From assembly GCA_902794835.1 (NCBI GenBank), contig CADBIO010000001.1, forward strand, positions 23,174-87,173: DNA of 64,000 bases. The letters run 5' to 3'. The translations under genes were made by a program, and so were the position numbers. This document shows, piece by piece, positions 1 through 64,000 of the stretch. Positions within the stretch are counted from its first letter, which is position 1. The number at the start of each line of letters is the position of its first letter. This stretch comes from an uncultured Erysipelotrichaceae bacterium (GTDB lineage: Bacteria; Bacillota_I; Bacilli_A; RFN20; CAG-826). The notes under the pieces are model-generated. The model was given only the letters and a program-made list of their open reading frames with translations, did not search any database and was not told the DNA's origin.

Positions 1-114
1 ATCGAAGCCAAAGCCATCCGCAAACTACGCCACCCGACCAGAGCCAAACGCCTGGGCGATTATCGGGATTCGGATACCATCAATGTTGGGCCAAAGAGCC
101 TCTGGGACGATTGA
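1..114 (+). CDS. sigA: RNA polymerase sigma factor SigA/RpoD, C-terminal fragment (5' end outside window)
   Basis: Frame-1 translation IEAKAIRKLRHPTRAKRLGDYRDSDTINVGPKSLWDD* matches the conserved region-4 tail of RpoD. trmK follows immediately, as in B. subtilis sigA-yqfN. Confidence 0.6.
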   Translation: MEAKAIRKLRHPTRAKRLGDYRDSDTINVGPKSLWDD

Positions 115-117
115 TTT

Positions 118-810
118 ATGGAAAAAGAGAAAAGAATAGAAATCATCGCATCTTTTGTCGATAATGGCGCAAGAATTGCCGATATTGGGAGCGACCATTG
201 CGCCGTGCCTATCCTTTTAATGCGTCAAAAAAAGATCACCTTTGCTCAAGCAGTGGAAAACAAAAAAGGGCCCTATCAAAGAATGCGCCAAGAGATTCTC
301 AAAAGCGGTTTCCAAGCCAACATTCATCCAAATTTATCCGACGGTATCGAATCTTTAGACCCGACCGTCGACACTTTGATCATCGCAGGAATGGGTGGCA
401 GACTGATTCTTTCCATTTTGGAGAGACACCCGGAAAAGTTAGAAAACATAAAGACGATTATTGTTGACGCCCATAACGACAGACCGATGGTGATATCAAA
501 GTTATCGGAAAAAGGCTTTGTGTTGGATAATAATGAATTCTTTTACGAATCTGGGATCGCTTACGATGTCATGAAATGGACGAGAAGCGCCAAAAAGGCC
601 TCATACAGCGAAATTGAAGTGGAATTCGGTCCATTTAACGTTTTGCGGAAAAACGAAGCGTGGAGGGCCTATTGGCAAAGCGAAAAACAAAGAATGATTG
701 GCATCCTCTCTCAAAAGGGGCTGCCAGAGAAAAAGAAAATAGAATGTGAGCAGAAAATTGCCTTAATTGAGGCTGCTTTTGCTTATAGAAAATTATCAAT
801 AAACGACTAA
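118..810 (+). CDS. trmK: tRNA (adenine22-N1)-methyltransferase TrmK (YqfN family)
   Basis: Full-length similarity to B. subtilis YqfN/TrmK (IADIGSDH..., IAGMGG motifs). Conserved position after sigA. Confidence 0.8.
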   Translation: MEKEKRIEIIASFVDNGARIADIGSDHCAVPILLMRQKKITFAQAVENKKGPYQRMRQEILKSGFQANIHPNLSDGIESLDPTVDTLIIAGMGGRLILSILERHPEKLENIKTIIVDAHNDRPMVISKLSEKGFVLDNNEFFYESGIAYDVMKWTRSAKKASYSEIEVEFGPFNVLRKNEAWRAYWQSEKQRMIGILSQKGLPEKKKIECEQKIALIEAAFAYRKLSIND

Positions 811-853
811 CTAAATACGAAAAAACTACTAAATATAGATAAGATTAACATAG

Positions 854-1732
854 TTAATAGTTAATTGATTTTAAATAAGACTCAATTTCATGAACGTCGG
901 CGATGGAAGTGGAGGCTCCTGAGGCAATCACAGCGTTTTGGTAGCCTGACAAGTTCAGCGTTTTCAACTCACTGAGGCCCAAAACACGAAACACGTCCGC
1001 CTTTCTATAGAAAGCTTTGGCGATTTCGTAGAGTTTCATGGTGTTGTTGCTGGTCTTGCTACCTAAAACTAAGAACAAATCGGTGTTTTCCGGCGCTTTC
1101 AGAATGTTTCTTTGGCGAATTTCGGTGGCGGTGCAACGTTTAGCGGCAATTTTTGCCTTTGGGAAAATTTTCAGTATTTCTTGAATCGATTCTTGAATTT
1201 CATTAGGCGCCATCGTTGTTTGCGAGATGACAAGCGGCTCGGAAGTGTGGAGGCATTTCAACGCGAGAGATTCACCAGGCACGAGCAAATGAATCTTTGA
1301 CTCATCAATCCCTATGGCCCCATTCGCTTCGGCATGATTTCTTTGCCCGATATAAATTATTTCGCCCCCAGATCGGATTTCCTCTTTGATCATTTCTTCG
1401 TTTTCTTTAACGAAAACGCACGTGGAATCATAGACTAACATTTTCTTCCGGCTGGCAATTTCATCTAATTCAGGAGCATGTCCATGGGCGGTGAAAACGA
1501 TCACGGATTGTTCTGGCAAGGAAATGAGCCAATCCCTCAACGATTTTTCCCGCTCATCCAAAACGATCAACCCCAAAGTTCTGATTTCTTCGATGATTCG
1601 CTCGTTATGAACAAGGTTGCCAATAACAAAAACGTCTTCATTTGGATGCTCTTTCTTAGCTTTTTTCGCGACTTCGATCGCTTTAGTGACACCCATGCAG
1701 AAGCCAAACGGGGAGATAGTCGTTACTCTCAT
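854..1732 (-). CDS. ispH: 4-hydroxy-3-methylbut-2-enyl diphosphate reductase IspH (LytB)
   Basis: N-terminus MRVTTISPFGFCMGV matches IspH (ISPRGYCYGV) and the 292-aa length fits. Confidence 0.9.
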   Translation of the reverse strand: MRVTTISPFGFCMGVTKAIEVAKKAKKEHPNEDVFVIGNLVHNERIIEEIRTLGLIVLDEREKSLRDWLISLPEQSVIVFTAHGHAPELDEIASRKKMLVYDSTCVFVKENEEMIKEEIRSGGEIIYIGQRNHAEANGAIGIDESKIHLLVPGESLALKCLHTSEPLVISQTTMAPNEIQESIQEILKIFPKAKIAAKRCTATEIRQRNILKAPENTDLFLVLGSKTSNNTMKLYEIAKAFYRKADVFRVLGLSELKTLNLSGYQNAVIASGASTSIADVHEIESYLKSINY

Positions 1733-1793
1733 AGGAAAATTATAGCGTGCTTTCTTTGTTTTCGCTCCAAAAGTTCTTTATAATGCTTGTGTT

Positions 1794-3176
1794 ATGAGTT
1801 TCAGCGGTTTTTCTTTGTCAAAAAAGATGGTCTCAGCCTTGAAATCGTTAGGCTATGAAGAACCTTCTAAGGTTCAAAGCGTCGTCATTCCAAAGGCGTT
1901 ACGTGGTGTTTCCTTACTCGCCCAAAGCGAGACAGGATCAGGCAAAACACATTCTTATTTGATTCCGATCATCGAAAAAACCGATTTGAATCTAAATCGT
2001 GTCCAAGCCATCATTGTTGCTCCGACTCGAGAATTGGCGAGACAAACTTATGATTTCGCTCGACAATTTCAGCGTTTTTACCAAAATCTAAGAGTCCGTC
2101 TTTATTCTTCAGAAGCGGATGTCACTCAAAATGAAGAGGGGAGAAACATTCCGCCACAAATTATCATCGGCACGCCAGGCAGGCTGAAAGATTTATTGGT
2201 TGATAAACATATCATGACCTTGCAAAACGTGAGAACTGTCGTCCTTGATGAGGCGGATATGCTGCTGGATATGGGCTTTTTTAGCGATATTGAAGCTTTA
2301 TTTGGAATCATCGAAGATCCGCAAATTATGGTTTTCTCGGCTACTTTGCGCCAAAACCTGAGAGACGAATTACTCAAATTCGTGCGGTCGGATTTTGAAT
2401 TTGAAAACGACAAAACGGAGACGGCATCGACAGTTAAGCATCATATGATTGACGTCAAACATAATGGATCCGTCAATGCGTTGGTCACTTTCTTGCGGTT
2501 ACGAAGGCCTTATCTTTGCATTGTCTTTGCTTCCACGGTCAAGATGGTGGATGAAATCCACAAAGGACTCAAAGAAAACGGCATCGATGCCATCTATTTC
2601 TCAGGCTCATTAGACGATAGATCCCGCAAAAAGGCGATCCGTGAGATAAGGGCTAACAAATATTCCGTCATCGTCGCCAGCGATCTTTTATCCCGCGGTA
2701 TCGACATTCCGGATGTCACCGACGTCATTTCCATCGATTTGCCATCCGATCTTGATTTTTATCACCATCGTGCCGGCAGGACAGGGAGATTTGGAAAAGA
2801 AGGAGATTCTTGGGTATTTTATAACGCCGATTCTGTTAATGCCGCCAAACGCATCATGGAAGAAGGCGTGAAATTCGATTTTTATGTCCTTCGTAAAGAC
2901 GAACTGAAAGTTGATACGGTGGGCCTTTTACCAAAAACAAAACTCTCCAAAAAGAAAGAACTGCCCGAAGAAGAGAGAAAAGAAATCTCCATCGCTAAGG
3001 CTCAAGCTCGGCCGAAACATATCGAGCCGATGTATAAAAAGAAAAAACAATTCGCGATTGAAAAAGTGAAACGGAAATATCGGAAGAAAGCCATCCAAAA
3101 ATCCATTCGCAAAGAATTGGAAAAGGAATACAAAGCAAAAGCCAAATCCGTTAATCGCAAATACGAAAAACAATGA
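1794..3176 (+). CDS. cshB: DEAD-box ATP-dependent RNA helicase with Lys-rich C-terminal tail
   Basis: Carries the Q-motif, GSGKT (motif I), DEAD, SAT and HRAGRTGR motifs. Same position as B. subtilis yqfR/cshB next to nfo. An extended-TG -10 (TTATAAT) lies 20 bp upstream. Confidence 0.8.
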   Translation: MSFSGFSLSKKMVSALKSLGYEEPSKVQSVVIPKALRGVSLLAQSETGSGKTHSYLIPIIEKTDLNLNRVQAIIVAPTRELARQTYDFARQFQRFYQNLRVRLYSSEADVTQNEEGRNIPPQIIIGTPGRLKDLLVDKHIMTLQNVRTVVLDEADMLLDMGFFSDIEALFGIIEDPQIMVFSATLRQNLRDELLKFVRSDFEFENDKTETASTVKHHMIDVKHNGSVNALVTFLRLRRPYLCIVFASTVKMVDEIHKGLKENGIDAIYFSGSLDDRSRKKAIREIRANKYSVIVASDLLSRGIDIPDVTDVISIDLPSDLDFYHHRAGRTGRFGKEGDSWVFYNADSVNAAKRIMEEGVKFDFYVLRKDELKVDTVGLLPKTKLSKKKELPEEERKEISIAKAQARPKHIEPMYKKKKQFAIEKVKRKYRKKAIQKSIRKELEKEYKAKAKSVNRKYEKQ

Positions 3177-4063
3177 TCTATTTGGGGTCTCACGTCGGCC
3201 TTTCCGCACCGAATTATTTCGAAGATTCCGTAACAACGGCTCTTTCTTGCGGAGAAAACACGTTTATGTTCTATACAGGCGCGCCCCAGAACACCAAACG
3301 CATTCCTTTGGAAAAGCTGAAAATTGAAGAAGGCAAGCGTCTGATCGCCGAAGCAGGCCTCGACCTCGCAAAAATTGTCGCCCACGCCCCTTATATCATC
3401 AACCCTGCGACAAAAAAAGAAGCGACAAGGGAAATCGCCCTAAAAATGTTGTCTTTAGAGTTAGAAAGAGTGGAGGAATTCGGCGTTTCTTGGATGGTTT
3501 TGCATCCTGGAAGCGCTGTTGATATATCTTTAGAAGAAGCTCTTAGAAATGCGGCCGAAACCATCGATTTAGGAATTGAGGGCGCACCAAAAAGCCATGT
3601 CACCATCTGTATTGAGACGATGGCTGGAAAAGGAAGAGAAATCGGCAAGACCTTCGAAGAAATCTCCAGGATAATCTCCCTTTCAAAATATCCAGAACGT
3701 CTTGGCGTTTGTTTGGACACTTGTCATATCAACGATGCTGGATATGACGTTTTTGACGTCGACGGCGTGCTAGATCAATTTGATCGCATGATTGGATTGT
3801 CCAAACTCAAAGTGGTTCACCTCAATGATTCTAAAAACCCTAGAGGGTCTCACAAGGATCGGCATGAGAATGTCGGTGAGGGGACGATTGGCTTCGAAAC
3901 CTTGGAAAAATGGCTTAAAAACCCACGCTTAGAAGGCATTCCTTTTGAATTAGAAACCCCATGGGTCAATCAAAAGACGCCCAACAAAGCGGAAGTGGAA
4001 ATGCTTCGAAAAGGCGTCTATGTTCCCGATTGGAAAAAAGAAATTCTCGCAAAATCGGATTAA
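3173..4063 (+). CDS. nfo: endonuclease IV (deoxyribonuclease IV, Nfo)
   Basis: TIM-barrel AP endonuclease signature (FMFYTGAPQNTKR; HAPYIINP; HLNDS). Its end converges on ispG with a 4-bp overlap. Confidence 0.9.
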   Translation: MIYLGSHVGLSAPNYFEDSVTTALSCGENTFMFYTGAPQNTKRIPLEKLKIEEGKRLIAEAGLDLAKIVAHAPYIINPATKKEATREIALKMLSLELERVEEFGVSWMVLHPGSAVDISLEEALRNAAETIDLGIEGAPKSHVTICIETMAGKGREIGKTFEEISRIISLSKYPERLGVCLDTCHINDAGYDVFDVDGVLDQFDRMIGLSKLKVVHLNDSKNPRGSHKDRHENVGEGTIGFETLEKWLKNPRLEGIPFELETPWVNQKTPNKAEVEMLRKGVYVPDWKKEILAKSD

Positions 4064-5115
4064 AGAGCTTTGATTTCTTCGATTAATGCATCATAAATGG
4101 CCGAATCGTCGACCGTTTTGAGGATTTGTTCCTTTTTGAAAATGACCCATTTCCCTTTTCCACCTGCCGCGCCCAAATCGGCGTGTCTGGCCTCACCAGG
4201 GCCATTGACGACACACCCCATAATGGCAACGGTTTTGCAGATTTTATGATCCTCTAAATAGGCACGGATCCTTTTCGCAAGGGGCAACAAATTGACTTCC
4301 GTGCGACCGCAGGTTGGACAAGAGATGAAAGTCGGCCAATCCTTTTTTAGTCCGAGGTCATGGAGCAAACGCGCACAGGCCTTGATTTCTTCTACCGGTT
4401 CTTCACTCATGGATATGCGGATCGTATTTCCGATGCCGTCGATTAAAAGCGGGGCTAAACCGGCGGCAGAGCGAATCAAAGAAGTTTCCATTGGTCCGGC
4501 TTCTGTGACGCCCAAATGCAGCGGGTAATCCAATCTTTCCGCGGCCAAACGGTAAGCTGCAATGGTTTCCAATACGTCGCTCCCTTTCAAAGAAATCACA
4601 ATGTCGTGGAAACCATATTTCTCCAATAAAGAGATGTGTTTCATGGCGGAGGAGAACAAATATTCGCCTTTGATCGTTTCGGTCCCGTGATAGATAGAAC
4701 GATCCAAAGAGCCTCCATTGACCCCAACGCGAACAGGAATCCGTCTTTCTTGGCAAGCCTTGACGACTTGCTCGATGCGTTTTTCTTCCCCGATGTTCCC
4801 CGGGTTAATACGGATTGCGTCGACACCGGCCTCAATCGCAGCCAAGGCAAGACGATAATCAAAATGAATGTCTGCCACCAAAGGAATGCCACAAATTCTC
4901 TTTTTAATCTCTTTGAAGGAAGAGGCGTCTTCAAAATCCAAACAAGAGCAACGCATCAGTTCTGCTCCAGCGGCCGCACACGCGTTAATTTGCTGGCTGA
5001 CTTCCTCGATTTTGGAAGTCTTGACGGAAGCCATCGATTGGATTGCGATGTGCTCATTTCCTCCTAACAGGAGGTTTCCTACTTTGACCTGTCGGGTCTT
5101 TTCTCTAGTGAACAT
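4060..5115 (-). CDS. ispG: 4-hydroxy-3-methylbut-2-en-1-yl diphosphate synthase IspG (GcpE)
   Basis: Conserved GcpE N-terminus (RQVKVGNLLLGGNEHIAIQSM) and C-terminal CPTCGR Fe-S motif. Confidence 0.9.
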   Translation of the reverse strand: MFTREKTRQVKVGNLLLGGNEHIAIQSMASVKTSKIEEVSQQINACAAAGAELMRCSCLDFEDASSFKEIKKRICGIPLVADIHFDYRLALAAIEAGVDAIRINPGNIGEEKRIEQVVKACQERRIPVRVGVNGGSLDRSIYHGTETIKGEYLFSSAMKHISLLEKYGFHDIVISLKGSDVLETIAAYRLAAERLDYPLHLGVTEAGPMETSLIRSAAGLAPLLIDGIGNTIRISMSEEPVEEIKACARLLHDLGLKKDWPTFISCPTCGRTEVNLLPLAKRIRAYLEDHKICKTVAIMGCVVNGPGEARHADLGAAGGKGKWVIFKKEQILKTVDDSAIYDALIEEIKAL

Positions 5116-5210
5116 AAGAAAATTTTAAACTTTTCTTGCGTTTTCTTGTAGAAGTTTCTTTTGGTCTATGTTACGATAAACCACGCTGAAAGAAAGAAGT
5201 GTGAATAAAT

Positions 5211-5378
5211 ATGGCAAAATCTCAACGTGACCAAGTAATCCTCGCATGCAGTGAATGTGGCGAAAGGAATTACATTACTACAAGAAACAAAAAGACTCAT
5301 CCGAATAAGATGGAGATTAAGAAATTCTGCAGCCGTTGCAGAAAAGAAACACTCCACGTCGAAACGAAAAAGAAATAA
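5211..5378 (+). CDS. rpmG: 50S ribosomal protein L33
   Basis: Hand-translated 55-aa [58 protein letters not shown] with the L33 C-x2-C...C-x2-C zinc ribbon. It is below the 60-aa cutoff of the ORF track. Confidence 0.8.
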
Positions 5379-5380
5379 AG

Positions 5381-5406
5381 ATAAGGCTTCGGCCTTATTT
5401 TTTATA
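5381..5406 (+). terminator. rho-independent terminator after rpmG
   Basis: Hairpin ATAAGGC-TTCG-GCCTTAT followed by TTTTTTAT. Confidence 0.7.
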
Positions 5407-5411
5407 GGCAT

Positions 5412-6050
5412 ATGCAAATCGCGAAACTTCATTTCCCGCCAGAGGAAAGCTGCAATACCTATGTGGTCGGAAATCATGGACGGCCTTGTCTCGTCATTGA
5501 CCCAGGATCCAACCTTAACGGATGCCTTGATCGTTATTTAGATAAAGCCCATTCCTCGCTTACTGCGATTTTATTGACCAATGGTCATTATGATCACATC
5601 ACCGGCTTGTCTTCCTTAAGGCACCAAGCTCCAGTATATCTCGGTCAAGGAGAAGAACCTTTTTTGACAGATCCCTATCTGAATTTGAGCAAAACATGGA
5701 AGGAGAATCCTTTGATTTTGGATCACATCAAGCCAATCCCTTTGTTTGACGGAGAGGAATTCACGCTAAACGAAATTAAAATCCAGATCATTGCTACCCC
5801 ATTTCACACTGGCGGAAGCGTTTGCTATTACCTCCCAGAGGAACGCGTTCTTTTCAGTGGCGACACGTTGTTTCACCTTGGAATCGGGAGGGTAGACCTT
5901 CCTACCGGTGCTCATCACAAAATCGAATCATCGCTTCGTAAACTGTTATCTCTTCCGCCTGAGACAAAAGTCTATCCAGGGCATGGCGAAAATACCGTTC
6001 TAGGCAATGAATTTCGCTATAATGAGTACCTCAATTGCCTTTTTAAGTAG
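5412..6050 (+). CDS. MBL-fold metallo-hydrolase (glyoxalase II-like)
   Basis: HxHxDH motif (NGHYDHITG) and 212-aa length typical of the family. Confidence 0.7.
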   Translation: MQIAKLHFPPEESCNTYVVGNHGRPCLVIDPGSNLNGCLDRYLDKAHSSLTAILLTNGHYDHITGLSSLRHQAPVYLGQGEEPFLTDPYLNLSKTWKENPLILDHIKPIPLFDGEEFTLNEIKIQIIATPFHTGGSVCYYLPEERVLFSGDTLFHLGIGRVDLPTGAHHKIESSLRKLLSLPPETKVYPGHGENTVLGNEFRYNEYLNCLFK

Positions 6051-6104
6051 ATACTTAAAACGTTTTGGGGTAAAATCACTAAGGTTAATAAGGAGATTAA
6101 TACA

Positions 6105-6662
6105 ATGAACGTTACAGAATTACGCCCAGGCAATTATTTCGAAGACGAGAACACCTTATATCAAGTCATCGATATTTTGCTTAACAAAACCGCGATGAGA
6201 AAAATGGTCGCGAAAGTCAAGGTCAAGAACGTCCGTACCGGCGCCATTACGGAACTTGCCCGCAACAGCGGATACAATGTCGAATTAGTCAGCGTCACCA
6301 AGAGAATCATGCAATATCTCTACGATGGCGGAACGACCTTAGTCTTCATGGATCCAGAAACCTACGAACAAATCGAGCTTTCTAAGAGCGTCTTGGAAAA
6401 TGAAGCCAAATTCCTTGCCCCAAATGGCGAAGTCACCATGGCATCCTATGGAGATGAAGTCCTTGGCGTTGAATTGCCGGCAAAAGTCGCGTTGGAAGTC
6501 GTTGAAACCGAACCAGGTGTTCGTGGCGATACGATCAGCAACGGAGGCTCCAAGGATGCAAAACTCGAAACCGGCATCACCATCAGAGTTCCATTATTCA
6601 TCAACGAAGGCGAAAAAGTCTTGGTTGATACCGCAACAGGAAAATACGATAAGAGAGCCTAA
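6105..6662 (+). CDS. efp: elongation factor P
   Basis: EF-P N-terminal KOW region and conserved loop (VKVKNVRTGA). 185 aa. Confidence 0.9.
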   Translation: MNVTELRPGNYFEDENTLYQVIDILLNKTAMRKMVAKVKVKNVRTGAITELARNSGYNVELVSVTKRIMQYLYDGGTTLVFMDPETYEQIELSKSVLENEAKFLAPNGEVTMASYGDEVLGVELPAKVALEVVETEPGVRGDTISNGGSKDAKLETGITIRVPLFINEGEKVLVDTATGKYDKRA

Positions 6663-6667
6663 TCCCC

Positions 6668-6889
6668 ATGAATATTGAGATTTGGCAATTCGTCTTATAT
6701 CTTGTCTTAGCCGTCATTGTTGGCGGCGTCGCCGGTTTCTTTGGGGCCCGTGCCTTAATCAAGCGCGAAATGAAAAAGAATCCGCCAATCAACGAAAAGA
6801 TGATCCGCGCCATGTTTGCGCAAATGGGTAGAAAACCATCTGAAGCGCAAATCCGTGCCGTCATGAATTCGATGAACAAGAATCAATAA
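6668..6889 (+). CDS. UPF0154 / YneF-family small membrane protein
   Basis: 73 aa with an N-terminal TM helix and a conserved KKNPPINE...IRAMF..MGRKPSE...I motif. Confidence 0.7.
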   Translation: MNIEIWQFVLYLVLAVIVGGVAGFFGARALIKREMKKNPPINEKMIRAMFAQMGRKPSEAQIRAVMNSMNKNQ

Positions 6890-6904
6890 GAATCATCAAA
6901 ACCC

Positions 6905-6946
6905 TTGAGTCTCTGCACCAAGGGTTTTCTTTTTGCTTGGAGTAGG
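6905..6946 (+). terminator. rho-independent terminator after efp/yneF-like operon
   Basis: Hairpin AACCCTTG-(11 nt)-CAAGGGTT followed by TTCTTTTTG. Confidence 0.7.
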
Positions 6947-7249
6947 GGAACGAATAAAACGTTTTCTAACAGCTATGATAAATTGACCGGCTGAAAAAAC
7001 GATTATTAATCTTCTCTCCCGAAAAAACGGCACAAAAGAATAGAATCATTTTTAAAACGCCTGTTGTCCTTTGTGCCGAAAAAGAATTATTCTATCAATT
7101 TTTCTTATGGATGCTGTTATTCGTGCCATTATTCTTAAGGGGAAGTGGAATGAATCATCGAACTAGCGTCACTTTCTATGACAAAAACCTTAGTTTGAAA
7201 TTTTAGTCAATAAAAAACATCGATAAATTCTAACAAAAATTAAGCAAAA

Positions 7250-7286
7250 GAAAAGAGTGTGAATTTTTTACACTCTTTTTTAAATA
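7250..7286 (-). terminator. bidirectional terminator downstream of plsY
   Basis: Hairpin AGAGTGT-GAATTTTTT-ACACTCT flanked by T-runs on both strands. Confidence 0.6.
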
Positions 7287-7310
7287 AACTATAAAACTAC
7301 TAATAAAATA

Positions 7311-8045
7311 CTATTTCCATTCAACGGGTTTTTCGTTTCCCTCTTTGATCCGTTTGATGTTGGACGCATGTCTCGCGATTAAAACGACCATTACCAAAGT
7401 GCTAATTAAAGCTTGCTGCCAACCATAGAAAACGCCTCCGCCAAAACCAAAATTGAACATTGCGTAATCCATAATTCGTTGACCGTTTTCTGTGTGTAAA
7501 ATGAGCAATTCTCTGACGCCAAACATAAGCCATTGGAAAATGGTGACGATCACGCTGGTGGTGATTGTGGCGATCGACATCACGTGTCTCTTTTTGAAAA
7601 GAGGGAAAAAGATTGCGGCGCAGGTGATGAAGTTCACCCAACCAAGTCCGCCGGTAGATGCCATAAAACAAGAAACGGCTTTTCCTCCTTTGAATTTGAG
7701 CCAAGGGGAGAAACAATGTCCAAAGGCAGCGAAGAATAAACCCAAATAGTTATAGAAAACGCCGTCGTCCCAAAGCTGTTCGTGAATGCCGGTGAATCTT
7801 AAGATCGCCCAAGGGACCCAAAAAGCAATGATGGTTTTCGCCATGTCAAGAACGATGACGGTGATGCCAATCTTCTTGCCGAAAGCGCGGCCGGTGTTGG
7901 TTCCGCCTGGATTGTGCGAGCCATAATTCCTTGGGTCGTCATGAAAGAAAAGTTTCCCGATGATGACACCCGTCGGGATGCTCCCCATTAAGAAACCAAA
8001 AGCAACGATGGCTAAGGAAATGCCTATGTTTAAACCCAAATCCAT
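7311..8045 (-). CDS. plsY: glycerol-3-phosphate acyltransferase PlsY
   Basis: Polytopic membrane protein with PlsY motifs GSHNPGGTN (cf. GSGNxGATN) and FKGGKAV. Sits upstream of parE as B. subtilis yneS does. Confidence 0.8.
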   Translation of the reverse strand: MDLGLNIGISLAIVAFGFLMGSIPTGVIIGKLFFHDDPRNYGSHNPGGTNTGRAFGKKIGITVIVLDMAKTIIAFWVPWAILRFTGIHEQLWDDGVFYNYLGLFFAAFGHCFSPWLKFKGGKAVSCFMASTGGLGWVNFITCAAIFFPLFKKRHVMSIATITTSVIVTIFQWLMFGVRELLILHTENGQRIMDYAMFNFGFGGGVFYGWQQALISTLVMVVLIARHASNIKRIKEGNEKPVEWK

Positions 8046-8152
8046 AAAATAAGCTCCGAAGAATACTTAACAATTATCTATATTGCTAATTACTTTTTCA
8101 ACACAAGAATGTTATACTAACGTAGTTAAGTATTTCAAAATTTTTTAGCAAT

Positions 8153-10111
8153 ATGACCGACATCGAAAAAGCAGAGAAGAATTACACCGCTAGAGACATC
8201 GAAGTTTTAAGCGAATTAGAGGGCGTCAGAAAGCGTCCTGGCATGTATATTGGGAGCACCAATTTAAGTGGCCTTCATCACTTGGTTTGGGAAATCATCG
8301 ACAATGCGGTTGATGAGGCTGTCAATGGCTACGGCAACAAAATCACGGTCACCATTTTGCGTGATGGCTCTCTTCAAGTCGAAGACGAAGGACGTGGCAT
8401 CCCGGTCGACATTCACCCAAAGGCCAAAATCCCTGCGGTTCAATTGATTTATACCACCCTTCACTCCGGCGGCAAATTCAATAGCAAAAATTATCAAGTC
8501 TCTGGCGGGTTACACGGCGTCGGAGCGACGGTCACTAATGCTCTTTCCGAACTTGTGGAAGTCACGATCTATCGTGATAACAAAATTTATTTCATCTCTT
8601 TCCATAACGGCGGTCAGCTTTTATCGCCGCTGAAAGTCATTGGGACGACCAATAAGCACGGAACCACGGTCCATTTCCGCCCAGACCCAACCATTTTCCC
8701 GAGCGTTAAATTCTCTTGGGATACCATTTATAACCGCCTGGAAGAAAAAAGCTACCTTTTGACTGGCGTCCATTTCATCCTGAAAGACCAAAAGACCGGA
8801 AACAGCCATGATTTCTACACCGAACACGGCTTGCGGGAATATGTTCAATCCCTGACACAAAACAAAACCCCTTTAGGGGATGTCATTGATTTTGTCGACA
8901 AAACCAATCCGATCAACGTCGAAGTGGCTATGCAGTGGTGCCTTAAGGATTACAACGAAAACATTCTTTCTTACGCCAACGATGTCAAAACTGGCGATGG
9001 CGGTACCCATGAAATCGGCTTTAAAACATCCCTGACTAAAACCCTAAACGATTGGGCCCAGCAAAATGAACTCATTAAACCTAACCAAACCATTGATGGA
9101 TCCGATATTCGTGAAGGTCTAACAGCTGTTATTTCAGTCAAAGTCCCAGAAGAAAAGCTCGAATATGAGGGCCAAACCAAAGGGAAACTCGGCACCCCAG
9201 AGGCGACTTCAGTCGTTTCCAATGCCCTCCAGAATTTCTTTATCTATTATTTAAATGAGCACAAGGAATTCGCCATCGACCTGATTAAGAAGTGCCAGGC
9301 CTCAAAAGAGGCGAGAGAAGCGGCGAGAAAAGCCAAAGAAGCTGCTCGCGGAGCGAAAAAGAAAGTTGTCGATTATGTGATTTCCGATAAACTGGCCAGC
9401 GCCCAATCCAAAGATTATAAGAACAACGAATTGTTCATTGTTGAAGGCGATTCCGCTGGCGGCTCTGCCAAAACGGGCCGCGATCGTCTCCACCAAGCCA
9501 TCCTCCCGCTCCGTGGAAAACCATTGAATACCGATAGCGTTTCCATGGAAAAAATCGTTAGCAACGCAGAATTTGCGACCCTCATTCAAACCATTGGCGC
9601 TGGTGTGGGCGCAGATTTCGATATTACCGAATCGCATTATGGCAAAATCATTATCATGACTGATGCCGATACCGATGGCGCCCATATTCAGACACTGCTA
9701 TTGACGTTCTTCTATAATTTCATGAAACCGTTGATTGATGCAGGGATGATTTATATCGCCCAGCCGCCACTTTATCGTGTCTACAAAAAGAGCGACCCAT
9801 CCAAACATATCTATTGTTGGGATGATAAAGAATTAGAGGCCGCCAAAATCAAAATCGGCGCAGGATATGGCATCAACCGTTACAAAGGGCTTGGCGAAAT
9901 GAACGCCAACCAATTGGCAGAAACCACGATGGACAAAAAGAAACGCGTCTTGATGCAAGTCAAGATCGATGACCCTTTGGTGGTGGAAAAACGCATCGGT
10001 ATTTTGATGGGCAAAGATTCGCAATCACGTTGGAATTGGATCCAAGAGAATGTCACCTTTAACGAAGAAGACAGCTTCTTATCGGAAATTGAGAAAGAAA
10101 CAGGCAAATAA
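8153..10111 (+). CDS. parE: DNA topoisomerase IV subunit B (GyrB-family ATPase)
   Basis: GHKL ATPase and TOPRIM domains. Adjacent to a ParC-type A subunit and downstream of plsY, the B. subtilis yneS-parE-parC arrangement. Confidence 0.75.
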   Translation: MTDIEKAEKNYTARDIEVLSELEGVRKRPGMYIGSTNLSGLHHLVWEIIDNAVDEAVNGYGNKITVTILRDGSLQVEDEGRGIPVDIHPKAKIPAVQLIYTTLHSGGKFNSKNYQVSGGLHGVGATVTNALSELVEVTIYRDNKIYFISFHNGGQLLSPLKVIGTTNKHGTTVHFRPDPTIFPSVKFSWDTIYNRLEEKSYLLTGVHFILKDQKTGNSHDFYTEHGLREYVQSLTQNKTPLGDVIDFVDKTNPINVEVAMQWCLKDYNENILSYANDVKTGDGGTHEIGFKTSLTKTLNDWAQQNELIKPNQTIDGSDIREGLTAVISVKVPEEKLEYEGQTKGKLGTPEATSVVSNALQNFFIYYLNEHKEFAIDLIKKCQASKEAREAARKAKEAARGAKKKVVDYVISDKLASAQSKDYKNNELFIVEGDSAGGSAKTGRDRLHQAILPLRGKPLNTDSVSMEKIVSNAEFATLIQTIGAGVGADFDITESHYGKIIIMTDADTDGAHIQTLLLTFFYNFMKPLIDAGMIYIAQPPLYRVYKKSDPSKHIYCWDDKELEAAKIKIGAGYGINRYKGLGEMNANQLAETTMDKKKRVLMQVKIDDPLVVEKRIGILMGKDSQSRWNWIQENVTFNEEDSFLSEIEKETGK

Positions 10112-10113
10112 TT

Positions 10114-12717
10114 ATGGCGAAGAGAGTGAAAGAAGAACCGATCATCAAGGAAAACATCATCAGCGATACTCTTGATGAATTAATGGGCGCAAAATACGCC
10201 ATTTATGCAAAAGACGTCATCCAAGACCGTGCCATCCCTGACGCCAGAGATGGTCTCAAACCCGTTCAACGCCGCATCATCTATGATATGGCCAAAACGG
10301 GAAACACCATCGATAAACCGACCAAAAAATGCGCTCACATCGTTGGTGACGTTATGGGCAAATATCACCCACACGGCGACTCCTCGATTTACGAAGCTTT
10401 GGTCCATATGTCCCAGACATGGGCCTACCGTTATCCTTTGATCGATTTCCAAGGGAACAACGGCTCTATCGATGGAGATGGCGCAGCCGCCTATCGTTAT
10501 ACAGAGGCAAGACTCAGCGCCTTGTCTAACGAACTTGTCGCCGATTTGGAACGTGATGCCGTCGATATGGAGCTCACTTTCGACGACACTGAACTTGAAC
10601 CGACTGTTTTGCCATGCCGTTTTCCGAATCTTTTGGCGAATGGCACCGAAGGAATCGCCGTTGGCATCGCCACTAGCATTCCGCCACATAATCTTCGTGA
10701 ACTCGTTCAAGCGATTAATTACCGCATCAAACATCCGAATTGTGACCTTGAAGCCTTGATGAGATATGTTCCTGGCCCGGACTTCCCGACCGGCGGCGTC
10801 ATCTTTGACGGCCAAGGATTGAAGGACATTTACAGCACCGGCCGCGGCAGAGTCGTCGTTTCTTCGAAATATGAATTCATCAACGATGCCAAACAAAAGC
10901 AAATTATCATCACGGAGATTCCTTATCGCACCAACAAATCGGAACTCGTCAAATCCATCGACCAAATCCGCCACGACAAAACGATTCCTGGCATCGAAGA
11001 AGTGCGCGATGAGACCGACAAAACAGGCTTACGCATCGCCATCGATTTAAAAGATGAAGCCAAACCAGAGGCGATCATCGCCTATTTGCTTAACAAAACC
11101 GAACTCAAAGTCTCCTATAGCGCCCATATGGTGGCTATCGTGGATAATCGTCCGAAGACGATGAATCTCATCGATTATTGCGATTGTTATATCGCCCATC
11201 AGTTGGACGTCATCTCGCGGCGTTCCCGCTTCAATTTGGCGAAGGATCAAGCGAGATTGAACATCGTTTCTGGGTTAATCAAAGCCATTTCCATTTTGGA
11301 TGAGGTCGTCGACACCATTCGCCATTCGGAAAACAAAGCTGACTCTAAATTCAACATCGAGAGCAAATTCGGCTTCAATGAGCCACAAGCAGAAGCCATC
11401 GTCACAATGCCTCTTTATAAACTTTCCCATACCGATGTAGAGGTTTTGGAAAATGAGATGAAGAGCCTTGAAGAGGACATCCGTGAGCTTAATGGTTTGC
11501 TTTCCGATCAGGAAAAACGCGAGGATTTGATCATCAACGATCTCAATCGCATCGCCAAAATCTATGGCGATAAGAGAAAAACGGAAATTCGTCCCGCCGA
11601 AGAAGAAGCGGTCTCTATCAACAAACGGGACCTCATCGCCAAAGAAGATGTTATGGTGGTTGCCACAAGGGATGGCTATATCAAACGTTCCAGCTTGAAG
11701 AGTTGGAAAGGATCTGGTGGCCATAATGGGGCCCGTCCTGGCGTCAAAGCGGGGGATGCTTTCGTTTTCGAGGCCCAATGCACGACGACGGATTATCTGA
11801 TTTTATTCACCGTCAAAGGCAATTATGTCTATATCCCAATCAACGAAATCAAAGAGGCAAAATGGAACGACGAAGGCTTCCATGTCTCTTCTTTGGTTAA
11901 TGTCACCCCAGACGATAAATTCATCTCTGGTTTTGCGGTCCGTAAATTCCGCAGCGATTTGAATGTCGTCATGCTTACGAAAAACGGGCAAATCAAGCGT
12001 ATCAGGCTCGATTCTTTGGAAGTCGTTAGAAGATCAAAAGCCATCGGCGCCATTCGCTTGAGCAAAGGCGATGAGCTGATTTCTGTGATCTATACCTCCG
12101 GAAATTCCAACATCTTCGTCGCTTCTAAGGAAGGCAAAGCGATCTTCTATAACGAAAATGAGATCTTGCTTTCTAATCCAAGAACCTCCGGCCTCAAGGC
12201 CGGTTCTTTCCACGGCAAGGAGTTGGCGGGGCTGTTGGGTTTTGCCGAAAACGAGAAACTCGGCAAAATCTTGATGGTTACCGATCGTGGGTGTACAAGA
12301 ATCTTCGACATGAACAAAATCCCGCTGTCGCATCGCTTGGATAAAGTTTTTAACTTATATGACATGTTCAAAAAAGAGCCACACGTTCTGATTTATCTAG
12401 ACAAAGTCGGTGACAAGAACGCTCCATATAGTCTCGATGCCATCTTGCAAGATTCTACCCGCACCGACATTGTTTTCGACGATTTCTTCTTAACGCCGAT
12501 GGAAAAATATGTGAAACGCCCAGACTCTTTCCCAGCCAAAGCCAGGATCGCTCGAATCTCGATTGAGGAGTCGCCGTTGCTTGACGAGACGATTCCCTCA
12601 TTTGAGCCACCCATCAAAGAAGAGCCAAAACCTGAGCCAACCGAGGATAAGATCATTGAATCCAGCGGAAACTTCGAACAGATTTCCTTGTTTGACGATT
12701 TAAACGATGATGAATAA
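10114..12717 (+). CDS. parC: DNA topoisomerase IV subunit A
   Basis: Active-site region [20 protein letters not shown] has ParC-type VQRR rather than GyrA VHRR. 867 aa with an acidic C-terminal tail. Confidence 0.75.
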
Positions 12718-13234
12718 AAAGGCCGTTCCCTTTGCCATAGCCAAATCGGCGTATGACATCCCATTGTCCTTCTTGGAGGAAAACAAGATCAAAGTCGTCC
12801 TCTTCGATTTGGACAACACTTTGGCCAGTTACAAAGAAAAAGCCCCGTCCAAAAGAACGTTTCAGTTGATAGATTCTCTCAAAAAAGCAGGAATCTTCGT
12901 GGCAATTGCCTCTAATAACACCAACAACCGTGTCAAGGAATTTGCCAAAGATTTAGGCATCCCGGCCTATTGCAATCTTAAAAAGCCATTCTCGGGACCA
13001 TTGAAAAAACTCCTTCAGAAAGAGCATTTCAATCCCGCGGAAACCGCCTTGATCGGCGATCAAATCATGACGGATACCTTTGCTGGGAATGGGGCAGGAA
13101 TCCGCGTCATCCTCACCCACCCTTTGACGAAAATCGACCCGATTTGGACTAAAATCAACCGTTTTCTCGCTAAAGGGAAGACAAAGAAACTCTACCAAGA
13201 GCCGTACCGTTCGATGTGGAAGGAGATTTTATGA
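12707..13234 (+). CDS. yqeG: HAD-IIIA phosphatase YqeG family
   Basis: DLDNTL motif I. First gene of the conserved yqeG-yqeH-yhbY-nadD-yqeK-rsfS cluster. Confidence 0.75.
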   Translation: MMNKKAVPFAIAKSAYDIPLSFLEENKIKVVLFDLDNTLASYKEKAPSKRTFQLIDSLKKAGIFVAIASNNTNNRVKEFAKDLGIPAYCNLKKPFSGPLKKLLQKEHFNPAETALIGDQIMTDTFAGNGAGIRVILTHPLTKIDPIWTKINRFLAKGKTKKLYQEPYRSMWKEIL

Positions 13235-14382
13235 GCACAATCGAAAGTTTGCGTCGTTGTTATCACTGCGGCGCCGTCCTTCAAACCGAGGATCCTTCGA
13301 AAGGAGGATACATTGATGTTTCCGTCGTCCGTGAACATACGGAAAAAGAGGTCTTGCTTTGTGACGCTTGCTACCAAAAGCAACGTTATAATCGCTATCC
13401 AGCCGGAGCGAAGGCCTCCAAAGATTTTTTGACGATGTTAAAAGACGCGAGGGCCTCCGATGCGATGATGGTCAACGTTGTTGACTTAACTTCTTTCGAA
13501 TGCTCTTTTGACCCTGCGGTCAGCGAATTGATCAATGGGCTTAAAATGATTGTCATCGGCAATAAACGCGATTTGATGCCTTCTTACAGAGATGAGGATT
13601 TGAAACAATATATCGTTTATGTGTTTCAAGAATATGGAATAGAAATAAAGCCAGAAGATGTGTTTTTGACTTCGTTGCTTTCCTCTTCCGACATCACCCC
13701 GATTGCCGAAGAAATCCAACGCCGCCGTCAAGGCCATGATGTTTATATTATTGGAGCTGCGGGAGCGGGAAAATCCTTGTTTCTCCAGGCTTTTTTGAAC
13801 ACCTATAGGAATCCTTCCAATCATGCCGTGGGAGTGAGCCAATATTATGGAACGAACCTCAATGTTCTTAAAATTCCATTGGACAGTTCGAGCTATATCT
13901 TCGACACGCCTCGGAGCGAGCTTTCAAATTCCTTCGCCCGTTATAGGGAAGACGTCGCCCTTCAGAAAGTCTTGTTCACCGACCAACCATTCTCAAACAA
14001 AAAAGGTTCTCTTTCCAAAGGGGGATCCCTATTTATCTCAACCTTGGCGAGAATCGATTATCTTCTGGGGCAAGGGGGATTCTCCTTTAGTTCCCATTTT
14101 CCGGAAAAAGTGCAACTTAAGACAGTTTCCATGAAAAAGGATATGGACGCCTTGTTTATGAAATATCACGAGAAAAAAGCCTTAAAGCCGCACGCCTCCT
14201 TTATTCATTCGATCATGGATTATGACGTTTTCGATATCAACGTCACCGAAATTGGGCGTCGAGAGATTTCCATCGCCGGGTTAGGCTGGCTGAGTTTCAA
14301 AAATGAAGGCGAGACCAAAATTAGAATCTACGTCCCGAAGGGAATCGGCGTTTATTCAGGCAAAGCGAAAGGACATCGTTGA
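13231..14382 (+). CDS. yqeH: ribosome biogenesis GTPase YqeH (circularly permuted GTPase, N-terminal zinc ribbon)
   Basis: N-terminal CxxC...CxxC, NKRD (G4) and GAAGAGKS (G1) in permuted order. AAGGAG sits 5 nt upstream of ATG 13231. The G3 motif reads DTPR rather than DTPG. Confidence 0.75.
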   Translation: MSTIESLRRCYHCGAVLQTEDPSKGGYIDVSVVREHTEKEVLLCDACYQKQRYNRYPAGAKASKDFLTMLKDARASDAMMVNVVDLTSFECSFDPAVSELINGLKMIVIGNKRDLMPSYRDEDLKQYIVYVFQEYGIEIKPEDVFLTSLLSSSDITPIAEEIQRRRQGHDVYIIGAAGAGKSLFLQAFLNTYRNPSNHAVGVSQYYGTNLNVLKIPLDSSSYIFDTPRSELSNSFARYREDVALQKVLFTDQPFSNKKGSLSKGGSLFISTLARIDYLLGQGGFSFSSHFPEKVQLKTVSMKKDMDALFMKYHEKKALKPHASFIHSIMDYDVFDINVTEIGRREISIAGLGWLSFKNEGETKIRIYVPKGIGVYSGKAKGHR

Positions 14383-14384
14383 TT

Positions 14385-14672
14385 ATGTTGACACCAAAAA
14401 ACAGGGCCGTTTTAAAAAGCATGGCCAATCACCTCAAACCTCAAGTGACCTTAGGAAAAGGGGAAGTGGACGAGAATATCCTTTCGGCCATCGCCAATTC
14501 CTTAGAAGCGCATGAATTGATCAAGGTCAAAGTCCTTCAAAATTCCAATGAGGACATTCATGCCATATCCGAGCAAATCGTACTCGGAACCGATTCTTTC
14601 TTAGTTGACATCATTGGAAGAATCATCATCCTTTACCGACCGAGCAAAAAGCATCCGAGGAATTTAATCTGA
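14385..14672 (+). CDS. yhbY: RNA-binding ribosome assembly protein YhbY (CRM domain)
   Basis: MLTPKNRAVLKSMANHL... aligns with B. subtilis YqeI/YhbY. The ORF track's extra MI- comes from an upstream TTG. Confidence 0.75.
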   Translation: MLTPKNRAVLKSMANHLKPQVTLGKGEVDENILSAIANSLEAHELIKVKVLQNSNEDIHAISEQIVLGTDSFLVDIIGRIIILYRPSKKHPRNLI

Positions 14673-14674
14673 AT

Positions 14675-15787
14675 ATGGAACGTTTAGTCATTTTCGGAGG
14701 CACGTTCGACCCAATTCATCGAGGGCATTTAAGAATCGCCCGCGAGGCTGCTTTAAGGCTAAATGCCGATGTCGTTTTCGTGCCCGCCAAAATGCCACGT
14801 TGGAAAAGCCCCGAGGCGACCACGGAAGATCGTCTCAAAATGTTGAAATTAGCTTTACAAGAAGACGGTTCGGCTTCTTTTTCCATCGATGAATGTGAAC
14901 TTAAACGACCCGACGAGACGACCTATTCCATCGATACGGTCAGATATTTCGTGAAAAAATTCCCAAATCGCGAATTATTTTTGCTTATCGGTGCGGACGA
15001 GGTCAACAAATTTGATCATTGGCATCAAGCTGATGCGATTGCCTCTTTGGCTCGGATTCTTTATGTGAATCGTCCCGACATAGAAATCGATAAAAATATA
15101 CTGAAAAAGTATCGGATGATCTCTTTGGACTTCGATGGCTCAGGGTCTGTTTCTTCCAGCGCCATTCGGGAACTTAAATCCATTGATATTCCTTCCAAAG
15201 TCCTTAATTATATTGAAACGCACGACCTTTATTTCATGAAACGATTGCATTCTTATTTAGGGAGCAAGCGTCTGCGTCACTCTCTTTCTGTCGCCCATAC
15301 CGCGTACGCGATCGCGCGCAAAAATAAGGTTAATGATCCTGAACGAGCTTACATCGCCGGGATTTTGCATGATATCGGCAAAGAGTTGGGGGAAGAGGAA
15401 TCTAATTCCATCATGAAAGAGAATTTCCCTGAATTCCTTTCTTATCCTAAATTCTGTCATCACCAATTCACCGGATCTTATCTTGCGGAACACGAATTCG
15501 GCGTGAAAGACCTCTCGATTTTGGATGCCATCCGTTATCATTGCACCGGGAAGGCCCATATGTCCGTTTTGGCAAAAATCATTTTTTCTGCCGACAAGAT
15601 TGAGCCGACCAGAGGATATGATTCCGCAAATCTAATCAAAGACTGCAACGAGAATTATTATGCTGGGTTCCTGGCGGTCATTCGCGCGAATGCCGATTTC
15701 CTCGATGGCAAAACTGGCGGGGTAGATTCCAATCCATTAAGCCAAGAATGCTATCAGCAATATCTGAATAAAGGGGAGAAGAAATGA
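14675..15787 (+). CDS. nadD: fused nicotinate-nucleotide adenylyltransferase NadD / HD-domain Ap4A hydrolase YqeK
   Basis: N-terminal 190 aa carry the NadD motif (GGTFDPIHRGH). C-terminal 180 aa carry the YqeK HD motif (HSLSVAHTA...GILHDIGKE). One uninterrupted 370-aa frame. Confidence 0.8.
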   Translation: MERLVIFGGTFDPIHRGHLRIAREAALRLNADVVFVPAKMPRWKSPEATTEDRLKMLKLALQEDGSASFSIDECELKRPDETTYSIDTVRYFVKKFPNRELFLLIGADEVNKFDHWHQADAIASLARILYVNRPDIEIDKNILKKYRMISLDFDGSGSVSSSAIRELKSIDIPSKVLNYIETHDLYFMKRLHSYLGSKRLRHSLSVAHTAYAIARKNKVNDPERAYIAGILHDIGKELGEEESNSIMKENFPEFLSYPKFCHHQFTGSYLAEHEFGVKDLSILDAIRYHCTGKAHMSVLAKIIFSADKIEPTRGYDSANLIKDCNENYYAGFLAVIRANADFLDGKTGGVDSNPLSQECYQQYLNKGEKK

Positions 15788-16098
15788 AATACCCTAAGCT
15801 CATTTCTCAAATTCAGACTATCTTAGACGAAAAGAAAGTAGAAGATGTCGTAGTCCTCGATGTTAAAGATCGGACTCCTTTTTCCGATTATTACCTGATC
15901 GGAACGGCAATTAACTCTCGTTCCTTAGAAGCGGTTGCCCAATCTTTGGAAGATTTCCTGTTTAGGGAAGAAGGGATAAGCATCAAGAAAGAAGGGACAC
16001 CGGAAAGCGGCTGGATTGTCGTTGATGCTGGCGGCGTGGTGATTCACGTCCTCACTGAAGAAAAAAGAAAACTGTTTCAATTAGAAACCATCAGATAA
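15784..16098 (+). CDS. rsfS: ribosome silencing factor RsfS (Iojap)
   Basis: 104 aa with the conserved VVVLDV...SDYYLIGTA motif. Confidence 0.85.
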   Translation: MKYPKLISQIQTILDEKKVEDVVVLDVKDRTPFSDYYLIGTAINSRSLEAVAQSLEDFLFREEGISIKKEGTPESGWIVVDAGGVVIHVLTEEKRKLFQLETIR

Positions 16099-16123
16099 AA
16101 ATAAATTTATTTACGGTCAATTT

Positions 16124-16151
16124 ATTGGCCGTTTTCTTTTATTTCCTTTCG
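16124..16151 (+). terminator. rho-independent terminator after rsfS
   Basis: Hairpin CGGTCAA-TTTA-TTGGCCG followed by TTTTCTTTT. Confidence 0.65.
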
Positions 16152-16390
16152 TTTAAAGGCGGAATTGGGAAGTAGGGGGCTAAAACCTTTCTTTATTTTA
16201 AAAGAAGAATCATTTGATAAAACGTCCTTTAAAATGACTTAAATATTAATCATTTAATATGGAGAATACATTCTAACCCAAGAAACCTTAAACGGTTCAG
16301 GGTAGAGGTTTTTTCTGAAAGGCTCAACTATTGAAAGTATTTAAGTTGTTTTTATTCTTTACAAAAGGTGTATCGCTTTAAATTATAAAG

Positions 16391-16418
16391 ACTTCGCATA
16401 ATGTCCGTTATGTTAATA
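16391..16418 (+). other. dif: candidate dif site (XerCD chromosome-dimer resolution site)
   Basis: ACTTCGCATAA-TGTCCG-TTATGTTAATA shows the Xer core palindrome ATAA-N6-TTAT. The left arm resembles B. subtilis ACTTCCTAGAA and E. coli GGTGCGCATAA. The right arm matches E. coli TTATGTTAAAT at 9 of 11 positions. It lies in AT-rich non-coding DNA where + and - strand gene blocks converge, 1.7 kb from xerD. Confidence 0.45.
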
Positions 16419-16884
16419 AAAAGAAGTAAAAAACGCTAAAAAGGCTCTATATATAAAATTGATTATAATTATTGTTCACTCAGTATTAGAGTTTTTCACA
16501 AAGTTATCAACATACTTTGTAAACTACTAATTATTAACTATTTAAAAGGTTAATTGGAAATTTGATCAATGATTATGTGTTTGTATTTTTTGTTACTAAT
16601 AAAGATGCTTTGTTTTTGCCTAAAACCCTTAATTTCTAAAATTAATTGACTAAAATATATTTAAACTTATTATCTTTTAATCTATTTAAAAAACCGCCCT
16701 GATTGACCTTTTATTCAGTCAAACAATAGGAAATATAGGGTTTTGAATCGCTAACGAATTTAAAATTAATAATCAGTCATTCTATAGACTATTCTCTATG
16801 ATATTATTTCGCTTGTTTATAAACTTTGAAGCGCTATACTTCTTTTCCCTAAGAAAATAGTTTTCTTTAGTTATAAGTAAAAAG

Positions 16885-16912
16885 TTACCGAAACTAATCG
16901 GTAACTTTCGTG
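16885..16912 (-). terminator. rho-independent (bidirectional) terminator downstream of deoB
   Basis: Perfect hairpin GTTACCGA-AACTAA-TCGGTAAC with T-runs on both strands. Confidence 0.7.
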
Positions 16913-16930
16913 ATTTTGAATCGCTGAGAA

Positions 16931-18124
16931 TTATTTAAGGATTTCTTCTATCGGCGTGCCAATCAAATCGGATGGATTTTCTAGCCCGAAGTTCTTTAAG
17001 ATGGTCGCTCCCATGTCAGAGAAACTGGATCTTTCTTCAAGATACCGGCCATCGGTGATGCTTGGAGACCAAATTAGCAACGGAACCTTTTCTCTGGTAT
17101 GGTCGGTCCCGCGGAATGTCGGATCGTTTCCGTGGTCTGCGGTAATCATTAAGAGGTCATCCGGTCTCATTGCTTTCATCATTTCGCCGACACGAACGTC
17201 AAGAAGTTCCAATTGTCTGGCGTATCCTGGAGCGTTTCTACGATGGCCGAATTCAGAATCGAATTGAACGAGGTTGACAAAGCAAAGCCCTGTCCAATCG
17301 TCGTTTTTGACTTGTTCAATCGTCTTGTCCATACCATCCATATCGCTTACGGTATGAACGGTTTTGGTAACGCCAGCCATATTGAAGATATCTGATATCT
17401 TTCCGACGCAACTGGTCATAAAACCATGATCTTTCAGCACATCCATATGGGTTTTTCTTGGGGGTTGCAAAGCGTAATCGTGACGATTCGGCGTGCGTTT
17501 GAAATTGTCTTTGTTGGTTCCCACGAATGGTCTAGCAATAATGCGGCCAACTCTCCATTCTGGTCTTAAGCAAAGCTCGCGGGCGATTTCGCAACAACGA
17601 TACAATTCTTCGAGCCCTGTCACTTCTTCATGGGCGGCGATTTGCAAGACGGAGTCGGCTGAAGTATAGACAATCAAAGAATTCTCTTTCATTTGCTGCT
17701 CGCCGAGGACTTTGAGAATCTCGGTTCCGCTGGAAGAATAATTTCCGATGATCTTATGCCCGGTTCTTTTCTCGAGTTCGTCGATTAATTCCTGCGGGAA
17801 CCCCGTTTCGGTGAAAGTCTGGAACGGTTGGGTTGTCAAAATGCCCATCATCTCCCAATGCCCGGTCATCGTATCTTTGCCGTTGGATTCTTCGCGGCAA
17901 CGGGTGACGAAACTATTTCGGTGTGATTTTACCGATTTAACACCGGGAATGTCAGCGAGTTCGCCAACACCCATACTTTCCATATAAGGAACATGAATTC
18001 CGCCGACAGATTGAGCGGCGTGAACCCAGGTGTTCGTTCCTTCGTCTCCCCATTTTGCCGCATCAGGTTCCTCGCCAATCCCGGCGCTGTCTGCGACAAT
18101 CAAGAAGATACGCTTATATCTCAT
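16931..18124 (-). CDS. deoB: phosphopentomutase
   Basis: N-terminus MRYKRIFLIVADSAGIGEEPDA and AP-superfamily metal ligands. 397 aa. Confidence 0.9.
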   Translation of the reverse strand: MRYKRIFLIVADSAGIGEEPDAAKWGDEGTNTWVHAAQSVGGIHVPYMESMGVGELADIPGVKSVKSHRNSFVTRCREESNGKDTMTGHWEMMGILTTQPFQTFTETGFPQELIDELEKRTGHKIIGNYSSSGTEILKVLGEQQMKENSLIVYTSADSVLQIAAHEEVTGLEELYRCCEIARELCLRPEWRVGRIIARPFVGTNKDNFKRTPNRHDYALQPPRKTHMDVLKDHGFMTSCVGKISDIFNMAGVTKTVHTVSDMDGMDKTIEQVKNDDWTGLCFVNLVQFDSEFGHRRNAPGYARQLELLDVRVGEMMKAMRPDDLLMITADHGNDPTFRGTDHTREKVPLLIWSPSITDGRYLEERSSFSDMGATILKNFGLENPSDLIGTPIEEILK

Positions 18125-18163
18125 AGTAAGGCCTCCTAGATATAATTATCACGAGATTATAGT

Positions 18164-19045
18164 TCATTTTCGCGACGCGTACAAATCATATGCGGACATG
18201 ATGCGCTTCGTTGAAACTTCGGTATAGATCTGCGTGGTCGCGATTTTACTATGCCCGAGCATCTCCTGGACCGTTCTTAAAGAAGCACTGTTTTCCAACA
18301 GATGGGTCGCAAAACAATGCCTTAAGGTATGGGGGGATACGAAAGAATTGATACCGGCTTTTTCGGCGTATTTTTTCACTTGGACGAAGAAATAATTACG
18401 GGAAATCTTCTTTCCATCGCGATTTAAAAACAGATAGACGGTACCTTTTCCCGGATTCCTTGTTCTCGGACCTTGGACATATTTTCGAAGATAATCTAAC
18501 GCAAACGGAGACACTGGGACGGTCCTCTGCTTGTTGCCTTTCCCATAAACGGTGATTAGCCCGTCTTGGAAATTCACATTCCCGAATTTTAATTCGATCA
18601 ATTCAGAAACGCGTAGCCCCGTCGCATACATCACTTCCAGCATCGCACGATCCCGCATTCCATTGTCTTTAGAGATATCTGGGGCCTCGAATAAGGCATC
18701 GACTTCCTCTAAACTCAAGACGATGGGAAGCTTCTTGTCAGGCTTTGGCTTGTCAAACGAAGGCACATCCTCTTGTAAAAGGTTTTCGCTTACCAAAAAC
18801 TCAAAAAAGTTTTTCACAAAACTATAACGGCGAAGGATCGTGGCCGTGGCGCGGGCCAAATCATCCTGTTTCTTAATGAAAGAAGGCAACATATTAACGT
18901 TGAGATCAGCGGTATCTTTCACCTCTGGGAACGTTTTTATAAAGATTTTGAAATCTTCCGTGTAATTGCTGATGGTCGCCTGACTGGCCATGTGTTCGAC
19001 TTCTAAATACTGCACGAAAGAGGCGAATGCTTCATCGATCTCCAT
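18164..19045 (-). CDS. xerD: tyrosine site-specific recombinase XerD (RipX-like)
   Basis: Catalytic R..HxxR..Y residues near the C-terminus (RHCFATHLL...GHSKIATTQIYTEV). Adjacent to deoB as B. subtilis ripX is to drm. Confidence 0.8.
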   Translation of the reverse strand: MEIDEAFASFVQYLEVEHMASQATISNYTEDFKIFIKTFPEVKDTADLNVNMLPSFIKKQDDLARATATILRRYSFVKNFFEFLVSENLLQEDVPSFDKPKPDKKLPIVLSLEEVDALFEAPDISKDNGMRDRAMLEVMYATGLRVSELIELKFGNVNFQDGLITVYGKGNKQRTVPVSPFALDYLRKYVQGPRTRNPGKGTVYLFLNRDGKKISRNYFFVQVKKYAEKAGINSFVSPHTLRHCFATHLLENSASLRTVQEMLGHSKIATTQIYTEVSTKRIMSAYDLYASRK

Positions 19046-20219
19046 TTTTCTTCACCTCGCTGGCCAGTTTAAGGGCTGGTTTATCTAATTTTCGGTTCAA
19101 TTCGTTGACCAAAAGCTTGGTTTTGTCCATCTCTTCGTAATTTTCGTAATTCCAAAGGCTCATCTGCACGGTTTCCTCATGAGGATCAAGTAAATTAGAG
19201 ATAGTTACCCCGACCAAGCGGATCATCATCCCTAGGAAATTAGATTCATAAAGGCGGATCGCCGTCTGTGTGACCATTTCCGAGGAATCGGTCGCCTCTG
19301 AAAGAGTCAAAGATTTGCTATGGGATTTGAAGTCGCTATCTTTGATGACCAACGTGATGGTCTTCCCTTTTTTATGGTCTCGGCGAATCCCTCCGGTCGC
19401 CTCTATGGCAAGCTCGGTGATTTTGGCTTTAATGGTATCTTCCTCGTTGGTGTCAAAAGGGAAAGTCTCGCTATGTCCTAACGATTTCGCATCATAAACG
19501 GTTGGATCGACGATATCAGAACTCGTGCCGTTCACTTCTTTCTTAAGGGTGGAATAGGATTTTCCGAGCATCGAAAGAATTCTGGGGTCGTCGACGTCAG
19601 TCGCTCGTTTGAAATCGCCAATCGTTTTGATGCCGATTTCCTTCATCCTCTCGGCCGTTTTCTTGCCGATCCCAAAAAAAGCGTCGATTGGCAGAGGATA
19701 AAGCGTTTGTGACAGGTTTTTTCGATATAAGAAAGTGATGCCTAAAGGCTTTTTCATATCGCTTGCCATTTTTGCAAGAAATTTGGTCGGGGCTACCCCA
19801 ATGGAGCATTTTAGGCCGATTTCCTTTAAAAGACCCATCATGATGCCCTGGAAATATTGATGGGCATCCTTCACGCCTTTGGTAGCTTCCGTCATATCGA
19901 CATATCCTTCATCAATCGAAGCCTCTTCGATGATCAAAGAATAACGTTTCAAATAAGAGAAAAAGGAACGAGACAGCATAGAATAATATCCGAAGTCTGG
20001 TTCAAGGAACACCGCTTCTGGACAAAGCCTCTTTGCCTGTGCCCCAGGCATGGCAGAATGGATGCCATATTTCCTTGCCGCATAAGAGGCTGTCGAAACG
20101 ACGCCTCTGGGGCCATATCCGCCAACGACGATAGGCTTGCCGACTAATTCAGGATGGCGAAGCTCCTCGGCGGTGGCAAAAAAGGCATTCAAATCGATGT
20201 GCATTATGACTTTGCTCAT
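19032..20219 (-). CDS. dinB: DNA polymerase IV (Y-family translesion polymerase)
   Basis: N-terminus MHIDLNAFFATAEELRHPELVGKPIVVGG and catalytic SIDEGY motif. Confidence 0.85.
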   Translation of the reverse strand: MSKVIMHIDLNAFFATAEELRHPELVGKPIVVGGYGPRGVVSTASYAARKYGIHSAMPGAQAKRLCPEAVFLEPDFGYYSMLSRSFFSYLKRYSLIIEEASIDEGYVDMTEATKGVKDAHQYFQGIMMGLLKEIGLKCSIGVAPTKFLAKMASDMKKPLGITFLYRKNLSQTLYPLPIDAFFGIGKKTAERMKEIGIKTIGDFKRATDVDDPRILSMLGKSYSTLKKEVNGTSSDIVDPTVYDAKSLGHSETFPFDTNEEDTIKAKITELAIEATGGIRRDHKKGKTITLVIKDSDFKSHSKSLTLSEATDSSEMVTQTAIRLYESNFLGMMIRLVGVTISNLLDPHEETVQMSLWNYENYEEMDKTKLLVNELNRKLDKPALKLASEVKKNGDR

Positions 20220-20267
20220 AGCAAAAACATTGTATCGGATATGAAGATAAAAATGTTAACAAAATGA

Positions 20268-22136
20268 TTATATTTTCTCGATGAAATCGAAAACCTGATT
20301 TACCGAAACGCCACAAAGAATCTCTTGATTTTTCACGGAATCGTGTTGGATGAAAGAATTCGGCAAGGCAAAAACTTTTATCGGCTTACCGAATTGATTC
20401 TCTAATAAGTATTTTTCTACCGATTCCGCAAATCCATTTTCCGTCCCATAAGCGTCGTAAATGATTACCTCACTGGCAGGAAGAATTTTCTTCACGGATT
20501 CTTCGTCGATTGGATTCAAAAACAAAGGGTTAATCAAAGTTCCGTCGAATCCCGCTTTTTGCAAGAGCTCGAAAAGCTCGTGCCCATGTGGCCCAACGGC
20601 AATGATTGCCGGACGGTTTTCTTTGATTTCGCCAAGAAATTTCCATTTCAGGAAATGAATGCTTTCGGGGGCGATGTTTTCTTTGACCGTGTTGAGGGAA
20701 TGAGGATAACGGATGGCGAAGACGCCATGTCCTTTTTCTAACGAAAGATTCATCAATCCTTGAGCTTCTTCAAATGTCGATGGCATCGTGACAATCACGT
20801 TTGGAATGCTTTTAAGGAAAGCTTCATCGTAGATGCCCATATGGGTTTCGCCGTATTTGCCACAAAGACCCGCTCTTTCGATCAACAAAGTCATGTCGGC
20901 ATTGATTCTGGCGCAATCGTGGCTGATTTCGTCATAGGCGCGTTGTAAAAAAGTAGAATAGATACAAAGAATCGGATGGTATCCTGTCAAGGACAACGCC
21001 CCAGCGAAGGTCGCTGCATGCTCTTCGGCGATGCCAACGTCAAAGCAACGTTCCCGGAAATCGGCAAAACAGTTCTCCAAATGGCTGCCTTTCATCATCG
21101 CAGGACAAATTAATAAGGCGTCATCGTGAGTTTTTAAAGCTTCGTAAGTTTGATCGCCCATAAAATGGGACCAGGAGATCTCGCCTGGGTGAAGATGGAG
21201 AGGTCCACCGCTTTTCACATCAAAAGGCGTGACCGAATGCCAATAGCCGTTTTCGTCTTTTTCGGCAGGACCATAGCCTTTTCCTTTATTGGTGTAGACA
21301 TGGATGACAACAGATTTTGTGGCGTTTTCCGCTCGTTTAAAAGCTTTCTCCAACGCTTTGATATTGTGACCATCGACAGGTCCAACATAAGTAAAACCCA
21401 TATTGTCAAACATCGTGGTCGGAACCAAGATTTGCTTCGTTTTCCGTTTCAGGAAGGATGAAAAAGAATAGATTCCCCTGCCGATTGCCGTTCGGTACAT
21501 GACACGGCGATAAGAAGATTTGAATCGGTTATAGCCCCTTGCGGTCGAGATTTTGCGGAAAAAATCGCCCAAACTGCCCACTGGCCTTCCAATCGACATA
21601 TCGTTGTCGTTGAGAATAATGATGATTTTGTTTTTCCGAGTGCCGATATTGTTGAGGGCCTCAAAAGAAAGACCGTTGGCAATTGCAGCATCGCCGATTA
21701 AGGCAATGACATTGTGCTTTTCGCCTTTCAAATCCCTGGCGATGGCAAAAGCTTGCGCAGCCGAAAGGGAGGTCGAGCTATGCCCGGCTTCGAAACAATC
21801 GTATTCTGATTCCGAACGTTTAATAAAACCGGAGATGCCATCGGCACAATTGAGCTTTTCAAGGTTCCTTCCGGTAAGGATTTTGTGGGCGTAGCATTGG
21901 TGTCCGACGTCAAAAATCAATTTATCATTGGGAAAATCAAAGAAACGGTATAAAGCAACCGTCAGTTCAACAACCCCAAGATTGCTTGCCAGATGGCCGC
22001 CGAATTGTGAAGTTTCTTTGATGATTTCCTTACGGATGTCTTCGCATAGCAAATTTAAAGATGGGTATCCAAGTTTTTTAACCACACTTGGATCTTTGAT
22101 CTTTTTGATGTCGATATGTTCAATTTCCTTAGTCAT
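20268..22136 (-). CDS. dxs: 1-deoxy-D-xylulose-5-phosphate synthase
   Basis: TPP-binding GGHLASNLGVVELTVAL and transketolase-like domains. The start was chosen at MTKEIEHIDIKKIKDP by alignment with B. subtilis Dxs. The ORF track extends the ORF 10 codons further, to 22166. Confidence 0.85.
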   Translation of the reverse strand: MTKEIEHIDIKKIKDPSVVKKLGYPSLNLLCEDIRKEIIKETSQFGGHLASNLGVVELTVALYRFFDFPNDKLIFDVGHQCYAHKILTGRNLEKLNCADGISGFIKRSESEYDCFEAGHSSTSLSAAQAFAIARDLKGEKHNVIALIGDAAIANGLSFEALNNIGTRKNKIIIILNDNDMSIGRPVGSLGDFFRKISTARGYNRFKSSYRRVMYRTAIGRGIYSFSSFLKRKTKQILVPTTMFDNMGFTYVGPVDGHNIKALEKAFKRAENATKSVVIHVYTNKGKGYGPAEKDENGYWHSVTPFDVKSGGPLHLHPGEISWSHFMGDQTYEALKTHDDALLICPAMMKGSHLENCFADFRERCFDVGIAEEHAATFAGALSLTGYHPILCIYSTFLQRAYDEISHDCARINADMTLLIERAGLCGKYGETHMGIYDEAFLKSIPNVIVTMPSTFEEAQGLMNLSLEKGHGVFAIRYPHSLNTVKENIAPESIHFLKWKFLGEIKENRPAIIAVGPHGHELFELLQKAGFDGTLINPLFLNPIDEESVKKILPASEVIIYDAYGTENGFAESVEKYLLENQFGKPIKVFALPNSFIQHDSVKNQEILCGVSVNQVFDFIEKI

Positions 22137-22179
22137 AAAAAGAACTAAATAACTACTAAAATACAACCACTACAAACAA

Positions 22180-22389
22180 TTATTTATCCGATGGTATCTT
22201 ATGTTCTTCGATTTTCTTCTCAGCTTCGTCCAAAGTTGCCTGTAAATCTTTGACCAAAGCCATTCCTTCTTCATAAAGTTTCAGAGATTCTTCCAAAGGA
22301 AGCGTTGAATTTTCCACGCGTTCAACGATTTCGTTCAGGCGATTCAGTTTTTCTTCGAATGCTGGTTCTTGTTTCTTTTCCATCGTCAT
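22180..22389 (-). CDS. xseB: exodeoxyribonuclease VII small subunit
   Basis: 69-aa coiled-coil protein directly after xseA. Confidence 0.85.
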   Translation of the reverse strand: MTMEKKQEPAFEEKLNRLNEIVERVENSTLPLEESLKLYEEGMALVKDLQATLDEAEKKIEEHKIPSDK

Positions 22390-23594
22390 TCCCCCTCTGT
22401 AACTTTCGAAACGATTATACCATCTTTTAATTTGGTTTTTAGGGTTTGTCCCGGCTTTACGTTTTTAGCCGATGTTATCGCCATTCCTGATTCATCCATG
22501 GTCAATGAATAGCCTCGTTTGATGACGTTTTCTGGATTAATCGACTTAAGGCGGGCCTCTAAGGATTCGATTCGTTTGATTTTCAATTCCAATCGATGGC
22601 GCATCGCCAACTCAAGGCTTTCTTTAAGATGAGTAACGTCGGCGCTCGTTCTTTGATACATTGAACCTGGATTTTGGAAGAAAGGACGACTGGATATCGA
22701 TTTCAATTTATCCCGATAATTGCTCAGCTTTGTCTTGATTTTGCTCTTTAATTGATCTTCGCAATTCAACAATTGTTCGCGGATTTCTTCTTGATCGGGG
22801 GTCGCCGCTTCTGCCGCTCCTGTTGGGGTAGAGACCCTTAAATCTGAAACGTAATCAATCAATGTTATATCGATCTCATGCCCTACGGCAGAGATCGTTG
22901 GGATTTTGCAAGCGGCCAACGTGCGGACCAATTGTTCGTCATTAAAGGCAGAAAGGTCTTCGTTTGAGCCTCCGCCACGAGCGACGATCAAAGTGTCGAT
23001 CGGATATGTTTGGGCCTTCAAAATGGCCTTTATGACGCTTTTGGGGGCATCTGCGCCTTGAACCTGCGCTGGAAAGTCATAGATATCTGCCAGAGGCCAG
23101 CGTCTTTTGATGTTTCTTAATAGATCGGCTTCTGCCGCACTGTCGCGCCCCACGATAATTCCAATGGCCTTTGGGAATCTTGGAATCGCCCTTTTGCGTG
23201 ATGGGTCAAATAGCCCTTCGGCAGCAAGTTTCTTTTTCAGGGCTTCTAACGCTAATAACGCGGCGCCTTGTCCGAAAAGCTGAAGGTTTCGGACTTGAAG
23301 GCTATAACGCCCTCTTGGGGCATAGACAGAGATGTTGCCATAAGCAATCACTTCATCTCCATCTTTCGGTTCGAAGGTTAAATAAAGCAAAGAATCAGAC
23401 CAAATCGTGCAAGAAAGGACGCTCCCTTTCCCGTCGACCAAATCGAAAAATACTCCGCTTCGGTATCGTTTCCAATTGGAAATCTCGCCTTTGACGGTAA
23501 GATCGCGCAAATCGGAATCCCCTTCCAATTTATATTTGATCAACGTGTTGACCGTGGTGACGGTAAGATAAGGAAGATTTTGTCTTTCAGGCAT
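22386..23594 (-). CDS. xseA: exodeoxyribonuclease VII large subunit
   Basis: OB-fold N-terminus plus catalytic domain. 402 aa. Overlaps xseB by 4 bp and nusB by 8 bp. Confidence 0.85.
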   Translation of the reverse strand: MPERQNLPYLTVTTVNTLIKYKLEGDSDLRDLTVKGEISNWKRYRSGVFFDLVDGKGSVLSCTIWSDSLLYLTFEPKDGDEVIAYGNISVYAPRGRYSLQVRNLQLFGQGAALLALEALKKKLAAEGLFDPSRKRAIPRFPKAIGIIVGRDSAAEADLLRNIKRRWPLADIYDFPAQVQGADAPKSVIKAILKAQTYPIDTLIVARGGGSNEDLSAFNDEQLVRTLAACKIPTISAVGHEIDITLIDYVSDLRVSTPTGAAEAATPDQEEIREQLLNCEDQLKSKIKTKLSNYRDKLKSISSRPFFQNPGSMYQRTSADVTHLKESLELAMRHRLELKIKRIESLEARLKSINPENVIKRGYSLTMDESGMAITSAKNVKPGQTLKTKLKDGIIVSKVTEGE

Positions 23595-24000
23595 TTTTCA
23601 CCAGCACCTTGTCCAAAATCGCGTTAACGAAGCCTTTGGCTTTGGCGTCGAGATATTCTTTGGCGAATTCGACGGCGACATTGATGACGATTTTCCTATC
23701 GGTGTCTTCGATTCCGTAGAAATAATGGCAATAAGAGAAAAGCAACAAAGCCTGTTCAAGGTGATCTAAGCGAGACCAAACCCAGCCTCTCATGTGCTTT
23801 TCATAGACAGGAATGATCTCTTGCATGTGCTTAAGCGCGGCAATGGTCATTCTCTTGATGAAGGGGTCAACCTTTTCATAAGGGGCACCGCAAATCCCGG
23901 AAATCATGCTTTCAAGGTCAACGACCTTCCCCATCTCCGTGTAGAGAATCACGTCGTAAATGACGAATATGGTTTTTTCTTCTGCTTCTTTCCGTTTCAT
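23587..24000 (-). CDS. nusB: transcription antitermination factor NusB
   Basis: 137-aa all-helical NusB fold. Directly abuts xseA, with no folD in between. Confidence 0.85.
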   Translation of the reverse strand: MKRKEAEEKTIFVIYDVILYTEMGKVVDLESMISGICGAPYEKVDPFIKRMTIAALKHMQEIIPVYEKHMRGWVWSRLDHLEQALLLFSYCHYFYGIEDTDRKIVINVAVEFAKEYLDAKAKGFVNAILDKVLVKNA

Positions 24001-24040
24001 GGTTGCAAATTCCTAATAAAAGATCAACGTCCCTTTAAGA

Positions 24041-24673
24041 TTGGGAACGCAAAAAGTTTACCCCAAAAGTGTGCGCATTACGAGTGTAAACTGCAGGAAA
24101 AACGGAAAAACAGGAGAAAAGCCACGCCTGTCCCGTTTTCCTTGGAGCCAAGCGTTCTCTGATTGGCACAGAATATGGCCAAAATCGTGCGACAAAGTAA
24201 CCAAAGCCAAACATCATGCGATACATTTAGGCACTAGTTACGAGTTTTTCATCAAACATTTCGTTAACGGTTTTTTCAATGCGACGGCGATATGCGATCC
24301 TTTGGGAAACGCTAATAATATCACCGATGAAATTTGGAATTCCCAAGCCAGCGCTTTTCATTCTTTAAGCGATTTCGCCCAAGCCACATTGATCAATAAA
24401 ACTTATACCTATGGTTCCACCGATGGGGATAGCGTTGGGGCGGCCATGGAACGATATGACTACATCATTTCGAAATACGGAACTTCGACATTCTCCGATT
24501 TTATCGGCAGAATCGAAGCTGGAACCAGGCAAGATCATTATTCTTTTTCGACGATGGACCGCTTCTTCGAACGAAGCTTTGATGTTTCTCAGGCGGTCTT
24601 TATCGGCGCGGCGATCGTCGTCACCGGTCTCTTTGTCACAACTTTCGTGATCAAAAAGAAAAAGAAGAATTGA
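24041..24673 (+). CDS. hypothetical tail-anchored membrane protein; start uncertain (TTG at 24041, first in-frame ATG at 24446)
   Basis: Only long ORF in the 770-bp gap between asp23 and nusB. Ends in a predicted TM helix plus KKKKKN. Followed by its own terminator hairpin. No recognisable homology. Confidence 0.3.
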   Translation: MGTQKVYPKSVRITSVNCRKNGKTGEKPRLSRFPWSQAFSDWHRIWPKSCDKVTKAKHHAIHLGTSYEFFIKHFVNGFFNATAICDPLGNANNITDEIWNSQASAFHSLSDFAQATLINKTYTYGSTDGDSVGAAMERYDYIISKYGTSTFSDFIGRIEAGTRQDHYSFSTMDRFFERSFDVSQAVFIGAAIVVTGLFVTTFVIKKKKKN

Positions 24674-24701
24674 ACCAACTTCTTCTTTGCTTTTCAATTC
24701 A

Positions 24702-24756
24702 AACACATTAAAGCGCCCCCGATTCCAATCTTCGGATTCGAGGGCGTTTCGTTTTA
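24702..24756 (+). terminator. imperfect bidirectional terminator between convergent ORF 24041-24673 and the asp23-family gene
   Basis: About 14-bp imperfect stem GCGCCCCCGATTCC...GGATTCGAGGGCGT followed by TTCGTTTT. Confidence 0.45.
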
Positions 24757-24772
24757 AGGTGTTAGGGTTTTG

Positions 24773-25120
24773 TCAGCCGATGGCGGAAACTTTGACTTGA
24801 ACGGTGAAAGGAACTGTTTCACACATCATCATGATGGAATCGGCGACGCTATTTTGGATGTCGGCGCACACTTCCGTGACCGAGACCCCTTTTTTGATGG
24901 TGACATCCACGGAGATATCTACTTTTCCGTCCTTGCGGAAAGCGACTTGAACCGGATTGGCCATCTGAAAAAGAGAAATGGCTTTCTTCCCTTTTCTTCT
25001 GACGGTAGCCCCAGCCACATGATTGGTGGCAAGTTCGGCAATCCTCGTAAAAGATTTGCGCGAAATGCCCACAATTCCGTAATTGCTATAATTGTTCAAA
25101 TAGTAATAATCGCGGCTCAT
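24773..25120 (-). CDS. Asp23/Gls24-family envelope stress protein (alkaline shock protein)
   Basis: 115 aa with the family signature. Same position as B. subtilis yqhY upstream of nusB. Confidence 0.8.
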   Translation of the reverse strand: MSRDYYYLNNYSNYGIVGISRKSFTRIAELATNHVAGATVRRKGKKAISLFQMANPVQVAFRKDGKVDISVDVTIKKGVSVTEVCADIQNSVADSIMMMCETVPFTVQVKVSAIG

Positions 25121-25129
25121 GGGAATATT

Positions 25130-27097
25130 TTACTCGCCCTTGACAATCGCTTCAACTTTCTTGGCCACTTCTTCTGGGGTGAATCCGAAATAGGCCATGA
25201 CCGCATCAGCTGGGCCGCTTCGACCATATTCGTCGAGAGAGATGACATGGTCGGCATATTTATACCAAGTGTCCCCCGCAGCCATTTCGATGGCAATTCG
25301 CTTTGAGCGAGGCAAAGAGAGAACCTTTTGCTTCTCTTCTTTGTTCAAACGGTCGAAACGATTCGTCGAAGGCATGGAGACGACTTCGATGGAAATCCCT
25401 TTTTCGGATAAGTCTTTTTGAACGGCGATGGCTAAAGAAACCTCACTGCCAGAAGCGATGATTTGCCATTCTGCTTGCGTTTTGGCCTTAGAAATCACAT
25501 AACCGCCTTGGGCAACGGCTTCTTCGCTAGATCCTTCTTCCAAAGGAAGATTCTGTCGGGTCAAAATCAAAGCGGTTGGATGATCTTTGCTTGCCAGGGC
25601 CAGTTTCCAAGCACCGAACATCTCGCGATCATCCGCTGGACGAATGACGTCCATACCCGGGATGGTGCGTAACATCGCCAATTGCTCGATTGGCTCATGC
25701 GTCGGGCCATCTTCCCCAACGGCGATGCTATCGTGAGAAAGCAAATAGATGGCAGGCACTTGTTCTAAGCAAGCCATGCGGATGGCGTTTTTAAAATAGT
25801 CGGCGAAAACTAAGAAACTGCCGATATAAGGGATTAATCCACCATGCAGGAGAATGCCATTTTGAATGGCGGCCATGGCAAATTCGCGGATTCCGAAGTT
25901 GATGTTTTTGGCATCGCGATGTTCGAAAGAGAACCCTGGATCGCCAGGAATGGCAGTTTTTACCGAGGAGGCCACGTCAGCGCTGCCCCCGAAAGTGAAC
26001 GGAACAGCCTCAACAAGGCGATGTAAGAAACGCTCCGAGGCGTTGCGAGTGGCTTCGCTTTCTTTGAGTTCTGGAGAAATCAAATCGTAACCATCGATGT
26101 TTCTGGCGAAGGCGTTGTTGAAATCTTGGAAGGCTTGGAGATGATCTTCGGCATAAGCGAGAATCTCTTTTTTATAGGCCTTAAAAGCGTTTTCGCCACG
26201 GGCAACAAAGCTGTCTCTAAGTTCTTGATAGACTTCTTCCGGGACGCTGAATTCCGGATAAGAATAGCCGAAGGCGGCTTTTGTCGCTTTCACATCATCG
26301 GCTTTTAACGGAGAGCCATGGGTCTTGTGAGATCCGGCATTCTGGCTGCCATAGCCAATCACCGTATGGACAAGAATCATCGTCGGTTTCGAGGATTTCT
26401 TGGCTGCGCTTAAAGCGAGGTTGATGGCTTCTATATCGTTTCCATCTTCCACTTCCAAAACATTCCATTCCGCCGCCTCGAAACGCTTTTTCTCATCCTC
26501 TGTCATCGAATTGGAAGTCGGTCCATCCAAAGTCGAGGTGTTTTCGTCATAAATGAGGATCAGCTTATTGAGTTTCAGATGACCCGCCAAGGAAATGGCT
26601 TCTTGGGAAATGCCCTCTTCTAAACAACCATCGCCACAAAGGCAGTACGTGTAATGGTTCATCAAGCGTTCGCCTTCTGGATAAGAGGCGCGGATTTTTT
26701 CTTCCGCCATGGCCATGCCGACAGCTTGGCCAATGCCTTGCCCAAGAGGGCCCGCTGTCGCATCCACCCCTGCGGTCAAGCCGACTTCTGGGTGGCCTGG
26801 GGTCCGGGAATTGAGTTGTCTGAATTGTTTCAAATCATCGATGGTTACGTCATAGCCGGCAACATGAAGCATGGCGTAGAGGAGAGCGCTGTTATGGCCG
26901 CTAGAAAGGATGAAACGGTCGCGATTGATCCATTTTGGGTTCTTTGGATCGGCAACAAGATGATATTTGAATAAAGCATACATCGCCGGAGCGATATCGA
27001 GCGCCATTCCTGGATGGCCGCTGTTAGCCTTGGTGATCTCATCCAAAAGAAGGCATCGGATGGCGCTGACGGCTAATTGATCGATTTTGGAATTCAT
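25130..27097 (-). CDS. tkt: transketolase
   Basis: Full-length 655-aa transketolase with TPP-binding GDG and histidine motifs. Confidence 0.9.
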   Translation of the reverse strand: MNSKIDQLAVSAIRCLLLDEITKANSGHPGMALDIAPAMYALFKYHLVADPKNPKWINRDRFILSSGHNSALLYAMLHVAGYDVTIDDLKQFRQLNSRTPGHPEVGLTAGVDATAGPLGQGIGQAVGMAMAEEKIRASYPEGERLMNHYTYCLCGDGCLEEGISQEAISLAGHLKLNKLILIYDENTSTLDGPTSNSMTEDEKKRFEAAEWNVLEVEDGNDIEAINLALSAAKKSSKPTMILVHTVIGYGSQNAGSHKTHGSPLKADDVKATKAAFGYSYPEFSVPEEVYQELRDSFVARGENAFKAYKKEILAYAEDHLQAFQDFNNAFARNIDGYDLISPELKESEATRNASERFLHRLVEAVPFTFGGSADVASSVKTAIPGDPGFSFEHRDAKNINFGIREFAMAAIQNGILLHGGLIPYIGSFLVFADYFKNAIRMACLEQVPAIYLLSHDSIAVGEDGPTHEPIEQLAMLRTIPGMDVIRPADDREMFGAWKLALASKDHPTALILTRQNLPLEEGSSEEAVAQGGYVISKAKTQAEWQIIASGSEVSLAIAVQKDLSEKGISIEVVSMPSTNRFDRLNKEEKQKVLSLPRSKRIAIEMAAGDTWYKYADHVISLDEYGRSGPADAVMAYFGFTPEEVAKKVEAIVKGE

Positions 27098-27168
27098 AAG
27101 TCATCTCCTTTAAATTAGTAGTTATTTAGTTTATATATAGTTTATCCTATTATCGTAGATAATAGACA

Positions 27169-28899
27169 CTACTCTTTCTTGATTTCGATACCAACGGCGT
27201 CAAGAGCTTCGTCTGCCACGGAAGATGGAGCTTTTGACATTGGATCGACGGCTTGCAAATTCTTCGGGAAGGCGCTGACGTCGCGAATATTCTCCGTCCC
27301 ACAAAGAATCATGCAAAGACGGTCTAAGCCTAAGGCAAATCCTGCGTGTGGCGGAACGCCATATCGGAAGGCTCTTAAGAACCAGCCGAATTTGCGTTCG
27401 ACGTCTTCTTCCGACAAACCAAGAAGTCGGAAAATCTTCCATTGGGTGTCGTGGTCGTAAATTCTCAGGGTTCCACCGCCGGCTTCATAGCCATTGATGA
27501 CGATATCATAAGCGTATGCCAGGACTTTTTCTGGGTCTGTGTCAAGCAAGGGCAAATCTTCATCGCGAGGTCTAGTGAATGGATGATGTTCGGCAGAATA
27601 TTGGTCTGTTCCCTCAATTCGATCGAACATCGGGAAATTGACAACCCAGAGCAAATCGTAAGTCCCAGGTTGAATCAGTCCCATTTCTTTGGCAAACAGA
27701 GTGCGTAACGCCCCCAAGCCAAAGTCGATGTCTCTTCGGTCATTGCTGGAGGCAAAGACGAGCAAATCATCTTCTTTTAGTTTCAATTGTTCGATAAGTT
27801 TCTCCTGCAACTCTTGGGAGAGGAACTTAACGAAGGAACCATCGAGTTTTCCATTTTCGAATTTCAGTGTTAAAACGCCTTTTAAGCGGAATTTTCTAGC
27901 TTCGGAGGAAAGAAGGTCCACTTTCTTGCGGCTGGTTTCTTTCCCTTTCCTTGGAACGACGATGCCTTTGACATATTTAGCATCGGCAAAGCCGGCGAAA
28001 TCGCTCTGTTTCATGATTTCGCTTAAATCCTGAAGCAAAAGGCCATAACGGGTGTCTGGTTTATCCGACCCATAAAGGTCCATCGCATCCCAGAAATTCA
28101 TTCTTCTTAAAGGAAGAGAGATATCCACGCCAGCGATTTCTTTGAAATAACGTTGGAGCATCCCTTCGCAAAGGGTAAGGACCTGGTCTTGGTCCATGAA
28201 AGAGGTTTCCACGTCGATTTGAGTGAATTCCGGCTGTCTGTCGGCACGGAGGTCCTCATCGCGGAAACACTTGGCGATTTGATAATAACGCTCGATGCCG
28301 CCAATCATCAACAGCTGTTTGAAAAGTTGAGGGGATTGAGGCAAGGCATAGAAAGAGCCATGGTGAAGTCGGGAAGGAACGAGATAATCTCTTGCCCCTT
28401 CTGGGGTGGCCAAATCTAAGATTGGCGTCTCCACTTCCAGAAAACGATTCGCATCGAGATATTCGTGAGTGATTTTGACGATTTTCGCTCTGGTGCGGAG
28501 GTTCTTTAACATGCAAGGACGCCTTAAATCAAGATAACGGTATTCTAAACGAGTATCTTCCAGGGCGTCGGTTTTGTCGGCGATGATAAAGGGAGGATTT
28601 TCCGCTTTGTTAATGACTTTCAAATCTTCGATCACCACTTCGATTTCCCCAGTCGGGATCTTCGGGTTAGGGACTTCCTTTTTACGGACGCTTCCTTTGA
28701 CTTGGACGACATATTCATTCCGGACATCAGGGATTTTCTCTGGATCTAAGGCAATCAATTGGACGATGCCGGTGTTGTCACGCAAATCGATGAATAAAAG
28801 AGACCCTAAATTGCGGCGATTGGAAACCCAACCGACCAAAGTGACTTTTTTTCCTGCGTCTGAGACTCTTAATTCGCCATTGTAATTCGTTCGTTCCAT
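27169..28899 (-). CDS. aspS: aspartate--tRNA ligase
   Basis: Class II aaRS with N-terminal OB anticodon-binding domain. 576 aa. Confidence 0.9.
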   Translation of the reverse strand: MERTNYNGELRVSDAGKKVTLVGWVSNRRNLGSLLFIDLRDNTGIVQLIALDPEKIPDVRNEYVVQVKGSVRKKEVPNPKIPTGEIEVVIEDLKVINKAENPPFIIADKTDALEDTRLEYRYLDLRRPCMLKNLRTRAKIVKITHEYLDANRFLEVETPILDLATPEGARDYLVPSRLHHGSFYALPQSPQLFKQLLMIGGIERYYQIAKCFRDEDLRADRQPEFTQIDVETSFMDQDQVLTLCEGMLQRYFKEIAGVDISLPLRRMNFWDAMDLYGSDKPDTRYGLLLQDLSEIMKQSDFAGFADAKYVKGIVVPRKGKETSRKKVDLLSSEARKFRLKGVLTLKFENGKLDGSFVKFLSQELQEKLIEQLKLKEDDLLVFASSNDRRDIDFGLGALRTLFAKEMGLIQPGTYDLLWVVNFPMFDRIEGTDQYSAEHHPFTRPRDEDLPLLDTDPEKVLAYAYDIVINGYEAGGGTLRIYDHDTQWKIFRLLGLSEEDVERKFGWFLRAFRYGVPPHAGFALGLDRLCMILCGTENIRDVSAFPKNLQAVDPMSKAPSSVADEALDAVGIEIKKE

Positions 28900-28905
28900 A
28901 ATTGA

Positions 28906-30222
28906 TTACTCCTTTTCTTCGTGATGGTGATGTTCCTGCTCGTCGAATGGCTTCATAGCCTCGTCGAGCTCGTTTTCAAGATCGTTGAGATCGATTTCTT
29001 TTTGTTCTTTGGTTTTGAGGTTTTTCAATTGCCCAACTCCGCGTTCCAATTCGTCTTCTCCGAGAATCAAGGCGAATTTGGCCCCCCTTCTCTCGGCTTT
29101 TTTGAAGGCGCTGCCAAGTTTTCCGCTAACCAAAGGATTGTCGACAGAGAATCCTAAGGAACGGATTTCCTCAGTGATATTAAAGACATCATCAAGGACT
29201 TCTTCGCCTACCGGGATCACATAGAGGTCGATTCCCGTGTCCAATTCGGAAAGCAAGCCATCGTCTTTAGCTACGTTATAGACCCTTTCGACGCCCATTG
29301 CATAGCCAACGCCCGCCAAATCTGGGCCCCCAAGTTGCTTGACCAATCCGCCATAGTGACCTCCGCCGCATAAAGCGCCGTAATCAACGCCCGCATCGGA
29401 CAAAGCGTGGATTTCAAAGACCACCTCGGAATAATAATCAAGACCTCTTACGAGAGAATCGTCCAATTCATATTCGATTCCTAGATCGTTGATGATCGAC
29501 AACGTCTCATAGAACCGAGATTCCGAGGCTTCCGATAGGTAATCTTTGATTTTCGGCGCCCCTTTGGCGATCTCCTGGTCGTGTGGGACTTTGCAATCGA
29601 GGATTCTTAGTGGATTGAGATTAATTCTTTCATGGCAATCTTCGCACATTTCATCCAATTTCCCGGAGAAATATTCCTTTAAGGCGTTGCGGTAATTGTT
29701 GCGAGATTCCTCATCTCCGATCGAATTGATTTTGAGGCGCAAATTCTTGAATCCCAGCATATAAAGCGATTGCATGGCCATGATAATGCATTCCGCATCA
29801 GCACGAGGGCTATCGATGCCGATTTCCTCGACTCCGAATTGATGGAATTGACGATAACGCCCAAGCTGCGGCCTTTCATAACGGAAGGCTGGCCCATGAT
29901 AATAGAGCTTCAAAGGGAGATCTCCTCCTTCGGCGTACATCTTATTAGAGACGACGCTGCGGACGACGCCAGCGGTGAATTCTGGGCGCATCGTGACGGA
30001 ACGATCGCCTTTATCGTTGAAAGTGTACATTTCCTTGCGAACGATATCGCTGCTCCCGCCAGTGCCACGGGAAAAAACTTCCGTGTATTCCAATACAGGC
30101 GTCGATATGCGCTTGTAGGCATATAATTCCGCTGTCGCCGACAAGACGTCGATGACATATTGCATTCCAATCATCTCTTCGCCGAAGAGATCGTGGGTTC
30201 CTTTAACTGGTTGAAAATTCAT
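28906..30222 (-). CDS. hisS: histidine--tRNA ligase
   Basis: Class II core motifs and HisRS-specific regions. 438 aa. Confidence 0.9.
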   Translation of the reverse strand: MNFQPVKGTHDLFGEEMIGMQYVIDVLSATAELYAYKRISTPVLEYTEVFSRGTGGSSDIVRKEMYTFNDKGDRSVTMRPEFTAGVVRSVVSNKMYAEGGDLPLKLYYHGPAFRYERPQLGRYRQFHQFGVEEIGIDSPRADAECIIMAMQSLYMLGFKNLRLKINSIGDEESRNNYRNALKEYFSGKLDEMCEDCHERINLNPLRILDCKVPHDQEIAKGAPKIKDYLSEASESRFYETLSIINDLGIEYELDDSLVRGLDYYSEVVFEIHALSDAGVDYGALCGGGHYGGLVKQLGGPDLAGVGYAMGVERVYNVAKDDGLLSELDTGIDLYVIPVGEEVLDDVFNITEEIRSLGFSVDNPLVSGKLGSAFKKAERRGAKFALILGEDELERGVGQLKNLKTKEQKEIDLNDLENELDEAMKPFDEQEHHHHEEKE

Positions 30223-30234
30223 TTCTTCTTCCTC

Positions 30235-32454
30235 CTAGTGAATGATGCGCTTGCAATCATAAATGCCTTTAACCCCTTTCAAGGTGGCGAAGACATCTTC
30301 CAACGTCCTAGCATCGGGGACATAAATCGTAGCCGCGATGACATCGTTCATCGTTTCTTGAATCAAATGGACTTTAAGATCGGTGACAGCGATGTTTTTG
30401 GCCGCCAAGGCAGCTAGCATATCGGCCAAAAGGCTCGGACGATCAGTAGAATAAACCTGTATGTCGACCGGATAAGTCGAAATCCCTAAATCGTCATTCC
30501 AATGGACGTCGATCGTGCGATTCATCACCTTGGCCACGTTCGGGCAATTCATCCGATGGACAGCGATGCCTTTGCCTTTCGTGACATATCCTACGATATC
30601 ATCGCCCGGAATGGGTGAACAGCACTTCGCCAAACTGATGGCCACATTATCGATCCCATCGACGTAAACTGGGTTTTTGCTGTCATTAGAGTCCCGATGG
30701 CGGAGCATAACGGCGCTTTTTTCTTTCTTTCTGACGCCTAAGAAATCAATGATGGCGAATGGGGTGACATTACGATTGGCAATGGCTTCATATAAGCCAT
30801 CAAGGTCATTGTATCCAAAGTGGCTCAAAACCTTATCGTCTAGCATTTTTTCCATCTCGCCTTGACCAATGTCTTGGCCTTTGAAGGCCTCTAAGCAGCT
30901 TTCATAGCCCTTGCGGATGGTCTCTTCTCGCAAAAATTCATTGTTTTTGGCGATGAATTTCTTGATGTGGGCCTTCGCGCTGGAGGTTTTGGCGATTTCC
31001 AGCCAGCCCTCTTTCGGCCCAGAAGAATTCTTGGAGGTCTTAATTTCGCAGACATCCCCCGTTTTTAAAACGGTATTCAACGGCACCATTTGGCCGTTGA
31101 CGACGGCACCGACTGCCGAGTCGCCGACTTTGGTGTGGATTTTATAGGCGAAATCAAGTGTGGTTGCCCCATTAGGGAGATCCACGACCTTGCCCATTGG
31201 GGTGAAGACATAGACATTGGCGTTGAAGATGTCGTTGGATAAAGCGGCCATATAGTCTTTGGCGTCGCCATTATCGTCTTCGGAAATCGAGACAAAATCG
31301 CGGAACCAATGCAATTTATCTTCGATGTCTTTTTGCTCTTCTTTGGCATTATAATTGCTGCCCTCTTTGTATTTCCAATGGGCGGCAACCCCTTCTTCCG
31401 CCACCGAGTCCATCTCTTCGGTCCTGATTTGAACTTCATAGATATTGCCATCCCCCGAGACAATCGAAGTATGCAAAGATTGATACATATTCGGCTTTGG
31501 CATGGCGATATAATCTTTAAAACGGCCTGGGATTGGCTTAAAGGTCGCGTGGACGATACCAAGAATCTCATAACATTGCATCACGGTGTGGGTGATGATA
31601 CGAATGGCCAAAACGTCATAAATCTCATCGAAATTGTATTGTTTGAGATACATTTTGCGGTAAATCGAATAGATCGATTTGATGCGCGATTCCATACGGA
31701 ATGGGATATTTTGTTCAAAGACAAGGTCGGCGATCCGTTTCTTTAGGTTATTTAACGATTGGTGACGGTTGCTTTCTCTTTCGTTGAGTTTATCAAGAAT
31801 GGCCTGATATTTTTCTGGCTCTAAGTATTTCAAAGCAAGATCTTCCATCTCGCTTTGCATCTTATAAATCCCAAGACGGTGGGCGATGGGAGTGAAAACT
31901 TCCAACGTTTCTTTGGAAAGGGCCTTTTGCCGTTCTGGCTTTAAGGATTGAAGAGTCCTTAAATTATGGAGACGGTCGGCCAATTTGACTAAAATGACGC
32001 GGATGTCTTTTGCCATGCCAAGGAAAATCTTGCGATGGTCTTCCGCTTCGAAATCCTCTTCTGTGCGATGAGAGAGTTTCATTCTTTGGATTTTTGTCAA
32101 AGAATCGACGATCATTGCCACGTCTTTGCCAAATTGGGCTTCGATTTCGGGAATGGTGAGGTCAGTATCTTCGACCGTGTCATGCAACAAGCCTGCCGCC
32201 AGAGTCTCTGGCCCTGCCTGAAGCTGAGCCAAAATATAGGCGACTTCGATGGGGTGCTGGATATAGGCTTCGCCCGAACGACGGAAAACCCCGGCGTGTT
32301 TTTTAGCGGCCAAATCATAGGCTTCTTTGACTAATTCCCTGTTTTTTGGGTCTTTGATATAGACGTAAAAAAGCTCACGGAGATCCTCGTAAGTGTGCAT
32401 CGGGTATCCGCCATTAGGGACCAATTTGTTTTCTTCCTTGTTCTTATTAGCCAT
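30235..32454 (-). CDS. rel: bifunctional (p)ppGpp synthetase/hydrolase Rel
   Basis: HD hydrolase, synthetase, TGS and ACT domains. 739 aa. Confidence 0.9.
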   Translation of the reverse strand: MANKNKEENKLVPNGGYPMHTYEDLRELFYVYIKDPKNRELVKEAYDLAAKKHAGVFRRSGEAYIQHPIEVAYILAQLQAGPETLAAGLLHDTVEDTDLTIPEIEAQFGKDVAMIVDSLTKIQRMKLSHRTEEDFEAEDHRKIFLGMAKDIRVILVKLADRLHNLRTLQSLKPERQKALSKETLEVFTPIAHRLGIYKMQSEMEDLALKYLEPEKYQAILDKLNERESNRHQSLNNLKKRIADLVFEQNIPFRMESRIKSIYSIYRKMYLKQYNFDEIYDVLAIRIITHTVMQCYEILGIVHATFKPIPGRFKDYIAMPKPNMYQSLHTSIVSGDGNIYEVQIRTEEMDSVAEEGVAAHWKYKEGSNYNAKEEQKDIEDKLHWFRDFVSISEDDNGDAKDYMAALSNDIFNANVYVFTPMGKVVDLPNGATTLDFAYKIHTKVGDSAVGAVVNGQMVPLNTVLKTGDVCEIKTSKNSSGPKEGWLEIAKTSSAKAHIKKFIAKNNEFLREETIRKGYESCLEAFKGQDIGQGEMEKMLDDKVLSHFGYNDLDGLYEAIANRNVTPFAIIDFLGVRKKEKSAVMLRHRDSNDSKNPVYVDGIDNVAISLAKCCSPIPGDDIVGYVTKGKGIAVHRMNCPNVAKVMNRTIDVHWNDDLGISTYPVDIQVYSTDRPSLLADMLAALAAKNIAVTDLKVHLIQETMNDVIAATIYVPDARTLEDVFATLKGVKGIYDCKRIIH

Positions 32455-32500
32455 AGATAATTACTTCTTCATTATATTACGCCCGCACGCGAGAAAAAAA

Positions 32501-34051
32501 TCAGATCGCTCGCTCCGATATCAAATCCAACGTCACTTTCCCCTTGAATTCGTTTAATTTGAACGTCAAAAGCAAATCCACTTTCTGATCCATCTCAAAT
32601 GAATCTTCATTCAAAGAGAAGGAAAAAAGTCGGGTATCAGGGCTTAATTTGGTGGAGAGATATTTCCCATCCCTGGTGTAAGTGAAGGTCGTTGGATTCA
32701 AGCCGCGAAGGATGAATTTCGGTGCCTCCCATTCTAATCCAAACGGCGAGAAAGTTTTCAGGAGGCGATAGCTTTTCATATTGCATTCATTAAGATAGAT
32801 CTCGATTCCATCGGTATTTTTGGGGGCTAATTTGTGCTTCAAGGCCAAGAAAATGAAATCTTTCTTAAATTGTTCGAAATCTTGTTTTTGAAGGGAGCAT
32901 CCGCCAGCAAAAGGGTGCCCTCCCTTCGTCAGCAATCTCACTTTGCTCTCTTCTAAGGCTTCTAAGATATTGAATCCTTCCTGAGAACGAAGGGAAGCGA
33001 CTAAAACATCAGGGTTTTTCTCGGTTGGCGAGAAAACGGCGATTGGCTTTTGGAATTGGCTGAGCAATCGGCTGGCTAAAAGCCCATTGAGCCCCTCCGG
33101 CAAGGAAGTGAGAACAACGATCGCGGCGTCATTAGGATTGAAATCCAACCCATTGATGCCTTCTTTGGTGATGGATTTGCGATTTTCGTTCACTTTGTTG
33201 ATCCATTCGGCGATTTTCTCTTTTTGGGGGTTCATTGGATCGGCGAAATAATGAATCAGACGGTTGATTGTCGTCCCTTTTTCCAACCGTCCAACCGAGT
33301 TGATCTTAGGCACGATTTCCATTTGGAAGGTCGTCTCATCGATGCTTTCTTTATCCGTCAGGGCGACGATCTCGAAATAACGGTTTTTCTTTACCGTCTC
33401 TAGCATCAAACGGACGATTTCGCGGTTGTATTCCCGGAACGGCATCATGTCGGAAATCGTCGAAATGGCTCCAAGGCACATCAAATATTCGTCATACCGC
33501 CCTAACAAAGCATGAGAAAAGATGAATGAAAGATAGCCAGCGGAGATAGCCACTTCCCCATAATGGGTCGTGAGGGGGTGAATCACAAGATCTGTTTCGG
33601 GAGAAAGGGAATCGAACTCATGATGGTCAAGGATGATCACTTCAATCCCTTCTTCTTTGGCAGTTTGCAACGCTTCGTGAGCGGTGACTCCATTATCGCA
33701 AGTGAAAATCATCGAATAGCCATTTTTGGCAATTTTTCTGACATTTTCTGCGGTTAGGCCATATCCATCGAGATAACGCGAAGGCAAATATCCCGAGACG
33801 TCGATTCCAAATTCTCGAAAGGAACGGACCAAAATCGAAGTTGACATCACTCCGTCCGTGTCATAATCCCCATATACAAGGACTTTTTTATGCCCATCCC
33901 GCATCAAAGAGAGACGCTCGATTGCCTTTTTGACGATTGGGTCTTCATCCAAGAGAGGGAGATTAGAAAAAGAAGGAGGAAGAGAAATTTTCTCATATTC
34001 CTCCTTCGTGATTTGATAATGGTTGCAAATTCTTTCGAGCAAAGTTTCCAT
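32501..34051 (-). CDS. recJ: single-stranded-DNA-specific exonuclease RecJ (DHH/DHHA1), short form
   Basis: DHH motifs (VYGDYDTDG) and DHHA1 GGH motif. Start chosen at METLLERI, with its ATG overlapping the secDF stop. The ORF track extends 33 codons further upstream. Confidence 0.7.
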   Translation of the reverse strand: METLLERICNHYQITKEEYEKISLPPSFSNLPLLDEDPIVKKAIERLSLMRDGHKKVLVYGDYDTDGVMSTSILVRSFREFGIDVSGYLPSRYLDGYGLTAENVRKIAKNGYSMIFTCDNGVTAHEALQTAKEEGIEVIILDHHEFDSLSPETDLVIHPLTTHYGEVAISAGYLSFIFSHALLGRYDEYLMCLGAISTISDMMPFREYNREIVRLMLETVKKNRYFEIVALTDKESIDETTFQMEIVPKINSVGRLEKGTTINRLIHYFADPMNPQKEKIAEWINKVNENRKSITKEGINGLDFNPNDAAIVVLTSLPEGLNGLLASRLLSQFQKPIAVFSPTEKNPDVLVASLRSQEGFNILEALEESKVRLLTKGGHPFAGGCSLQKQDFEQFKKDFIFLALKHKLAPKNTDGIEIYLNECNMKSYRLLKTFSPFGLEWEAPKFILRGLNPTTFTYTRDGKYLSTKLSPDTRLFSFSLNEDSFEMDQKVDLLLTFKLNEFKGKVTLDLISERAI

Positions 34052-36777
34052 CAGTCGTTGATTCCAATGAAGACTGCCTCTTCTGGCTCCGAGCTCTTCT
34101 TCTTTTGCACGGCATTCTTGCCGTTTTTGCCATGCGTTCTGTTGTTCCAAGAATCGCGGACGGATCTTCTTAATGAAGCCACACCAAGGCTGAGATGGAC
34201 GGCGCTGGCGGAAACGATGGTTAGAACCATCACTAAAGCAAGCAAAACCGCCAAAGCGATGCCTAAGAAGATGACTTTGTCAATCGTCGGGGCGATGCCA
34301 ATGAAAGGCAAGGCCATACCAATGGTCAGCAAAGAGAAAACGATGATGTCGCCGGCGATTTGGGAATTAGCCTGAAGCAAGAGATGATTACGGAATTCTA
34401 GCCCGTTTTTGTCTTTTTCACGGCTGTCTTTGATCAGTTCTTTCTCTTTGTTGAGCAAGAATAAGGAGAGAATCGCGCCAACAAACAATCCAGAAAGGAT
34501 CGAAATGGTTACGACTGGGGTGACGGCGATTCTGGTCAAGGCGAAGAAACCGGCGACCACTACCGAGCTTCCTAAGGCAACAACAATCACCGGCAAGGCG
34601 CGGGCCAAACGGAAACGGAGCCAATAATAAGCAAGCAAGATGGCACTCGATACGCCAAGGGCGAGGAAGATGGTGCCCATGGCTGGGGTTCCGGCTTGAT
34701 AAACGACACGATTACCTGAAACGGTAATCGCGCTGGCATCGGCATTTAAGTCAATGGCATTTTGCAATGCAACATTAAGATAGGTGTTCTCAGAGACGCC
34801 GTTGATGGTGAAATCATAGGTTTTCTCCGAGTCGAAATAAAGGGAAAGCGGGATATCGAAATGATAGACGGTGTACATTTTCACTTCAGTATCATCGTTA
34901 ATGGAGACGGTGGATTGTTCCAAAACGATATCGCCATCAACGTATTTTGCCAGAGTTTTCCCGTTATATTCGACCAAATCGAGCAAGGATTCATGGACAT
35001 TATCAATGGTTGCCATCGTCTTGGTGGCTTGAGAATCGACGCCGATTCGATATTCGACGGAAACCGAGGTCGTATTTTCATAAGCGCCCGAATAGTTGAG
35101 AATGCCAAGGGAGGTGTTTGCAAAAACGGAAAGTCCAACGATGGAAGCCAAAAGCAAGCTGCCTCCGAGAATGCCCCAGATGCGTTTGTGTTTGGTGAAA
35201 TCTTTTTCCGCATAGGCACCGAAATAGGTTTGTTTTTCTTCCTGAAGAAGGTCAGGAATTTTGTTTTCATCGACGAAATAAGTCTTGGAAAGATGTTTTT
35301 CGCTAGAAGAATCATTGGCCAACATCCAGCCCAAGAATCTTCCGGCAGTGAGATTGAGGATGGTGCCAAAAGCGGCAGTCCAAATCAAGGAAAGGCCTAA
35401 TTTTCCGACACTTCCCGGAATAAATCCATAGATGCAAAGACCGATGATGATGGCAACGATTCCTGCGTCGACTGTTGGCCATAAAGCCTTTTTGCCCGCT
35501 TCGGATTCTGCTTTCTTCAACGATCTCCCTTTATAAAGTTCTTCTTTCAGTTTGTTGTAATAGTAAGCGCCGCCAAAGGATGTCACCAAAGCGCCAAGGA
35601 TGAACCCGACTAAGGCGCCAATCCCGAATTGGGCAGAGAAATAGCCAAAAAGCAAAACGCCAAGCTCAGCAGAAAGAATCGTGTTGCTCATGATGCTTAA
35701 GGCGCCAAGGCGATAGAACAACGCTAGGACAAGGCCACAAACGACAAAACTCACGATAATGGCGATCATCGTCGAGCTCATATTGACTCGCAAATGCCAA
35801 TCGTTGGCTGCCATTAAAGAATCGACGGAGGCGGTCACGGTCGTCGAATAATCGAAAGTGACGTCATAATCATATTCGGCGGCATTCAAAATGGAGGAAT
35901 AATAAAGCGCGGCTTTGTAAGCAGCTCCAGCTTTTGAGGAATCATAATTCCCATTGGCGATGGCTTCGCTGTTTGGGATGATTTGGAATTTGGTGTAATT
36001 GTTGTTTTCGTTGGTTGAATCGACATACCAGGCATTGGCCGGGGCTTCGCCGAAAATCAAACGTTTGGACATGTTAGGATCATAATCATCAGCCGAGGTG
36101 TTGGTGGCGGCAATGTAATTGTCACCCTCTTGGAAGTGATTCCATAAGACGACATAGCAATTTTGAGCTTCGCTGCCTTCTTCTTCGTCGGCTGACTTGG
36201 TGTTGTCTGAGCAGAATTTGATCAATTCGTTGAATTTTCCGTTCTCCCCCTTCTCATTGACTTCAATCGTAACGACTGGGACGTTGTTGATATATTCAAT
36301 GGAAGCTTTGTTGCCTTCGAACATCTTGTGATGGAAATAAGAAGTATCCGAAGGGGCTTCGGCTTGGAGATCTGTCGTCGGGGCGCCGGCGCCGACGGTG
36401 ATATCTTGTCCGGAGAAAGAAAGATAATCTTCGAGATAATTGTATTCAGTGTTGTCGTTTCCGGCCGTACGAACGACGACACGGACAGTGTCGTAGCCCT
36501 CTTTTTGGACTTCGGCGTTGATATCCCAGGCTTCAAGACGGTTTTCCATCTCTTCGGCGACGGCGTCAACGGCACCATAACCATCGGTCTGCTGAATATA
36601 ATTTTCTGGCAAAACGCCTTTGTAAGTGCTGCCTTTGTCAGAAATTTTGAAATAGAGCGTCCTGCTATCTCCGTAGCTAACGTCAGTATCCATCATCGAA
36701 ATCGCATTGCCCATCGTGGCTAACGATCCGACCATCAGGAGAGTGCTTGTTAGGATGTAACCCAGTTTACGTAACAT
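34051..36777 (-). CDS. secDF: protein translocase subunit SecDF (fused SecD-SecF) with very large periplasmic domain
   Basis: Twelve TM helices with the conserved SecD/SecF TM core. Start chosen at MLRKLGYIL, which has a GGAGG SD 8 nt upstream. Confidence 0.8.
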   Translation of the reverse strand: MLRKLGYILTSTLLMVGSLATMGNAISMMDTDVSYGDSRTLYFKISDKGSTYKGVLPENYIQQTDGYGAVDAVAEEMENRLEAWDINAEVQKEGYDTVRVVVRTAGNDNTEYNYLEDYLSFSGQDITVGAGAPTTDLQAEAPSDTSYFHHKMFEGNKASIEYINNVPVVTIEVNEKGENGKFNELIKFCSDNTKSADEEEGSEAQNCYVVLWNHFQEGDNYIAATNTSADDYDPNMSKRLIFGEAPANAWYVDSTNENNNYTKFQIIPNSEAIANGNYDSSKAGAAYKAALYYSSILNAAEYDYDVTFDYSTTVTASVDSLMAANDWHLRVNMSSTMIAIIVSFVVCGLVLALFYRLGALSIMSNTILSAELGVLLFGYFSAQFGIGALVGFILGALVTSFGGAYYYNKLKEELYKGRSLKKAESEAGKKALWPTVDAGIVAIIIGLCIYGFIPGSVGKLGLSLIWTAAFGTILNLTAGRFLGWMLANDSSSEKHLSKTYFVDENKIPDLLQEEKQTYFGAYAEKDFTKHKRIWGILGGSLLLASIVGLSVFANTSLGILNYSGAYENTTSVSVEYRIGVDSQATKTMATIDNVHESLLDLVEYNGKTLAKYVDGDIVLEQSTVSINDDTEVKMYTVYHFDIPLSLYFDSEKTYDFTINGVSENTYLNVALQNAIDLNADASAITVSGNRVVYQAGTPAMGTIFLALGVSSAILLAYYWLRFRLARALPVIVVALGSSVVVAGFFALTRIAVTPVVTISILSGLFVGAILSLFLLNKEKELIKDSREKDKNGLEFRNHLLLQANSQIAGDIIVFSLLTIGMALPFIGIAPTIDKVIFLGIALAVLLALVMVLTIVSASAVHLSLGVASLRRSVRDSWNNRTHGKNGKNAVQKKKSSEPEEAVFIGIND

Positions 36778-36892
36778 ATAGTTCCTCCGAATGTCCGACA
36801 CAAAAAACGTGCCGACAATTGCGTTAATTATTTTACGCACGCACGCACATATAGGCAAGCGACAAAAGCGAAAAACCGCTGATTTTCGGAAA

Positions 36893-36921
36893 AAAGAAAA
36901 AGCGAGAACGAATTCTCACTT
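36893..36921 (-). terminator. rho-independent terminator downstream of ruvB
   Basis: Minus-strand hairpin GAGAA-TTCG-TTCTC followed by GCTTTTTCTTTTTT. Confidence 0.5.
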
Positions 36922-36923
36922 CC

Positions 36924-37934
36924 TCAAAACAAATATCCTTGATTCGGGAGCCCAAGGTGTTTTCTGGCTTTTTCGGTGACCTCACGTCCTCTCGGAGTTC
37001 GATTGATCATCCCGATCATGACCAAATAAGGCTCATAGACATCTTCCAGATTGGTCGCTTCTTCTCCGATGGCTGAGGCAATCGATTCCAAGCCGACTGG
37101 CCCCCCATGAAAACGCTCAATGATCGTGCGGAGGTATTTCAAGTCGACATCATCAAGCCCAAGGTCATCGATCTTTAAGGCAGTCATCGCTTCTAAAGAC
37201 AAGGTTTTATCGATTTTTTCCAATCCTTCATAAGAGGCAAAATCACGCACGCGGCGATAGATTCTATTAGCGATACGAGGCGTCCCTCGAGAACGGGAAG
37301 AAAGCAAATCGGCGGCTTCTTCGGTGATTGGCATTTTTAGGACACGGGAGGTGCGTTTGATGATGCTGCCAATCTCTTCTTGGGTGTAAAAATCGATTTT
37401 CGCGGAGATTCCAAAACGTGCCCTAAGTGGCGCGCTTAAATCACCCGCTCTGGTTGTCGCGCCCACCAAAGTGAACGGCGGCAAGGCCATATTGAGGGGC
37501 TTAGAAACGCCATCGTGGTTGATCATAATGGTCAGCTGAAAATCTTCCATCGCCCCATAAAGGACTTCTTCCACTGGGCGAGGGAGGCGGTGGATTTCGT
37601 CGATAAAAAGGACATCGCCTGGCTCCAATTCGCACAAAATCGCGGCCAAATCACCGCTTTTTTCAATCGAAGGGCCGTTAACGACTTTGATGTTGCCACC
37701 CATTTCGTTGGCGATGACATAAGCTAAAGTCGTCTTGCCTAGGCCTGGTGGGCCATACAATAGAACATGATCAAGAGGTTCTTCTCTTTTTTTGGCGGCG
37801 CCGATAAAAACGCGAAGATTGCGTTTGAGCTCACTTTGTCCGACATATTCCTCTAGCGTTCTGGGGCGGAGGGTGATGTCCGAAAAAGCGTCATCTTCTT
37901 CTTTTCGCGCGTCAAGTAAACGTTCTTTTGCCAT
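36924..37934 (-). CDS. ruvB: Holliday junction branch-migration helicase RuvB
   Basis: AAA+ Walker [10 protein letters not shown] and the conserved RuvB C-terminal winged helix. Confidence 0.9.
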
Positions 37935-38503
37935 TATTTTAAGGATCCTTTGCTGAGTTTTCTTAAAGCCAAACGAAGGATTTCTTCGTTGGAGGCGTTT
38001 GGCTCGTTGATGCTTGCAAGCACAGAGTCCACGTCTTTTGCTTTGAAGCCAAGCTGTTTGAGAGCAGCTCTGACTTCATCGTACTGATGGGGGTTGCCTT
38101 TGGCGTCGCTATCGGCCAGTTTCCCTTTCAAATCGAGGATGATTTGAGCGGCTGCTTTGGGGCCAATATTCGGCAATTTCTTAAGGTAAGCCGTGTTATT
38201 CGCGGCAATGGCTTTGAAAAGCTCGTCTGGGGTTGTCGCTCCCAAGGCGGTGATGGCCGTTTTTGGGCCAATGCCTTTCACTTGAATCAAAGATCGAAAC
38301 GCCTCTTTCTCCAATTTGCTGGAGAAGCCCACAAGATAATGGTCATTTTCGCCATAGACTTCATAGACGAAAATGGTCGTTTCTTGCCCCTTAAGCCATT
38401 CTTTCGGTCGAGAAACGAACAATTCGTAGCCGATGCCATTCACTTCGATGGCAATCTGTTCTTCCATGACGTCAACAATTTTTCCGGTAAATGAGTAATA
38501 CAT
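37934..38503 (-). CDS. ruvA: Holliday junction DNA-binding protein RuvA
   Basis: OB domain, two HhH motifs (GIGPKTA) and C-terminal domain III. Confidence 0.9.
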
Positions 38504-38620
38504 ATCAAATTAAACACACAGTCAGGAGAATAAGGAGGAGGCCGACAAAGGCGGCGACAAGAGTCATAATGCCGACAAACACTTTCTCTTTCTTCATAAA
38601 AATATTATAGGGTTTTCGCC

Positions 38621-39892
38621 TTATTCCGTGTAGGTGAATTCAAATTCTCCGATGATCACGCTGTCGCCGTCTTCCGCCCCTGCCAAACGAAGTTTTTCAT
38701 CGACGTTGACGGAATTGAGGATTTTGATGACTTGCTCTACCCCTTCATCGGTTGAAGTGTTGATCAAAGCGACGCGTTTTTCTAAAGTTTCGCCTTTGAT
38801 TTCGAAGGTGTGTTTGGCCACTTTCAGAGCGACGAAAGAGTCGCTGTCGTTTTCATGGGCGTCATAGATTTTCATCCCCGCCTCTTGGACGCCTTTCAGA
38901 GGGAACATCGGCGTTTTATCGACTAAATCGGCGATCTGGTAAAGCAATTCGTTGACCCCTTCGTGAGTCAAAGAAGAAAGAGGAAAAGAAGGGAAGCCGA
39001 GTTTCTGATCGAATTCTTCTTTTCTTTCTTTCGCCCCTTCTTCATCCATTTTGGATGCGACGACGATTTGCGGCCTTTTCTCTAAATCGGCGCCATATTC
39101 TTTGAGTTCTTCGTTGATGGCCAAATAATCCTTGTAAGGGTCGCGTTCGCCGCTCATCGAGACGATATGGACTAAAACGCGACAACGTTCAATATGGCGA
39201 AGGAAAGTGATTCCTAGGCCTTTTCCTTGATGGGCCCCTTCGATAAGGCCGGGGAGATCGGCTAAAACGAAACTTCTTTGGTCGGGAAGATAAGCCACGC
39301 CAAGATTCGGAATCAAAGTCGTGAAAGGATAATCCGCGGTTGGGACATTGGCTTTGGTAACGACGTTTAAGAAGGTCGATTTACCAACCGAAGGGAAGCC
39401 GATTAAACCTGCATCCGCCAACATCTTCAATTCCAGAATTAGTCTTTTTTTCTCGCCTGGATGGCCATTTTCCGCGATTCTTGGAATCCGGTGGCGGGAG
39501 GATTTAAAACAAGCGTTTCCTCTTCCACCACGTCCTCCTTTTGCGACACAAACCTGTTGTCCTTCCTCGTGGAGATCAGCCAAAACACGGCCAGTCTTTT
39601 CTTCGCTGATGATGGTTCCGCAAGGGACTTCCACAATGACATCCTGGGCATTATGGCCATACATCATCTTACGTTGGCCCTTCTCCCCATCCATTGCCAT
39701 AATGACGCGGGAATGACGGAAATTATAAAGAGTGTTGAGATTCTTTTTGGCGACGAAATAAATCGAACCGCCCCGGCCTCCGTTCCCACCGTCTGGTCCG
39801 CCTCTCACGGTCTGTTTGTCTTGCAGGAAAGAGATGGCGCCATCGCCTCCTTTTCCACTTCTTACTTCGATGATGCAACGATCGATTAACAT
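38621..39892 (-). CDS. obg: GTPase Obg (CgtA)
   Basis: Gly-rich Obg fold N-terminus, G domain (GFPSVGKST) and TGS-like C-terminus. 423 aa. Confidence 0.9.
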   Translation of the reverse strand: MLIDRCIIEVRSGKGGDGAISFLQDKQTVRGGPDGGNGGRGGSIYFVAKKNLNTLYNFRHSRVIMAMDGEKGQRKMMYGHNAQDVIVEVPCGTIISEEKTGRVLADLHEEGQQVCVAKGGRGGRGNACFKSSRHRIPRIAENGHPGEKKRLILELKMLADAGLIGFPSVGKSTFLNVVTKANVPTADYPFTTLIPNLGVAYLPDQRSFVLADLPGLIEGAHQGKGLGITFLRHIERCRVLVHIVSMSGERDPYKDYLAINEELKEYGADLEKRPQIVVASKMDEEGAKERKEEFDQKLGFPSFPLSSLTHEGVNELLYQIADLVDKTPMFPLKGVQEAGMKIYDAHENDSDSFVALKVAKHTFEIKGETLEKRVALINTSTDEGVEQVIKILNSVNVDEKLRLAGAEDGDSVIIGEFEFTYTE

Positions 39893-39904
39893 AGTATCAC
39901 CTCG

Positions 39905-40675
39905 TTATTTGGCATTGCTTGGCAATGCGGCTTTAGTCTTCTCGTCAAGAAGGTAATTTTTCTTGTTTTTCTTGATTTTGCAAAGGTCCTGGTAGAATTT
40001 GATCGACGTTTTTAAGGGGTTGCCAACGGTGGAAGAAGGATCATCCCTCCAACGGGCTGGGATTTCTTTGATGGCATAGCCGTTCAATTGCAGGAAATAA
40101 AGATATTCCACGTCAAAGGCAAAACCAGGAATGATTTGGTGTTTGACCATTTCGTGGGCGATATCGCGCTTAAACAATTTGAAACCACACTGGGTATCAT
40201 GAATGCCTTTTAGATGAAATTTGTTTTTCACGATCGTTCGGGCGCCCCAGGAAGTGATTCTCCGAATGAAAGTTTGCTTCGTCGTGATTTCCGATCCTTT
40301 CGAATGTCTCGAAGCGATAAAACAATCGTATTTGTTAATCTCAGGGAGAATTTTGTCCAGCGTGTGAAGGTCCGTGGCAAAATCGGCATCCATAAAAAGA
40401 ACATAATCGCCTTGGGCGGCTAAGATTCCCTTGCCAACCCCATGGCCTTTACCAGCAATATCCTCATAGGGCAAAAGTTTTACTTGAAGCGGCATTTTGT
40501 GCATGCCTTCTTCCAATGCCTTCTGAGAAGGCTCGTCAGAATGATCGGAGCAAAGAATGACGTCATAGGCGATGCCTAAAGAATCAAAATAAGGCAATCC
40601 TTCTTTGATTAGATGCTCTAAGAGCTTGGCCGTTTGATTTTTCACGGCGATAACGACGTCGATTTTCATACTCAA
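39905..40675 (-). CDS. family-2 glycosyltransferase (DPM1/GtrB-like, soluble)
   Basis: GT-A fold with DxD (FMDADF) and QCGFK motifs. Sits where B. subtilis has spo0B, between obg and rpmA. Confidence 0.7.
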   Translation of the reverse strand: MSMKIDVVIAVKNQTAKLLEHLIKEGLPYFDSLGIAYDVILCSDHSDEPSQKALEEGMHKMPLQVKLLPYEDIAGKGHGVGKGILAAQGDYVLFMDADFATDLHTLDKILPEINKYDCFIASRHSKGSEITTKQTFIRRITSWGARTIVKNKFHLKGIHDTQCGFKLFKRDIAHEMVKHQIIPGFAFDVEYLYFLQLNGYAIKEIPARWRDDPSSTVGNPLKTSIKFYQDLCKIKKNKKNYLLDEKTKAALPSNAK

Positions 40676-40699
40676 ACATTATAATGTTTTCTCTTTTGA

Positions 40700-40746
40700 A
40701 ACGCTACGAAGAGAAAACGAGATCAAAAAAAGCAAAAACGGCCCCT
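40700..40746 (-). terminator. terminator downstream of rpmA
   Basis: Minus-strand hairpin GACGGC-(10 nt)-GCCGT followed by TTTTGCTTTTTTT. Confidence 0.5.
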
Positions 40747-40771
40747 GGTGGAGCCGTCTGCTTGCATAGAA

Positions 40772-41062
40772 TTATTTCGCTTCGAGCGGATAAACGGAAA
40801 CTTTCTTTCCGGTTCTTCCGACACGTTCGAATTTCACGACGCCGTCGATGATGGCATAGATCGTATCATCGCCACCACGCTTCGTGCCAGCCCCTGGATG
40901 AATCTTGGTCCCTCTTTGGCGATAAAGAATATTGCCAGCAAGAACGTATTGTCCATCACCAACTTTGGAGCCTAATCTGCGACCAGCAGAATCACGGCCG
41001 TTTTTCGTGCTAGAAACGCCTTTTTTGGAGGCGAATAATTGCAAATCAATGACGAAATTCAT
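40772..41062 (-). CDS. rpmA: 50S ribosomal protein L27 with N-terminal propeptide
   Basis: [25 protein letters not shown] matches the Firmicutes pro-L27 cleavage motif. Confidence 0.85.
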
Positions 41063-41373
41063 TTGTGCTTCCTTTCTAGCTTCGCGTTCTTCGGATAAGA
41101 AGACGCGATGCTCTCTAATTGTCTCTCGATAGTTTCGAGAACGATTTTGTCGTGTTCAGAAACTCTTTCTAGAGCCTCTAAAGAGACATAGCCTTCTTTC
41201 ACTTCGTGCTTGTACTTGAGATCCCCATCGGTCAGATTATTCAATCCCCCGAGGATGATTCCACTAACGGCGGCGCATACTAAGTCATGCCCATAAGGGC
41301 CATTCCCGGCATGCCCTTTCACTTCTAAGGAAGCGAATTCACCGTCATGTTCAACAAAAGTGATTTTAATCAT
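41059..41373 (-). CDS. prp: ribosomal-processing cysteine protease Prp (YsxB)
   Basis: 104 aa with catalytic GHA..G...HD..CAAVS signature. Located between rplU and rpmA. Confidence 0.8.
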
Positions 41374-41681
41374 TAGGCGTTAATGCTTTCAACGATCAAG
41401 GCAGTATATGGTTGACGATGTCCTTGCTTTTTACGGACATTGGCCTTGCTCTTGTACTTGTAAACAGTAAGTTTCTCAGCTAAGCCTTGTTTTTCGACTT
41501 TGGCAACGACGACGGCACCTTTGACATATGGTTTGCCGACGATCGCTTTCTCGCCACCGACGAAAAGGACTTTGTCGAGTTTGACTTCTTGGCCGGCTTC
41601 AACATCGAGTTTCTCGACGAAGATTCTATCGCCGACAGAAACCTTGACTTGCTTGCCACCAGTCTCTACGATTGCGTACAT
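41373..41681 (-). CDS. rplU: 50S ribosomal protein L21
   Basis: N-terminus [14 protein letters not shown]. 102 aa. Confidence 0.85.
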
Positions 41682-41825
41682 GCTTTTTCCTCCTTTTGTC
41701 TAATACTCGCTTTAATGGCCTGATTTCGAGAATCAAGTTAGGTGCCGTTTCAATGCGGTTGAGGCGCTAAGGAGCGTCACAACGTTAATAACTATACCAT
41801 TAAAAATCCAAAAGACAACGATAAA
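41682..41825 (-). promoter_or_regulatory. rplU 5' leader (possible L21 leader autoregulatory structure) and promoter region
   Basis: About 145-nt GC-normal structured leader between the radC terminator and rplU. Firmicutes rplU-rpmA operons carry an L21 leader. No motif-level verification was possible. Confidence 0.3.
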
Positions 41826-41851
41826 ACGTCTTCTATGAAGACATTTTTGCT
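41826..41851 (-). terminator. weak terminator downstream of radC
   Basis: Minus-strand hairpin GTCTTC-ATA-GAAGAC followed by GTTTTAT. Confidence 0.4.
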
Positions 41852-41899
41852 GATCTTAGGCAAAACGACGCTCTTCATCTCCTTTTTTGAAGGGGAATG

Positions 41900-42589
41900 T
41901 TAAACCAACAAACCATTTTCTTTGAAAGAAAAATACGATGAAGCCGAAAGAATCATATGATCCAAAAGTTCAACGCCCAGGGCGAGAGACCGCGCCTTGA
42001 GGTTCGCAGTGAATTCAATCTCACCTTTGCTTGGCAAGACGATTCCTGATGGGTGATTATGCATGATGATAAAAGAAGAACAACTTGGGTCATTGAGTTC
42101 CGAAAGAATCATCTTGATTGAGGCGGAAAGCTCATTCTCATCCCCTTCAAAAAGATATTTTTCCTTGCGGATTCGCTTTCTTTTGTCATAGCAAAGCAAA
42201 AGAAGAGATTCGTTCTTTTTCTGGCCTAACGACAATTGATAATGGTCATAAAGCTCGCTAGGAGAAACCGTCGACAGATAAGGCGCTTGTTGATTGCTTC
42301 TCCTAGCGATTTCAAAGGTTGCGGCAAGGGAAATCGCTTTTGCTTGAGAGATCCCTCGGATGGAATAAAATGAGTCAATTTGAGTTGTCGCAAGGGTCGG
42401 AAAATCTCGATAGATCGAAATGATCTCCGAAGCCAGTTCCAAAACGTTTTTCCCTTTCGTCCCGCTGCCTAGGATGATGGCCAGAAGCTCTTGGTCGCTT
42501 AGGGAGGTGATCCCCTTTTTGAGAGCCTTCTCCCGAGGAAGAGAATCTTTGGACAATTCTTTGAGTTTCATTTCCAGGTAAATTGCCAT
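41900..42589 (-). CDS. radC: RadC-family JAB/MPN domain protein (UPF0758)
   Basis: N-terminal HhH region and C-terminal JAMM motif (HNHPSG). 229 aa. Confidence 0.8.
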   Translation of the reverse strand: MAIYLEMKLKELSKDSLPREKALKKGITSLSDQELLAIILGSGTKGKNVLELASEIISIYRDFPTLATTQIDSFYSIRGISQAKAISLAATFEIARRSNQQAPYLSTVSPSELYDHYQLSLGQKKNESLLLLCYDKRKRIRKEKYLFEGDENELSASIKMILSELNDPSCSSFIIMHNHPSGIVLPSKGEIEFTANLKARSLALGVELLDHMILSASSYFSFKENGLLV

Positions 42590-42750
42590 CCTCCAGGCAT
42601 TTTGGCGCTCCCCTGCGACGTTCGGAAGATCCGATAGACCACCACTGCGACGATGGCAATGGCTAGAATCGCCATCACCGCGGCTAGACTGATGGCTTCT
42701 CCGGGGATGGTTTGTTCCATCTCCTGTGAGTTAAGAATTCGGCTGTTCAT
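42568..42750 (-). CDS. small single-pass membrane protein (60 aa)
   Basis: MNSRILNSQEMEQTIPGEAISLAAVMAILAIAIVAVVVYRIF... with SD AAAGGGGG 7 nt upstream of its ATG. Overlaps the radC start. The track's longer version starts at a GTG. Confidence 0.4.
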   Translation of the reverse strand: MNSRILNSQEMEQTIPGEAISLAAVMAILAIAIVAVVVYRIFRTSQGSAKMPGGWQFTWK

Positions 42751-42753
42751 AAC

Positions 42754-42789
42754 AAAACCCCCTTTCACTTATATAAAGGGGGTATTTGG
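42754..42789 (-). terminator. valS terminator hairpin overlapping the SD of the downstream small ORF
   Basis: Minus-strand hairpin CCCCCTTT-ATATAAGTG-AAAGGGGG followed by TTTTGTT. The 3' arm is the SD of the 42750 ORF. Confidence 0.5.
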
Positions 42790-42813
42790 CAAAAATGGTC
42801 GAAAATCTTCCGC

Positions 42814-45402
42814 TTATTTTTTGATTTGCTCGATTTTATCGAGTAAATTTTTTAATAAATCGTTGTTGTTTTTCAATTTTTCGCGTTCCAGTTCAACTTT
42901 TTCTTTCGGGGCCTTGGCAACAAAACCAGGGTTAGAAAGGATTTTCGTCGAACGGGCGATTTCTGATTCGAGCACTTCCTTTTGCTTCTCCAATCGGCCC
43001 AACAACACGGTTGGATCGACATCTTCTTCGACGACCATCTCACAGCCTGGGTAGATGAATGGGTTGCCGCCTAAAATCTCCTTTTTGACGGCATAAGAAT
43101 TAGCGAAGGCAAATCTCGAAAGGTATTCGCCTGAGCCTGGAAATGGCTCTTTTGGCGAGACGACAAGACGAACTTTCGCATTTGGTGCGATGTTGTTGGA
43201 GGATTTGTAATTCCGGATGTCCCGAATCATGGATTGGAGGATTTGAACTTGGTCAGAGGCTTTCTTATTCAAGAATTGCTTCTCATAGGTTGGATAAGGC
43301 TCGCACATGATCGAATCTCGATGCCCTGGCAAGGAAAGATACATCTCCTCGGTCACGAATGGAGTATAAGGATAAATCATCAAGATGATGTCTTTCATGA
43401 CCTTATAAAGAACGTCTTTGGTGACTTCCGCCTCTTCTCCTCCGTGACTTAAGGAAATCTTCGAGAATTCGAGATAATTCGAGCAGAAATCGTCATAAAC
43501 GAAATCATAAAGAACACTGGAAGCCTGACCGAATTCGTAAGAATCCATCTTGCTTCCGACCTTTTTGATCGTTTTTTCCAAACGGTTCATGATATCGGCA
43601 TCGAGGGTGCCGAGTTTCTTTTTCTCGATCGCCCGAGGCGTGTAATTTTCACCGAGCACTCCTTCGACATAACGGCAAGCGTTCCAGATTTTGTTCAAAT
43701 AAGCCTCCGAGGAAGCGACTTTCTCCTCGATGTAACGCATATCCATGCCTGGGGTGCTGTTGGTGGTGATGAAATAACGTAAGGCATCCACCCCATAATG
43801 ATCGATGACATCCATCGGATCGATGCCGTTTCCTAGGGATTTTGACATTTTCCTTCCCAAAGAGTCTCTCACCAAGCCATGGATGACCACTTGTTTGAAA
43901 GGGACCTCGTCGGTGAAATGGAGGGATTGGAAAATCATTCGCGACACCCAGAAGAAAATGATGTCATATCCGGTGACCAGGCAAGAGGTTGGGAAGTAAC
44001 GCTGGAAATCAGGGTTTTCTGTATTTGGCCAACCCATGGTTGCAAAAGGCCAAAGGGCGCTAGAAAACCAGGTATCCAAGACATCTTCGTCTTGCACATA
44101 AAGATTCATGTCTGGCGCTTCTTCGCTAACAAGCACTTCCCCTGTTTCTTTATGATAATAAGCAGGGATTCGGTGACCCCACCAAAGTTGACGGGAAATG
44201 CACCAATCTTCGATATTGCTCATCCAACGGAGGAGAACTTTCTCAAATCGTTTTGGCACGAATTCCACCTTGCCAGAAGTCTTTTGCCTTTCCAAAACTT
44301 TATCGGCCAAAGGCTTCATCTTCACGAACCACTGTTTGGAAAGCATCGGCTCAACGACGGCATCGCTGCGCTCGGAGTGGCCGACGGAGTGAACGATTTT
44401 CTCGATTTTCACCAAATGTCCCTCTTCTTTGATCTTCTCGACCAAGGCTTTTCGACATTCATAACGGTCCATCCCTTGATAGATGCCGCATTTCTCATTC
44501 ATATGGGCTGTCTCATCGAGGACTTTGATGAGAGGGAAATGATATTTTTTGGCTAAATTGAAGTCGTTGGGGTCATGGGCTGGCGTGCATTTCATCGCCC
44601 CCGTGCCGAAAGAGACGTCAACGTAGGAATCCGCCATCAAAGGAAGTTCCTCCCCATTGGCAGGGTTGATGACTTTTTTGCCGATAAGGTCTTGATAACG
44701 AGGATCTTTCGGATTGACGAAAACGGCAGTGTCTCCAAACATCGTCTCTGGGCGAGTGGTCGCAACGACAATGCTTCGATCCGTCCCCACCACATCGTAT
44801 CGGAAATAGAAGAATTCACCTTCGTCATCCTTATGGACGATTTCAATATTCGACAAAGCGGTTTTTAGTTCCGGGTCCCAATTGGTAATTCTCTCGCCTT
44901 GATAGATCAACCCTTCGTTATAGAGAGTCACGAAAACGTGTCTAACGGCTTTGGAAAGCCCCTCGTCAAGGGTGAATCTTTCCCGAGAATAGTCGATAGA
45001 AAGGCCCATTTTCTTCCATTGTTCATGAATGGTGTGGGCGTATTCTTCTTTCCATTCCCAGGCTTTTTTCAAAAATCCTTCGCGCCCTAAATCATAACGG
45101 GTGACTCCTTCTTCGCGGAGTTTTGCCTCGACTTTGGCTTGGGTGGCAATGCCAGCGTGGTCCATGCCAGGCAGCCATAGGACGTCAAAGCCTTTCATCC
45201 GTTTATAACGGGTGATGATGTCTTCCAATGTCGTATCCATCGCATGGCCAAGATGGAGCTTTCCCGTGACATTTGGCGGCGGGATGACCAAAGAGAATGG
45301 CGGCTTTGATCGATCTAAGCCCGCTTGAAAATAATTCCCTTTGACCCATTTGTCATATTTTCCGTCTTCAACTTGCTTTGGATCATAATGTTTCTCTAAC
45401 AT
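42814..45402 (-). CDS. valS: valine--tRNA ligase
   Basis: Class I HIGH (PNVTGKLHLGH) and KMSKS motifs plus a C-terminal coiled coil. 862 aa. AGGAGG SD. Confidence 0.9.
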   Translation of the reverse strand: MLEKHYDPKQVEDGKYDKWVKGNYFQAGLDRSKPPFSLVIPPPNVTGKLHLGHAMDTTLEDIITRYKRMKGFDVLWLPGMDHAGIATQAKVEAKLREEGVTRYDLGREGFLKKAWEWKEEYAHTIHEQWKKMGLSIDYSRERFTLDEGLSKAVRHVFVTLYNEGLIYQGERITNWDPELKTALSNIEIVHKDDEGEFFYFRYDVVGTDRSIVVATTRPETMFGDTAVFVNPKDPRYQDLIGKKVINPANGEELPLMADSYVDVSFGTGAMKCTPAHDPNDFNLAKKYHFPLIKVLDETAHMNEKCGIYQGMDRYECRKALVEKIKEEGHLVKIEKIVHSVGHSERSDAVVEPMLSKQWFVKMKPLADKVLERQKTSGKVEFVPKRFEKVLLRWMSNIEDWCISRQLWWGHRIPAYYHKETGEVLVSEEAPDMNLYVQDEDVLDTWFSSALWPFATMGWPNTENPDFQRYFPTSCLVTGYDIIFFWVSRMIFQSLHFTDEVPFKQVVIHGLVRDSLGRKMSKSLGNGIDPMDVIDHYGVDALRYFITTNSTPGMDMRYIEEKVASSEAYLNKIWNACRYVEGVLGENYTPRAIEKKKLGTLDADIMNRLEKTIKKVGSKMDSYEFGQASSVLYDFVYDDFCSNYLEFSKISLSHGGEEAEVTKDVLYKVMKDIILMIYPYTPFVTEEMYLSLPGHRDSIMCEPYPTYEKQFLNKKASDQVQILQSMIRDIRNYKSSNNIAPNAKVRLVVSPKEPFPGSGEYLSRFAFANSYAVKKEILGGNPFIYPGCEMVVEEDVDPTVLLGRLEKQKEVLESEIARSTKILSNPGFVAKAPKEKVELEREKLKNNNDLLKNLLDKIEQIKK

Positions 45403-45409
45403 CGGGGTT

Positions 45410-45665
45410 TCCTCCTTTGAAAATAAAATGCGCCGTATCCCAAGATAGGGACGCGGCGCGCGGTACCACCCTAATTCCGCAACATAATCGATATTTGCGG
45501 CACTTTAACACTTTAACGCAGTGAACGGAATTCCTTCGGTTCTCCAAAGCGACTCACCGTCTTCTGATGCCAAGTTGCAGCAACCCTTGGCTCTCTAAGA
45601 TCAAAAGATACGGATCCCTCTTCTTCAACGAACGACAAAATTATAAAGGGAATGTCCCCTCTTTT
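45410..45665 (-). promoter_or_regulatory. T-box riboswitch leader of valS (probable GUC valine specifier)
   Basis: Minus strand carries the canonical T-box sequence AATTAGGGTGGTACCGCG at 45449-45466. Downstream of it is the terminator hairpin GCGCCGCGTCCC...GGGATACGGCGC followed by ATTTTATTTT. Upstream is a stem I AGAGAG box with GTC in the putative specifier loop. Confidence 0.8.
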
Positions 45666-45671
45666 CTAGCC

Positions 45672-46802
45672 TTATCGGTTAAAAACGGAAAGGTTGATGA
45701 TTCTTTCTTCTAAGGTTTGACCAGCATGGTGGCCTTTGAGACGGAATTTGTCAGGATTATCCAAGGAATTCTGAAGAATCGTCTTACCGACGGCAATGGC
45801 TAAAAAGTCACCAAGGAAACCTTGGAAATGCTCGTTTTCTTCGCCAACGCCGAAAACCCCTTGGGAAAGGACTTCTTCTTTGGTAAGCAAAACAAAATCC
45901 GGGAAGCGACTTGGGAAGAGTTTGGCGAAATCTTCCTTCCGTTCCTCTTTGACCATGAAATTGGCGTTTCTTCCCTCAATGGACATCGGCCCTCGAAGGC
46001 AATCGGTTATTTCCGGATAGTCCGCGAGATCCTTGTATTCGACATCGATTAAGCCATGGTCGGCCATCGTAATGACCAAAACGTCGGGATTGTCTTTGAC
46101 GAATTTCTCGACCATTTTGTTGATTTGCTTGTAGTCGTTTTTGATTTTCCGATGACCAACTCCATATTGATGCATGTGATGGTCAGGGCAATCGTGGTAA
46201 GAGTAAAGGAATTCCCCGCCTTCTTCTTGGAAGAAACGAGTGGCGAATTCTCCTTGCTCTTTAAATGTCTTGAACGAATCTTTTCCGCCTAAAGGAGCCA
46301 CATGTTGCAGCTTTGCTTTCACGCCCTTTTCTCTTAATAGAGCATCTAATTTCTTGATTGGACAATAACGGTCCATAAAATGGCTGCCATCATGGAAATA
46401 ATCCACTTTCCGGCCATTTAAGGAATTGGTGTCAGGGAAAATATTAAGCGGAAAGCCCAATTCAGGAATATAGACAGACCAGCCTATCCACCCCGTTTCC
46501 ATCGGCCATTTTCCCGTTAAGAACGCATTCGTTGCCGCGGCTGTGGTCGGAGGGTTGGTGGAATTGATCTCACAGGCAGAATGGGAAAGGAGATAACGAT
46601 TCGCCTTAGGGAAAAGATTAAGGTTATATTTCCCTGCCCCATCAAAAAGGAAAACGCAGACTTTCTTATGCCCTTTCAATAGAGCGTCCACTTCGGGATC
46701 GGTCTCATGAAATGGGGTAACATTAAAATGGGCAAGGAGGGAGGAGGAGAAACCAACAAGGGTCTTTCTCCGTTCAAAGAAATTCTCATCCAGTTTTTTC
46801 AT
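45672..46802 (-). CDS. alkaline-phosphatase-superfamily metalloenzyme (phosphodiesterase / phosphomutase-like)
   Basis: AP-superfamily core signatures (FLFDGAGKYN...; ITMADHG). 376 aa. Specific function unclear. Confidence 0.55.
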   Translation of the reverse strand: MKKLDENFFERRKTLVGFSSSLLAHFNVTPFHETDPEVDALLKGHKKVCVFLFDGAGKYNLNLFPKANRYLLSHSACEINSTNPPTTAAATNAFLTGKWPMETGWIGWSVYIPELGFPLNIFPDTNSLNGRKVDYFHDGSHFMDRYCPIKKLDALLREKGVKAKLQHVAPLGGKDSFKTFKEQGEFATRFFQEEGGEFLYSYHDCPDHHMHQYGVGHRKIKNDYKQINKMVEKFVKDNPDVLVITMADHGLIDVEYKDLADYPEITDCLRGPMSIEGRNANFMVKEERKEDFAKLFPSRFPDFVLLTKEEVLSQGVFGVGEENEHFQGFLGDFLAIAVGKTILQNSLDNPDKFRLKGHHAGQTLEERIINLSVFNR

Positions 46803-46843
46803 AGCCGACTATCTTAATGAAAAAGTGGCCTCGGCGCAAGAGG

Positions 46844-47413
46844 TCACTTTTTATCCTTGATGAAATTGACGATCCTTTGTCGCAGCAAATCGGGTTTCGT
46901 CTCTTTTGAGGCGAGGATTACGTCCAGTCCGGCGAAAATCTTTTTCGCTTTGGCGATTTCTGATTGTTTGGCGAGGTCGCTTTTGGTCAAAACGATAAGG
47001 GTTGGGACGTTAAGGGAGGAAAGATGATCCAACAACATTCGATCGTCTTCGGAAGGCTCGCGCCGAGAATCGATCAAGAAAAGGCATCCTTTTAAAGAAG
47101 GATTGTGGAAATAATTCTCCATCATCTCCCCAAAATTCTCATCTTCCTTCGAGCCATACTTCGTAAACCCATAGCCAGGCGAATCCACCAGATAAAAGGC
47201 ATTGTCGATCAAAAAATAATTGAGATATCGCGTTTTGCCCGCGTTTTTCGACGAATAGGCAAGCTTTTGGGCCGTTAAAGCATTGATCAAAGTCGATTTC
47301 CCGACATTCGATTTCCCGACGAAAACCACTTCTTTGAGACCGTCTTTAGGACGATATTCATAGGAAGGGGCGGAGAGAATGTATTTTGCGTTTCGGAAAT
47401 TGACCATCGCCAT
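46844..47413 (-). CDS. engB: ribosome biogenesis GTP-binding protein EngB/YsxC
   Basis: G1 motif VFVGKSNVGKSTLIN and the family-typical N-terminus. Start chosen at MAMVNFRNAKY by alignment with B. subtilis YsxC. The ORF track's start at 47521 would overlap lon by 59 nt. Confidence 0.75.
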   Translation of the reverse strand: MAMVNFRNAKYILSAPSYEYRPKDGLKEVVFVGKSNVGKSTLINALTAQKLAYSSKNAGKTRYLNYFLIDNAFYLVDSPGYGFTKYGSKEDENFGEMMENYFHNPSLKGCLFLIDSRREPSEDDRMLLDHLSSLNVPTLIVLTKSDLAKQSEIAKAKKIFAGLDVILASKETKPDLLRQRIVNFIKDKK

Positions 47414-47462
47414 GGGATGATTATAACAAAAAGAGGAACCCCATGACGAGATTCCTCCTTTT

Positions 47463-49820
47463 TTAAGCGTTGGCTTGATTTGGCCCTGGGATGTCTTTGA
47501 AGACGTAAGGAAGGGCATCATCGACCGACTTCATGAAGACGATCTTCAATCCTTTCTTGACTTCTTCAGGCAATTCATCGACATCTTTTTTGTTTTCCGC
47601 CGGGACGATGATCAGTTTGATGCCACTGCGGAGGGCGGCAAGAGATTTCTCTCTCAACCCGCCGATCGGCAAGGCTTTGCCTCGCAAGGTCACTTCTCCC
47701 GTCATCGCGACGTTATTGTCGATTCTCTTCCTGCTTAGAGAAGAGATAATGCCACAAGTGATGGCAACGCCTGCCGACGGGCCATCTTTTGGGACGGCGC
47801 CTTCAGGGAAATGCAAGTGAATGTCATTCTTTTCGAAAATTTCATCTGGAATGCCGTATTTCTCGGCGTTGGCTCTGACGTAATCGAGGGCAATCATGCA
47901 GCTTTCCTTCATGATGTCACGAAGGTTGCCAGTCAAAACCAAGCCTCCTTTGCCATGGAAATGGGTGACTTCGATTGGCAAGATATCACCGCCGAATTCG
48001 GTATAGGCAAGCCCCGTCACAACGCCGACTTGCGGCTCTTTTTCTTTTTTGGTGTCTTCGAAAATCTCCACGCCTAGATAGGATCTGACTTGTTTTTCAT
48101 CGACGACGATCGGACGTTTGAGGTCGGGATTGCGAATCAGCTCGACAATCGCTTTGCGACAACAAGAGGCGATCAAACGCTCGAGTTCACGGACGCCAGC
48201 CTCGCGAGTGTAGCATTCAATGATCTCCTTCAGTCCGCTCTCGGTGAATTCGATATCCCCTTCTTTAAGGCCGTTCGCCTTCATTTGCTTCTTGATCAAG
48301 AAGCCAGCGGCGATCTTTAATTTCTCGATTTCCGTATAAGAAGGGACTTCGATCAATTCCAGACGGTCTCTTAATGGGGCCGGGACATTTTCTAAATAGT
48401 TGGCGGTGGCAATGAAGAGAACATTCGATAAATCGTAAGGTTCTTCCAAATAATTGTCGTTGAAGGCGATATTTTGCTCTGGGTCAAGGACTTCCAATAA
48501 AGCACTGGATGGGTCACCGCGATAATTGGAACCGCCGACTTTATCCACTTCATCCAGCAAAAAGACTGGGTTTACGGTGCCCGCTCTGGTCATACCCTGG
48601 ACGATGCGGCCCGGCATGGAACCGACATAGGTACGGCGGTGTCCACGAATCTCCGCCTCATCGGAAACGCCACCTAAAGAACACTTGTAGAATTTTCTTC
48701 CCAAAGCTCTGGCGATGGATTTGGCTAAAGACGTTTTGCCGCATCCTGGCGGGCCATAGAAGCAAAGAATCGGAGCTTTGAGGTTACCAGTGGCACGTTT
48801 GACGGCAAGATATTCGATGATTCTCTTTTTGACTTTCTCCAAGCCATAATGGTCCTCATCGAGAATTTTCTGGACGTTTTCTAAATCGTCGTCATCTTCC
48901 GTCCTTTGATACCAAGGGGCGGCCATCAAAGTCTGAATATAGTTGAGAATCAAAGAGGCTTCCAAGGATGCTTCAGGCATCATTTCCATCCGGTGAAGCT
49001 CATTTTTGACTTTGGTTTTGACATTCTCCGGATAAGGATTCTTCTCCAATTTTTGTTTGATGGCGTCGACATCATCGGAAGAATCGGAGCTTTCTCCTAA
49101 TTCATCTTTGATGGCTCTCATCTTTTCGCGCAAGAAATATTCTTTTTGGGATTTCTCCGCTCTTTCCCTGACGGCTTCATCGAGTTTTTCATCGATTTGG
49201 TTGATTTGTTGTTGCGCTTTGACGGCATTGAGCAACGTTTTCAGCCGCTCATTCACTTTCTTTTCGCGAAGTAGGCTGATTTTCATCTCCACGCTCAACG
49301 GGAGATAATGCCCTAACGTATCCACAATCTCCGAGGGAGATTCGCCTTTTCCTAAAGAGTTGATCGCGACCTTTGGGATATTCCGCCCGACCGATGGGCT
49401 TTGCGTGACAGTTTCCGCCAATTCGCGGATCAGTTTCACTTCTTCCTCTTGTTCGCCAAGCTCGTCTTCGATAATCGTTCCATCGGCAACGTAAGCCCCA
49501 TCTTCTAATCTAATATTAGATAAGGATACGCGCTTGGAACCGATGACTCGGATTCGAACGCTGGTGTTATTGTCAGAAAAGCCGACGATGCGGCATAATG
49601 TCGCGACGTCATAAACATCTTCTGGGACATTGATCTCATTTTTGTTTTCGTCTTTTTGCACACCGACGAATAATAAAGAATTCGATTTTTCACGCGCGGT
49701 GCGTGTGGCTTGCATACTGTAGGCCCTGCCTGCCTCAATGGCTTCGGTCATATTCGGGAAAACGACCAAACCTTTGGTGATCAGAAAGGGAAGAGTCAAT
49801 GGTTGTTTGTTATCGGCCAT
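47463..49820 (-). CDS. lon: ATP-dependent Lon protease (LonA)
   Basis: Lon N-domain, AAA+ Walker A GPPGCGKTS and protease Ser-Lys dyad (PKDGPSAG). Start chosen at MADNKQPLTLPF, which has a perfect AAAGGAGGA SD 7 nt upstream. Confidence 0.9.
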   Translation of the reverse strand: MADNKQPLTLPFLITKGLVVFPNMTEAIEAGRAYSMQATRTAREKSNSLLFVGVQKDENKNEINVPEDVYDVATLCRIVGFSDNNTSVRIRVIGSKRVSLSNIRLEDGAYVADGTIIEDELGEQEEEVKLIRELAETVTQSPSVGRNIPKVAINSLGKGESPSEIVDTLGHYLPLSVEMKISLLREKKVNERLKTLLNAVKAQQQINQIDEKLDEAVRERAEKSQKEYFLREKMRAIKDELGESSDSSDDVDAIKQKLEKNPYPENVKTKVKNELHRMEMMPEASLEASLILNYIQTLMAAPWYQRTEDDDDLENVQKILDEDHYGLEKVKKRIIEYLAVKRATGNLKAPILCFYGPPGCGKTSLAKSIARALGRKFYKCSLGGVSDEAEIRGHRRTYVGSMPGRIVQGMTRAGTVNPVFLLDEVDKVGGSNYRGDPSSALLEVLDPEQNIAFNDNYLEEPYDLSNVLFIATANYLENVPAPLRDRLELIEVPSYTEIEKLKIAAGFLIKKQMKANGLKEGDIEFTESGLKEIIECYTREAGVRELERLIASCCRKAIVELIRNPDLKRPIVVDEKQVRSYLGVEIFEDTKKEKEPQVGVVTGLAYTEFGGDILPIEVTHFHGKGGLVLTGNLRDIMKESCMIALDYVRANAEKYGIPDEIFEKNDIHLHFPEGAVPKDGPSAGVAITCGIISSLSRKRIDNNVAMTGEVTLRGKALPIGGLREKSLAALRSGIKLIIVPAENKKDVDELPEEVKKGLKIVFMKSVDDALPYVFKDIPGPNQANA

Positions 49821-49851
49821 TTTATAGTCCTCCTTTTTTATAGCAAGATAC

Positions 49852-49879
49852 ATTATAGATAGACTTTTAGCACTGTCAA
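49852..49879 (-). promoter_or_regulatory. sigma-A-type promoter of lon
   Basis: Minus strand TTGACA-16 nt-TATAAT, about 25 nt upstream of the lon start codon. Confidence 0.6.
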
Positions 49880-49893
49880 GCGATAAGTGCTAA
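49867..49893 (-). promoter_or_regulatory. CIRCE element (HrcA operator) overlapping the lon promoter
   Basis: TTAGCACTg-N9-aAGTGCTAA matches the CIRCE consensus TTAGCACTC-N9-GAGTGCTAA at 8 of 9 positions per arm. It overlaps the -35 box. Confidence 0.7.
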
Positions 49894-49901
49894 AAAAGAA
49901 T

Positions 49902-49934
49902 AAAAAAACAAGGTGGAATCGAAATTCCACCTTG
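49902..49934 (-). terminator. strong rho-independent terminator downstream of tig
   Basis: Minus-strand 11-bp perfect stem CAAGGTGGAAT-TTCG-ATTCCACCTTG followed by TTTTTTT. Confidence 0.8.
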
Positions 49935-49958
49935 ATTCTTGTTGAAGGTTTTGAGGCC

Positions 49959-51347
49959 TTATTTGGCTGCCTTTTTGGTGGCTGGTTTCTTCGCTGGGGC
50001 TTTCTTTTCGCCTTCGGCTTTTGTCGTGGCCTTCTTCGCTGGGGCCTTGCTTTCTGGCGCGGAAGCGGAGGCGATGATGAAGTTACGGACTTTGCGGTCA
50101 GTGAGTTGGGAACGGAAATCTTCGCGGTTCTTTTCGATGATATTGCGGACTTCTTCCTCTTTCATCTTATATTGTTCGGCCATCTTCTTGATTTCCGCAT
50201 CGACGTCTTCGTCGGTGGCGGCAAGGTTCTCTTTGACGGCGATTTCGTGGACGGCCAAGAAATTTTTGATGTTGTTTTCTGCGTTCACGTGATAGGTCTG
50301 ATGGAGATCTTCTTCCTTAGAACCGGTGATTTCGAGGTATTGTTCAAAGGTTAAGCCGTTGCTTTCCACCTGTTTCTTGAGGTTTTCTTCCATTTGATGG
50401 GCTTCATTGTGGATGATGTCTGGGTCGATCACGAAGGTGGAATTCTTGACGATCATGGCGATCAGGGAATTGTAATAAGCGTTTTCGGCATCCTGAAGTT
50501 TGCGGTTAAGGATGCTCTTCTTCTCATATTCTTTGAGTTCATCGACGGTATTGACGTCTTTGATGGCCAAATCAGCGACCGCTTCATCATTAAGTTCAGG
50601 GATTTTCTTTTCCTTGACTTCATGCATGTTGATTTTGAAGGTCGCTTCTTTGCCGGCGAGTTCTTTCACATAGTTCTCCGGGAAAGTGACTTTGATTTCT
50701 TTCTTATCGCCATCTTTCATGCCGACGAGTTGTTCTTCGAAGCCAGGGATGAATTGGTTGGAACCCAATTCCAAGCTGTAATTGTTGGCTTGTCCGCCTT
50801 CAAAGGCTTCCAATTTTCCTTCTGCGTTTTCAAGATAGCCATCGAAATCGATAACCGCCGTATCGCCCATCTTCGCGGCACGTTCGGTAACCACTAATTC
50901 GGCATTTTCTTTCAATAAGGATTCAATCGCGTTCTTAACTTCTAAGTCAGTGACGCTTGGGGCTGGTTTCTCGGCTTTGAGACCTTTATATTCGCCTAAA
51001 GTGACTTCTGGGATTAAGACGATGGTATAAACGAGTTCCAATTCGTCTTTGGAAAGTTTAGTGACGTTGACTTGAGGACGATACATTGGCTCAAGTTTCT
51101 CTTCGGTGATGACTTGGGCGAAGACAGGCGTCAAAACTTCTTCGATGGCGTTATTCCAAACGGTTTCTTGGTTGATTCTTTCTTCCACGAGTTTGCGTGG
51201 TGCTTTGCCTGGGCGGAAGCCAGGGACCGAGACTTTGGCGGCGACTTTCTTAAATGCTTTTTCTTGAGCGCCATCCCAAAGCTCTTTTTCAACGGACACC
51301 GCGATCTTCACGCGGCTTGGGCTGATTTTTTCTACTGTGTGTTTCAT
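49959..51347 (-). CDS. tig: trigger factor with Lys/Ala/Pro-rich C-terminal tail
   Basis: Ribosome-binding N-domain (GFRPGKAP), FKBP PPIase domain and C-domain. An extra 40-aa tail reads ...APAKKATTKAEGEKKAPAKKPATKKAAK. Confidence 0.9.
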   Translation of the reverse strand: MKHTVEKISPSRVKIAVSVEKELWDGAQEKAFKKVAAKVSVPGFRPGKAPRKLVEERINQETVWNNAIEEVLTPVFAQVITEEKLEPMYRPQVNVTKLSKDELELVYTIVLIPEVTLGEYKGLKAEKPAPSVTDLEVKNAIESLLKENAELVVTERAAKMGDTAVIDFDGYLENAEGKLEAFEGGQANNYSLELGSNQFIPGFEEQLVGMKDGDKKEIKVTFPENYVKELAGKEATFKINMHEVKEKKIPELNDEAVADLAIKDVNTVDELKEYEKKSILNRKLQDAENAYYNSLIAMIVKNSTFVIDPDIIHNEAHQMEENLKKQVESNGLTFEQYLEITGSKEEDLHQTYHVNAENNIKNFLAVHEIAVKENLAATDEDVDAEIKKMAEQYKMKEEEVRNIIEKNREDFRSQLTDRKVRNFIIASASAPESKAPAKKATTKAEGEKKAPAKKPATKKAAK

Positions 51348-51449
51348 TGATAGTTACCTCAATTTCTTTGCGACGGGTTTAAATATACTCTATCTTTAGA
51401 TACTTTCCAAACGAAAAACGTCAAAAAGCCCTAAATTCCGCCGAAAATT

Positions 51450-52379
51450 TTATATCCTCATTCGCTCCGCGGCATTTAAAACCTCGGTGATTTTGTCAAT
51501 CATGCTCCGAACTTCCTTTTCTGCCAACCCATATTTTTTAAGGAGCCCCTTCTCTTCAAAAGGGACTTTCAGATAGTCGTGAGACAAAATGATAAAGGCG
51601 GCGGCAAGAAGGTTTTTGGGGTAGAGAGAAAATGCCGAATCGGGGAAATATTCGAAAAGGAAATTATTGACCAGGTTTTTAGCGATCTCAAACATCGAAG
51701 GATCTTTCAGCTCATCTTGGATCTCTTTGACCAAGACATGGTAATTTTTATCTCCATAGGGAGGGAGATATTGGCGGGGGATCAAATGATATGATTTCCC
51801 GTTTTTCTCAAAGAACACTTCTTTGTCGTATTTGGCTTTCACCAAAAGAAGCAAGGCGAATGTCTTGAGGATAGAAGAATCACTTTTGGCAAGAAGAATG
51901 GCGATGGAATCGGCATAATGAATGGTTTCGGCGTCATTAAAATTCGTCAGAATCGCCATTCCTTCGTAAGGGTCTTTCCCCTTTTCGAGGATTTCTCTTA
52001 CTTCATCGTCGGAATAACGCGGTTTGATGCTAGATTGCCTCTCATTGACGCGGATCAGACTAGGAAGGTCGCGAAGATATTCCTCCACTTCTTGCGAAAC
52101 ATAAGGGAGATTTGAGAAATATTTCGCATCTTCGTAGGCTTCATCGAATTCTTTGAGAATGAAACGCAATTCAAAATTGACCTTCATCGTCCGGATGGGG
52201 GAATCTTGATAAAGAAAATCTCTGTTTTCTAGCAAAAGGCGCATCGCCTCTTCCGCTTTCCCAAGTTCTAGAAACGCAACCGTCCGATAGAAAAGGGAGG
52301 TGGCGTCGTTCGCCCTTTCCGTCAGGGAGAGAACGAGATCGTATTGTTTCTTTTCGATTAAACTTGCCAAGTTGTCCAT
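51450..52379 (-). CDS. hypothetical helical-repeat (TPR-like) protein, YsoA-position
   Basis: 309 aa, all-helical. Occupies the position of B. subtilis ysoA upstream of tig. No clear motif. Confidence 0.45.
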   Translation of the reverse strand: MDNLASLIEKKQYDLVLSLTERANDATSLFYRTVAFLELGKAEEAMRLLLENRDFLYQDSPIRTMKVNFELRFILKEFDEAYEDAKYFSNLPYVSQEVEEYLRDLPSLIRVNERQSSIKPRYSDDEVREILEKGKDPYEGMAILTNFNDAETIHYADSIAILLAKSDSSILKTFALLLLVKAKYDKEVFFEKNGKSYHLIPRQYLPPYGDKNYHVLVKEIQDELKDPSMFEIAKNLVNNFLFEYFPDSAFSLYPKNLLAAAFIILSHDYLKVPFEEKGLLKKYGLAEKEVRSMIDKITEVLNAAERMRI

Positions 52380-52463
52380 AAATACCCATTTATTTTACGC
52401 CTGTTTCTTTCGTAAAAGGAAGTTAGTTTCTAAGAAAGAAGAAATCGCGTAAAATAAGTCTCG

Positions 52464-53207
52464 ATGAAAAAACATTTTCTCGTCTCGTTGTCCTTATTGG
52501 CTAGTTTACTAGGCGCATGTTCTTCTTCTGCGAATCGCATCGATCGTGAGCAAGCGGTCGCCGAATTAAAGAAAATCGACCTCGAAATCAATTACACGCC
52601 CCTCGTGGAAGTTCCTTCAAGCTATGTTTTAAGCGAAACCATCTCTCAATACGATGATGGAGGGTATGCGATTGAGAACGCGGAAATCAGCCGTCACATC
52701 GACCAACGCAACCGCTACTCCTTTGCCCGGATTGAAGGAAAGCACGAAGGCCGCCCTTATGTCCATGAAAGCTGGACTTATGTGTCATTGAAACACAACA
52801 TCACCTGCCATTATTACAATGCGGTGATCGATGGCCTCACCCGCAACGAAAGATTCCGTTATGAAACGGAGAAAGACGATGAGAGCTGGGATGCCGTGGC
52901 GGAAGAGGAAATTGCCGAGAAAAACCGTCTCTATAGTCAAATGGCCAAATTGTATTCGACCTTTCTTTCCGGGATGGATAACATTCAGGAAGAATCGTAT
53001 TTTTCATCCGAAAGCGGTTCTTTAGATTTTTATGTTTCCAATGAAGAAGCCACCTATTCTGGCACTTTTCGGAATTATTGGTTTCAAAAAGGGTCCCAGG
53101 AAAATAAAACGGATGGCACGTATTACAGCGCATCCGTCTATTGGAATCAATGTGATATCTCGATGCCGAATCTTGATTTTTACCCGCTTAGAGAGGAAGC
53201 AAAATAG
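52464..53207 (+). CDS. hypothetical lipoprotein
   Basis: Signal peptide with lipobox LLGAC (Cys19). 247 aa. Confidence 0.6.
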   Translation: MKKHFLVSLSLLASLLGACSSSANRIDREQAVAELKKIDLEINYTPLVEVPSSYVLSETISQYDDGGYAIENAEISRHIDQRNRYSFARIEGKHEGRPYVHESWTYVSLKHNITCHYYNAVIDGLTRNERFRYETEKDDESWDAVAEEEIAEKNRLYSQMAKLYSTFLSGMDNIQEESYFSSESGSLDFYVSNEEATYSGTFRNYWFQKGSQENKTDGTYYSASVYWNQCDISMPNLDFYPLREEAK

Positions 53208-53826
53208 CGGCCACTTCTTCTAATTCAGACAAAGAAGAGATCGCCCCATCGGGGCTTTTTGCTTGCCCAAAGCCATAAGCGGCATGAACAAAAGGTAATT
53301 TGGCTTTTCTCGTGGCGATTTCATCCATCGCCGTATCGCCGACATAAATAGCTTTCGACAGATGATGTTTTTCTTTCATCAAAAGCATCGTTTTCTCTTT
53401 CGCTTCTTTTGTGTCTCCCCAAGAAAGATGGTCTTGAAAATAACGCCCCATCCCCGTGGAAGAAAGATATGCCTCAATATATCCTTTTTGGGCGTTAGAG
53501 ACGATAAAGAGAGAATAATGTCGGGAAAGATTCCTTAAAGCCTCTTCTTCTCCGGGGTATAAGGTTCCCGGATGGGTTAGAAGATATTGGTTTTCAAATT
53601 CCATGCATCGTTGTAACAAAGGGATCATTTTTTCTTCTTCCAAAGAAGGCCAAAGTTTTCTTCCGATGTCGGTCATGGCAAGCCCCATCGCCCCTTGCAT
53701 GTCTTCCAATGTGATCTGATATTTTCCCTTCTCATAAGTTTTGAGAATTTCGTTCCATGAATCCACCACTTGTTGGGAAGAATCCCACAAGGTGCCGTCT
53801 AAATCAAAGATAATTCCGTTTTTCAT
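53188..53826 (-). CDS. HAD-family hydrolase (phosphatase, subfamily IA)
   Basis: Motif I FDLDGTLWDS, motif II SN, motif III K...GDT..D. Confidence 0.7.
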   Translation of the reverse strand: MKNGIIFDLDGTLWDSSQQVVDSWNEILKTYEKGKYQITLEDMQGAMGLAMTDIGRKLWPSLEEEKMIPLLQRCMEFENQYLLTHPGTLYPGEEEALRNLSRHYSLFIVSNAQKGYIEAYLSSTGMGRYFQDHLSWGDTKEAKEKTMLLMKEKHHLSKAIYVGDTAMDEIATRKAKLPFVHAAYGFGQAKSPDGAISSLSELEEVAAILLPL

Positions 53827-53878
53827 ACGCTAGATAGTTTAAAGAAAAAGAGACGGATTTTCATCCATCTCTCATGAA

Positions 53879-55198
53879 TTATTTTTTGCTGCTTTCGATT
53901 TTCTCGCGGCTGACTTTCTTATAAAGGAAGATCTCTTTCCTCACTTTGATATTTAACGAGCCGTCGCGATAATAATTGGCAGCCCCACGTTGTTTATGGA
54001 CGGGTTTAAGGGCTTTTCGGTGATGGCGACAGAAAATGGTGGGAAGAATCCAGCCCAGCCCCAGGAAGATGATCACGAAGGCAAAAAGGAAGGCGCTGGC
54101 GCTCCATTCTTCCTGAGAATTGGCGTAAAGGGCTCCCCCAATTGCGCCTAAAAGGCCACCCGAAAGGAGATAAAAGCCGAAGAAGAAAAGCAAATATTTG
54201 CCAATCGAAAGAGGCAAATTACCTACCATTTTCCCCGTTTGGGCATTCATTCCAAAGGTGAATTGTTTTTCTTTCCATTTGGTTGAGAGAATCCAAACCG
54301 GGAATAAAGCGTAATAGACAGAGGTGTTATAAAGCCGTAAAGAGGAAGTTTCATAACGGAGGTTCTCATAACCGTTGATGGTAGAGGCGAATTTATCGAT
54401 CGTTCCTTCTTTCACACGGTCGTTGGCGCGAGGGGCGCAGGCGTCTTTGTCGACATCATATTTATCGGAAAGATGGCCCGCTAAGAAGGCGGCGTTAAAT
54501 TGTCTTGCTCCTTCAAAATCGAATGGCTCGATGGATTCCATCAAATCATCTGGCATCGTCGAAGAGCCATCGACGGGAATGTGGTCGAAACCGATGTCGC
54601 CCTCACGGACGATTCGATAATATTTGGTTTCGGTGACCCGATAATCGCCGTCACGATATTTTCTTACAACCTCGCCACGGAAATTGACGCGGCCTGCGCA
54701 ATCAGCGTTAAAAACCCAGAAAGGCTCATATAAGCCTTTGACTTCGGCGATTTTGTTTTCCTGTTTGAAATGTTTCGAAAGAAAGAGTTTTTTCTTCAAG
54801 AATTTGGCCAACGCCACCTGAGTCGAAGCCTGGTCATATTGGAAAGGAATGACATAATCTGGTTTCAAAGAGCCGGAAAGTCTTCCCGAAAGGATAACTG
54901 GAGATTGGCAAAACGGACACGTTGTGGCGCTGGTGTTCTCGTCAGCGATGATTTCCGCCCCGCAGGAGTCACAATGATAGAGACTGAGGTTGGATAATTC
55001 TTCTTCCGTATATTCGGAGGAAGAAGCCTTCCAATTCATCTCATCGGGCTTGGCATCTGCCAGTTCTTTGTTGTAATTTTCGACAGTGTCGATGTCGAAT
55101 TCGCCATCGCAATAAGGGCAGACGATTTTCTGCGAATGCGAGTCGAATTGCAAAGGGCCGCCACAATTGGGGCACTTATATTCAATGGCCTTAGACAT
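53879..55198 (-). CDS. zinc-ribbon membrane protein (YdjG/YdjH-like partner of the SPFH protein)
   Basis: Two N-terminal CxxC...CxxC zinc ribbons, a central soluble domain and C-terminal TM helices. AAGGA SD. Co-operonic with the upstream SPFH gene across an 11-bp gap. Confidence 0.55.
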   Translation of the reverse strand: MSKAIEYKCPNCGGPLQFDSHSQKIVCPYCDGEFDIDTVENYNKELADAKPDEMNWKASSSEYTEEELSNLSLYHCDSCGAEIIADENTSATTCPFCQSPVILSGRLSGSLKPDYVIPFQYDQASTQVALAKFLKKKLFLSKHFKQENKIAEVKGLYEPFWVFNADCAGRVNFRGEVVRKYRDGDYRVTETKYYRIVREGDIGFDHIPVDGSSTMPDDLMESIEPFDFEGARQFNAAFLAGHLSDKYDVDKDACAPRANDRVKEGTIDKFASTINGYENLRYETSSLRLYNTSVYYALFPVWILSTKWKEKQFTFGMNAQTGKMVGNLPLSIGKYLLFFFGFYLLSGGLLGAIGGALYANSQEEWSASAFLFAFVIIFLGLGWILPTIFCRHHRKALKPVHKQRGAANYYRDGSLNIKVRKEIFLYKKVSREKIESSKK

Positions 55199-55208
55199 GG
55201 GTCAGTCC

Positions 55209-56546
55209 TTATTTTTTATCGTTATCGTCGAATGGGTCGCCACATTCTGGGCAGAATTTCGGTGGGTTTTTCGGATCTTTTGGCTCCCAGCCACATTTAT
55301 CGCATCTATAAAGCGGCTCACCAGCAGGTTTTTTGGCACCGCATTCGGCGCAGAATTTGCCTTTGTTGACCGTACCGCAGGTCGGGCATTTCCAACCCGC
55401 GCTTTCTTCTGGTTTCTTCGTACCACATTCTGGGCAGAATTTTCCCGTGACTTCGGCACCGCATTTCGGGCATTTCCAAGAATCGGCGGCTGGTTTTGGT
55501 TGGGAAGCTGCTTGTTGTTGTTTTTGCTCTTGCTGCTGGGCTTCCATCTGGTAGAAATTGTTCGCGTTCATGCCACCCGCTTGCGCAGCCATATTTAAGC
55601 CATAGAAACCCATAGCCGCCCCATTGGCGTTGGAGGCAGCGCCTTTCATGGCTTCGCCTTGGGCCTCGACTAAGGAAGCACCAGCCATGCCAGGGTTTCT
55701 ATAAACGGCTTGACGTTGGAGATTTTTGATAAGGTCTTCGTCTTCTTTTGGAAGAGTGACGGAGGAAAGGGCGATAGAAACCACTTCTAAGCCGCGTGTT
55801 TCCAACCATTTCTCGGTAAGAACTTCATTCATCGCTTTTTCTAATTCGGTGATGTGGGCGACAATTTGATTGGGACGAATCTCTAAGGCAGATAATTTGC
55901 CAAAAGCAGGTTGCAACGCGGAGATAAATTCGCTCTTTAGGGTGTTGTCTAATTCGCTGCGGTTATAAGATTCCGAAACATTGCCACAGACATTCTGATA
56001 GAAAAGGATTGGGTTGCCAATACGATAGGAGAAGGTGCCGAAGCATCGGACGGAAACATCGATATCAAGCCCGATATTACTATCAACGACTCGGAATGGG
56101 ACCGGATTGGCGGTTCCGAATTTATTGTCGAGGATTTCTTTGATGTTGAAATAATAGACACGTTGATCTTTGCCACTGTCTCCGCCATAGCCAATACGAT
56201 TCCACATCGTCTTGAACATGCCAGCCACGCCTTGGAAAAGGTTGCCGCAGAAAACAGAAGGCTCAGAGCCTTTGTCATAAGTGTATTGTCCAGGTTCAGA
56301 GCAGATATCCATGATCTTGCCTTGTTCGACGATGATCATGCACTGGCCATCAGCGACAGCGATACCAGAACCGTTGGAGATAATATTGTCGTTGCCTCTA
56401 TGATTCGAACCGAATCTTCCGGTGACTCTTTTTTCACCTTTTACCATCAAAACGGTCTTGTCGATTGATTCGCAATAGAAAAATTCTTTCCACTGATCTG
56501 CGAGGGTGCCTCTGACGGAGCCGCTCACTGCTTTGATTAAACCCAT
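55209..56546 (-). CDS. SPFH/band-7-like protein (COG4260, YdjI-like) with Gln-rich linker and triple C-terminal zinc ribbon
   Basis: N-terminal region resembles the B. subtilis YdjI family (PspA-associated). The C-terminus has three tandem CP.CG....KFC.ECG zinc ribbons after a QQQEQKQQQ linker. Confidence 0.65.
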   Translation of the reverse strand: MGLIKAVSGSVRGTLADQWKEFFYCESIDKTVLMVKGEKRVTGRFGSNHRGNDNIISNGSGIAVADGQCMIIVEQGKIMDICSEPGQYTYDKGSEPSVFCGNLFQGVAGMFKTMWNRIGYGGDSGKDQRVYYFNIKEILDNKFGTANPVPFRVVDSNIGLDIDVSVRCFGTFSYRIGNPILFYQNVCGNVSESYNRSELDNTLKSEFISALQPAFGKLSALEIRPNQIVAHITELEKAMNEVLTEKWLETRGLEVVSIALSSVTLPKEDEDLIKNLQRQAVYRNPGMAGASLVEAQGEAMKGAASNANGAAMGFYGLNMAAQAGGMNANNFYQMEAQQQEQKQQQAASQPKPAADSWKCPKCGAEVTGKFCPECGTKKPEESAGWKCPTCGTVNKGKFCAECGAKKPAGEPLYRCDKCGWEPKDPKNPPKFCPECGDPFDDNDKK

Positions 56547-56654
56547 AATAGATTCTCCTTGTGTGCTTTCGAAAGTTTACGAATTTTATTGTAAACAATA
56601 CGGATTCTTTTTTCATCTTAATTTGATGACTCTCCTGATTAGGAGATAGGAAAA

Positions 56655-56873
56655 ATGTCCATTTCAGAGCGTTTTTACGGTTTTCGCCTATTCAATTTTG
56701 TGTCAAAGTATGTATGTGATCATGGCGCCCTAGACCAATTTCGATACATCTTTGCTTCTGGTAGAATCACGCTATCTAATTCCAAGTCAAAGCGATTTTT
56801 ATTGAGTTTTATCATTCTATGTGATTGCATAGCAGCAAAAATTCATCCGTGGTTGTCGATGACTACCACTTAG
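56655..56873 (+). CDS. hypothetical small protein (72 aa), convergent with and overlapping the DUF1016 gene stop
   Basis: Good SD (AGGAGATAGG) 4 nt upstream of ATG. No homology recognised. Confidence 0.25.
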   Translation: MSISERFYGFRLFNFVSKYVCDHGALDQFRYIFASGRITLSNSKSKRFLLSFIILCDCIAAKIHPWLSMTTT

Positions 56874-57880
56874 CGGGGATTCTTTTTGGTTTCCTCGAAC
56901 AATGTTTGATATTCAATTAGTTTTTCTTTTAATGCATTGGTGTCGATTAGTTGGGTTGAATATGTTGCAACCGCAGTTGGTGAAATAGATCTAGAAGAAG
57001 CTAGTTCCACTACTGAATCGTTTTTAGAGGCACATAAAATAATCCCCACACTTGGATTTTCATTGGGTTTCTTTTCGTATTTATCTAAGGCGGCAAGATA
57101 AAAATCCATTTTTGAAACAAATTCTGGTTGGAATTTATCCACTTTTAGTTCAAAAGCTACTAAACATGAATATGTTCTGTTGTAGAATAGCAAATCAATA
57201 TAAAAGTCTTCTCCACCAACATTGATTCGATGTTCTTGCTCAATAAAAGTAAAATCCTTCCCAATTTCTAAAATAAAGTTTTTTAAATTACTTATGATTG
57301 CATCTTTTAAGTCTTTCTCTTTGTAGTTGTTGGGCAAATCAAGGAATTCCAGCGAATAGGCATCTAATAATTTAGTATTTGGTCCATCTTCTTCTCCCAC
57401 CACTGGCTCTAAACTTTCCAAGGCATTTCCGTTAGATAATAAATATCTTTCATAATAATGACTTTGGATCTGCCTATTGAGTTCCCTTTTGGAATAATTA
57501 TTTTTAATGCAAAGACGAATATAAAATTCTTTTTCCTCGATTGTTTTTGTTCCTTGCAAAATTAGCAAATTATTAGTCCAACTCAATTGTGTCACCAGTG
57601 GTGAGACAATTATATTGTCTCTATATGTCTCATAAAATTGAATCATTCTATATAGACCGGCTCTGTTGAATCCTTTTAAGGATGGATATTGAGTTTTTAT
57701 AGTTATGACTAGATTATCAATTGTCTTTGATCCCCAACCGCCTGATGCAACTTTTTTTGACAAATATTTTCCTACTTCGTAATACATTGTCACTAATTCT
57801 TCATTAATTTTTCGATAAGCGTTTTTTCGATGAAGTTGAATGATATTTATAATTTCTTTAAATTCAGATTCTTTTTCCAT
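56870..57880 (-). CDS. PDDEXK-family nuclease, DUF1016 (YhcG-like)
   Basis: N-terminal DUF1016 helical domain (YYEVGKYL...WGSKTID.L...FPSLKGFNRAGLYRM.QFYETY) and C-terminal restriction-endonuclease-like core (DLLFYN...LVAFELK). AT-rich. Confidence 0.7.
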   Translation of the reverse strand: MEKESEFKEIINIIQLHRKNAYRKINEELVTMYYEVGKYLSKKVASGGWGSKTIDNLVITIKTQYPSLKGFNRAGLYRMIQFYETYRDNIIVSPLVTQLSWTNNLLILQGTKTIEEKEFYIRLCIKNNYSKRELNRQIQSHYYERYLLSNGNALESLEPVVGEEDGPNTKLLDAYSLEFLDLPNNYKEKDLKDAIISNLKNFILEIGKDFTFIEQEHRINVGGEDFYIDLLFYNRTYSCLVAFELKVDKFQPEFVSKMDFYLAALDKYEKKPNENPSVGIILCASKNDSVVELASSRSISPTAVATYSTQLIDTNALKEKLIEYQTLFEETKKNPR

Positions 57881-57885
57881 ATTAA

Positions 57886-58056
57886 CTATTCCTCCACTGT
57901 TTCAAATAAATCGACACCGGGAATAAGGGCGCATCCGCCCCAATTACCATGAATTTGTCCGATGCCATCGATGTGCTCAACAATGCCGACTTTGCCACTG
58001 TAATCTGGTTCCCCATCCATTCGGATGATTTTAATTTTGTCTCCAACTTTAACCAT
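57886..58056 (-). CDS. DUF4314-family small protein (56 aa)
   Basis: Hand-translated MVKVGDKIKIIRMDGEPDYSGKVGIVEHIDGIGQIHGNWGGCALIPGVDLFETVEE. AGGAGA SD 8 nt upstream. Its stop overlaps the SD of the DUF1016 gene. Below the ORF track cutoff. Confidence 0.55.
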   Translation of the reverse strand: MVKVGDKIKIIRMDGEPDYSGKVGIVEHIDGIGQIHGNWGGCALIPGVDLFETVEE

Positions 58057-58650
58057 CAATAAAATCTCCTTTCGTCAGTTAGACAGCACGTGTCTTCAAA
58101 AGGAGATAAATAAAAACCATCACCATAATGAAAACACCTTTTGTAGTTATCGACTCAGTCCCGTAACTACTGGTGTTACATCATCCTCGTGATGGCCACA
58201 TGCTCAATTGAACAACAATTGTAGGGAGCGCGATGGTCCTCTTGAACGCAAGGGCGTCTGCCAACGCGACCCCTTCCGCTTGCGTCTCATACCATTACTG
58301 GGCAATACTTTCCCTATTACCACACCCTAACACGTAGTGTGATAGTTTATCTATCCATTGGCCTCAGTTTGCCTGCGTATGGTTGACTTTGCTATTGCTA
58401 GTTCATAGCGCCCGTGGTCTAGATAGATGAACAAGATTATTATAGCAAAAGCTACGCTTCGTAGGTAGAGCCACGAGAATTTAGTCGCTTTTGTCGACGG
58501 AATCAATGCGGCTGGAATTATCATGATCCGAATTGTTTCGCTTTAATGGTCGCTCTTGTTTCTTTGTTCTCGTCATATCAAAGCAAATTGAAAGCACTCA
58601 ATCCAAGAAATCATCATATCAGTTAGAAACGCTCGAACTAGCGAATAAAA

Positions 58651-58710
58651 CGGCCAAAAAGGGCGCAAAAAAAGGACTTTGCGATGCAAAATCCTCATTT
58701 TTATCGATGG
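58651..58710. repeat. degenerate direct repeat copy 1 (related to the sequence flanking the tRNA-Arg 3' end)
   Basis: cgGCCAAAAAgGGCgCAAAAAAAGgActtt...GCAAAAT...TTTTTATCGATGG resembles 58851-58919. Confidence 0.45.
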
Positions 58711-58850
58711 AAAGGTTTACCTTATTTAATACAAAATGGGCCTTTCACTGTTTCTTTCTGTAAATGTCGATGAAATATGTGCAATAGATCAAGCGTAGGT
58801 GTAATAGGTAAAAAAGTTGTTAAAAATAAGACTAAAATATACAAAAAAGT

Positions 58851-58919
58851 GCCAAAAAAGGCACAAAAAAAGCATTTTTTCACCAATAATGGGTACAAAA
58901 TGCAGTTTTTTATCGATGG
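58851..58919. repeat. direct repeat copy 2 containing the tRNA-Arg terminator hairpin
   Basis: GCCAAAAAaGGCaCAAAAAAAGcAtttt...GCAGTTTTTTATCGATGG. On the minus strand it forms GTGCC-TTTTTT-GGCAC plus a T-run directly after the tRNA CCA. Confidence 0.45.
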
Positions 58920-58993
58920 CGCGCCTGAACCGACTCGAACGGTTGACCCACAGCTTAGAAGGCTGTTGCTCTATCCAACTGAGCTACAGGCGC
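58917..58993 (-). tRNA. tRNA-Arg (anticodon TCT), CCA encoded
   Basis: Minus strand GCGCCTGTAGCTCAGTTGGATAGAGCAACAGCCTTCTAAGCTGTGGGTCAACCGTTCGAGTCGGTTCAGGCGCGCCA folds as a canonical cloverleaf with 7-bp acceptor, D and T arms. The anticodon loop is CTTCTAA. Confidence 0.85.
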
Positions 58994-59036
58994 AGCGCTT
59001 TAATAATATAATCTTCTTTCTGTTTAGAAACAAGGC

Positions 59037-60803
59037 TTAAAGTGCGTTTATTTTCGTATAAAGGGCCGTGGCGACCTCGTCAGGCAAAATTTGCTTGAGT
59101 TCGGCTAACGAGGCGTTCTTTAACGAATCAATGGTAGGATAATTTTTCCGCAAAAGTTCCTTTCTCTTCTCACCGATTCCCTTAACATCGTCGAAGATTG
59201 AAGAATGCATCGATTTGAGTCGTTCTGCTTTATGGAAGGAAATGGCAAAACGATGCACTTCATCTTGCATTCTCATGAGCAAAAAGAATAATGGGGACTT
59301 CGAATTCAAAGGATAGGCGTTGCCTTCTTTGTCGACGATTCCTTCTGTTTGATGCTTATCGTTTTTGTATAAGCCATAAACCGGGATTTCCACTTCAATG
59401 GATTTCAAAGCTTCTAAGGTAGCGTGGACTTGGGAAAGACCGCCATCGGTAAGGATCAAATCCGGATAGGAAAGGTTTTCTTCTTTGAGACGACGATAAC
59501 GACGGGTGACGACTTCCACCATCGAATGATAATCATCCCCGGCATCTTGCTCATCGAGGTGGAATTTACGGTACATCCCTTTTACCGGCTCGCCATTGAT
59601 GTAGCAAACCATCGCCCCAACTGGGTTTGAGCCTTGCAAATGGGAATTATCGAAAAGCTCGATACGATAAGGGGTTTCGATATGGAGCATCTCCCCTAAG
59701 GATTCTAATAACGCATTGTTGTCATCGTTCAAGCGCGCCGACATGAAATGATTGTCTAAACCCTGCCTGGCATTTAAGGCCGCCAAATCGATTTGTTCCA
59801 AAAGGCGTCCTTCTTTCGGGGAAACCACTCTGGCTTCGGGATAAATCGAAGAGAACTCTTCCGCCATCCCTTCAATATTGCAAATAATTTCTTTGGGAAG
59901 GTCGTTATTTTGATAATATTCTTCGATGAGTTCGGTTGCTTGCTCGTTTCCTTCGCCAAAACACGCGGCCACTTTAAGGCTTTTCCCGAGCAAAATACCA
60001 TTGCGGTAAGTCAGAATGCTAAGGGCGAGATAGCCATCGCGCTCCGCATAAGCGAAAACATCGCGGTTCGTGCGGTCAGTGGAAAGCTCGACGCTTTGTT
60101 TGGCCGTGACTCGTCTAACGGCATCGATGATTTCTTTGTAATTCTGGGCATCTTCGAAACGGAGCTCTTCCGAAGCCCGGTTCATTTTGTCGGTATATTC
60201 TTTGATGACGGGGGCCGTATTTCCGTCCAAAAAACTTTTGATCTTGTTATAAAGATCTTGGTAAACCTCATCCGATATCTCATTCACGCAGGGGGCAAGG
60301 CATTGACCCATGTGGTAATACAAACATGGCTTTTTACCAAGTTTTTTGCATTTTCTCGTCGGATAAATCTGATTCAACAAATCAATCGTCTTGAAAGCGT
60401 CTTTGGCATTAGGGAAAGGCCCAAAGTAGAAATATTTTCGATCATCGGCGCGTCTAGCGATTTTCAAAAAAGCATCGCTTCGGCGAATCGCGATATAAGG
60501 ATAATGCGAATCGTCCATCATCATGATGTTGTATCGTGGATAATGGGTCTGAATGAGATTCATCTCCAAAATAAAAGCCTCTTTGTCGGTATGGACGACG
60601 ATAAAATCGAAATGATCGACATGATTGACCATGGCCAGGACCTTGCCAACCTGAGGGCGTAAGAAATATTGCGACACCCTCCGAGTCAGGCTTTTGGCTT
60701 TCCCGACATAGATGATTTTGTCGTTTTTATCCTTCATCAAATAAACACCTGGCTTATCTGGGAGAAGGGAAATCTGTCGCTTTAGTTTTTCGGTAAGTTC
60801 CAT
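59037..60803 (-). CDS. uvrC: excinuclease ABC subunit C
   Basis: N-terminal GIY-YIG domain (GVYLMKDKNDKIIYVGKAK), UvrBC-interaction and RNase H-like endonuclease domains, and C-terminal HhH. 588 aa. Confidence 0.9.
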   Translation of the reverse strand: MELTEKLKRQISLLPDKPGVYLMKDKNDKIIYVGKAKSLTRRVSQYFLRPQVGKVLAMVNHVDHFDFIVVHTDKEAFILEMNLIQTHYPRYNIMMMDDSHYPYIAIRRSDAFLKIARRADDRKYFYFGPFPNAKDAFKTIDLLNQIYPTRKCKKLGKKPCLYYHMGQCLAPCVNEISDEVYQDLYNKIKSFLDGNTAPVIKEYTDKMNRASEELRFEDAQNYKEIIDAVRRVTAKQSVELSTDRTNRDVFAYAERDGYLALSILTYRNGILLGKSLKVAACFGEGNEQATELIEEYYQNNDLPKEIICNIEGMAEEFSSIYPEARVVSPKEGRLLEQIDLAALNARQGLDNHFMSARLNDDNNALLESLGEMLHIETPYRIELFDNSHLQGSNPVGAMVCYINGEPVKGMYRKFHLDEQDAGDDYHSMVEVVTRRYRRLKEENLSYPDLILTDGGLSQVHATLEALKSIEVEIPVYGLYKNDKHQTEGIVDKEGNAYPLNSKSPLFFLLMRMQDEVHRFAISFHKAERLKSMHSSIFDDVKGIGEKRKELLRKNYPTIDSLKNASLAELKQILPDEVATALYTKINAL

Positions 60804-60805
60804 GA

Positions 60806-63127
60806 TTATTTAAGATAGACGATTGTCGCTCCACCGCCGCCTTCATTGCCGTCGGCGCCTTCGTAATGGTCGACGAAATCTTTATGGGAATCACAATAGT
60901 CGCGGGTGATTTTGCGTAACACTCCGCTGCCCCAGCCGTGGATGACGCGAACACGTTTATAATGCTTCATTAAGCAATTATCGAGGTATTTGGCTAAATT
61001 AAGTTTGGCTTCTTCTGCTCGTTGGCCAATAAGATTGATCTCCAGGGGCACAGATTTGGAAAAGGCTAAATCATCCAAAGAAATTGTCGATGCGACCGTT
61101 TTCTTTTGCGTGGTCGGCTCTTCGATGATAACGGCCTTATCATCTTTCGTCTTGAACGTGATTCCCTCAGGTGAGACGACTTCGATTTTATGCCCGTCTT
61201 TCTTGACGATTCTTCCGGAAGTGAAAAGAGAAGGAAGATTGACATAATCCCCGACTTTTAGGACTTCAGAGAAAGTTTCTTGCTCTTCTTTTTCTTCAAG
61301 GTCGTCTAGAGCCTTTTTGGCGTTAATGACTTCGTGGAGTTTGAGATTTCCTTCACCCTTATTCAAAGAATGCATGATTTCTTGCATCTTTTCTTGATAA
61401 TCGCGAAGCATCCGTTTTTTCTTTTGCTCGACATCAGAAAGGAAATGTTCTTCCCGAAGATGAAGCGCGGCTTGCTGAGATTTCAGTTGTTCTCTTAACT
61501 GATTCACTTCTTTTTCTTGGGCGAGCAGTTTGGCTTTCTCGTCTTCAGTTTCTTTCGTAACGGCAGTCAAACGTTTGATGGTGTCGGAAACAGAAAGTTC
61601 TTCTTGAGAGGAAAGATTCCGGTTGGCTTCTTCCAATACTTCTTCAGGCATTCCGAAGCGTTTGGCGACGATCAATCCGTAAGATTCTCCCGGCAACCCC
61701 ATTTTAAGATGATAGGTTGGCAAAAGATTGGCTTCGTCGAACATCATCGAGGCATTGGTGACTTCAGGATGGGACAAAGCATAGGATTTCAAGCCCTCAA
61801 AATGTGAGGAAATCATCGTCAAAGCGTGTTTTCTTAGCAAGAACTTGACCACCGCCAAAGCGATAGACTCACCTTCTTTTGGAGAAGTCCCTGTCCCGAC
61901 TTCATCTAGCAAAACAAGGTCTTTTCCTTTGACCCGTTCTAAAATTTCGCCGATGTTTTTCATATGCCCGGAAAAGGTCGATAGATTGTCGCTTAAAGAC
62001 TGAGAATCTCCGATATCGACATAAATATTTCTAAAATAAGAAAGCGAAGAGCCTTGTTTGGCTGGAATGGCTAGACCGCATTGATTCATCATGACCAGAA
62101 TGCCTAAAGTCTTCAACGCCACCGTTTTCCCTCCGGCATTCGGTCCAGAAATAATGACTAATGAAGATTTTTCGTTCAGTAAGAAGTCATTTGAAACGAC
62201 CTTGTTTTTGTCAATTAAGGGATGACGTGCAGCGAATAATTCGATCCGAGGCTCTTTGGAATAGACGGCGATGTGGCAGTCATTCTCCTCGGCGAATTTG
62301 GATTTTGCGGAAAGAAAATCAAGATAGCCAATCATCTGATTGTTCGTTTTGATTTCGTCTGAGGAAGAGGCCACTTCTCCTGAGAGTTCTAGCAAAAGAC
62401 GGTGGATTTCTTCTCTTTCCTCATTGCGGAGCTCAACCATTTTATTATTCATCTCGACTAGCAATTCAGGCTCAATGAAGGTGGTTTCTCCAGAATTGGA
62501 GACGTCTTGGACAATACCCTTGACTTTATTTTTATAAGCGTTTTTGACTGGTAAAACGTAATGGCCGTTTTTCAAAGTCAGCGTAATATCGGAAAGAAAA
62601 GTCTTGTTGGCATCGAGAACATAGCCGAGTTTCTTTTTCATCGAGGTTTCCAATCGGCGGATGGAAATGCGAATCGATTTCAATTTCGGCGAGGCATTAT
62701 CATAAATTGTCATATCTGGAGCAATGACTTTATGAATGTCTTTTTCCAAGAAATCGAGAGAAGGAAACCCCTTGATATAATTCAAAAGGAGAGGCAAATC
62801 CGTGATTTTCCCAAAAAAGGAGAGAATGCTTTTTTCATTAAGAACATCATTGGCGACACGTTCTAAATCATCTACAGAAAGGCAGCCGCCTTTTTTGGCG
62901 AGATCCACTGCCGCGTTTAAATCGCTGGAGACATCAATCGGAAGACTGCCATATTTTGCGACTAGATTCTGCATCTCTTCGAGTCTTTCCAACTCATCAT
63001 GAAGGACCCGTTCATCCAAAATCATCGTTAAGCCGATTGCTTGTTTCGCTCCGAGTTCGGTTCTTGTCTTGCTCTTCAGAGCATCTCTAATTTTCTGAAA
63101 TTCAAATTTATCGTAAACGTTTTGCAT
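60806..63127 (-). CDS. mutS2: endonuclease MutS2 (MutS ATPase plus C-terminal Smr domain)
   Basis: Walker A GPNAGGKT, a long coiled coil and a C-terminal Smr domain (IHGWGSG). 773 aa. Confidence 0.9.
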   Translation of the reverse strand: MQNVYDKFEFQKIRDALKSKTRTELGAKQAIGLTMILDERVLHDELERLEEMQNLVAKYGSLPIDVSSDLNAAVDLAKKGGCLSVDDLERVANDVLNEKSILSFFGKITDLPLLLNYIKGFPSLDFLEKDIHKVIAPDMTIYDNASPKLKSIRISIRRLETSMKKKLGYVLDANKTFLSDITLTLKNGHYVLPVKNAYKNKVKGIVQDVSNSGETTFIEPELLVEMNNKMVELRNEEREEIHRLLLELSGEVASSSDEIKTNNQMIGYLDFLSAKSKFAEENDCHIAVYSKEPRIELFAARHPLIDKNKVVSNDFLLNEKSSLVIISGPNAGGKTVALKTLGILVMMNQCGLAIPAKQGSSLSYFRNIYVDIGDSQSLSDNLSTFSGHMKNIGEILERVKGKDLVLLDEVGTGTSPKEGESIALAVVKFLLRKHALTMISSHFEGLKSYALSHPEVTNASMMFDEANLLPTYHLKMGLPGESYGLIVAKRFGMPEEVLEEANRNLSSQEELSVSDTIKRLTAVTKETEDEKAKLLAQEKEVNQLREQLKSQQAALHLREEHFLSDVEQKKKRMLRDYQEKMQEIMHSLNKGEGNLKLHEVINAKKALDDLEEKEEQETFSEVLKVGDYVNLPSLFTSGRIVKKDGHKIEVVSPEGITFKTKDDKAVIIEEPTTQKKTVASTISLDDLAFSKSVPLEINLIGQRAEEAKLNLAKYLDNCLMKHYKRVRVIHGWGSGVLRKITRDYCDSHKDFVDHYEGADGNEGGGGATIVYLK

Positions 63128-63200
63128 CTGCTAGATTATAGCATCTCTTCTTAATAAAGAGAGATGCGACGCACCGAAAGAAAATGTTAAAATAGAACCG

Positions 63201-64000
63201 CATGAAACAGCCAACTGCTTTATATTCCTTTGAGCCATCCCCGGAAACTTTGAAGAAAATGAAGGATTTTTACCGCCCTTTTCAAAGCGATAACGATAAC
63301 CCGTATATCGATCTTTTCGCCAAAAACGACGCCGTGGCCGTAACGATATACAAGCAGAACAAAAAAGGCAAAATAAAAGTTGTTTTCCAAGGCCCGGATG
63401 CCATCAAAGAGGCAAAAATATGGGATTTAACTGCAAGAGATCAAAATCTTCCGAAAAAAGAAAAAGCAGAGATTAAAAACATCTATCCGCAAATCGGGAG
63501 CGATGAAGTCGGAACGGGAGATTTCTTCGGCCCAGTCTGTGTTTGTGCCACTTATATTCAAAAGAAAGACCTTCCATTATTAGAAGAATTGGGCGTCACC
63601 GACTCAAAGAAAATGAGTGATGAGCATATTCTTGCCATCGGCCCAATTTTGCTAAGCAAAATCGAATATTCCCAACTTTCCTTGCCTAACGAGAAATACA
63701 ATGAAGTCAAAGATGACTTTAATATGAACGTCATCAAAGCGAAAATGCATAACCGTTGTCTCTTAAATCTTCACATGAAGCATCCAAAAGCCACGCTTTA
63801 TCAGGATCAATTCGCAGAACCTGGCCAATATTTCTCTTATCTTAAGAATGAGGCAAAAGTTGTCACTAAAATCAATTTTCACACCAAAGGTGAATCTCTT
63901 TTTCCAAGCGTTGCCGCAGGAAGTGTCATTGCCCGTTATTCTTTTCTCAAGAAAATGCAGGCCATGAACGAACGATACGGGATGGAATTCCCGTTTGGCG
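63201..64000 (+). CDS. rnhC: ribonuclease HIII (3' end outside window)
   Basis: N-terminal TBP-like domain then RNase HII-fold catalytic DEDD region (GSDEVGTGDFFGP; DSKK). Same neighbourhood as B. subtilis rnhC-mutSB. Confidence 0.85.

Follow-up and report, generated by a model that had tools for sequence, protein, structure and literature searches.

A predicted chromosomal dif site at the meeting point of two converging gene blocks in an uncultured lineage of Bacilli

The 64-kb stretch of DNA analysed here (hereafter, the window) carries at positions 16099-16930 a convergent intergenic spacer of 832 bp and 26.4% GC, placed between rsfS, the last gene of a left block on the + strand (15784-16098; TIGR00090, 83.2 bits), and deoB, the last gene of a right block on the - strand, which encodes phosphopentomutase (16931-18124; NCBIfam NF003766, 529.5 bits). 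The left block ends with the genes yqeG-yqeH-yhbY-nadD/yqeK-rsfS, preceded by parE and parC, encoding topoisomerase IV (8153-12717, + strand), whose best matches, TIGR01058 and TIGR01061, are both just under the cutoffs. In this operon, nadD and yqeK are fused into one ORF of 370 aa (14675-15787), having the PRK07152 model as its best match. On the other side, the right block starts from the spacer with deoB, the gene of a XerD-like tyrosine recombinase (18164-19045, - strand) and dinB, then dxs, xseBA and nusB. Regarding the recombinase, it reaches 299.6 bits on TIGR02225 (cutoff 329.6) and 284.5 bits on PRK00283 (cutoff 279), as well as 273.7 bits on the XerC model and 127 bits on the XerS model NF003462 (cutoff 267). 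Elsewhere in the window, a T-box leader (45444-45637, 97.2 bits) was found upstream of valS (42814-45402, - strand), and a second AT-rich stretch of about 37% GC (56500-59000) looks like a small island beside a tRNA gene, holding a COG3943 RNA (58134-58232), tRNA-Arg(TCT) (58917-58993), a YhcG/DUF1016 nuclease-like gene and a DUF4314 gene.

The spacer had been described in the first-pass annotation as long, AT-rich and free of ORFs, which was confirmed by its length and composition and by its longest ORF being of 26 aa. No Rfam family was found in it at the gathering score, the sub-threshold hits having E values of at least 0.016. The two terminators assigned to its ends are also present, although the first one required a correction of its position: the hairpin of the intrinsic terminator of the rsfS operon lies at 16113-16132, around 10 bp to the left of the initial placement at 16124-16151, with an 8-bp stem, a 4-nt loop and a T-run, the whole element extending over 16113-16142 (+ strand). 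The second is a bidirectional hairpin at the 3' side of deoB (16881-16908), formed by a perfect 11-bp stem between A and T runs.

Classical dif sites have 28 bp, with two 11-bp arms in partial dyad symmetry around a 6-bp centre, and are found once per replicon. They lie in the replication terminus, opposite oriC, where compositional and orientation biases change sign, in genomes encoding both XerC and XerD. Inside the spacer, the 28 bp at 16391-16418 (+ strand) are predicted to form such a site, as judged by uniqueness in the window, the score on a matrix of published dif sites and conservation in 69 relatives. It comprises a left, XerC-type arm, ACTTCGCATAA (16391-16401), the 6-bp centre TGTCCG (16402-16407) and a right, XerD-type arm, TTATGTTAATA (16408-16418), all read on the + strand, and the ATAA-N6-TTAT dyad is present within the two partially symmetric 11-bp arms. 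The XerCD architecture first proposed for this 28-mer thus agrees with the letters of the sequence, and the same arm-centre-arm profile is reproduced in the 69 relatives. No second copy of the 28-mer with up to nine mismatches occurs in the 64-kb window, and no other dif candidate was found in the extensions of 10 kb on either side of it (84 kb in all).

For the comparison with known sites, a weight matrix was built from 17 published dif sites of Firmicutes and Acholeplasma (Kono 2011 Table S1, PMC3025954), a paper that gives the sequences of B. subtilis and E. coli as well. When all 28 positions are scored, the site ranks first in the window, with a marginal score, as its 13.6 bits equal the best of 40 simulated windows, which is due to the centre TGTCCG differing from the usual TATATA. 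The recombinases do not bind the centre, and arms-only scoring was adopted in place of the full matrix. With the arms alone, the 28-mer reaches 20.7 bits, compared to 9.2 bits for the runner-up in the window, a value attained in two of 300 simulated 64-kb windows and in one of 5000 simulated AT-rich spacers. In addition, the left arm is identical to that of the predicted dif of L. casei (11/11), and the right arm matches those of E. coli and B. anthracis at nine of 11 positions each. It could be argued that a dif-like sequence has arisen by chance in the AT-rich DNA between two unremarkable convergent operons, since ATAA and TTAT strings are common in a spacer of 26% GC and the match including the central 6 bp does no better than the best simulated window. 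Against this stand the rarity of the arms-only score among simulated spacers and, above all, the base-for-base conservation of the arms in 69 genomes, where the intergenic DNA around them cannot otherwise be aligned, leaving to chance a negligible probability.

These relatives were collected by a scan for deoB, taking one genome per species, which gave 80 loci from metagenome-assembled genomes (MAGs) of uncultured Bacilli, with 25-62% GC and a deoB 58-76% identical to that of the window; they are deposited as Bacilli bacterium MAGs, Ca. Onthovivens, Ca. Enteromonas and Coprobacillus sp. CAG:826. The pattern ACTTCGCATAA-N6-TTATGTTAAC occurs on the same strand in 69 of them, which is essentially every locus with enough downstream DNA, in the form ACTTCG[C/T]ATAA-N6-TTATGT[T/A]AAC. 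It is always located between the deoB-side block and the rsfS/nadD-side block, as one copy per 21-kb locus; in the 1.33-Mb contig JBMNLN010000001.1 (L058), it occupies approximately 1,053,947-1,053,974. Aligning the 69 sites, conservation is restricted to positions 1-12 and 17-26, with an information content of 1.6-2.0 bits at positions 1-6, 8-12 and 17-23, decreasing to 0.1-1.0 bits across 13-16 and reaching the background level beyond the site, except for an A-rich tail. This arm-centre-arm profile bears the signature of a Xer site. Besides the dif site and the box and repeat element adjoining it, no conserved DNA was found by BLASTN of the spacer against all loci of the relatives.

On the independent matrix of published sites, those of the relatives have a median of 29.4 bits, and the site of the window, with 20.7 bits, has the lowest score in the clade. 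This is due to its terminal ATA, in place of ACT or ACC, and to a G replacing A at the last position of the centre, whose clade consensus is T-N3-Y-A. The reading of the 28-mer as dif had been put forward from the window alone, and it now gains the recurrence of the same site, in the same orientation and at the same point of gene convergence, in 69 related genomes, with conservation ending at the edges of the arms. This comparative evidence is the decisive part of the case for a probable dif site.

The relatives also provide an explanation for the length of the spacer, which had been taken as part of a terminus signature. In most of them, two ABC-permease-like genes of around 320 and 258 aa come after deoB in the same direction, the second bearing a binding-protein-dependent transport permease domain, and often a third gene between deoB and dif, of around 190 aa, with a C-terminal PemK/MazF toxin domain. 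The latter has an N-terminal extension of around 60 aa and, in many relatives, directly adjoins dif (e.g., L063:9385-9972, L037:11305-11949 and L058:11325-11906). Where these genes are present, dif lies in a short gap, at 20-200 bp from rsfS/nadD. The lineage of the window and a few others (L012 and L042) do not carry the ABC-permease-like and PemK-domain genes, and a tblastn search of the spacer for pseudogene remnants of them returned only noise. As the relatives keep one to three genes where the window has none, the long spacer most plausibly reflects lineage-specific gene loss between deoB and dif, as part of a local deletion history, and is no property of a terminus; this argument of the first-pass annotation was therefore abandoned.

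Regarding gene orientation, genes were counted in the window plus 10 kb on each side (84 kb), taken from the ENA scaffold STEW19-1_SAMEA5383968 scaffold_116 (172,876 bp), whose sole difference from the window is a gap of 100 N in the scaffold, and in which the site falls at about 92.4 kb. In the 26 kb to the left of the site, 22 genes are on the + strand and 4 on the - strand, whereas in the 57 kb to the right 43 are on the - strand and 3 on the + strand, so that the orientation switches at the site (Fisher p = 1.5e-11 over the 84 kb). The strand-bias switch noticed at first at the spacer is thus real, even if not absolute. The left block, read toward the site, comprises rpsU, ybeY, cdd, era, recO, glyS, dnaG, sigA, efp, parEC and the yqeG operon, and the right block, read in the same manner, comprises tig, lon, ysxC, valS, radC, obg, ruvAB, secDF, recJ, relA, hisS and aspS, and nearer to the site tkt, xseA, dxs, dinB, xerD and deoB. 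Both blocks presumably keep the map order of B. subtilis and its direction relative to fork movement, and this gene order and direction fit two replichores meeting at the site and cannot be reconciled with an origin. As an established rule, dif is located at most some 1-3% away from the skew switch (Kono 2011, PMC3025954).

A replichore junction, that is, the terminus, is well supported at the site by gene orientation and synteny, and would lie opposite oriC. The earlier reading of the spacer as chromosome terminus is then sustained by the orientation switch, by synteny and by the rule relating dif to the skew switch, while GC skew, proposed at that time as its check, does not contribute. No inversion of GC skew is seen at 16.4 kb in the 64-kb window, the values on the left and right of it being -0.017 and -0.001 (genome 44% GC); AT skew changes sign in the window. 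Among the relatives, 48 of 60 loci show positive skew toward rsfS and negative skew toward deoB, strongly so below 40% GC. However, this flip was rejected as an independent proof of the terminus, being a coding-strand effect: all genes examined have a negative GC3 skew on their coding strand, and the flip results from the composition of the first and second codon positions together with the change of coding strand, not from replication mutational bias. In five loci with naturally inverted ABC genes, these differ from the co-oriented genes by only a small skew shift, in the expected direction. GC skew is evidence neither for nor against the terminus.

The genes parE-parC are transcribed toward dif, with the end of parC at 3.7 kb from it, and in nearly all relatives parC is located about 4-6 kb from dif, beside the yqeG operon and on the side opposite to xerD, which itself lies 1-6 kb from dif in nearly all relatives (1.4-5.8 kb where both were placed). 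The parE-parC genes, the yqeG-rsfS operon, dif, deoB and xerD form then a neighbourhood conserved in the clade (8153-19045 in the window), bringing the dimer-resolution site, one recombinase and the decatenase all within about 10 kb. In B. subtilis, parEC is located at about 1.934-1.939 Mb. The local order in that species is yneP-parEC-ynfC-alsT-xynC, within 12 kb, and its dif lies at 1,942,542 (Kono 2011, PMC3025954); owing to both positions, the linkage of parC to dif seems ancestral in Bacilli.

As first noted, xerD is the next-but-one gene from the spacer, at around 1.7 kb from the site, and its product is the presumed catalytic partner of the right arm. This nearness had been taken as a support for dif and for the terminus. 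It is indeed conserved in the clade, but it is not generally diagnostic, as xerD is usually proximal to the origin and it is xerC that is usually near dif (Kono 2011, PMC3025954), so the linkage of xerD to dif is atypical relative to that general trend. Neither a second Xer gene nor ftsK/spoIIIE was found in the window plus 10 kb on each side (84 kb).

Beyond the right arm, the window has two DnaA-box-like nonamers on the + strand, TTTTTCACA at 16492-16500, with two mismatches to the DnaA consensus TTATCCACA and starting at +101 from the start of dif, and TTATCAACA at 16504-16512, with one mismatch, at +113. In 47 of the 69 relatives, the corresponding strand has a box with one mismatch at most between +101 and +126, with TTATCCACA or TTTTCCACA as consensus (e.g., L024, L062 and L019) and perfect copies of the former in many of them; the mode is at +112-117, around 85 bp past the XerD-type arm, and the expectation is 0.006 per locus. 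In the whole window, the frequency of DnaA boxes is at chance (12 observed vs 12.3 expected).

Next to the boxes, two 11-bp units of a TACTAA array, AACTACTAATT and ATTAACTATTT, are located at 16522-16543 (+ strand), with their TACTAA parts at 16524-16540, where 0.06 would be expected per window. In the relatives, 63 of 69 have two to five units of TACTA[A/G/T] at exact 11-bp spacing, approximately at +120 to +170, the first copy lying between +119 and +163. Arrays of two to five (A/C)TACTAA units with the 11-bp period are also a clade-wide intergenic motif, occurring in either orientation (at 7297-7313 of the window and in loci L007-L084), upstream of yqeG, near dxs and after plsY among other places, often abutting start codons or just after stops, in a layout resembling the direct-repeat sites of response-regulator type. 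The idea that the repeats are an accessory sequence of dif is weakened, as the same arrays appear at many other intergenic sites. The box, in turn, is specific to dif, being found beside 46 of the 64 dif-adjacent arrays, compared to zero or one in every other class of array. The apparent 11-bp 'helical phasing' of the offsets may result when repeat units are gained or lost, or when boxes stand in tandem.

The presence of an AT-rich non-coding region of 832 bp with TTATCAACA and TTTTTCACA at 16492-16512, together with the perfect TTATCCACA that many relatives have at the corresponding position, could also suggest a replication origin. A bacterial oriC has a cluster of DnaA boxes and an AT-rich unwinding element between diverging genes, usually beside dnaA/dnaN. 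Here, one or two degenerate boxes only are seen, their frequency in the window is at chance, the genes converge on the site (22:4 and 43:3), neither dnaA nor dnaN is found in the 84 kb and a dif site is present; moreover, around 90% of the genes, including sigA, tig, ftsZ and the tRNA synthetases, would run head-on to replication. The locus was therefore set apart from the oriC class, and an origin at this position is very improbable.

A further alternative is a real Xer-type site other than the dif of the terminus, either the relic attachment site of a mobile element or plasmid or a site bound by XerD, e.g., for SMC unloading. The DnaA box and 11-bp repeats alongside resemble an origin/resolution module of a plasmid, a PemK/MazF-domain gene adjoins the site in relatives, the gene content between deoB and dif varies, and some contigs classed as viral carry a dif-like site followed by two to four DnaA boxes. 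Nevertheless, the flanks are housekeeping genes, syntenic across an order-level clade, with no rep gene and no integrase besides xerD; both arms are conserved, and not the XerD arm alone; and the orientation switch coincides exactly with the site. An element integrated by Xer recombination is further disfavoured by the lack of a second dif-like half or duplicate, such as Xer integration should leave around the variable genes, in the window, its extensions or any locus of the relatives. Such a site is unlikely here, though it retains more weight than an origin does. In metagenomes, several contigs (L139, L146, L186, L212, L112 and L126), none of them of the clade of the window, have dif-like sites grouped by twos or threes over a few kb, and this clustering on environmental contigs is as expected for Xer-integrated elements.

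Turning back to the reading as chromosomal dif, the site in this clade may comprise more than the bare 28-mer. From the position of the DnaA-box-like element, a single box or a tandem pair, beside the XerD arm, the initiator can be proposed to be coupled to the site of dimer resolution, a tentative idea that is rather doubtful at present. Among 125 dif-like sites sampled without bias from metagenomes, most lack a DnaA box; at least three other uncultured lineages carry boxes on that side of dif, each lineage at constant distances of its own (+43, +95/96 and +150/162). No paper describing a DnaA box beside dif was found in the literature, and we know of no description of such a coupling. Should DnaA bind these boxes, the locus replicated last would have a site for it; this site could then report the completion of replication, titrating DnaA only once the terminus is duplicated, or, alternatively, bound DnaA could modulate Xer recombination or the arrival of the translocase at dif.

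The explanation best fitting these observations, to which we give a probability of roughly 0.85, is that 16391-16418 is the chromosomal dif of an uncultured lineage of Bacilli with small genomes, located at the junction of its replichores, and that the long spacer around it is left from lost genes. The 28-mer is regarded, from sequence comparison, as a putatively functional dif of the canonical XerCD type and a new member of a well-known class. Following the known mechanism, two Xer tyrosine recombinases would bind the two 11-bp arms when sister chromosomes are dimerised after replication: the XerD-like protein encoded 1.7 kb away would occupy TTATGTTAATA, and a XerC/CodV-type partner encoded elsewhere would occupy ACTTCGCATAA. 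They would then synapse the two copies of dif and exchange strands across the 6-bp centre, restoring monomers. We infer in this way Xer binding and cleavage, the identity of the second recombinase and the control by a FtsK/SpoIIIE-type translocase.

The site would mark the replichore junction and the dimer-resolution site of widespread uncultured gut Bacilli, which can help to close and orient MAGs, to estimate growth rates from coverage (peak-to-trough) and to spot mobile elements that exploit Xer. Within the clade, xerD, topoisomerase IV and dif appear as a stable group of neighbours close to the terminus. What dif does is in itself textbook knowledge, and the conserved DnaA box alongside is the one point that may be new.

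Comparing with known systems, the closest is the dif of B. subtilis (ACTTCCTAGAATATATATTATGTAAACT), served by CodV and RipX, which shares the 11+6+11 layout, the ACTTC of the outer left arm and the ATAA/TTAT inner dyad, as well as the location in a convergent intergenic region at an orientation switch, with a RipX/XerD-like recombinase a few kb away. Presumably, parEC is also found a few kb from dif in that species, as here. Besides these similarities, 18 of the 28 positions match, the centre is TGTCCG instead of TATATA and the right arm ends in ATA. The right arm has the TTATGTWAA of the Firmicutes dif family, predicted by Kono et al. in 2011 and, reportedly, by Le Bourgeois et al. in 2007; the window differs from that family in having xerD at 1.7 kb from the site and a DnaA-box-like sequence around 85 bp past the XerD arm. 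Regarding E. coli dif (GGTGCGCATAATGTATATTATGTTAAAT, XerC/XerD and FtsK), 20 of the 28 positions are identical, including GCATAA in the left arm and nine of 11 positions of the XerD arm, and the function would be the same; the outer left arm of the window is, however, of the Firmicutes type.

In Bacillus, the fork trap relies on Ter sites of around 30 bp, with A and B half-sites bound by dimers of RTP, arranged in opposed groups around the terminus, and on an rtp gene. The TACTAA arrays only recall the ACTAA/TACTAAAT cores of these Ter sites; the units here are direct 11-bp repeats present at many intergenic sites in both orientations. The plasmid sites cer of ColE1 and psi of pSC101 have a Xer core with accessory sequences, and the core in this clade is likewise accompanied, at a fixed distance, by around 150 bp of conserved neighbouring sequence that looks protein-binding. 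The accessory sequences of the plasmid sites, of around 180 bp, flank the XerC arm and bind PepA with ArgR or ArcA, and they are plasmid-borne, whereas the site of the window is chromosomal, in a housekeeping region, with the neighbouring element on the XerD-arm side, as judged by arm homology, and with repeats that are a genome-wide motif. In addition, the centre has 6 bp, compared to 8 bp in cer (the psi core has 6 bp), and no ArgR, PepA or ArcA sites were identified. A plasmid site of the cer/psi type was thus rejected, considering the chromosomal context and the side on which the element lies.

Lastly, the modules difSL/XerS of streptococci and difH/XerH resemble this locus in the clade-wide linkage of a recombinase gene to its site. 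In the difSL/XerS module, a 31-bp difSL lies immediately upstream of xerS, whereas here the site is a classical one of 28 bp with one to four genes between it and the recombinase gene, and the recombinase is XerD/XerC-like, its 127 bits on NF003462 being far from the cutoff of 267, which sets the locus apart from that module and beside the canonical XerCD sites.

Follow-up and report, generated by a model that had tools for sequence, protein, structure and literature searches.

What could tie together a 56-residue DUF4314 protein and a DUF1016 nuclease that are encoded one behind the other in an AT-rich part of the genome of an uncultured Erysipelotrichaceae bacterium, and how would their expression be controlled? 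We analysed this locus in a window of 64,000 nucleotides (contig CADBIO010000001.1), that is the whole stretch of DNA considered here. Both genes lie on the minus strand, with the small ORF first (57886..58056, starting at an ATG placed after a Shine-Dalgarno (SD) sequence; a TTG start would give 57886-58059), the 336-residue nuclease second (56870..57880) and 5 nt between them. An earlier, sequence-only reading of this DNA had described two AT-rich genes of these families, and the ORFs, the Pfam matches and the base composition agree with it. As also claimed, their GC content falls well below that of the flanks (~0.32 versus 0.43-0.48), with values of 0.315-0.343 over positions 56800-57999 compared to the SPFH gene (0.43-0.51) and uvrC (0.44-0.475), which supports the view that the cassette is accessory and foreign-looking. 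The main feature of the locus, absent from that reading, is a structured leader RNA of ~345 nt upstream of both genes.

By using blastn, nhmmer and RNAalifold, we placed this leader at 58090..58432 on the minus strand. The blastn homology ends sharply at ~58450 and ~58090 in over 20 loci carrying different cargo, so that a conserved block of ~360 nt is common to loci differing both in their cargo and in their flanks. A profile built from 58 copies matches 58089-58450 with an E-value of 2.5e-102, and the leader folds with a minimum free energy z-score of -3.76. At the point where conservation starts, we noticed a putative extended -10 promoter box, TGCTATAAT (58439..58447, minus strand), of which the TGnTATAAT columns are kept in the 58-copy alignment while the sequence farther upstream is not. 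The leader occurs in uncultured Bacilli of the gut and rumen that form a clade, often in several copies per genome, and it is nearly absent from viral contigs (1 match).

The 3' domain of the leader (58134..58232, minus strand) corresponds to a known family, the Rfam "COG3943 RNA" (RF02941). The cmscan match covers the full 108-position model with helices P1, P2 and P3 present, at 81.0 bits against a gathering score of 71.8 (E 3.5e-14), and of 21 related copies tested, 20 reach this threshold as well. No riboswitch family matched the leader in the Rfam scan at E ≤1, and a full-text literature search for "COG3943" returned nothing on the RNA. The motif was reportedly put forward by Weinberg et al. 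in 2017 as a candidate structured RNA; Rfam files it as Gene/sRNA. Its relatives carry it upstream of RhuM/COG3943 genes, a context that we take to be the source of the motif's name and no strict criterion. In contrast, the motif stands here before DUF4314 and DUF1016, and RhuM-Fic genes follow only 6 of 57 related copies. The architecture differs as well: set against the Rfam model, the RNA that is conserved and covaries has about three times the length, with three helices (H1, C and D) lying 5' of the model and a further helix (H4) and an anti-SD box lying 3' of it.

This larger architecture was predicted with RNAalifold, and base pairs were counted on the 58-copy alignment with slid partners as controls. 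Over 44 pairs, 98.1% of the alignment cells were paired compared to 38-50% with slid partners, with a covariation of 0.405 against at most 0.10; for the 11 pairs of helices C and D, 78% were paired compared to 35-46%, with a covariation of 0.459 (at most 0.17 when slid). The observed covariation was reached in none of 500 shuffles for these 44 and 11 pairs, some of these measures being inflated by the relatedness of the sequences and by the use of the same alignment for prediction and for counting. Despite this shared alignment and kinship, compensatory changes remain far above the slid-partner controls. Taken one by one, the helices, all on the minus strand, behave as follows. First, H1 (58318..58344; 58344-58336 with 58326-58318), outside the Rfam model, shows compensatory double changes in 9 of 9 pairs with 98.9% of cells paired, and its loop contains the near-invariant GUGUUAGG. 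Second, the long-range helix H2 (58222..58316; 58316-58311 with 58227-58222) pairs an upstream UAGGGA with the GCUCC tail that is unpaired in the Rfam model; all of its cells (100%) are paired, with GC/AU and GC/UA/CG switches, and nested within it are helices C (58295-58291 with 58237-58233) and D (58284-58279 with 58252-58247). Third, H4 (58115..58197), formed by GGCCAU at 58197-58192 and AUGGUU at 58120-58115, closes the 3' domain and reaches beyond the Rfam model on the 3' side, with 99.7% of cells paired and an AU to GC switch in 10 sequences. Within the model, helices P1, P3a and P3b each have 3-4 pairs changed on both sides and 92-98% of cells paired. Covariation over 58 related copies thus supports five helices outside the Rfam model (H1, H2, C, D and H4). 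The H1 loop GUGUUA could alternatively pair with UAACAC of the 5' strand of P3; because both segments are invariant, this alternative pairing carries no covariation signal.

How the leader might act on the genes behind it is suggested by its 3' end. An anti-SD box, AUCUCCUUU (58107-58099), pairs with the SD of the first ORF, AAAGGAGAU (58072-58064), in a hairpin spanning 58064..58107 on the minus strand, a hairpin of this kind being predicted, whichever gene comes first, in all but a few of the 58 copies. The median duplex energy is -10.4 kcal/mol compared to -5.7 kcal/mol for shuffles, a complementarity which is partly expected from SD conservation alone, whatever the SD. Moreover, the leader always has the same orientation as the ORF that follows it and stands at a fixed distance from it: the first start codon comes at a median of 112 nt after the segment ending in GUAACACCAG, and at 88-130 nt in 48 of the 58 copies under a strict filter. 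On these sequence features, the leader appears to keep the following genes untranslated. In this respect it resembles riboswitches and other SD-sequestering leaders, with a large structured domain, many invariant unpaired nucleotides, a fixed place in the 5' UTR, a 3' element that masks the SD and perhaps a terminator-like hairpin. Riboswitches differ in their targets, for the genes found here are unrelated toxic or defence-candidate effectors and belong to no metabolic pathway.

With an A-rich 5' side and a conserved UUUU behind it, the terminator-like hairpin, P3, could end an independent small RNA. Such a free-standing RNA, acting in trans as an sRNA or as a type III-like antitoxin against the downstream proteins and kept in excess by the stop at P3 and its U-run, would fit the Rfam class of the motif. 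It would also fit the layout of type III toxin-antitoxin (TA) systems, in which an RNA, a terminator and a toxic protein follow each other. However, two elements located beyond the putative terminator, H4 and the anti-SD box, are conserved or covarying, and therefore the read-through RNA is under selection. The invariable co-orientation with the ORF at a fixed distance, and the number of unrelated proteins (the nuclease, Fic/Doc, BrnT and small proteins) that one RNA would need to neutralise, also stand against this explanation, as does the lack of ToxI-like tandem repeats; we regard it as distinctly unlikely. A search of 58090-58450 found no tandem repeat family, and a type III TA system in the strict sense was rejected on that ground. 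Two sets of reading frames that overlap the leader, a 57-aa ORF (58351-58524) and several antisense ORFs, were likewise rejected as genes: their apparent conservation arises because the underlying leader is conserved, its helices varying by compensatory changes.

The genes behind the leader are interchangeable. Among 57 non-redundant leaders, DUF1016 alone follows 15, a 117-aa protein 13, DUF4314 with DUF1016 ~13-16, RhuM-Fic the 6 mentioned above, a BrnA-like protein 3 and DUF4314 with a 108-aa protein 2-3, DUF4314 holding the first-ORF slot in about one third of the copies. The RhuM-Fic/Doc cargo matches PDC-S23/S05 of PADLOC and a genuine BrnT/BrnA pair is found as another cargo, while the orphan 117-aa and 108-aa proteins had no match in Pfam, PADLOC or PHROGs. 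Single metagenome-assembled genomes carry at least two leader copies with different cargo, in one locus (L034) in tandem. The families found as co-cargo are of defence or TA type and are not repair genes.

The small protein has a distribution of its own. It matches PF14192 (DUF4314) at 31.5 bits for a cut-off of 27, and 13 residues are invariant over 39 homologues, the segment GQ(I/L)HGxWGGCALIP being invariant or nearly so. Its AlphaFold2 (AF2) model (pLDDT 93.5) is a small β-barrel with weak KOW/SH3-like matches. Most homologues sit on phage contigs, at least 234 viral contigs encoding DUF4314, and there the gene is found among those for terminase, portal protein, topoisomerase, helicase, methyltransferase and HNH proteins, with no constant neighbour found. 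A Pfam scan of ten large DUF4314-containing proteins (400-1100 aa) gave no other domain, a literature search for "DUF4314" found no paper, and PADLOC holds no model for the small protein. Among 80 metagenomic DUF4314 loci, only ~3-5 adjoin a DUF1016 gene; 70 of these 80 loci, and all of 80 viral ones, are without the leader and, few exceptions aside, without DUF1016. DUF4314 is thus mainly a phage gene and not an obligate partner of the nuclease.

These observations bear on a model in the line of the earlier reading, in which DUF4314 and the nuclease form a dedicated toxin-antitoxin or sensor-effector module, the small protein neutralising or activating the nuclease and the RNA being incidental. 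Several features of the locus speak for it. The tight translational coupling noted in the sequence-only reading is plausible because the nuclease SD, GGAGG at 57895-57891, falls within the final codons of the small ORF, whose TAG stop occupies 57888-57886, and the ATG of the nuclease follows at 57880-57878. In the nuclease subclade sharing at least 67% identity, DUF4314 or its remnant precedes every nuclease examined, in several genomic contexts, and one natural read-through joins the two proteins in a fusion (P0297). The phage homologues could, furthermore, be antitoxin mimics. The general layout, a small upstream component (protein or RNA) before a potentially toxic enzyme, is also that of type II and type III TA systems. 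However, the linkage between DUF4314 and DUF1016 holds only within that subclade. The claim of an obligate two-component or addiction module is not supported, as most leader-led DUF1016 genes do without DUF4314 and as DUF4314 also precedes RhuM-like and 108-aa cargo. The reading as a toxin-like pair is weak as well, because either gene decays while the other stays intact: in L027, L042 and the two copies of L034, DUF4314 is truncated, deleted or degenerate beside nucleases of 331-332 aa that keep their E-D-ExK active site, and conversely L054, L064, L067 and L070 have kept DUF4314 intact but lost or truncated the nuclease. DUF4314 is therefore dispensable where the nuclease is intact, unlike the antitoxin of a type II TA system, and its predicted barrel would be none of the HTH, RHH or AbrB DNA-binding folds typical of such antitoxins. 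Type III systems differ in another way, the leader here being shared by unrelated cargo. Counting also the many DUF4314 loci that stand apart and the missing PADLOC model, we consider a dedicated module unlikely. Nevertheless, a functional tie closer than that of an optional accessory is possible, because DUF4314 or its remnant is constant at 67% identity and above and because of the P0297 fusion.

Then, what would the nuclease itself do? It matches PF17761 (DUF1016_N, 132.7 bits, E 1e-38) and PF06250 (YhcG_C, 166.9 bits, E 4e-49), both far above their cut-offs of ~33, which makes it a YhcG/DUF1016 PD-(D/E)xK nuclease. DUF1016 nucleases had been said to have no assigned system; this is wrong, as the PADLOC profiles of PDC-S02 match residues 4-333 at E 2e-114. 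The suggestion that the nuclease is a defence candidate holds at that level, as PADLOC lists the family as an unvalidated candidate. With PDC-S02 the protein shares the two-domain architecture and the E-D-ExK motif, but that system is defined as a single gene, whereas here a structured leader and a small ORF precede the nuclease in one operon. E188, D229, E244 and K246 are kept in at least 95% of 23 homologues and match the E-D-ExK motif described for the family (PMC1189080). In its AF2 model (pLDDT 79), the C-terminal PD-(D/E)xK domain matches the nuclease domains of NucS/EndoMS, Can2 and Bax1 (best E 7e-5) and superposes on the NucS/EndoMS structures 2vld and 5gke over ~120 residues (E 7e-5 to 2e-4). 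The likeness to NucS/EndoMS is confined to this catalytic domain, the N-terminal helical DUF1016_N domain of 160 residues being without a structural match. Because the NCBIfam NucS score is far under its cut-off (21 versus 216 bits), the nuclease is not a NucS orthologue. A PDB sequence search gave no match and no biochemical study of the DUF1016 family was found in the literature searched. From its fold and conserved residues, the protein would be expected to cleave DNA. DUF1016 genes are known beside type I restriction-modification and BREX loci. However, in the only report found, a PDC-S02 representative did not protect E. coli from T4, T5 or T7 and was not listed among the four protective systems, and because of this result the defence role of DUF1016 remains that of a candidate.

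The same result could also point away from defence, to a nuclease with a housekeeping role in DNA repair or recombination, or to a cassette left over from a mobile element and now inert or decaying; the setting of the locus bears on both. Within 5 kb, the ORFs are mutS2, uvrC, the SPFH gene, a zinc-ribbon protein and a HAD hydrolase. A nuclease resembling the NucS/EndoMS repair enzyme thus has uvrC and mutS2 as neighbours, but the uvrC neighbourhood is not kept in most other leader copies and the co-cargo, as seen above, is not of the repair type. A remnant would fit the frequent pseudogenisation of either gene in relatives, as well as the sole repeat found, a 13-nt direct repeat flanking a 209-bp indel at the 3' end of a tRNA gene. 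Yet neither the ORF list nor Pfam gave an integrase or a transposase within 5 kb, the two ORFs remain intact at this locus as in every near-identical strain, and DUF4314, the nuclease active site and the RNA helices are under strong purifying selection. Taking both sides together, we hold a remnant or a repair role to be improbable. An integron-type cassette or an integrative island was rejected as well, with no recombinase and no att or attC sites bounding the cassette.

The tRNA in question is a tRNA-Arg with anticodon TCT (58917..58993, minus strand; found with ARAGORN, Rfam tRNA 68 bits), which serves as an upstream landmark. The cassette had been placed at this tRNA locus: it does lie on the same strand in a variable, tRNA-proximal spot, but the tRNA is ~860 nt upstream of the small ORF and not adjacent to it, the interval being no empty spacer but the place of the putative promoter and the leader. 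In many related loci, tRNA genes are found within ~0.1-1.5 kb of the leader or its cargo. The spot had also been called a typical hotspot for mobile or defence cargo. Its variability is borne out by a conspecific strain at 98% identity, in which the nuclease is cut at about residue 192 and followed by other genes, and by relatives with different cargo at syntenic sites; the locus is variable at the strain or species level. On the other side of the cassette, a convergent 72-aa ORF (56655..56873, plus strand) does exist with the good SD ascribed to it (AGGAGA upstream), but it had no match in Pfam, PADLOC, NCBIfam or PHROGs and no counterpart downstream of 74-80%-identical nucleases in other genomes, only near-identical strains sharing it. 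It is probably spurious as a gene, and not part of the system.

With modest confidence, we lean towards a horizontally acquired accessory cassette, located in a variable spot downstream of tRNA-Arg, in which the leader RNA gates a nuclease effector. The proposed order is an extended -10 promoter, the ~345-nt leader, DUF4314 and the coupled DUF1016 nuclease. The leader would block translation of a DNA nuclease that could harm the cell itself, premature termination at the P3 hairpin and its U-run possibly adding to the control. Some signal would then remodel the RNA and free the SD, upon which DUF4314 would be translated and the nuclease would follow by coupling, cutting DNA and leading to phage defence or growth arrest. 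DUF4314 would in this scheme be an optional accessory or modulator occupying the first-ORF slot, and not an antitoxin. A wider proposal, which we find doubtful though worth stating, is that the leader represents a new class of sensory RNA, riboswitch-like or a protein- or RNA-binding switch, which would gate a regulon of antiphage or toxic effectors (the DUF1016 nuclease, RhuM-Fic, BrnTA and the two orphan small proteins) in gut and rumen Bacilli, the phage DUF4314 proteins being counter-defence factors or trigger mimics of the chromosomal one.

Should translation truly be switched by the leader, candidate immune or toxic effectors, and not metabolism, would be under the control of a large structured RNA, which is rare. 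An orphan Rfam motif gains with it a testable function and a corrected architecture, threefold larger than its model. New effectors could also be sought by looking at what follows the leader, the 117-aa and 108-aa proteins without a family match being examples, and the cassette is a concrete system in which to test what DUF1016/PDC-S02 nucleases do, and likewise DUF4314, a protein widespread in phages. For annotation, it indicates that "single-gene" candidates such as PDC-S02 and PDC-S23/S05 can belong to a common RNA-led cassette.

By comparing the ORF listing with Pfam, we found the two AT-rich genes that the sequence-only reading had placed beside a tRNA-Arg, both on the minus strand. The 56-aa small ORF (57886–58056, with an alternative TTG start at 58059) belongs to DUF4314 (31.5 bits vs a cut-off of 27) and the 336-aa ORF (56870–57880) consists of DUF1016_N (E 1e-38) and YhcG_C (E 4e-49). 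Their GC content is 0.32–0.34 vs 0.43–0.51 in the flanking SPFH/Band-7 gene and uvrC, and tRNA-Arg(TCT) lies on the same strand at 58917–58993. Also, we could confirm that the nuclease SD overlaps the small-ORF end: GGAGG (57895–57891) falls within its final codons, before the stop (57888–57886). Given this position and the proximity of the stop to the nuclease ATG (57880), translational coupling of both genes is plausible. The convergent 72-aa ORF (56655–56873, plus strand) does exist, but as a gene it was treated as spurious, having no family match and being conserved only in near-identical strains. Genes downstream (53879–56546) encode a 445-aa SPFH/Band_7_1 protein whose C-terminus carries double zinc ribbons, and a zinc-ribbon membrane protein of 439 aa, a pair found again beside leader cassettes of other genomes.

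The 860 nt separating the tRNA from the small ORF are not a spacer. Rfam returned a full-length match to RF02941 “COG3943 RNA” at 58134–58232 (81 bits, threshold 71.8), with no other family at E ≤1 in the leader region. A motif-core pattern search of species-representative genomes yielded 59 leader loci, 58 of them in uncultured rumen/gut Bacilli, Erysipelotrichaceae or “Mollicutes” MAGs, and 20/21 copies tested passed the Rfam gathering score. Aligning the window with these loci by blastn, we delimited a conserved block of ~360 nt with sharp ends (58450 to 58090), 70–87% identical among loci differing in flanks and downstream genes. An extended -10 box, TGCTATAAT (58447–58439, minus strand), marks the exact start of conservation, which ends ~20 nt ahead of the SD. 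The leader pattern occurred once in 2.9 million viral contigs, in an IMG/VR contig (L227:9781–10128) where the match sits at the edge of the fetched stretch, so that any cargo would lie outside it. At another locus, a leader copy has a c-di-GMP-I riboswitch (L014:5828–5903; 50 bits vs a gathering score of 35) ~1 kb away, on the other strand.

The leader structure was derived with RNAalifold over 58 copies, followed by pair counting. First, 98.1% of cells were paired vs 38–50% with slid 3' partners, 299 cells were changed on both sides vs 28–46, and covariation reached 0.405 vs at most 0.10; none of 500 shuffles attained the observed values, although pairs were counted in the alignment that yielded the structure and the sequences are related. 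Second, several minus-strand helices are new. H1 (58344–58336 with 58326–58318) shows compensatory changes in 9/9 pairs, H4 (58197–58192 with 58120–58115) closes the 3' domain past the model end, and helices C and D lie in the central domain (78% paired vs 35–46%, covariation 0.459). In H2 (58316–58311 with 58227–58222), upstream sequence pairs with the GCUCC tail, a segment left unpaired in the RF02941 consensus. Third, MFE folding of the window leader alone gave z = -3.76. The predicted leader RNA is therefore larger than the RF02941 model. The near-invariant H1 loop GUGUUA (58327–58335) has its complement, UAACAC, on the 5' side of the Rfam helix P3 (58173–58180), a strand otherwise paired with downstream GGUGUU. 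This may represent a pseudoknot or an alternative pairing; both segments are invariant and so carry no covariation.

Downstream of H4 and a U-rich stretch, a near-invariant anti-SD box, AUCUCCUUU (58107–58099, minus strand), pairs perfectly in the window with the small-ORF SD, AAAGGAGAU (58072–58064). This hairpin is predicted in nearly all copies, independently of the first gene, with a median duplex energy of -10.4 kcal/mol vs -5.7 kcal/mol for shuffles. Under a strict filter, 48/58 copies have an SD, a start and an ORF 88–130 nt (median 112) past the core. P3 (AACACC...GGUGUU) followed by UUUC is terminator-like, but the read-through RNA must matter because the conserved H4 and anti-SD box sit downstream of it. 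We infer a cis-acting leader predicted to mask translation, possibly with attenuation too.

By clustering the ORFs that follow 57 non-redundant leaders, annotated with Pfam and PADLOC, we found DUF1016 alone (15 copies), a 117-aa protein without family (13), DUF4314 + DUF1016, intact or remnant (13–16, inflated because part of the loci were fetched using both proteins as queries), RhuM-Fic/Doc (PADLOC PDC-S23/S05; 6), a BrnA-like gene preceded by a BrnT-like ORF (3), DUF4314 with a 108-aa orphan (2–3) and DUF4314 alone (1). Outside this tally, DUF4314 precedes a RhuM-like gene in L018. Several single MAGs hold two leader copies with differing cargo, and tRNA genes frequently lie no more than 0.1–1.5 kb from the leader or cargo. 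One tandem arrangement (L034:1700–5100), downstream of polC and a tRNA, reads leader, DUF1016 (327 aa, 32% identity to the window nuclease), leader, degenerate DUF4314, DUF1016 (331 aa, 74.5%). The 117-aa orphan (13 copies, including L022, L024, L026, L041 and L047) and the 108-aa orphan (L011, L031, L234) rank among the commonest leader cargo; they have a common K-G-x-H-P-(F/S)-(I/L)-V-like stretch and no match in Pfam, PADLOC or PHROGs. In L234 (2353–3921), the 108-aa gene sits between DUF4314 and a 5'-truncated nuclease, which suggests cargo exchange right behind the first ORF. In five loci (L008, L012, L014, L051, L062), two divergent genes adjoin the leader on its upstream side, one for a 68-aa HTH_3 protein and one for a 114-aa DUF6442 membrane protein. 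Just past these genes, L008, L012 and L062 have the SPFH + zinc-ribbon operon, so the cassette appears to occur in both orientations beside it.

The sequence-only reading had held that DUF1016 nucleases have no assigned system, which is not accurate: the window nuclease matches the PADLOC candidate PDC-S02 (E 2e-114). PDC-S02 is unvalidated, and the protective systems in the single test found did not include it. DUF1016 and RhuM genes are both enriched next to invertible RM and BREX loci. The E-D-ExK family motif is intact in the window nuclease. No PDB chain matched it by sequence; in its AF2 model (pLDDT 79), the C-terminal domain matches NucS/EndoMS, Can2 and Bax1 nucleases (best E 7e-5) and the N-terminal helical domain gave no structural match.

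DUF4314 is a real, constrained protein: 13 residues are invariant, and it has the motif GQ(I/L)HGxWGGCALIP. Its AF2 model (pLDDT 93.5) is a small beta-barrel whose top PDB matches, weak (E 0.05–0.3), are KOW/SH3-like domains (uL24, Spt5/NusG, Rpp29, NdhS). Judging from its relatives, DUF4314 is mainly a phage gene: they occur at 54–76% identity in at least 234 IMG/VR contigs and at 44% in Lak megaphages, beside terminase, portal, topoisomerase and similar genes. It belongs to phrog_3782, of unknown function, and has 550 cluster representatives at E ≤1e-3. The leader was found in 6/80 metagenomic and 0/80 viral DUF4314 loci.

The proposed pairing of both families stood in part. DUF4314 or a remnant precedes every examined nuclease at ≥67% identity, in contexts including a resolvase neighbourhood and a mutS2-uvrC...tig locus syntenic with the window, with HipBA replacing SPFH; but only ~3–5/80 metagenomic DUF4314 loci have an adjoining DUF1016. 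One 390-aa protein (P0297, from a 3.4-kb contig) is a DUF4314-nuclease read-through fusion with the TGA stop read as TGG, which could be a true fusion or a sequencing error. An addiction or toxin-antitoxin module is unlikely. Full-length nucleases that keep E188, D229, E244 and K246 adjoin a truncated or deleted small ORF in L027, L042 and both L034 copies, and the nuclease is truncated beside an intact DUF4314 in L054, L064, L067 and L070. Each gene can therefore be lost alone, which is at odds with an addiction module and counts against an antitoxin role. L067 (4400–8168), a strain of the same species with 98% identity, is homologous to the window only as far as 57305: its nuclease breaks off at ~residue 192, and an AraC-like regulator and other genes follow in place of the SPFH operon. 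This break is a strain-level rearrangement within the cassette.

The contigs nearly identical to the window are of rumen-metagenome origin, and the cassette is present in every one. Flank GC is 0.29–0.41 in related genomes with the same cassette. A cassette at 0.32 GC within a 0.43–0.48 genome fits acquisition from a lower-GC relative. No recombinase gene was found near the cassette among window ORFs with Pfam. Directly after the tRNA-Arg CCA, a 209-bp segment (58711–58919) is bounded by a 13-nt direct repeat, CCATCGATAAAAA, each copy being followed by a similar T-rich hairpin. The segment is present in the window, L001 and L006 but missing from strains L002 and L003, and looks like a tRNA 3'-flank duplication or an integration footprint.

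Together, the observation behind the sequence-only reading was confirmed and its interpretation partly supported. RF02941, PDC-S02 and DUF4314 are known kinds, while the extended RNA architecture, the common SD-masking platform and the cargo regulon appear to be new, their function being putative. The locus is best read as an accessory effector cassette under leader-RNA gating, in which the NucS-like DUF1016 nuclease is the predicted effector and the phage-type small protein DUF4314 an optional first ORF, whose translation the leader would block via the anti-SD:SD hairpin, possibly with attenuation.
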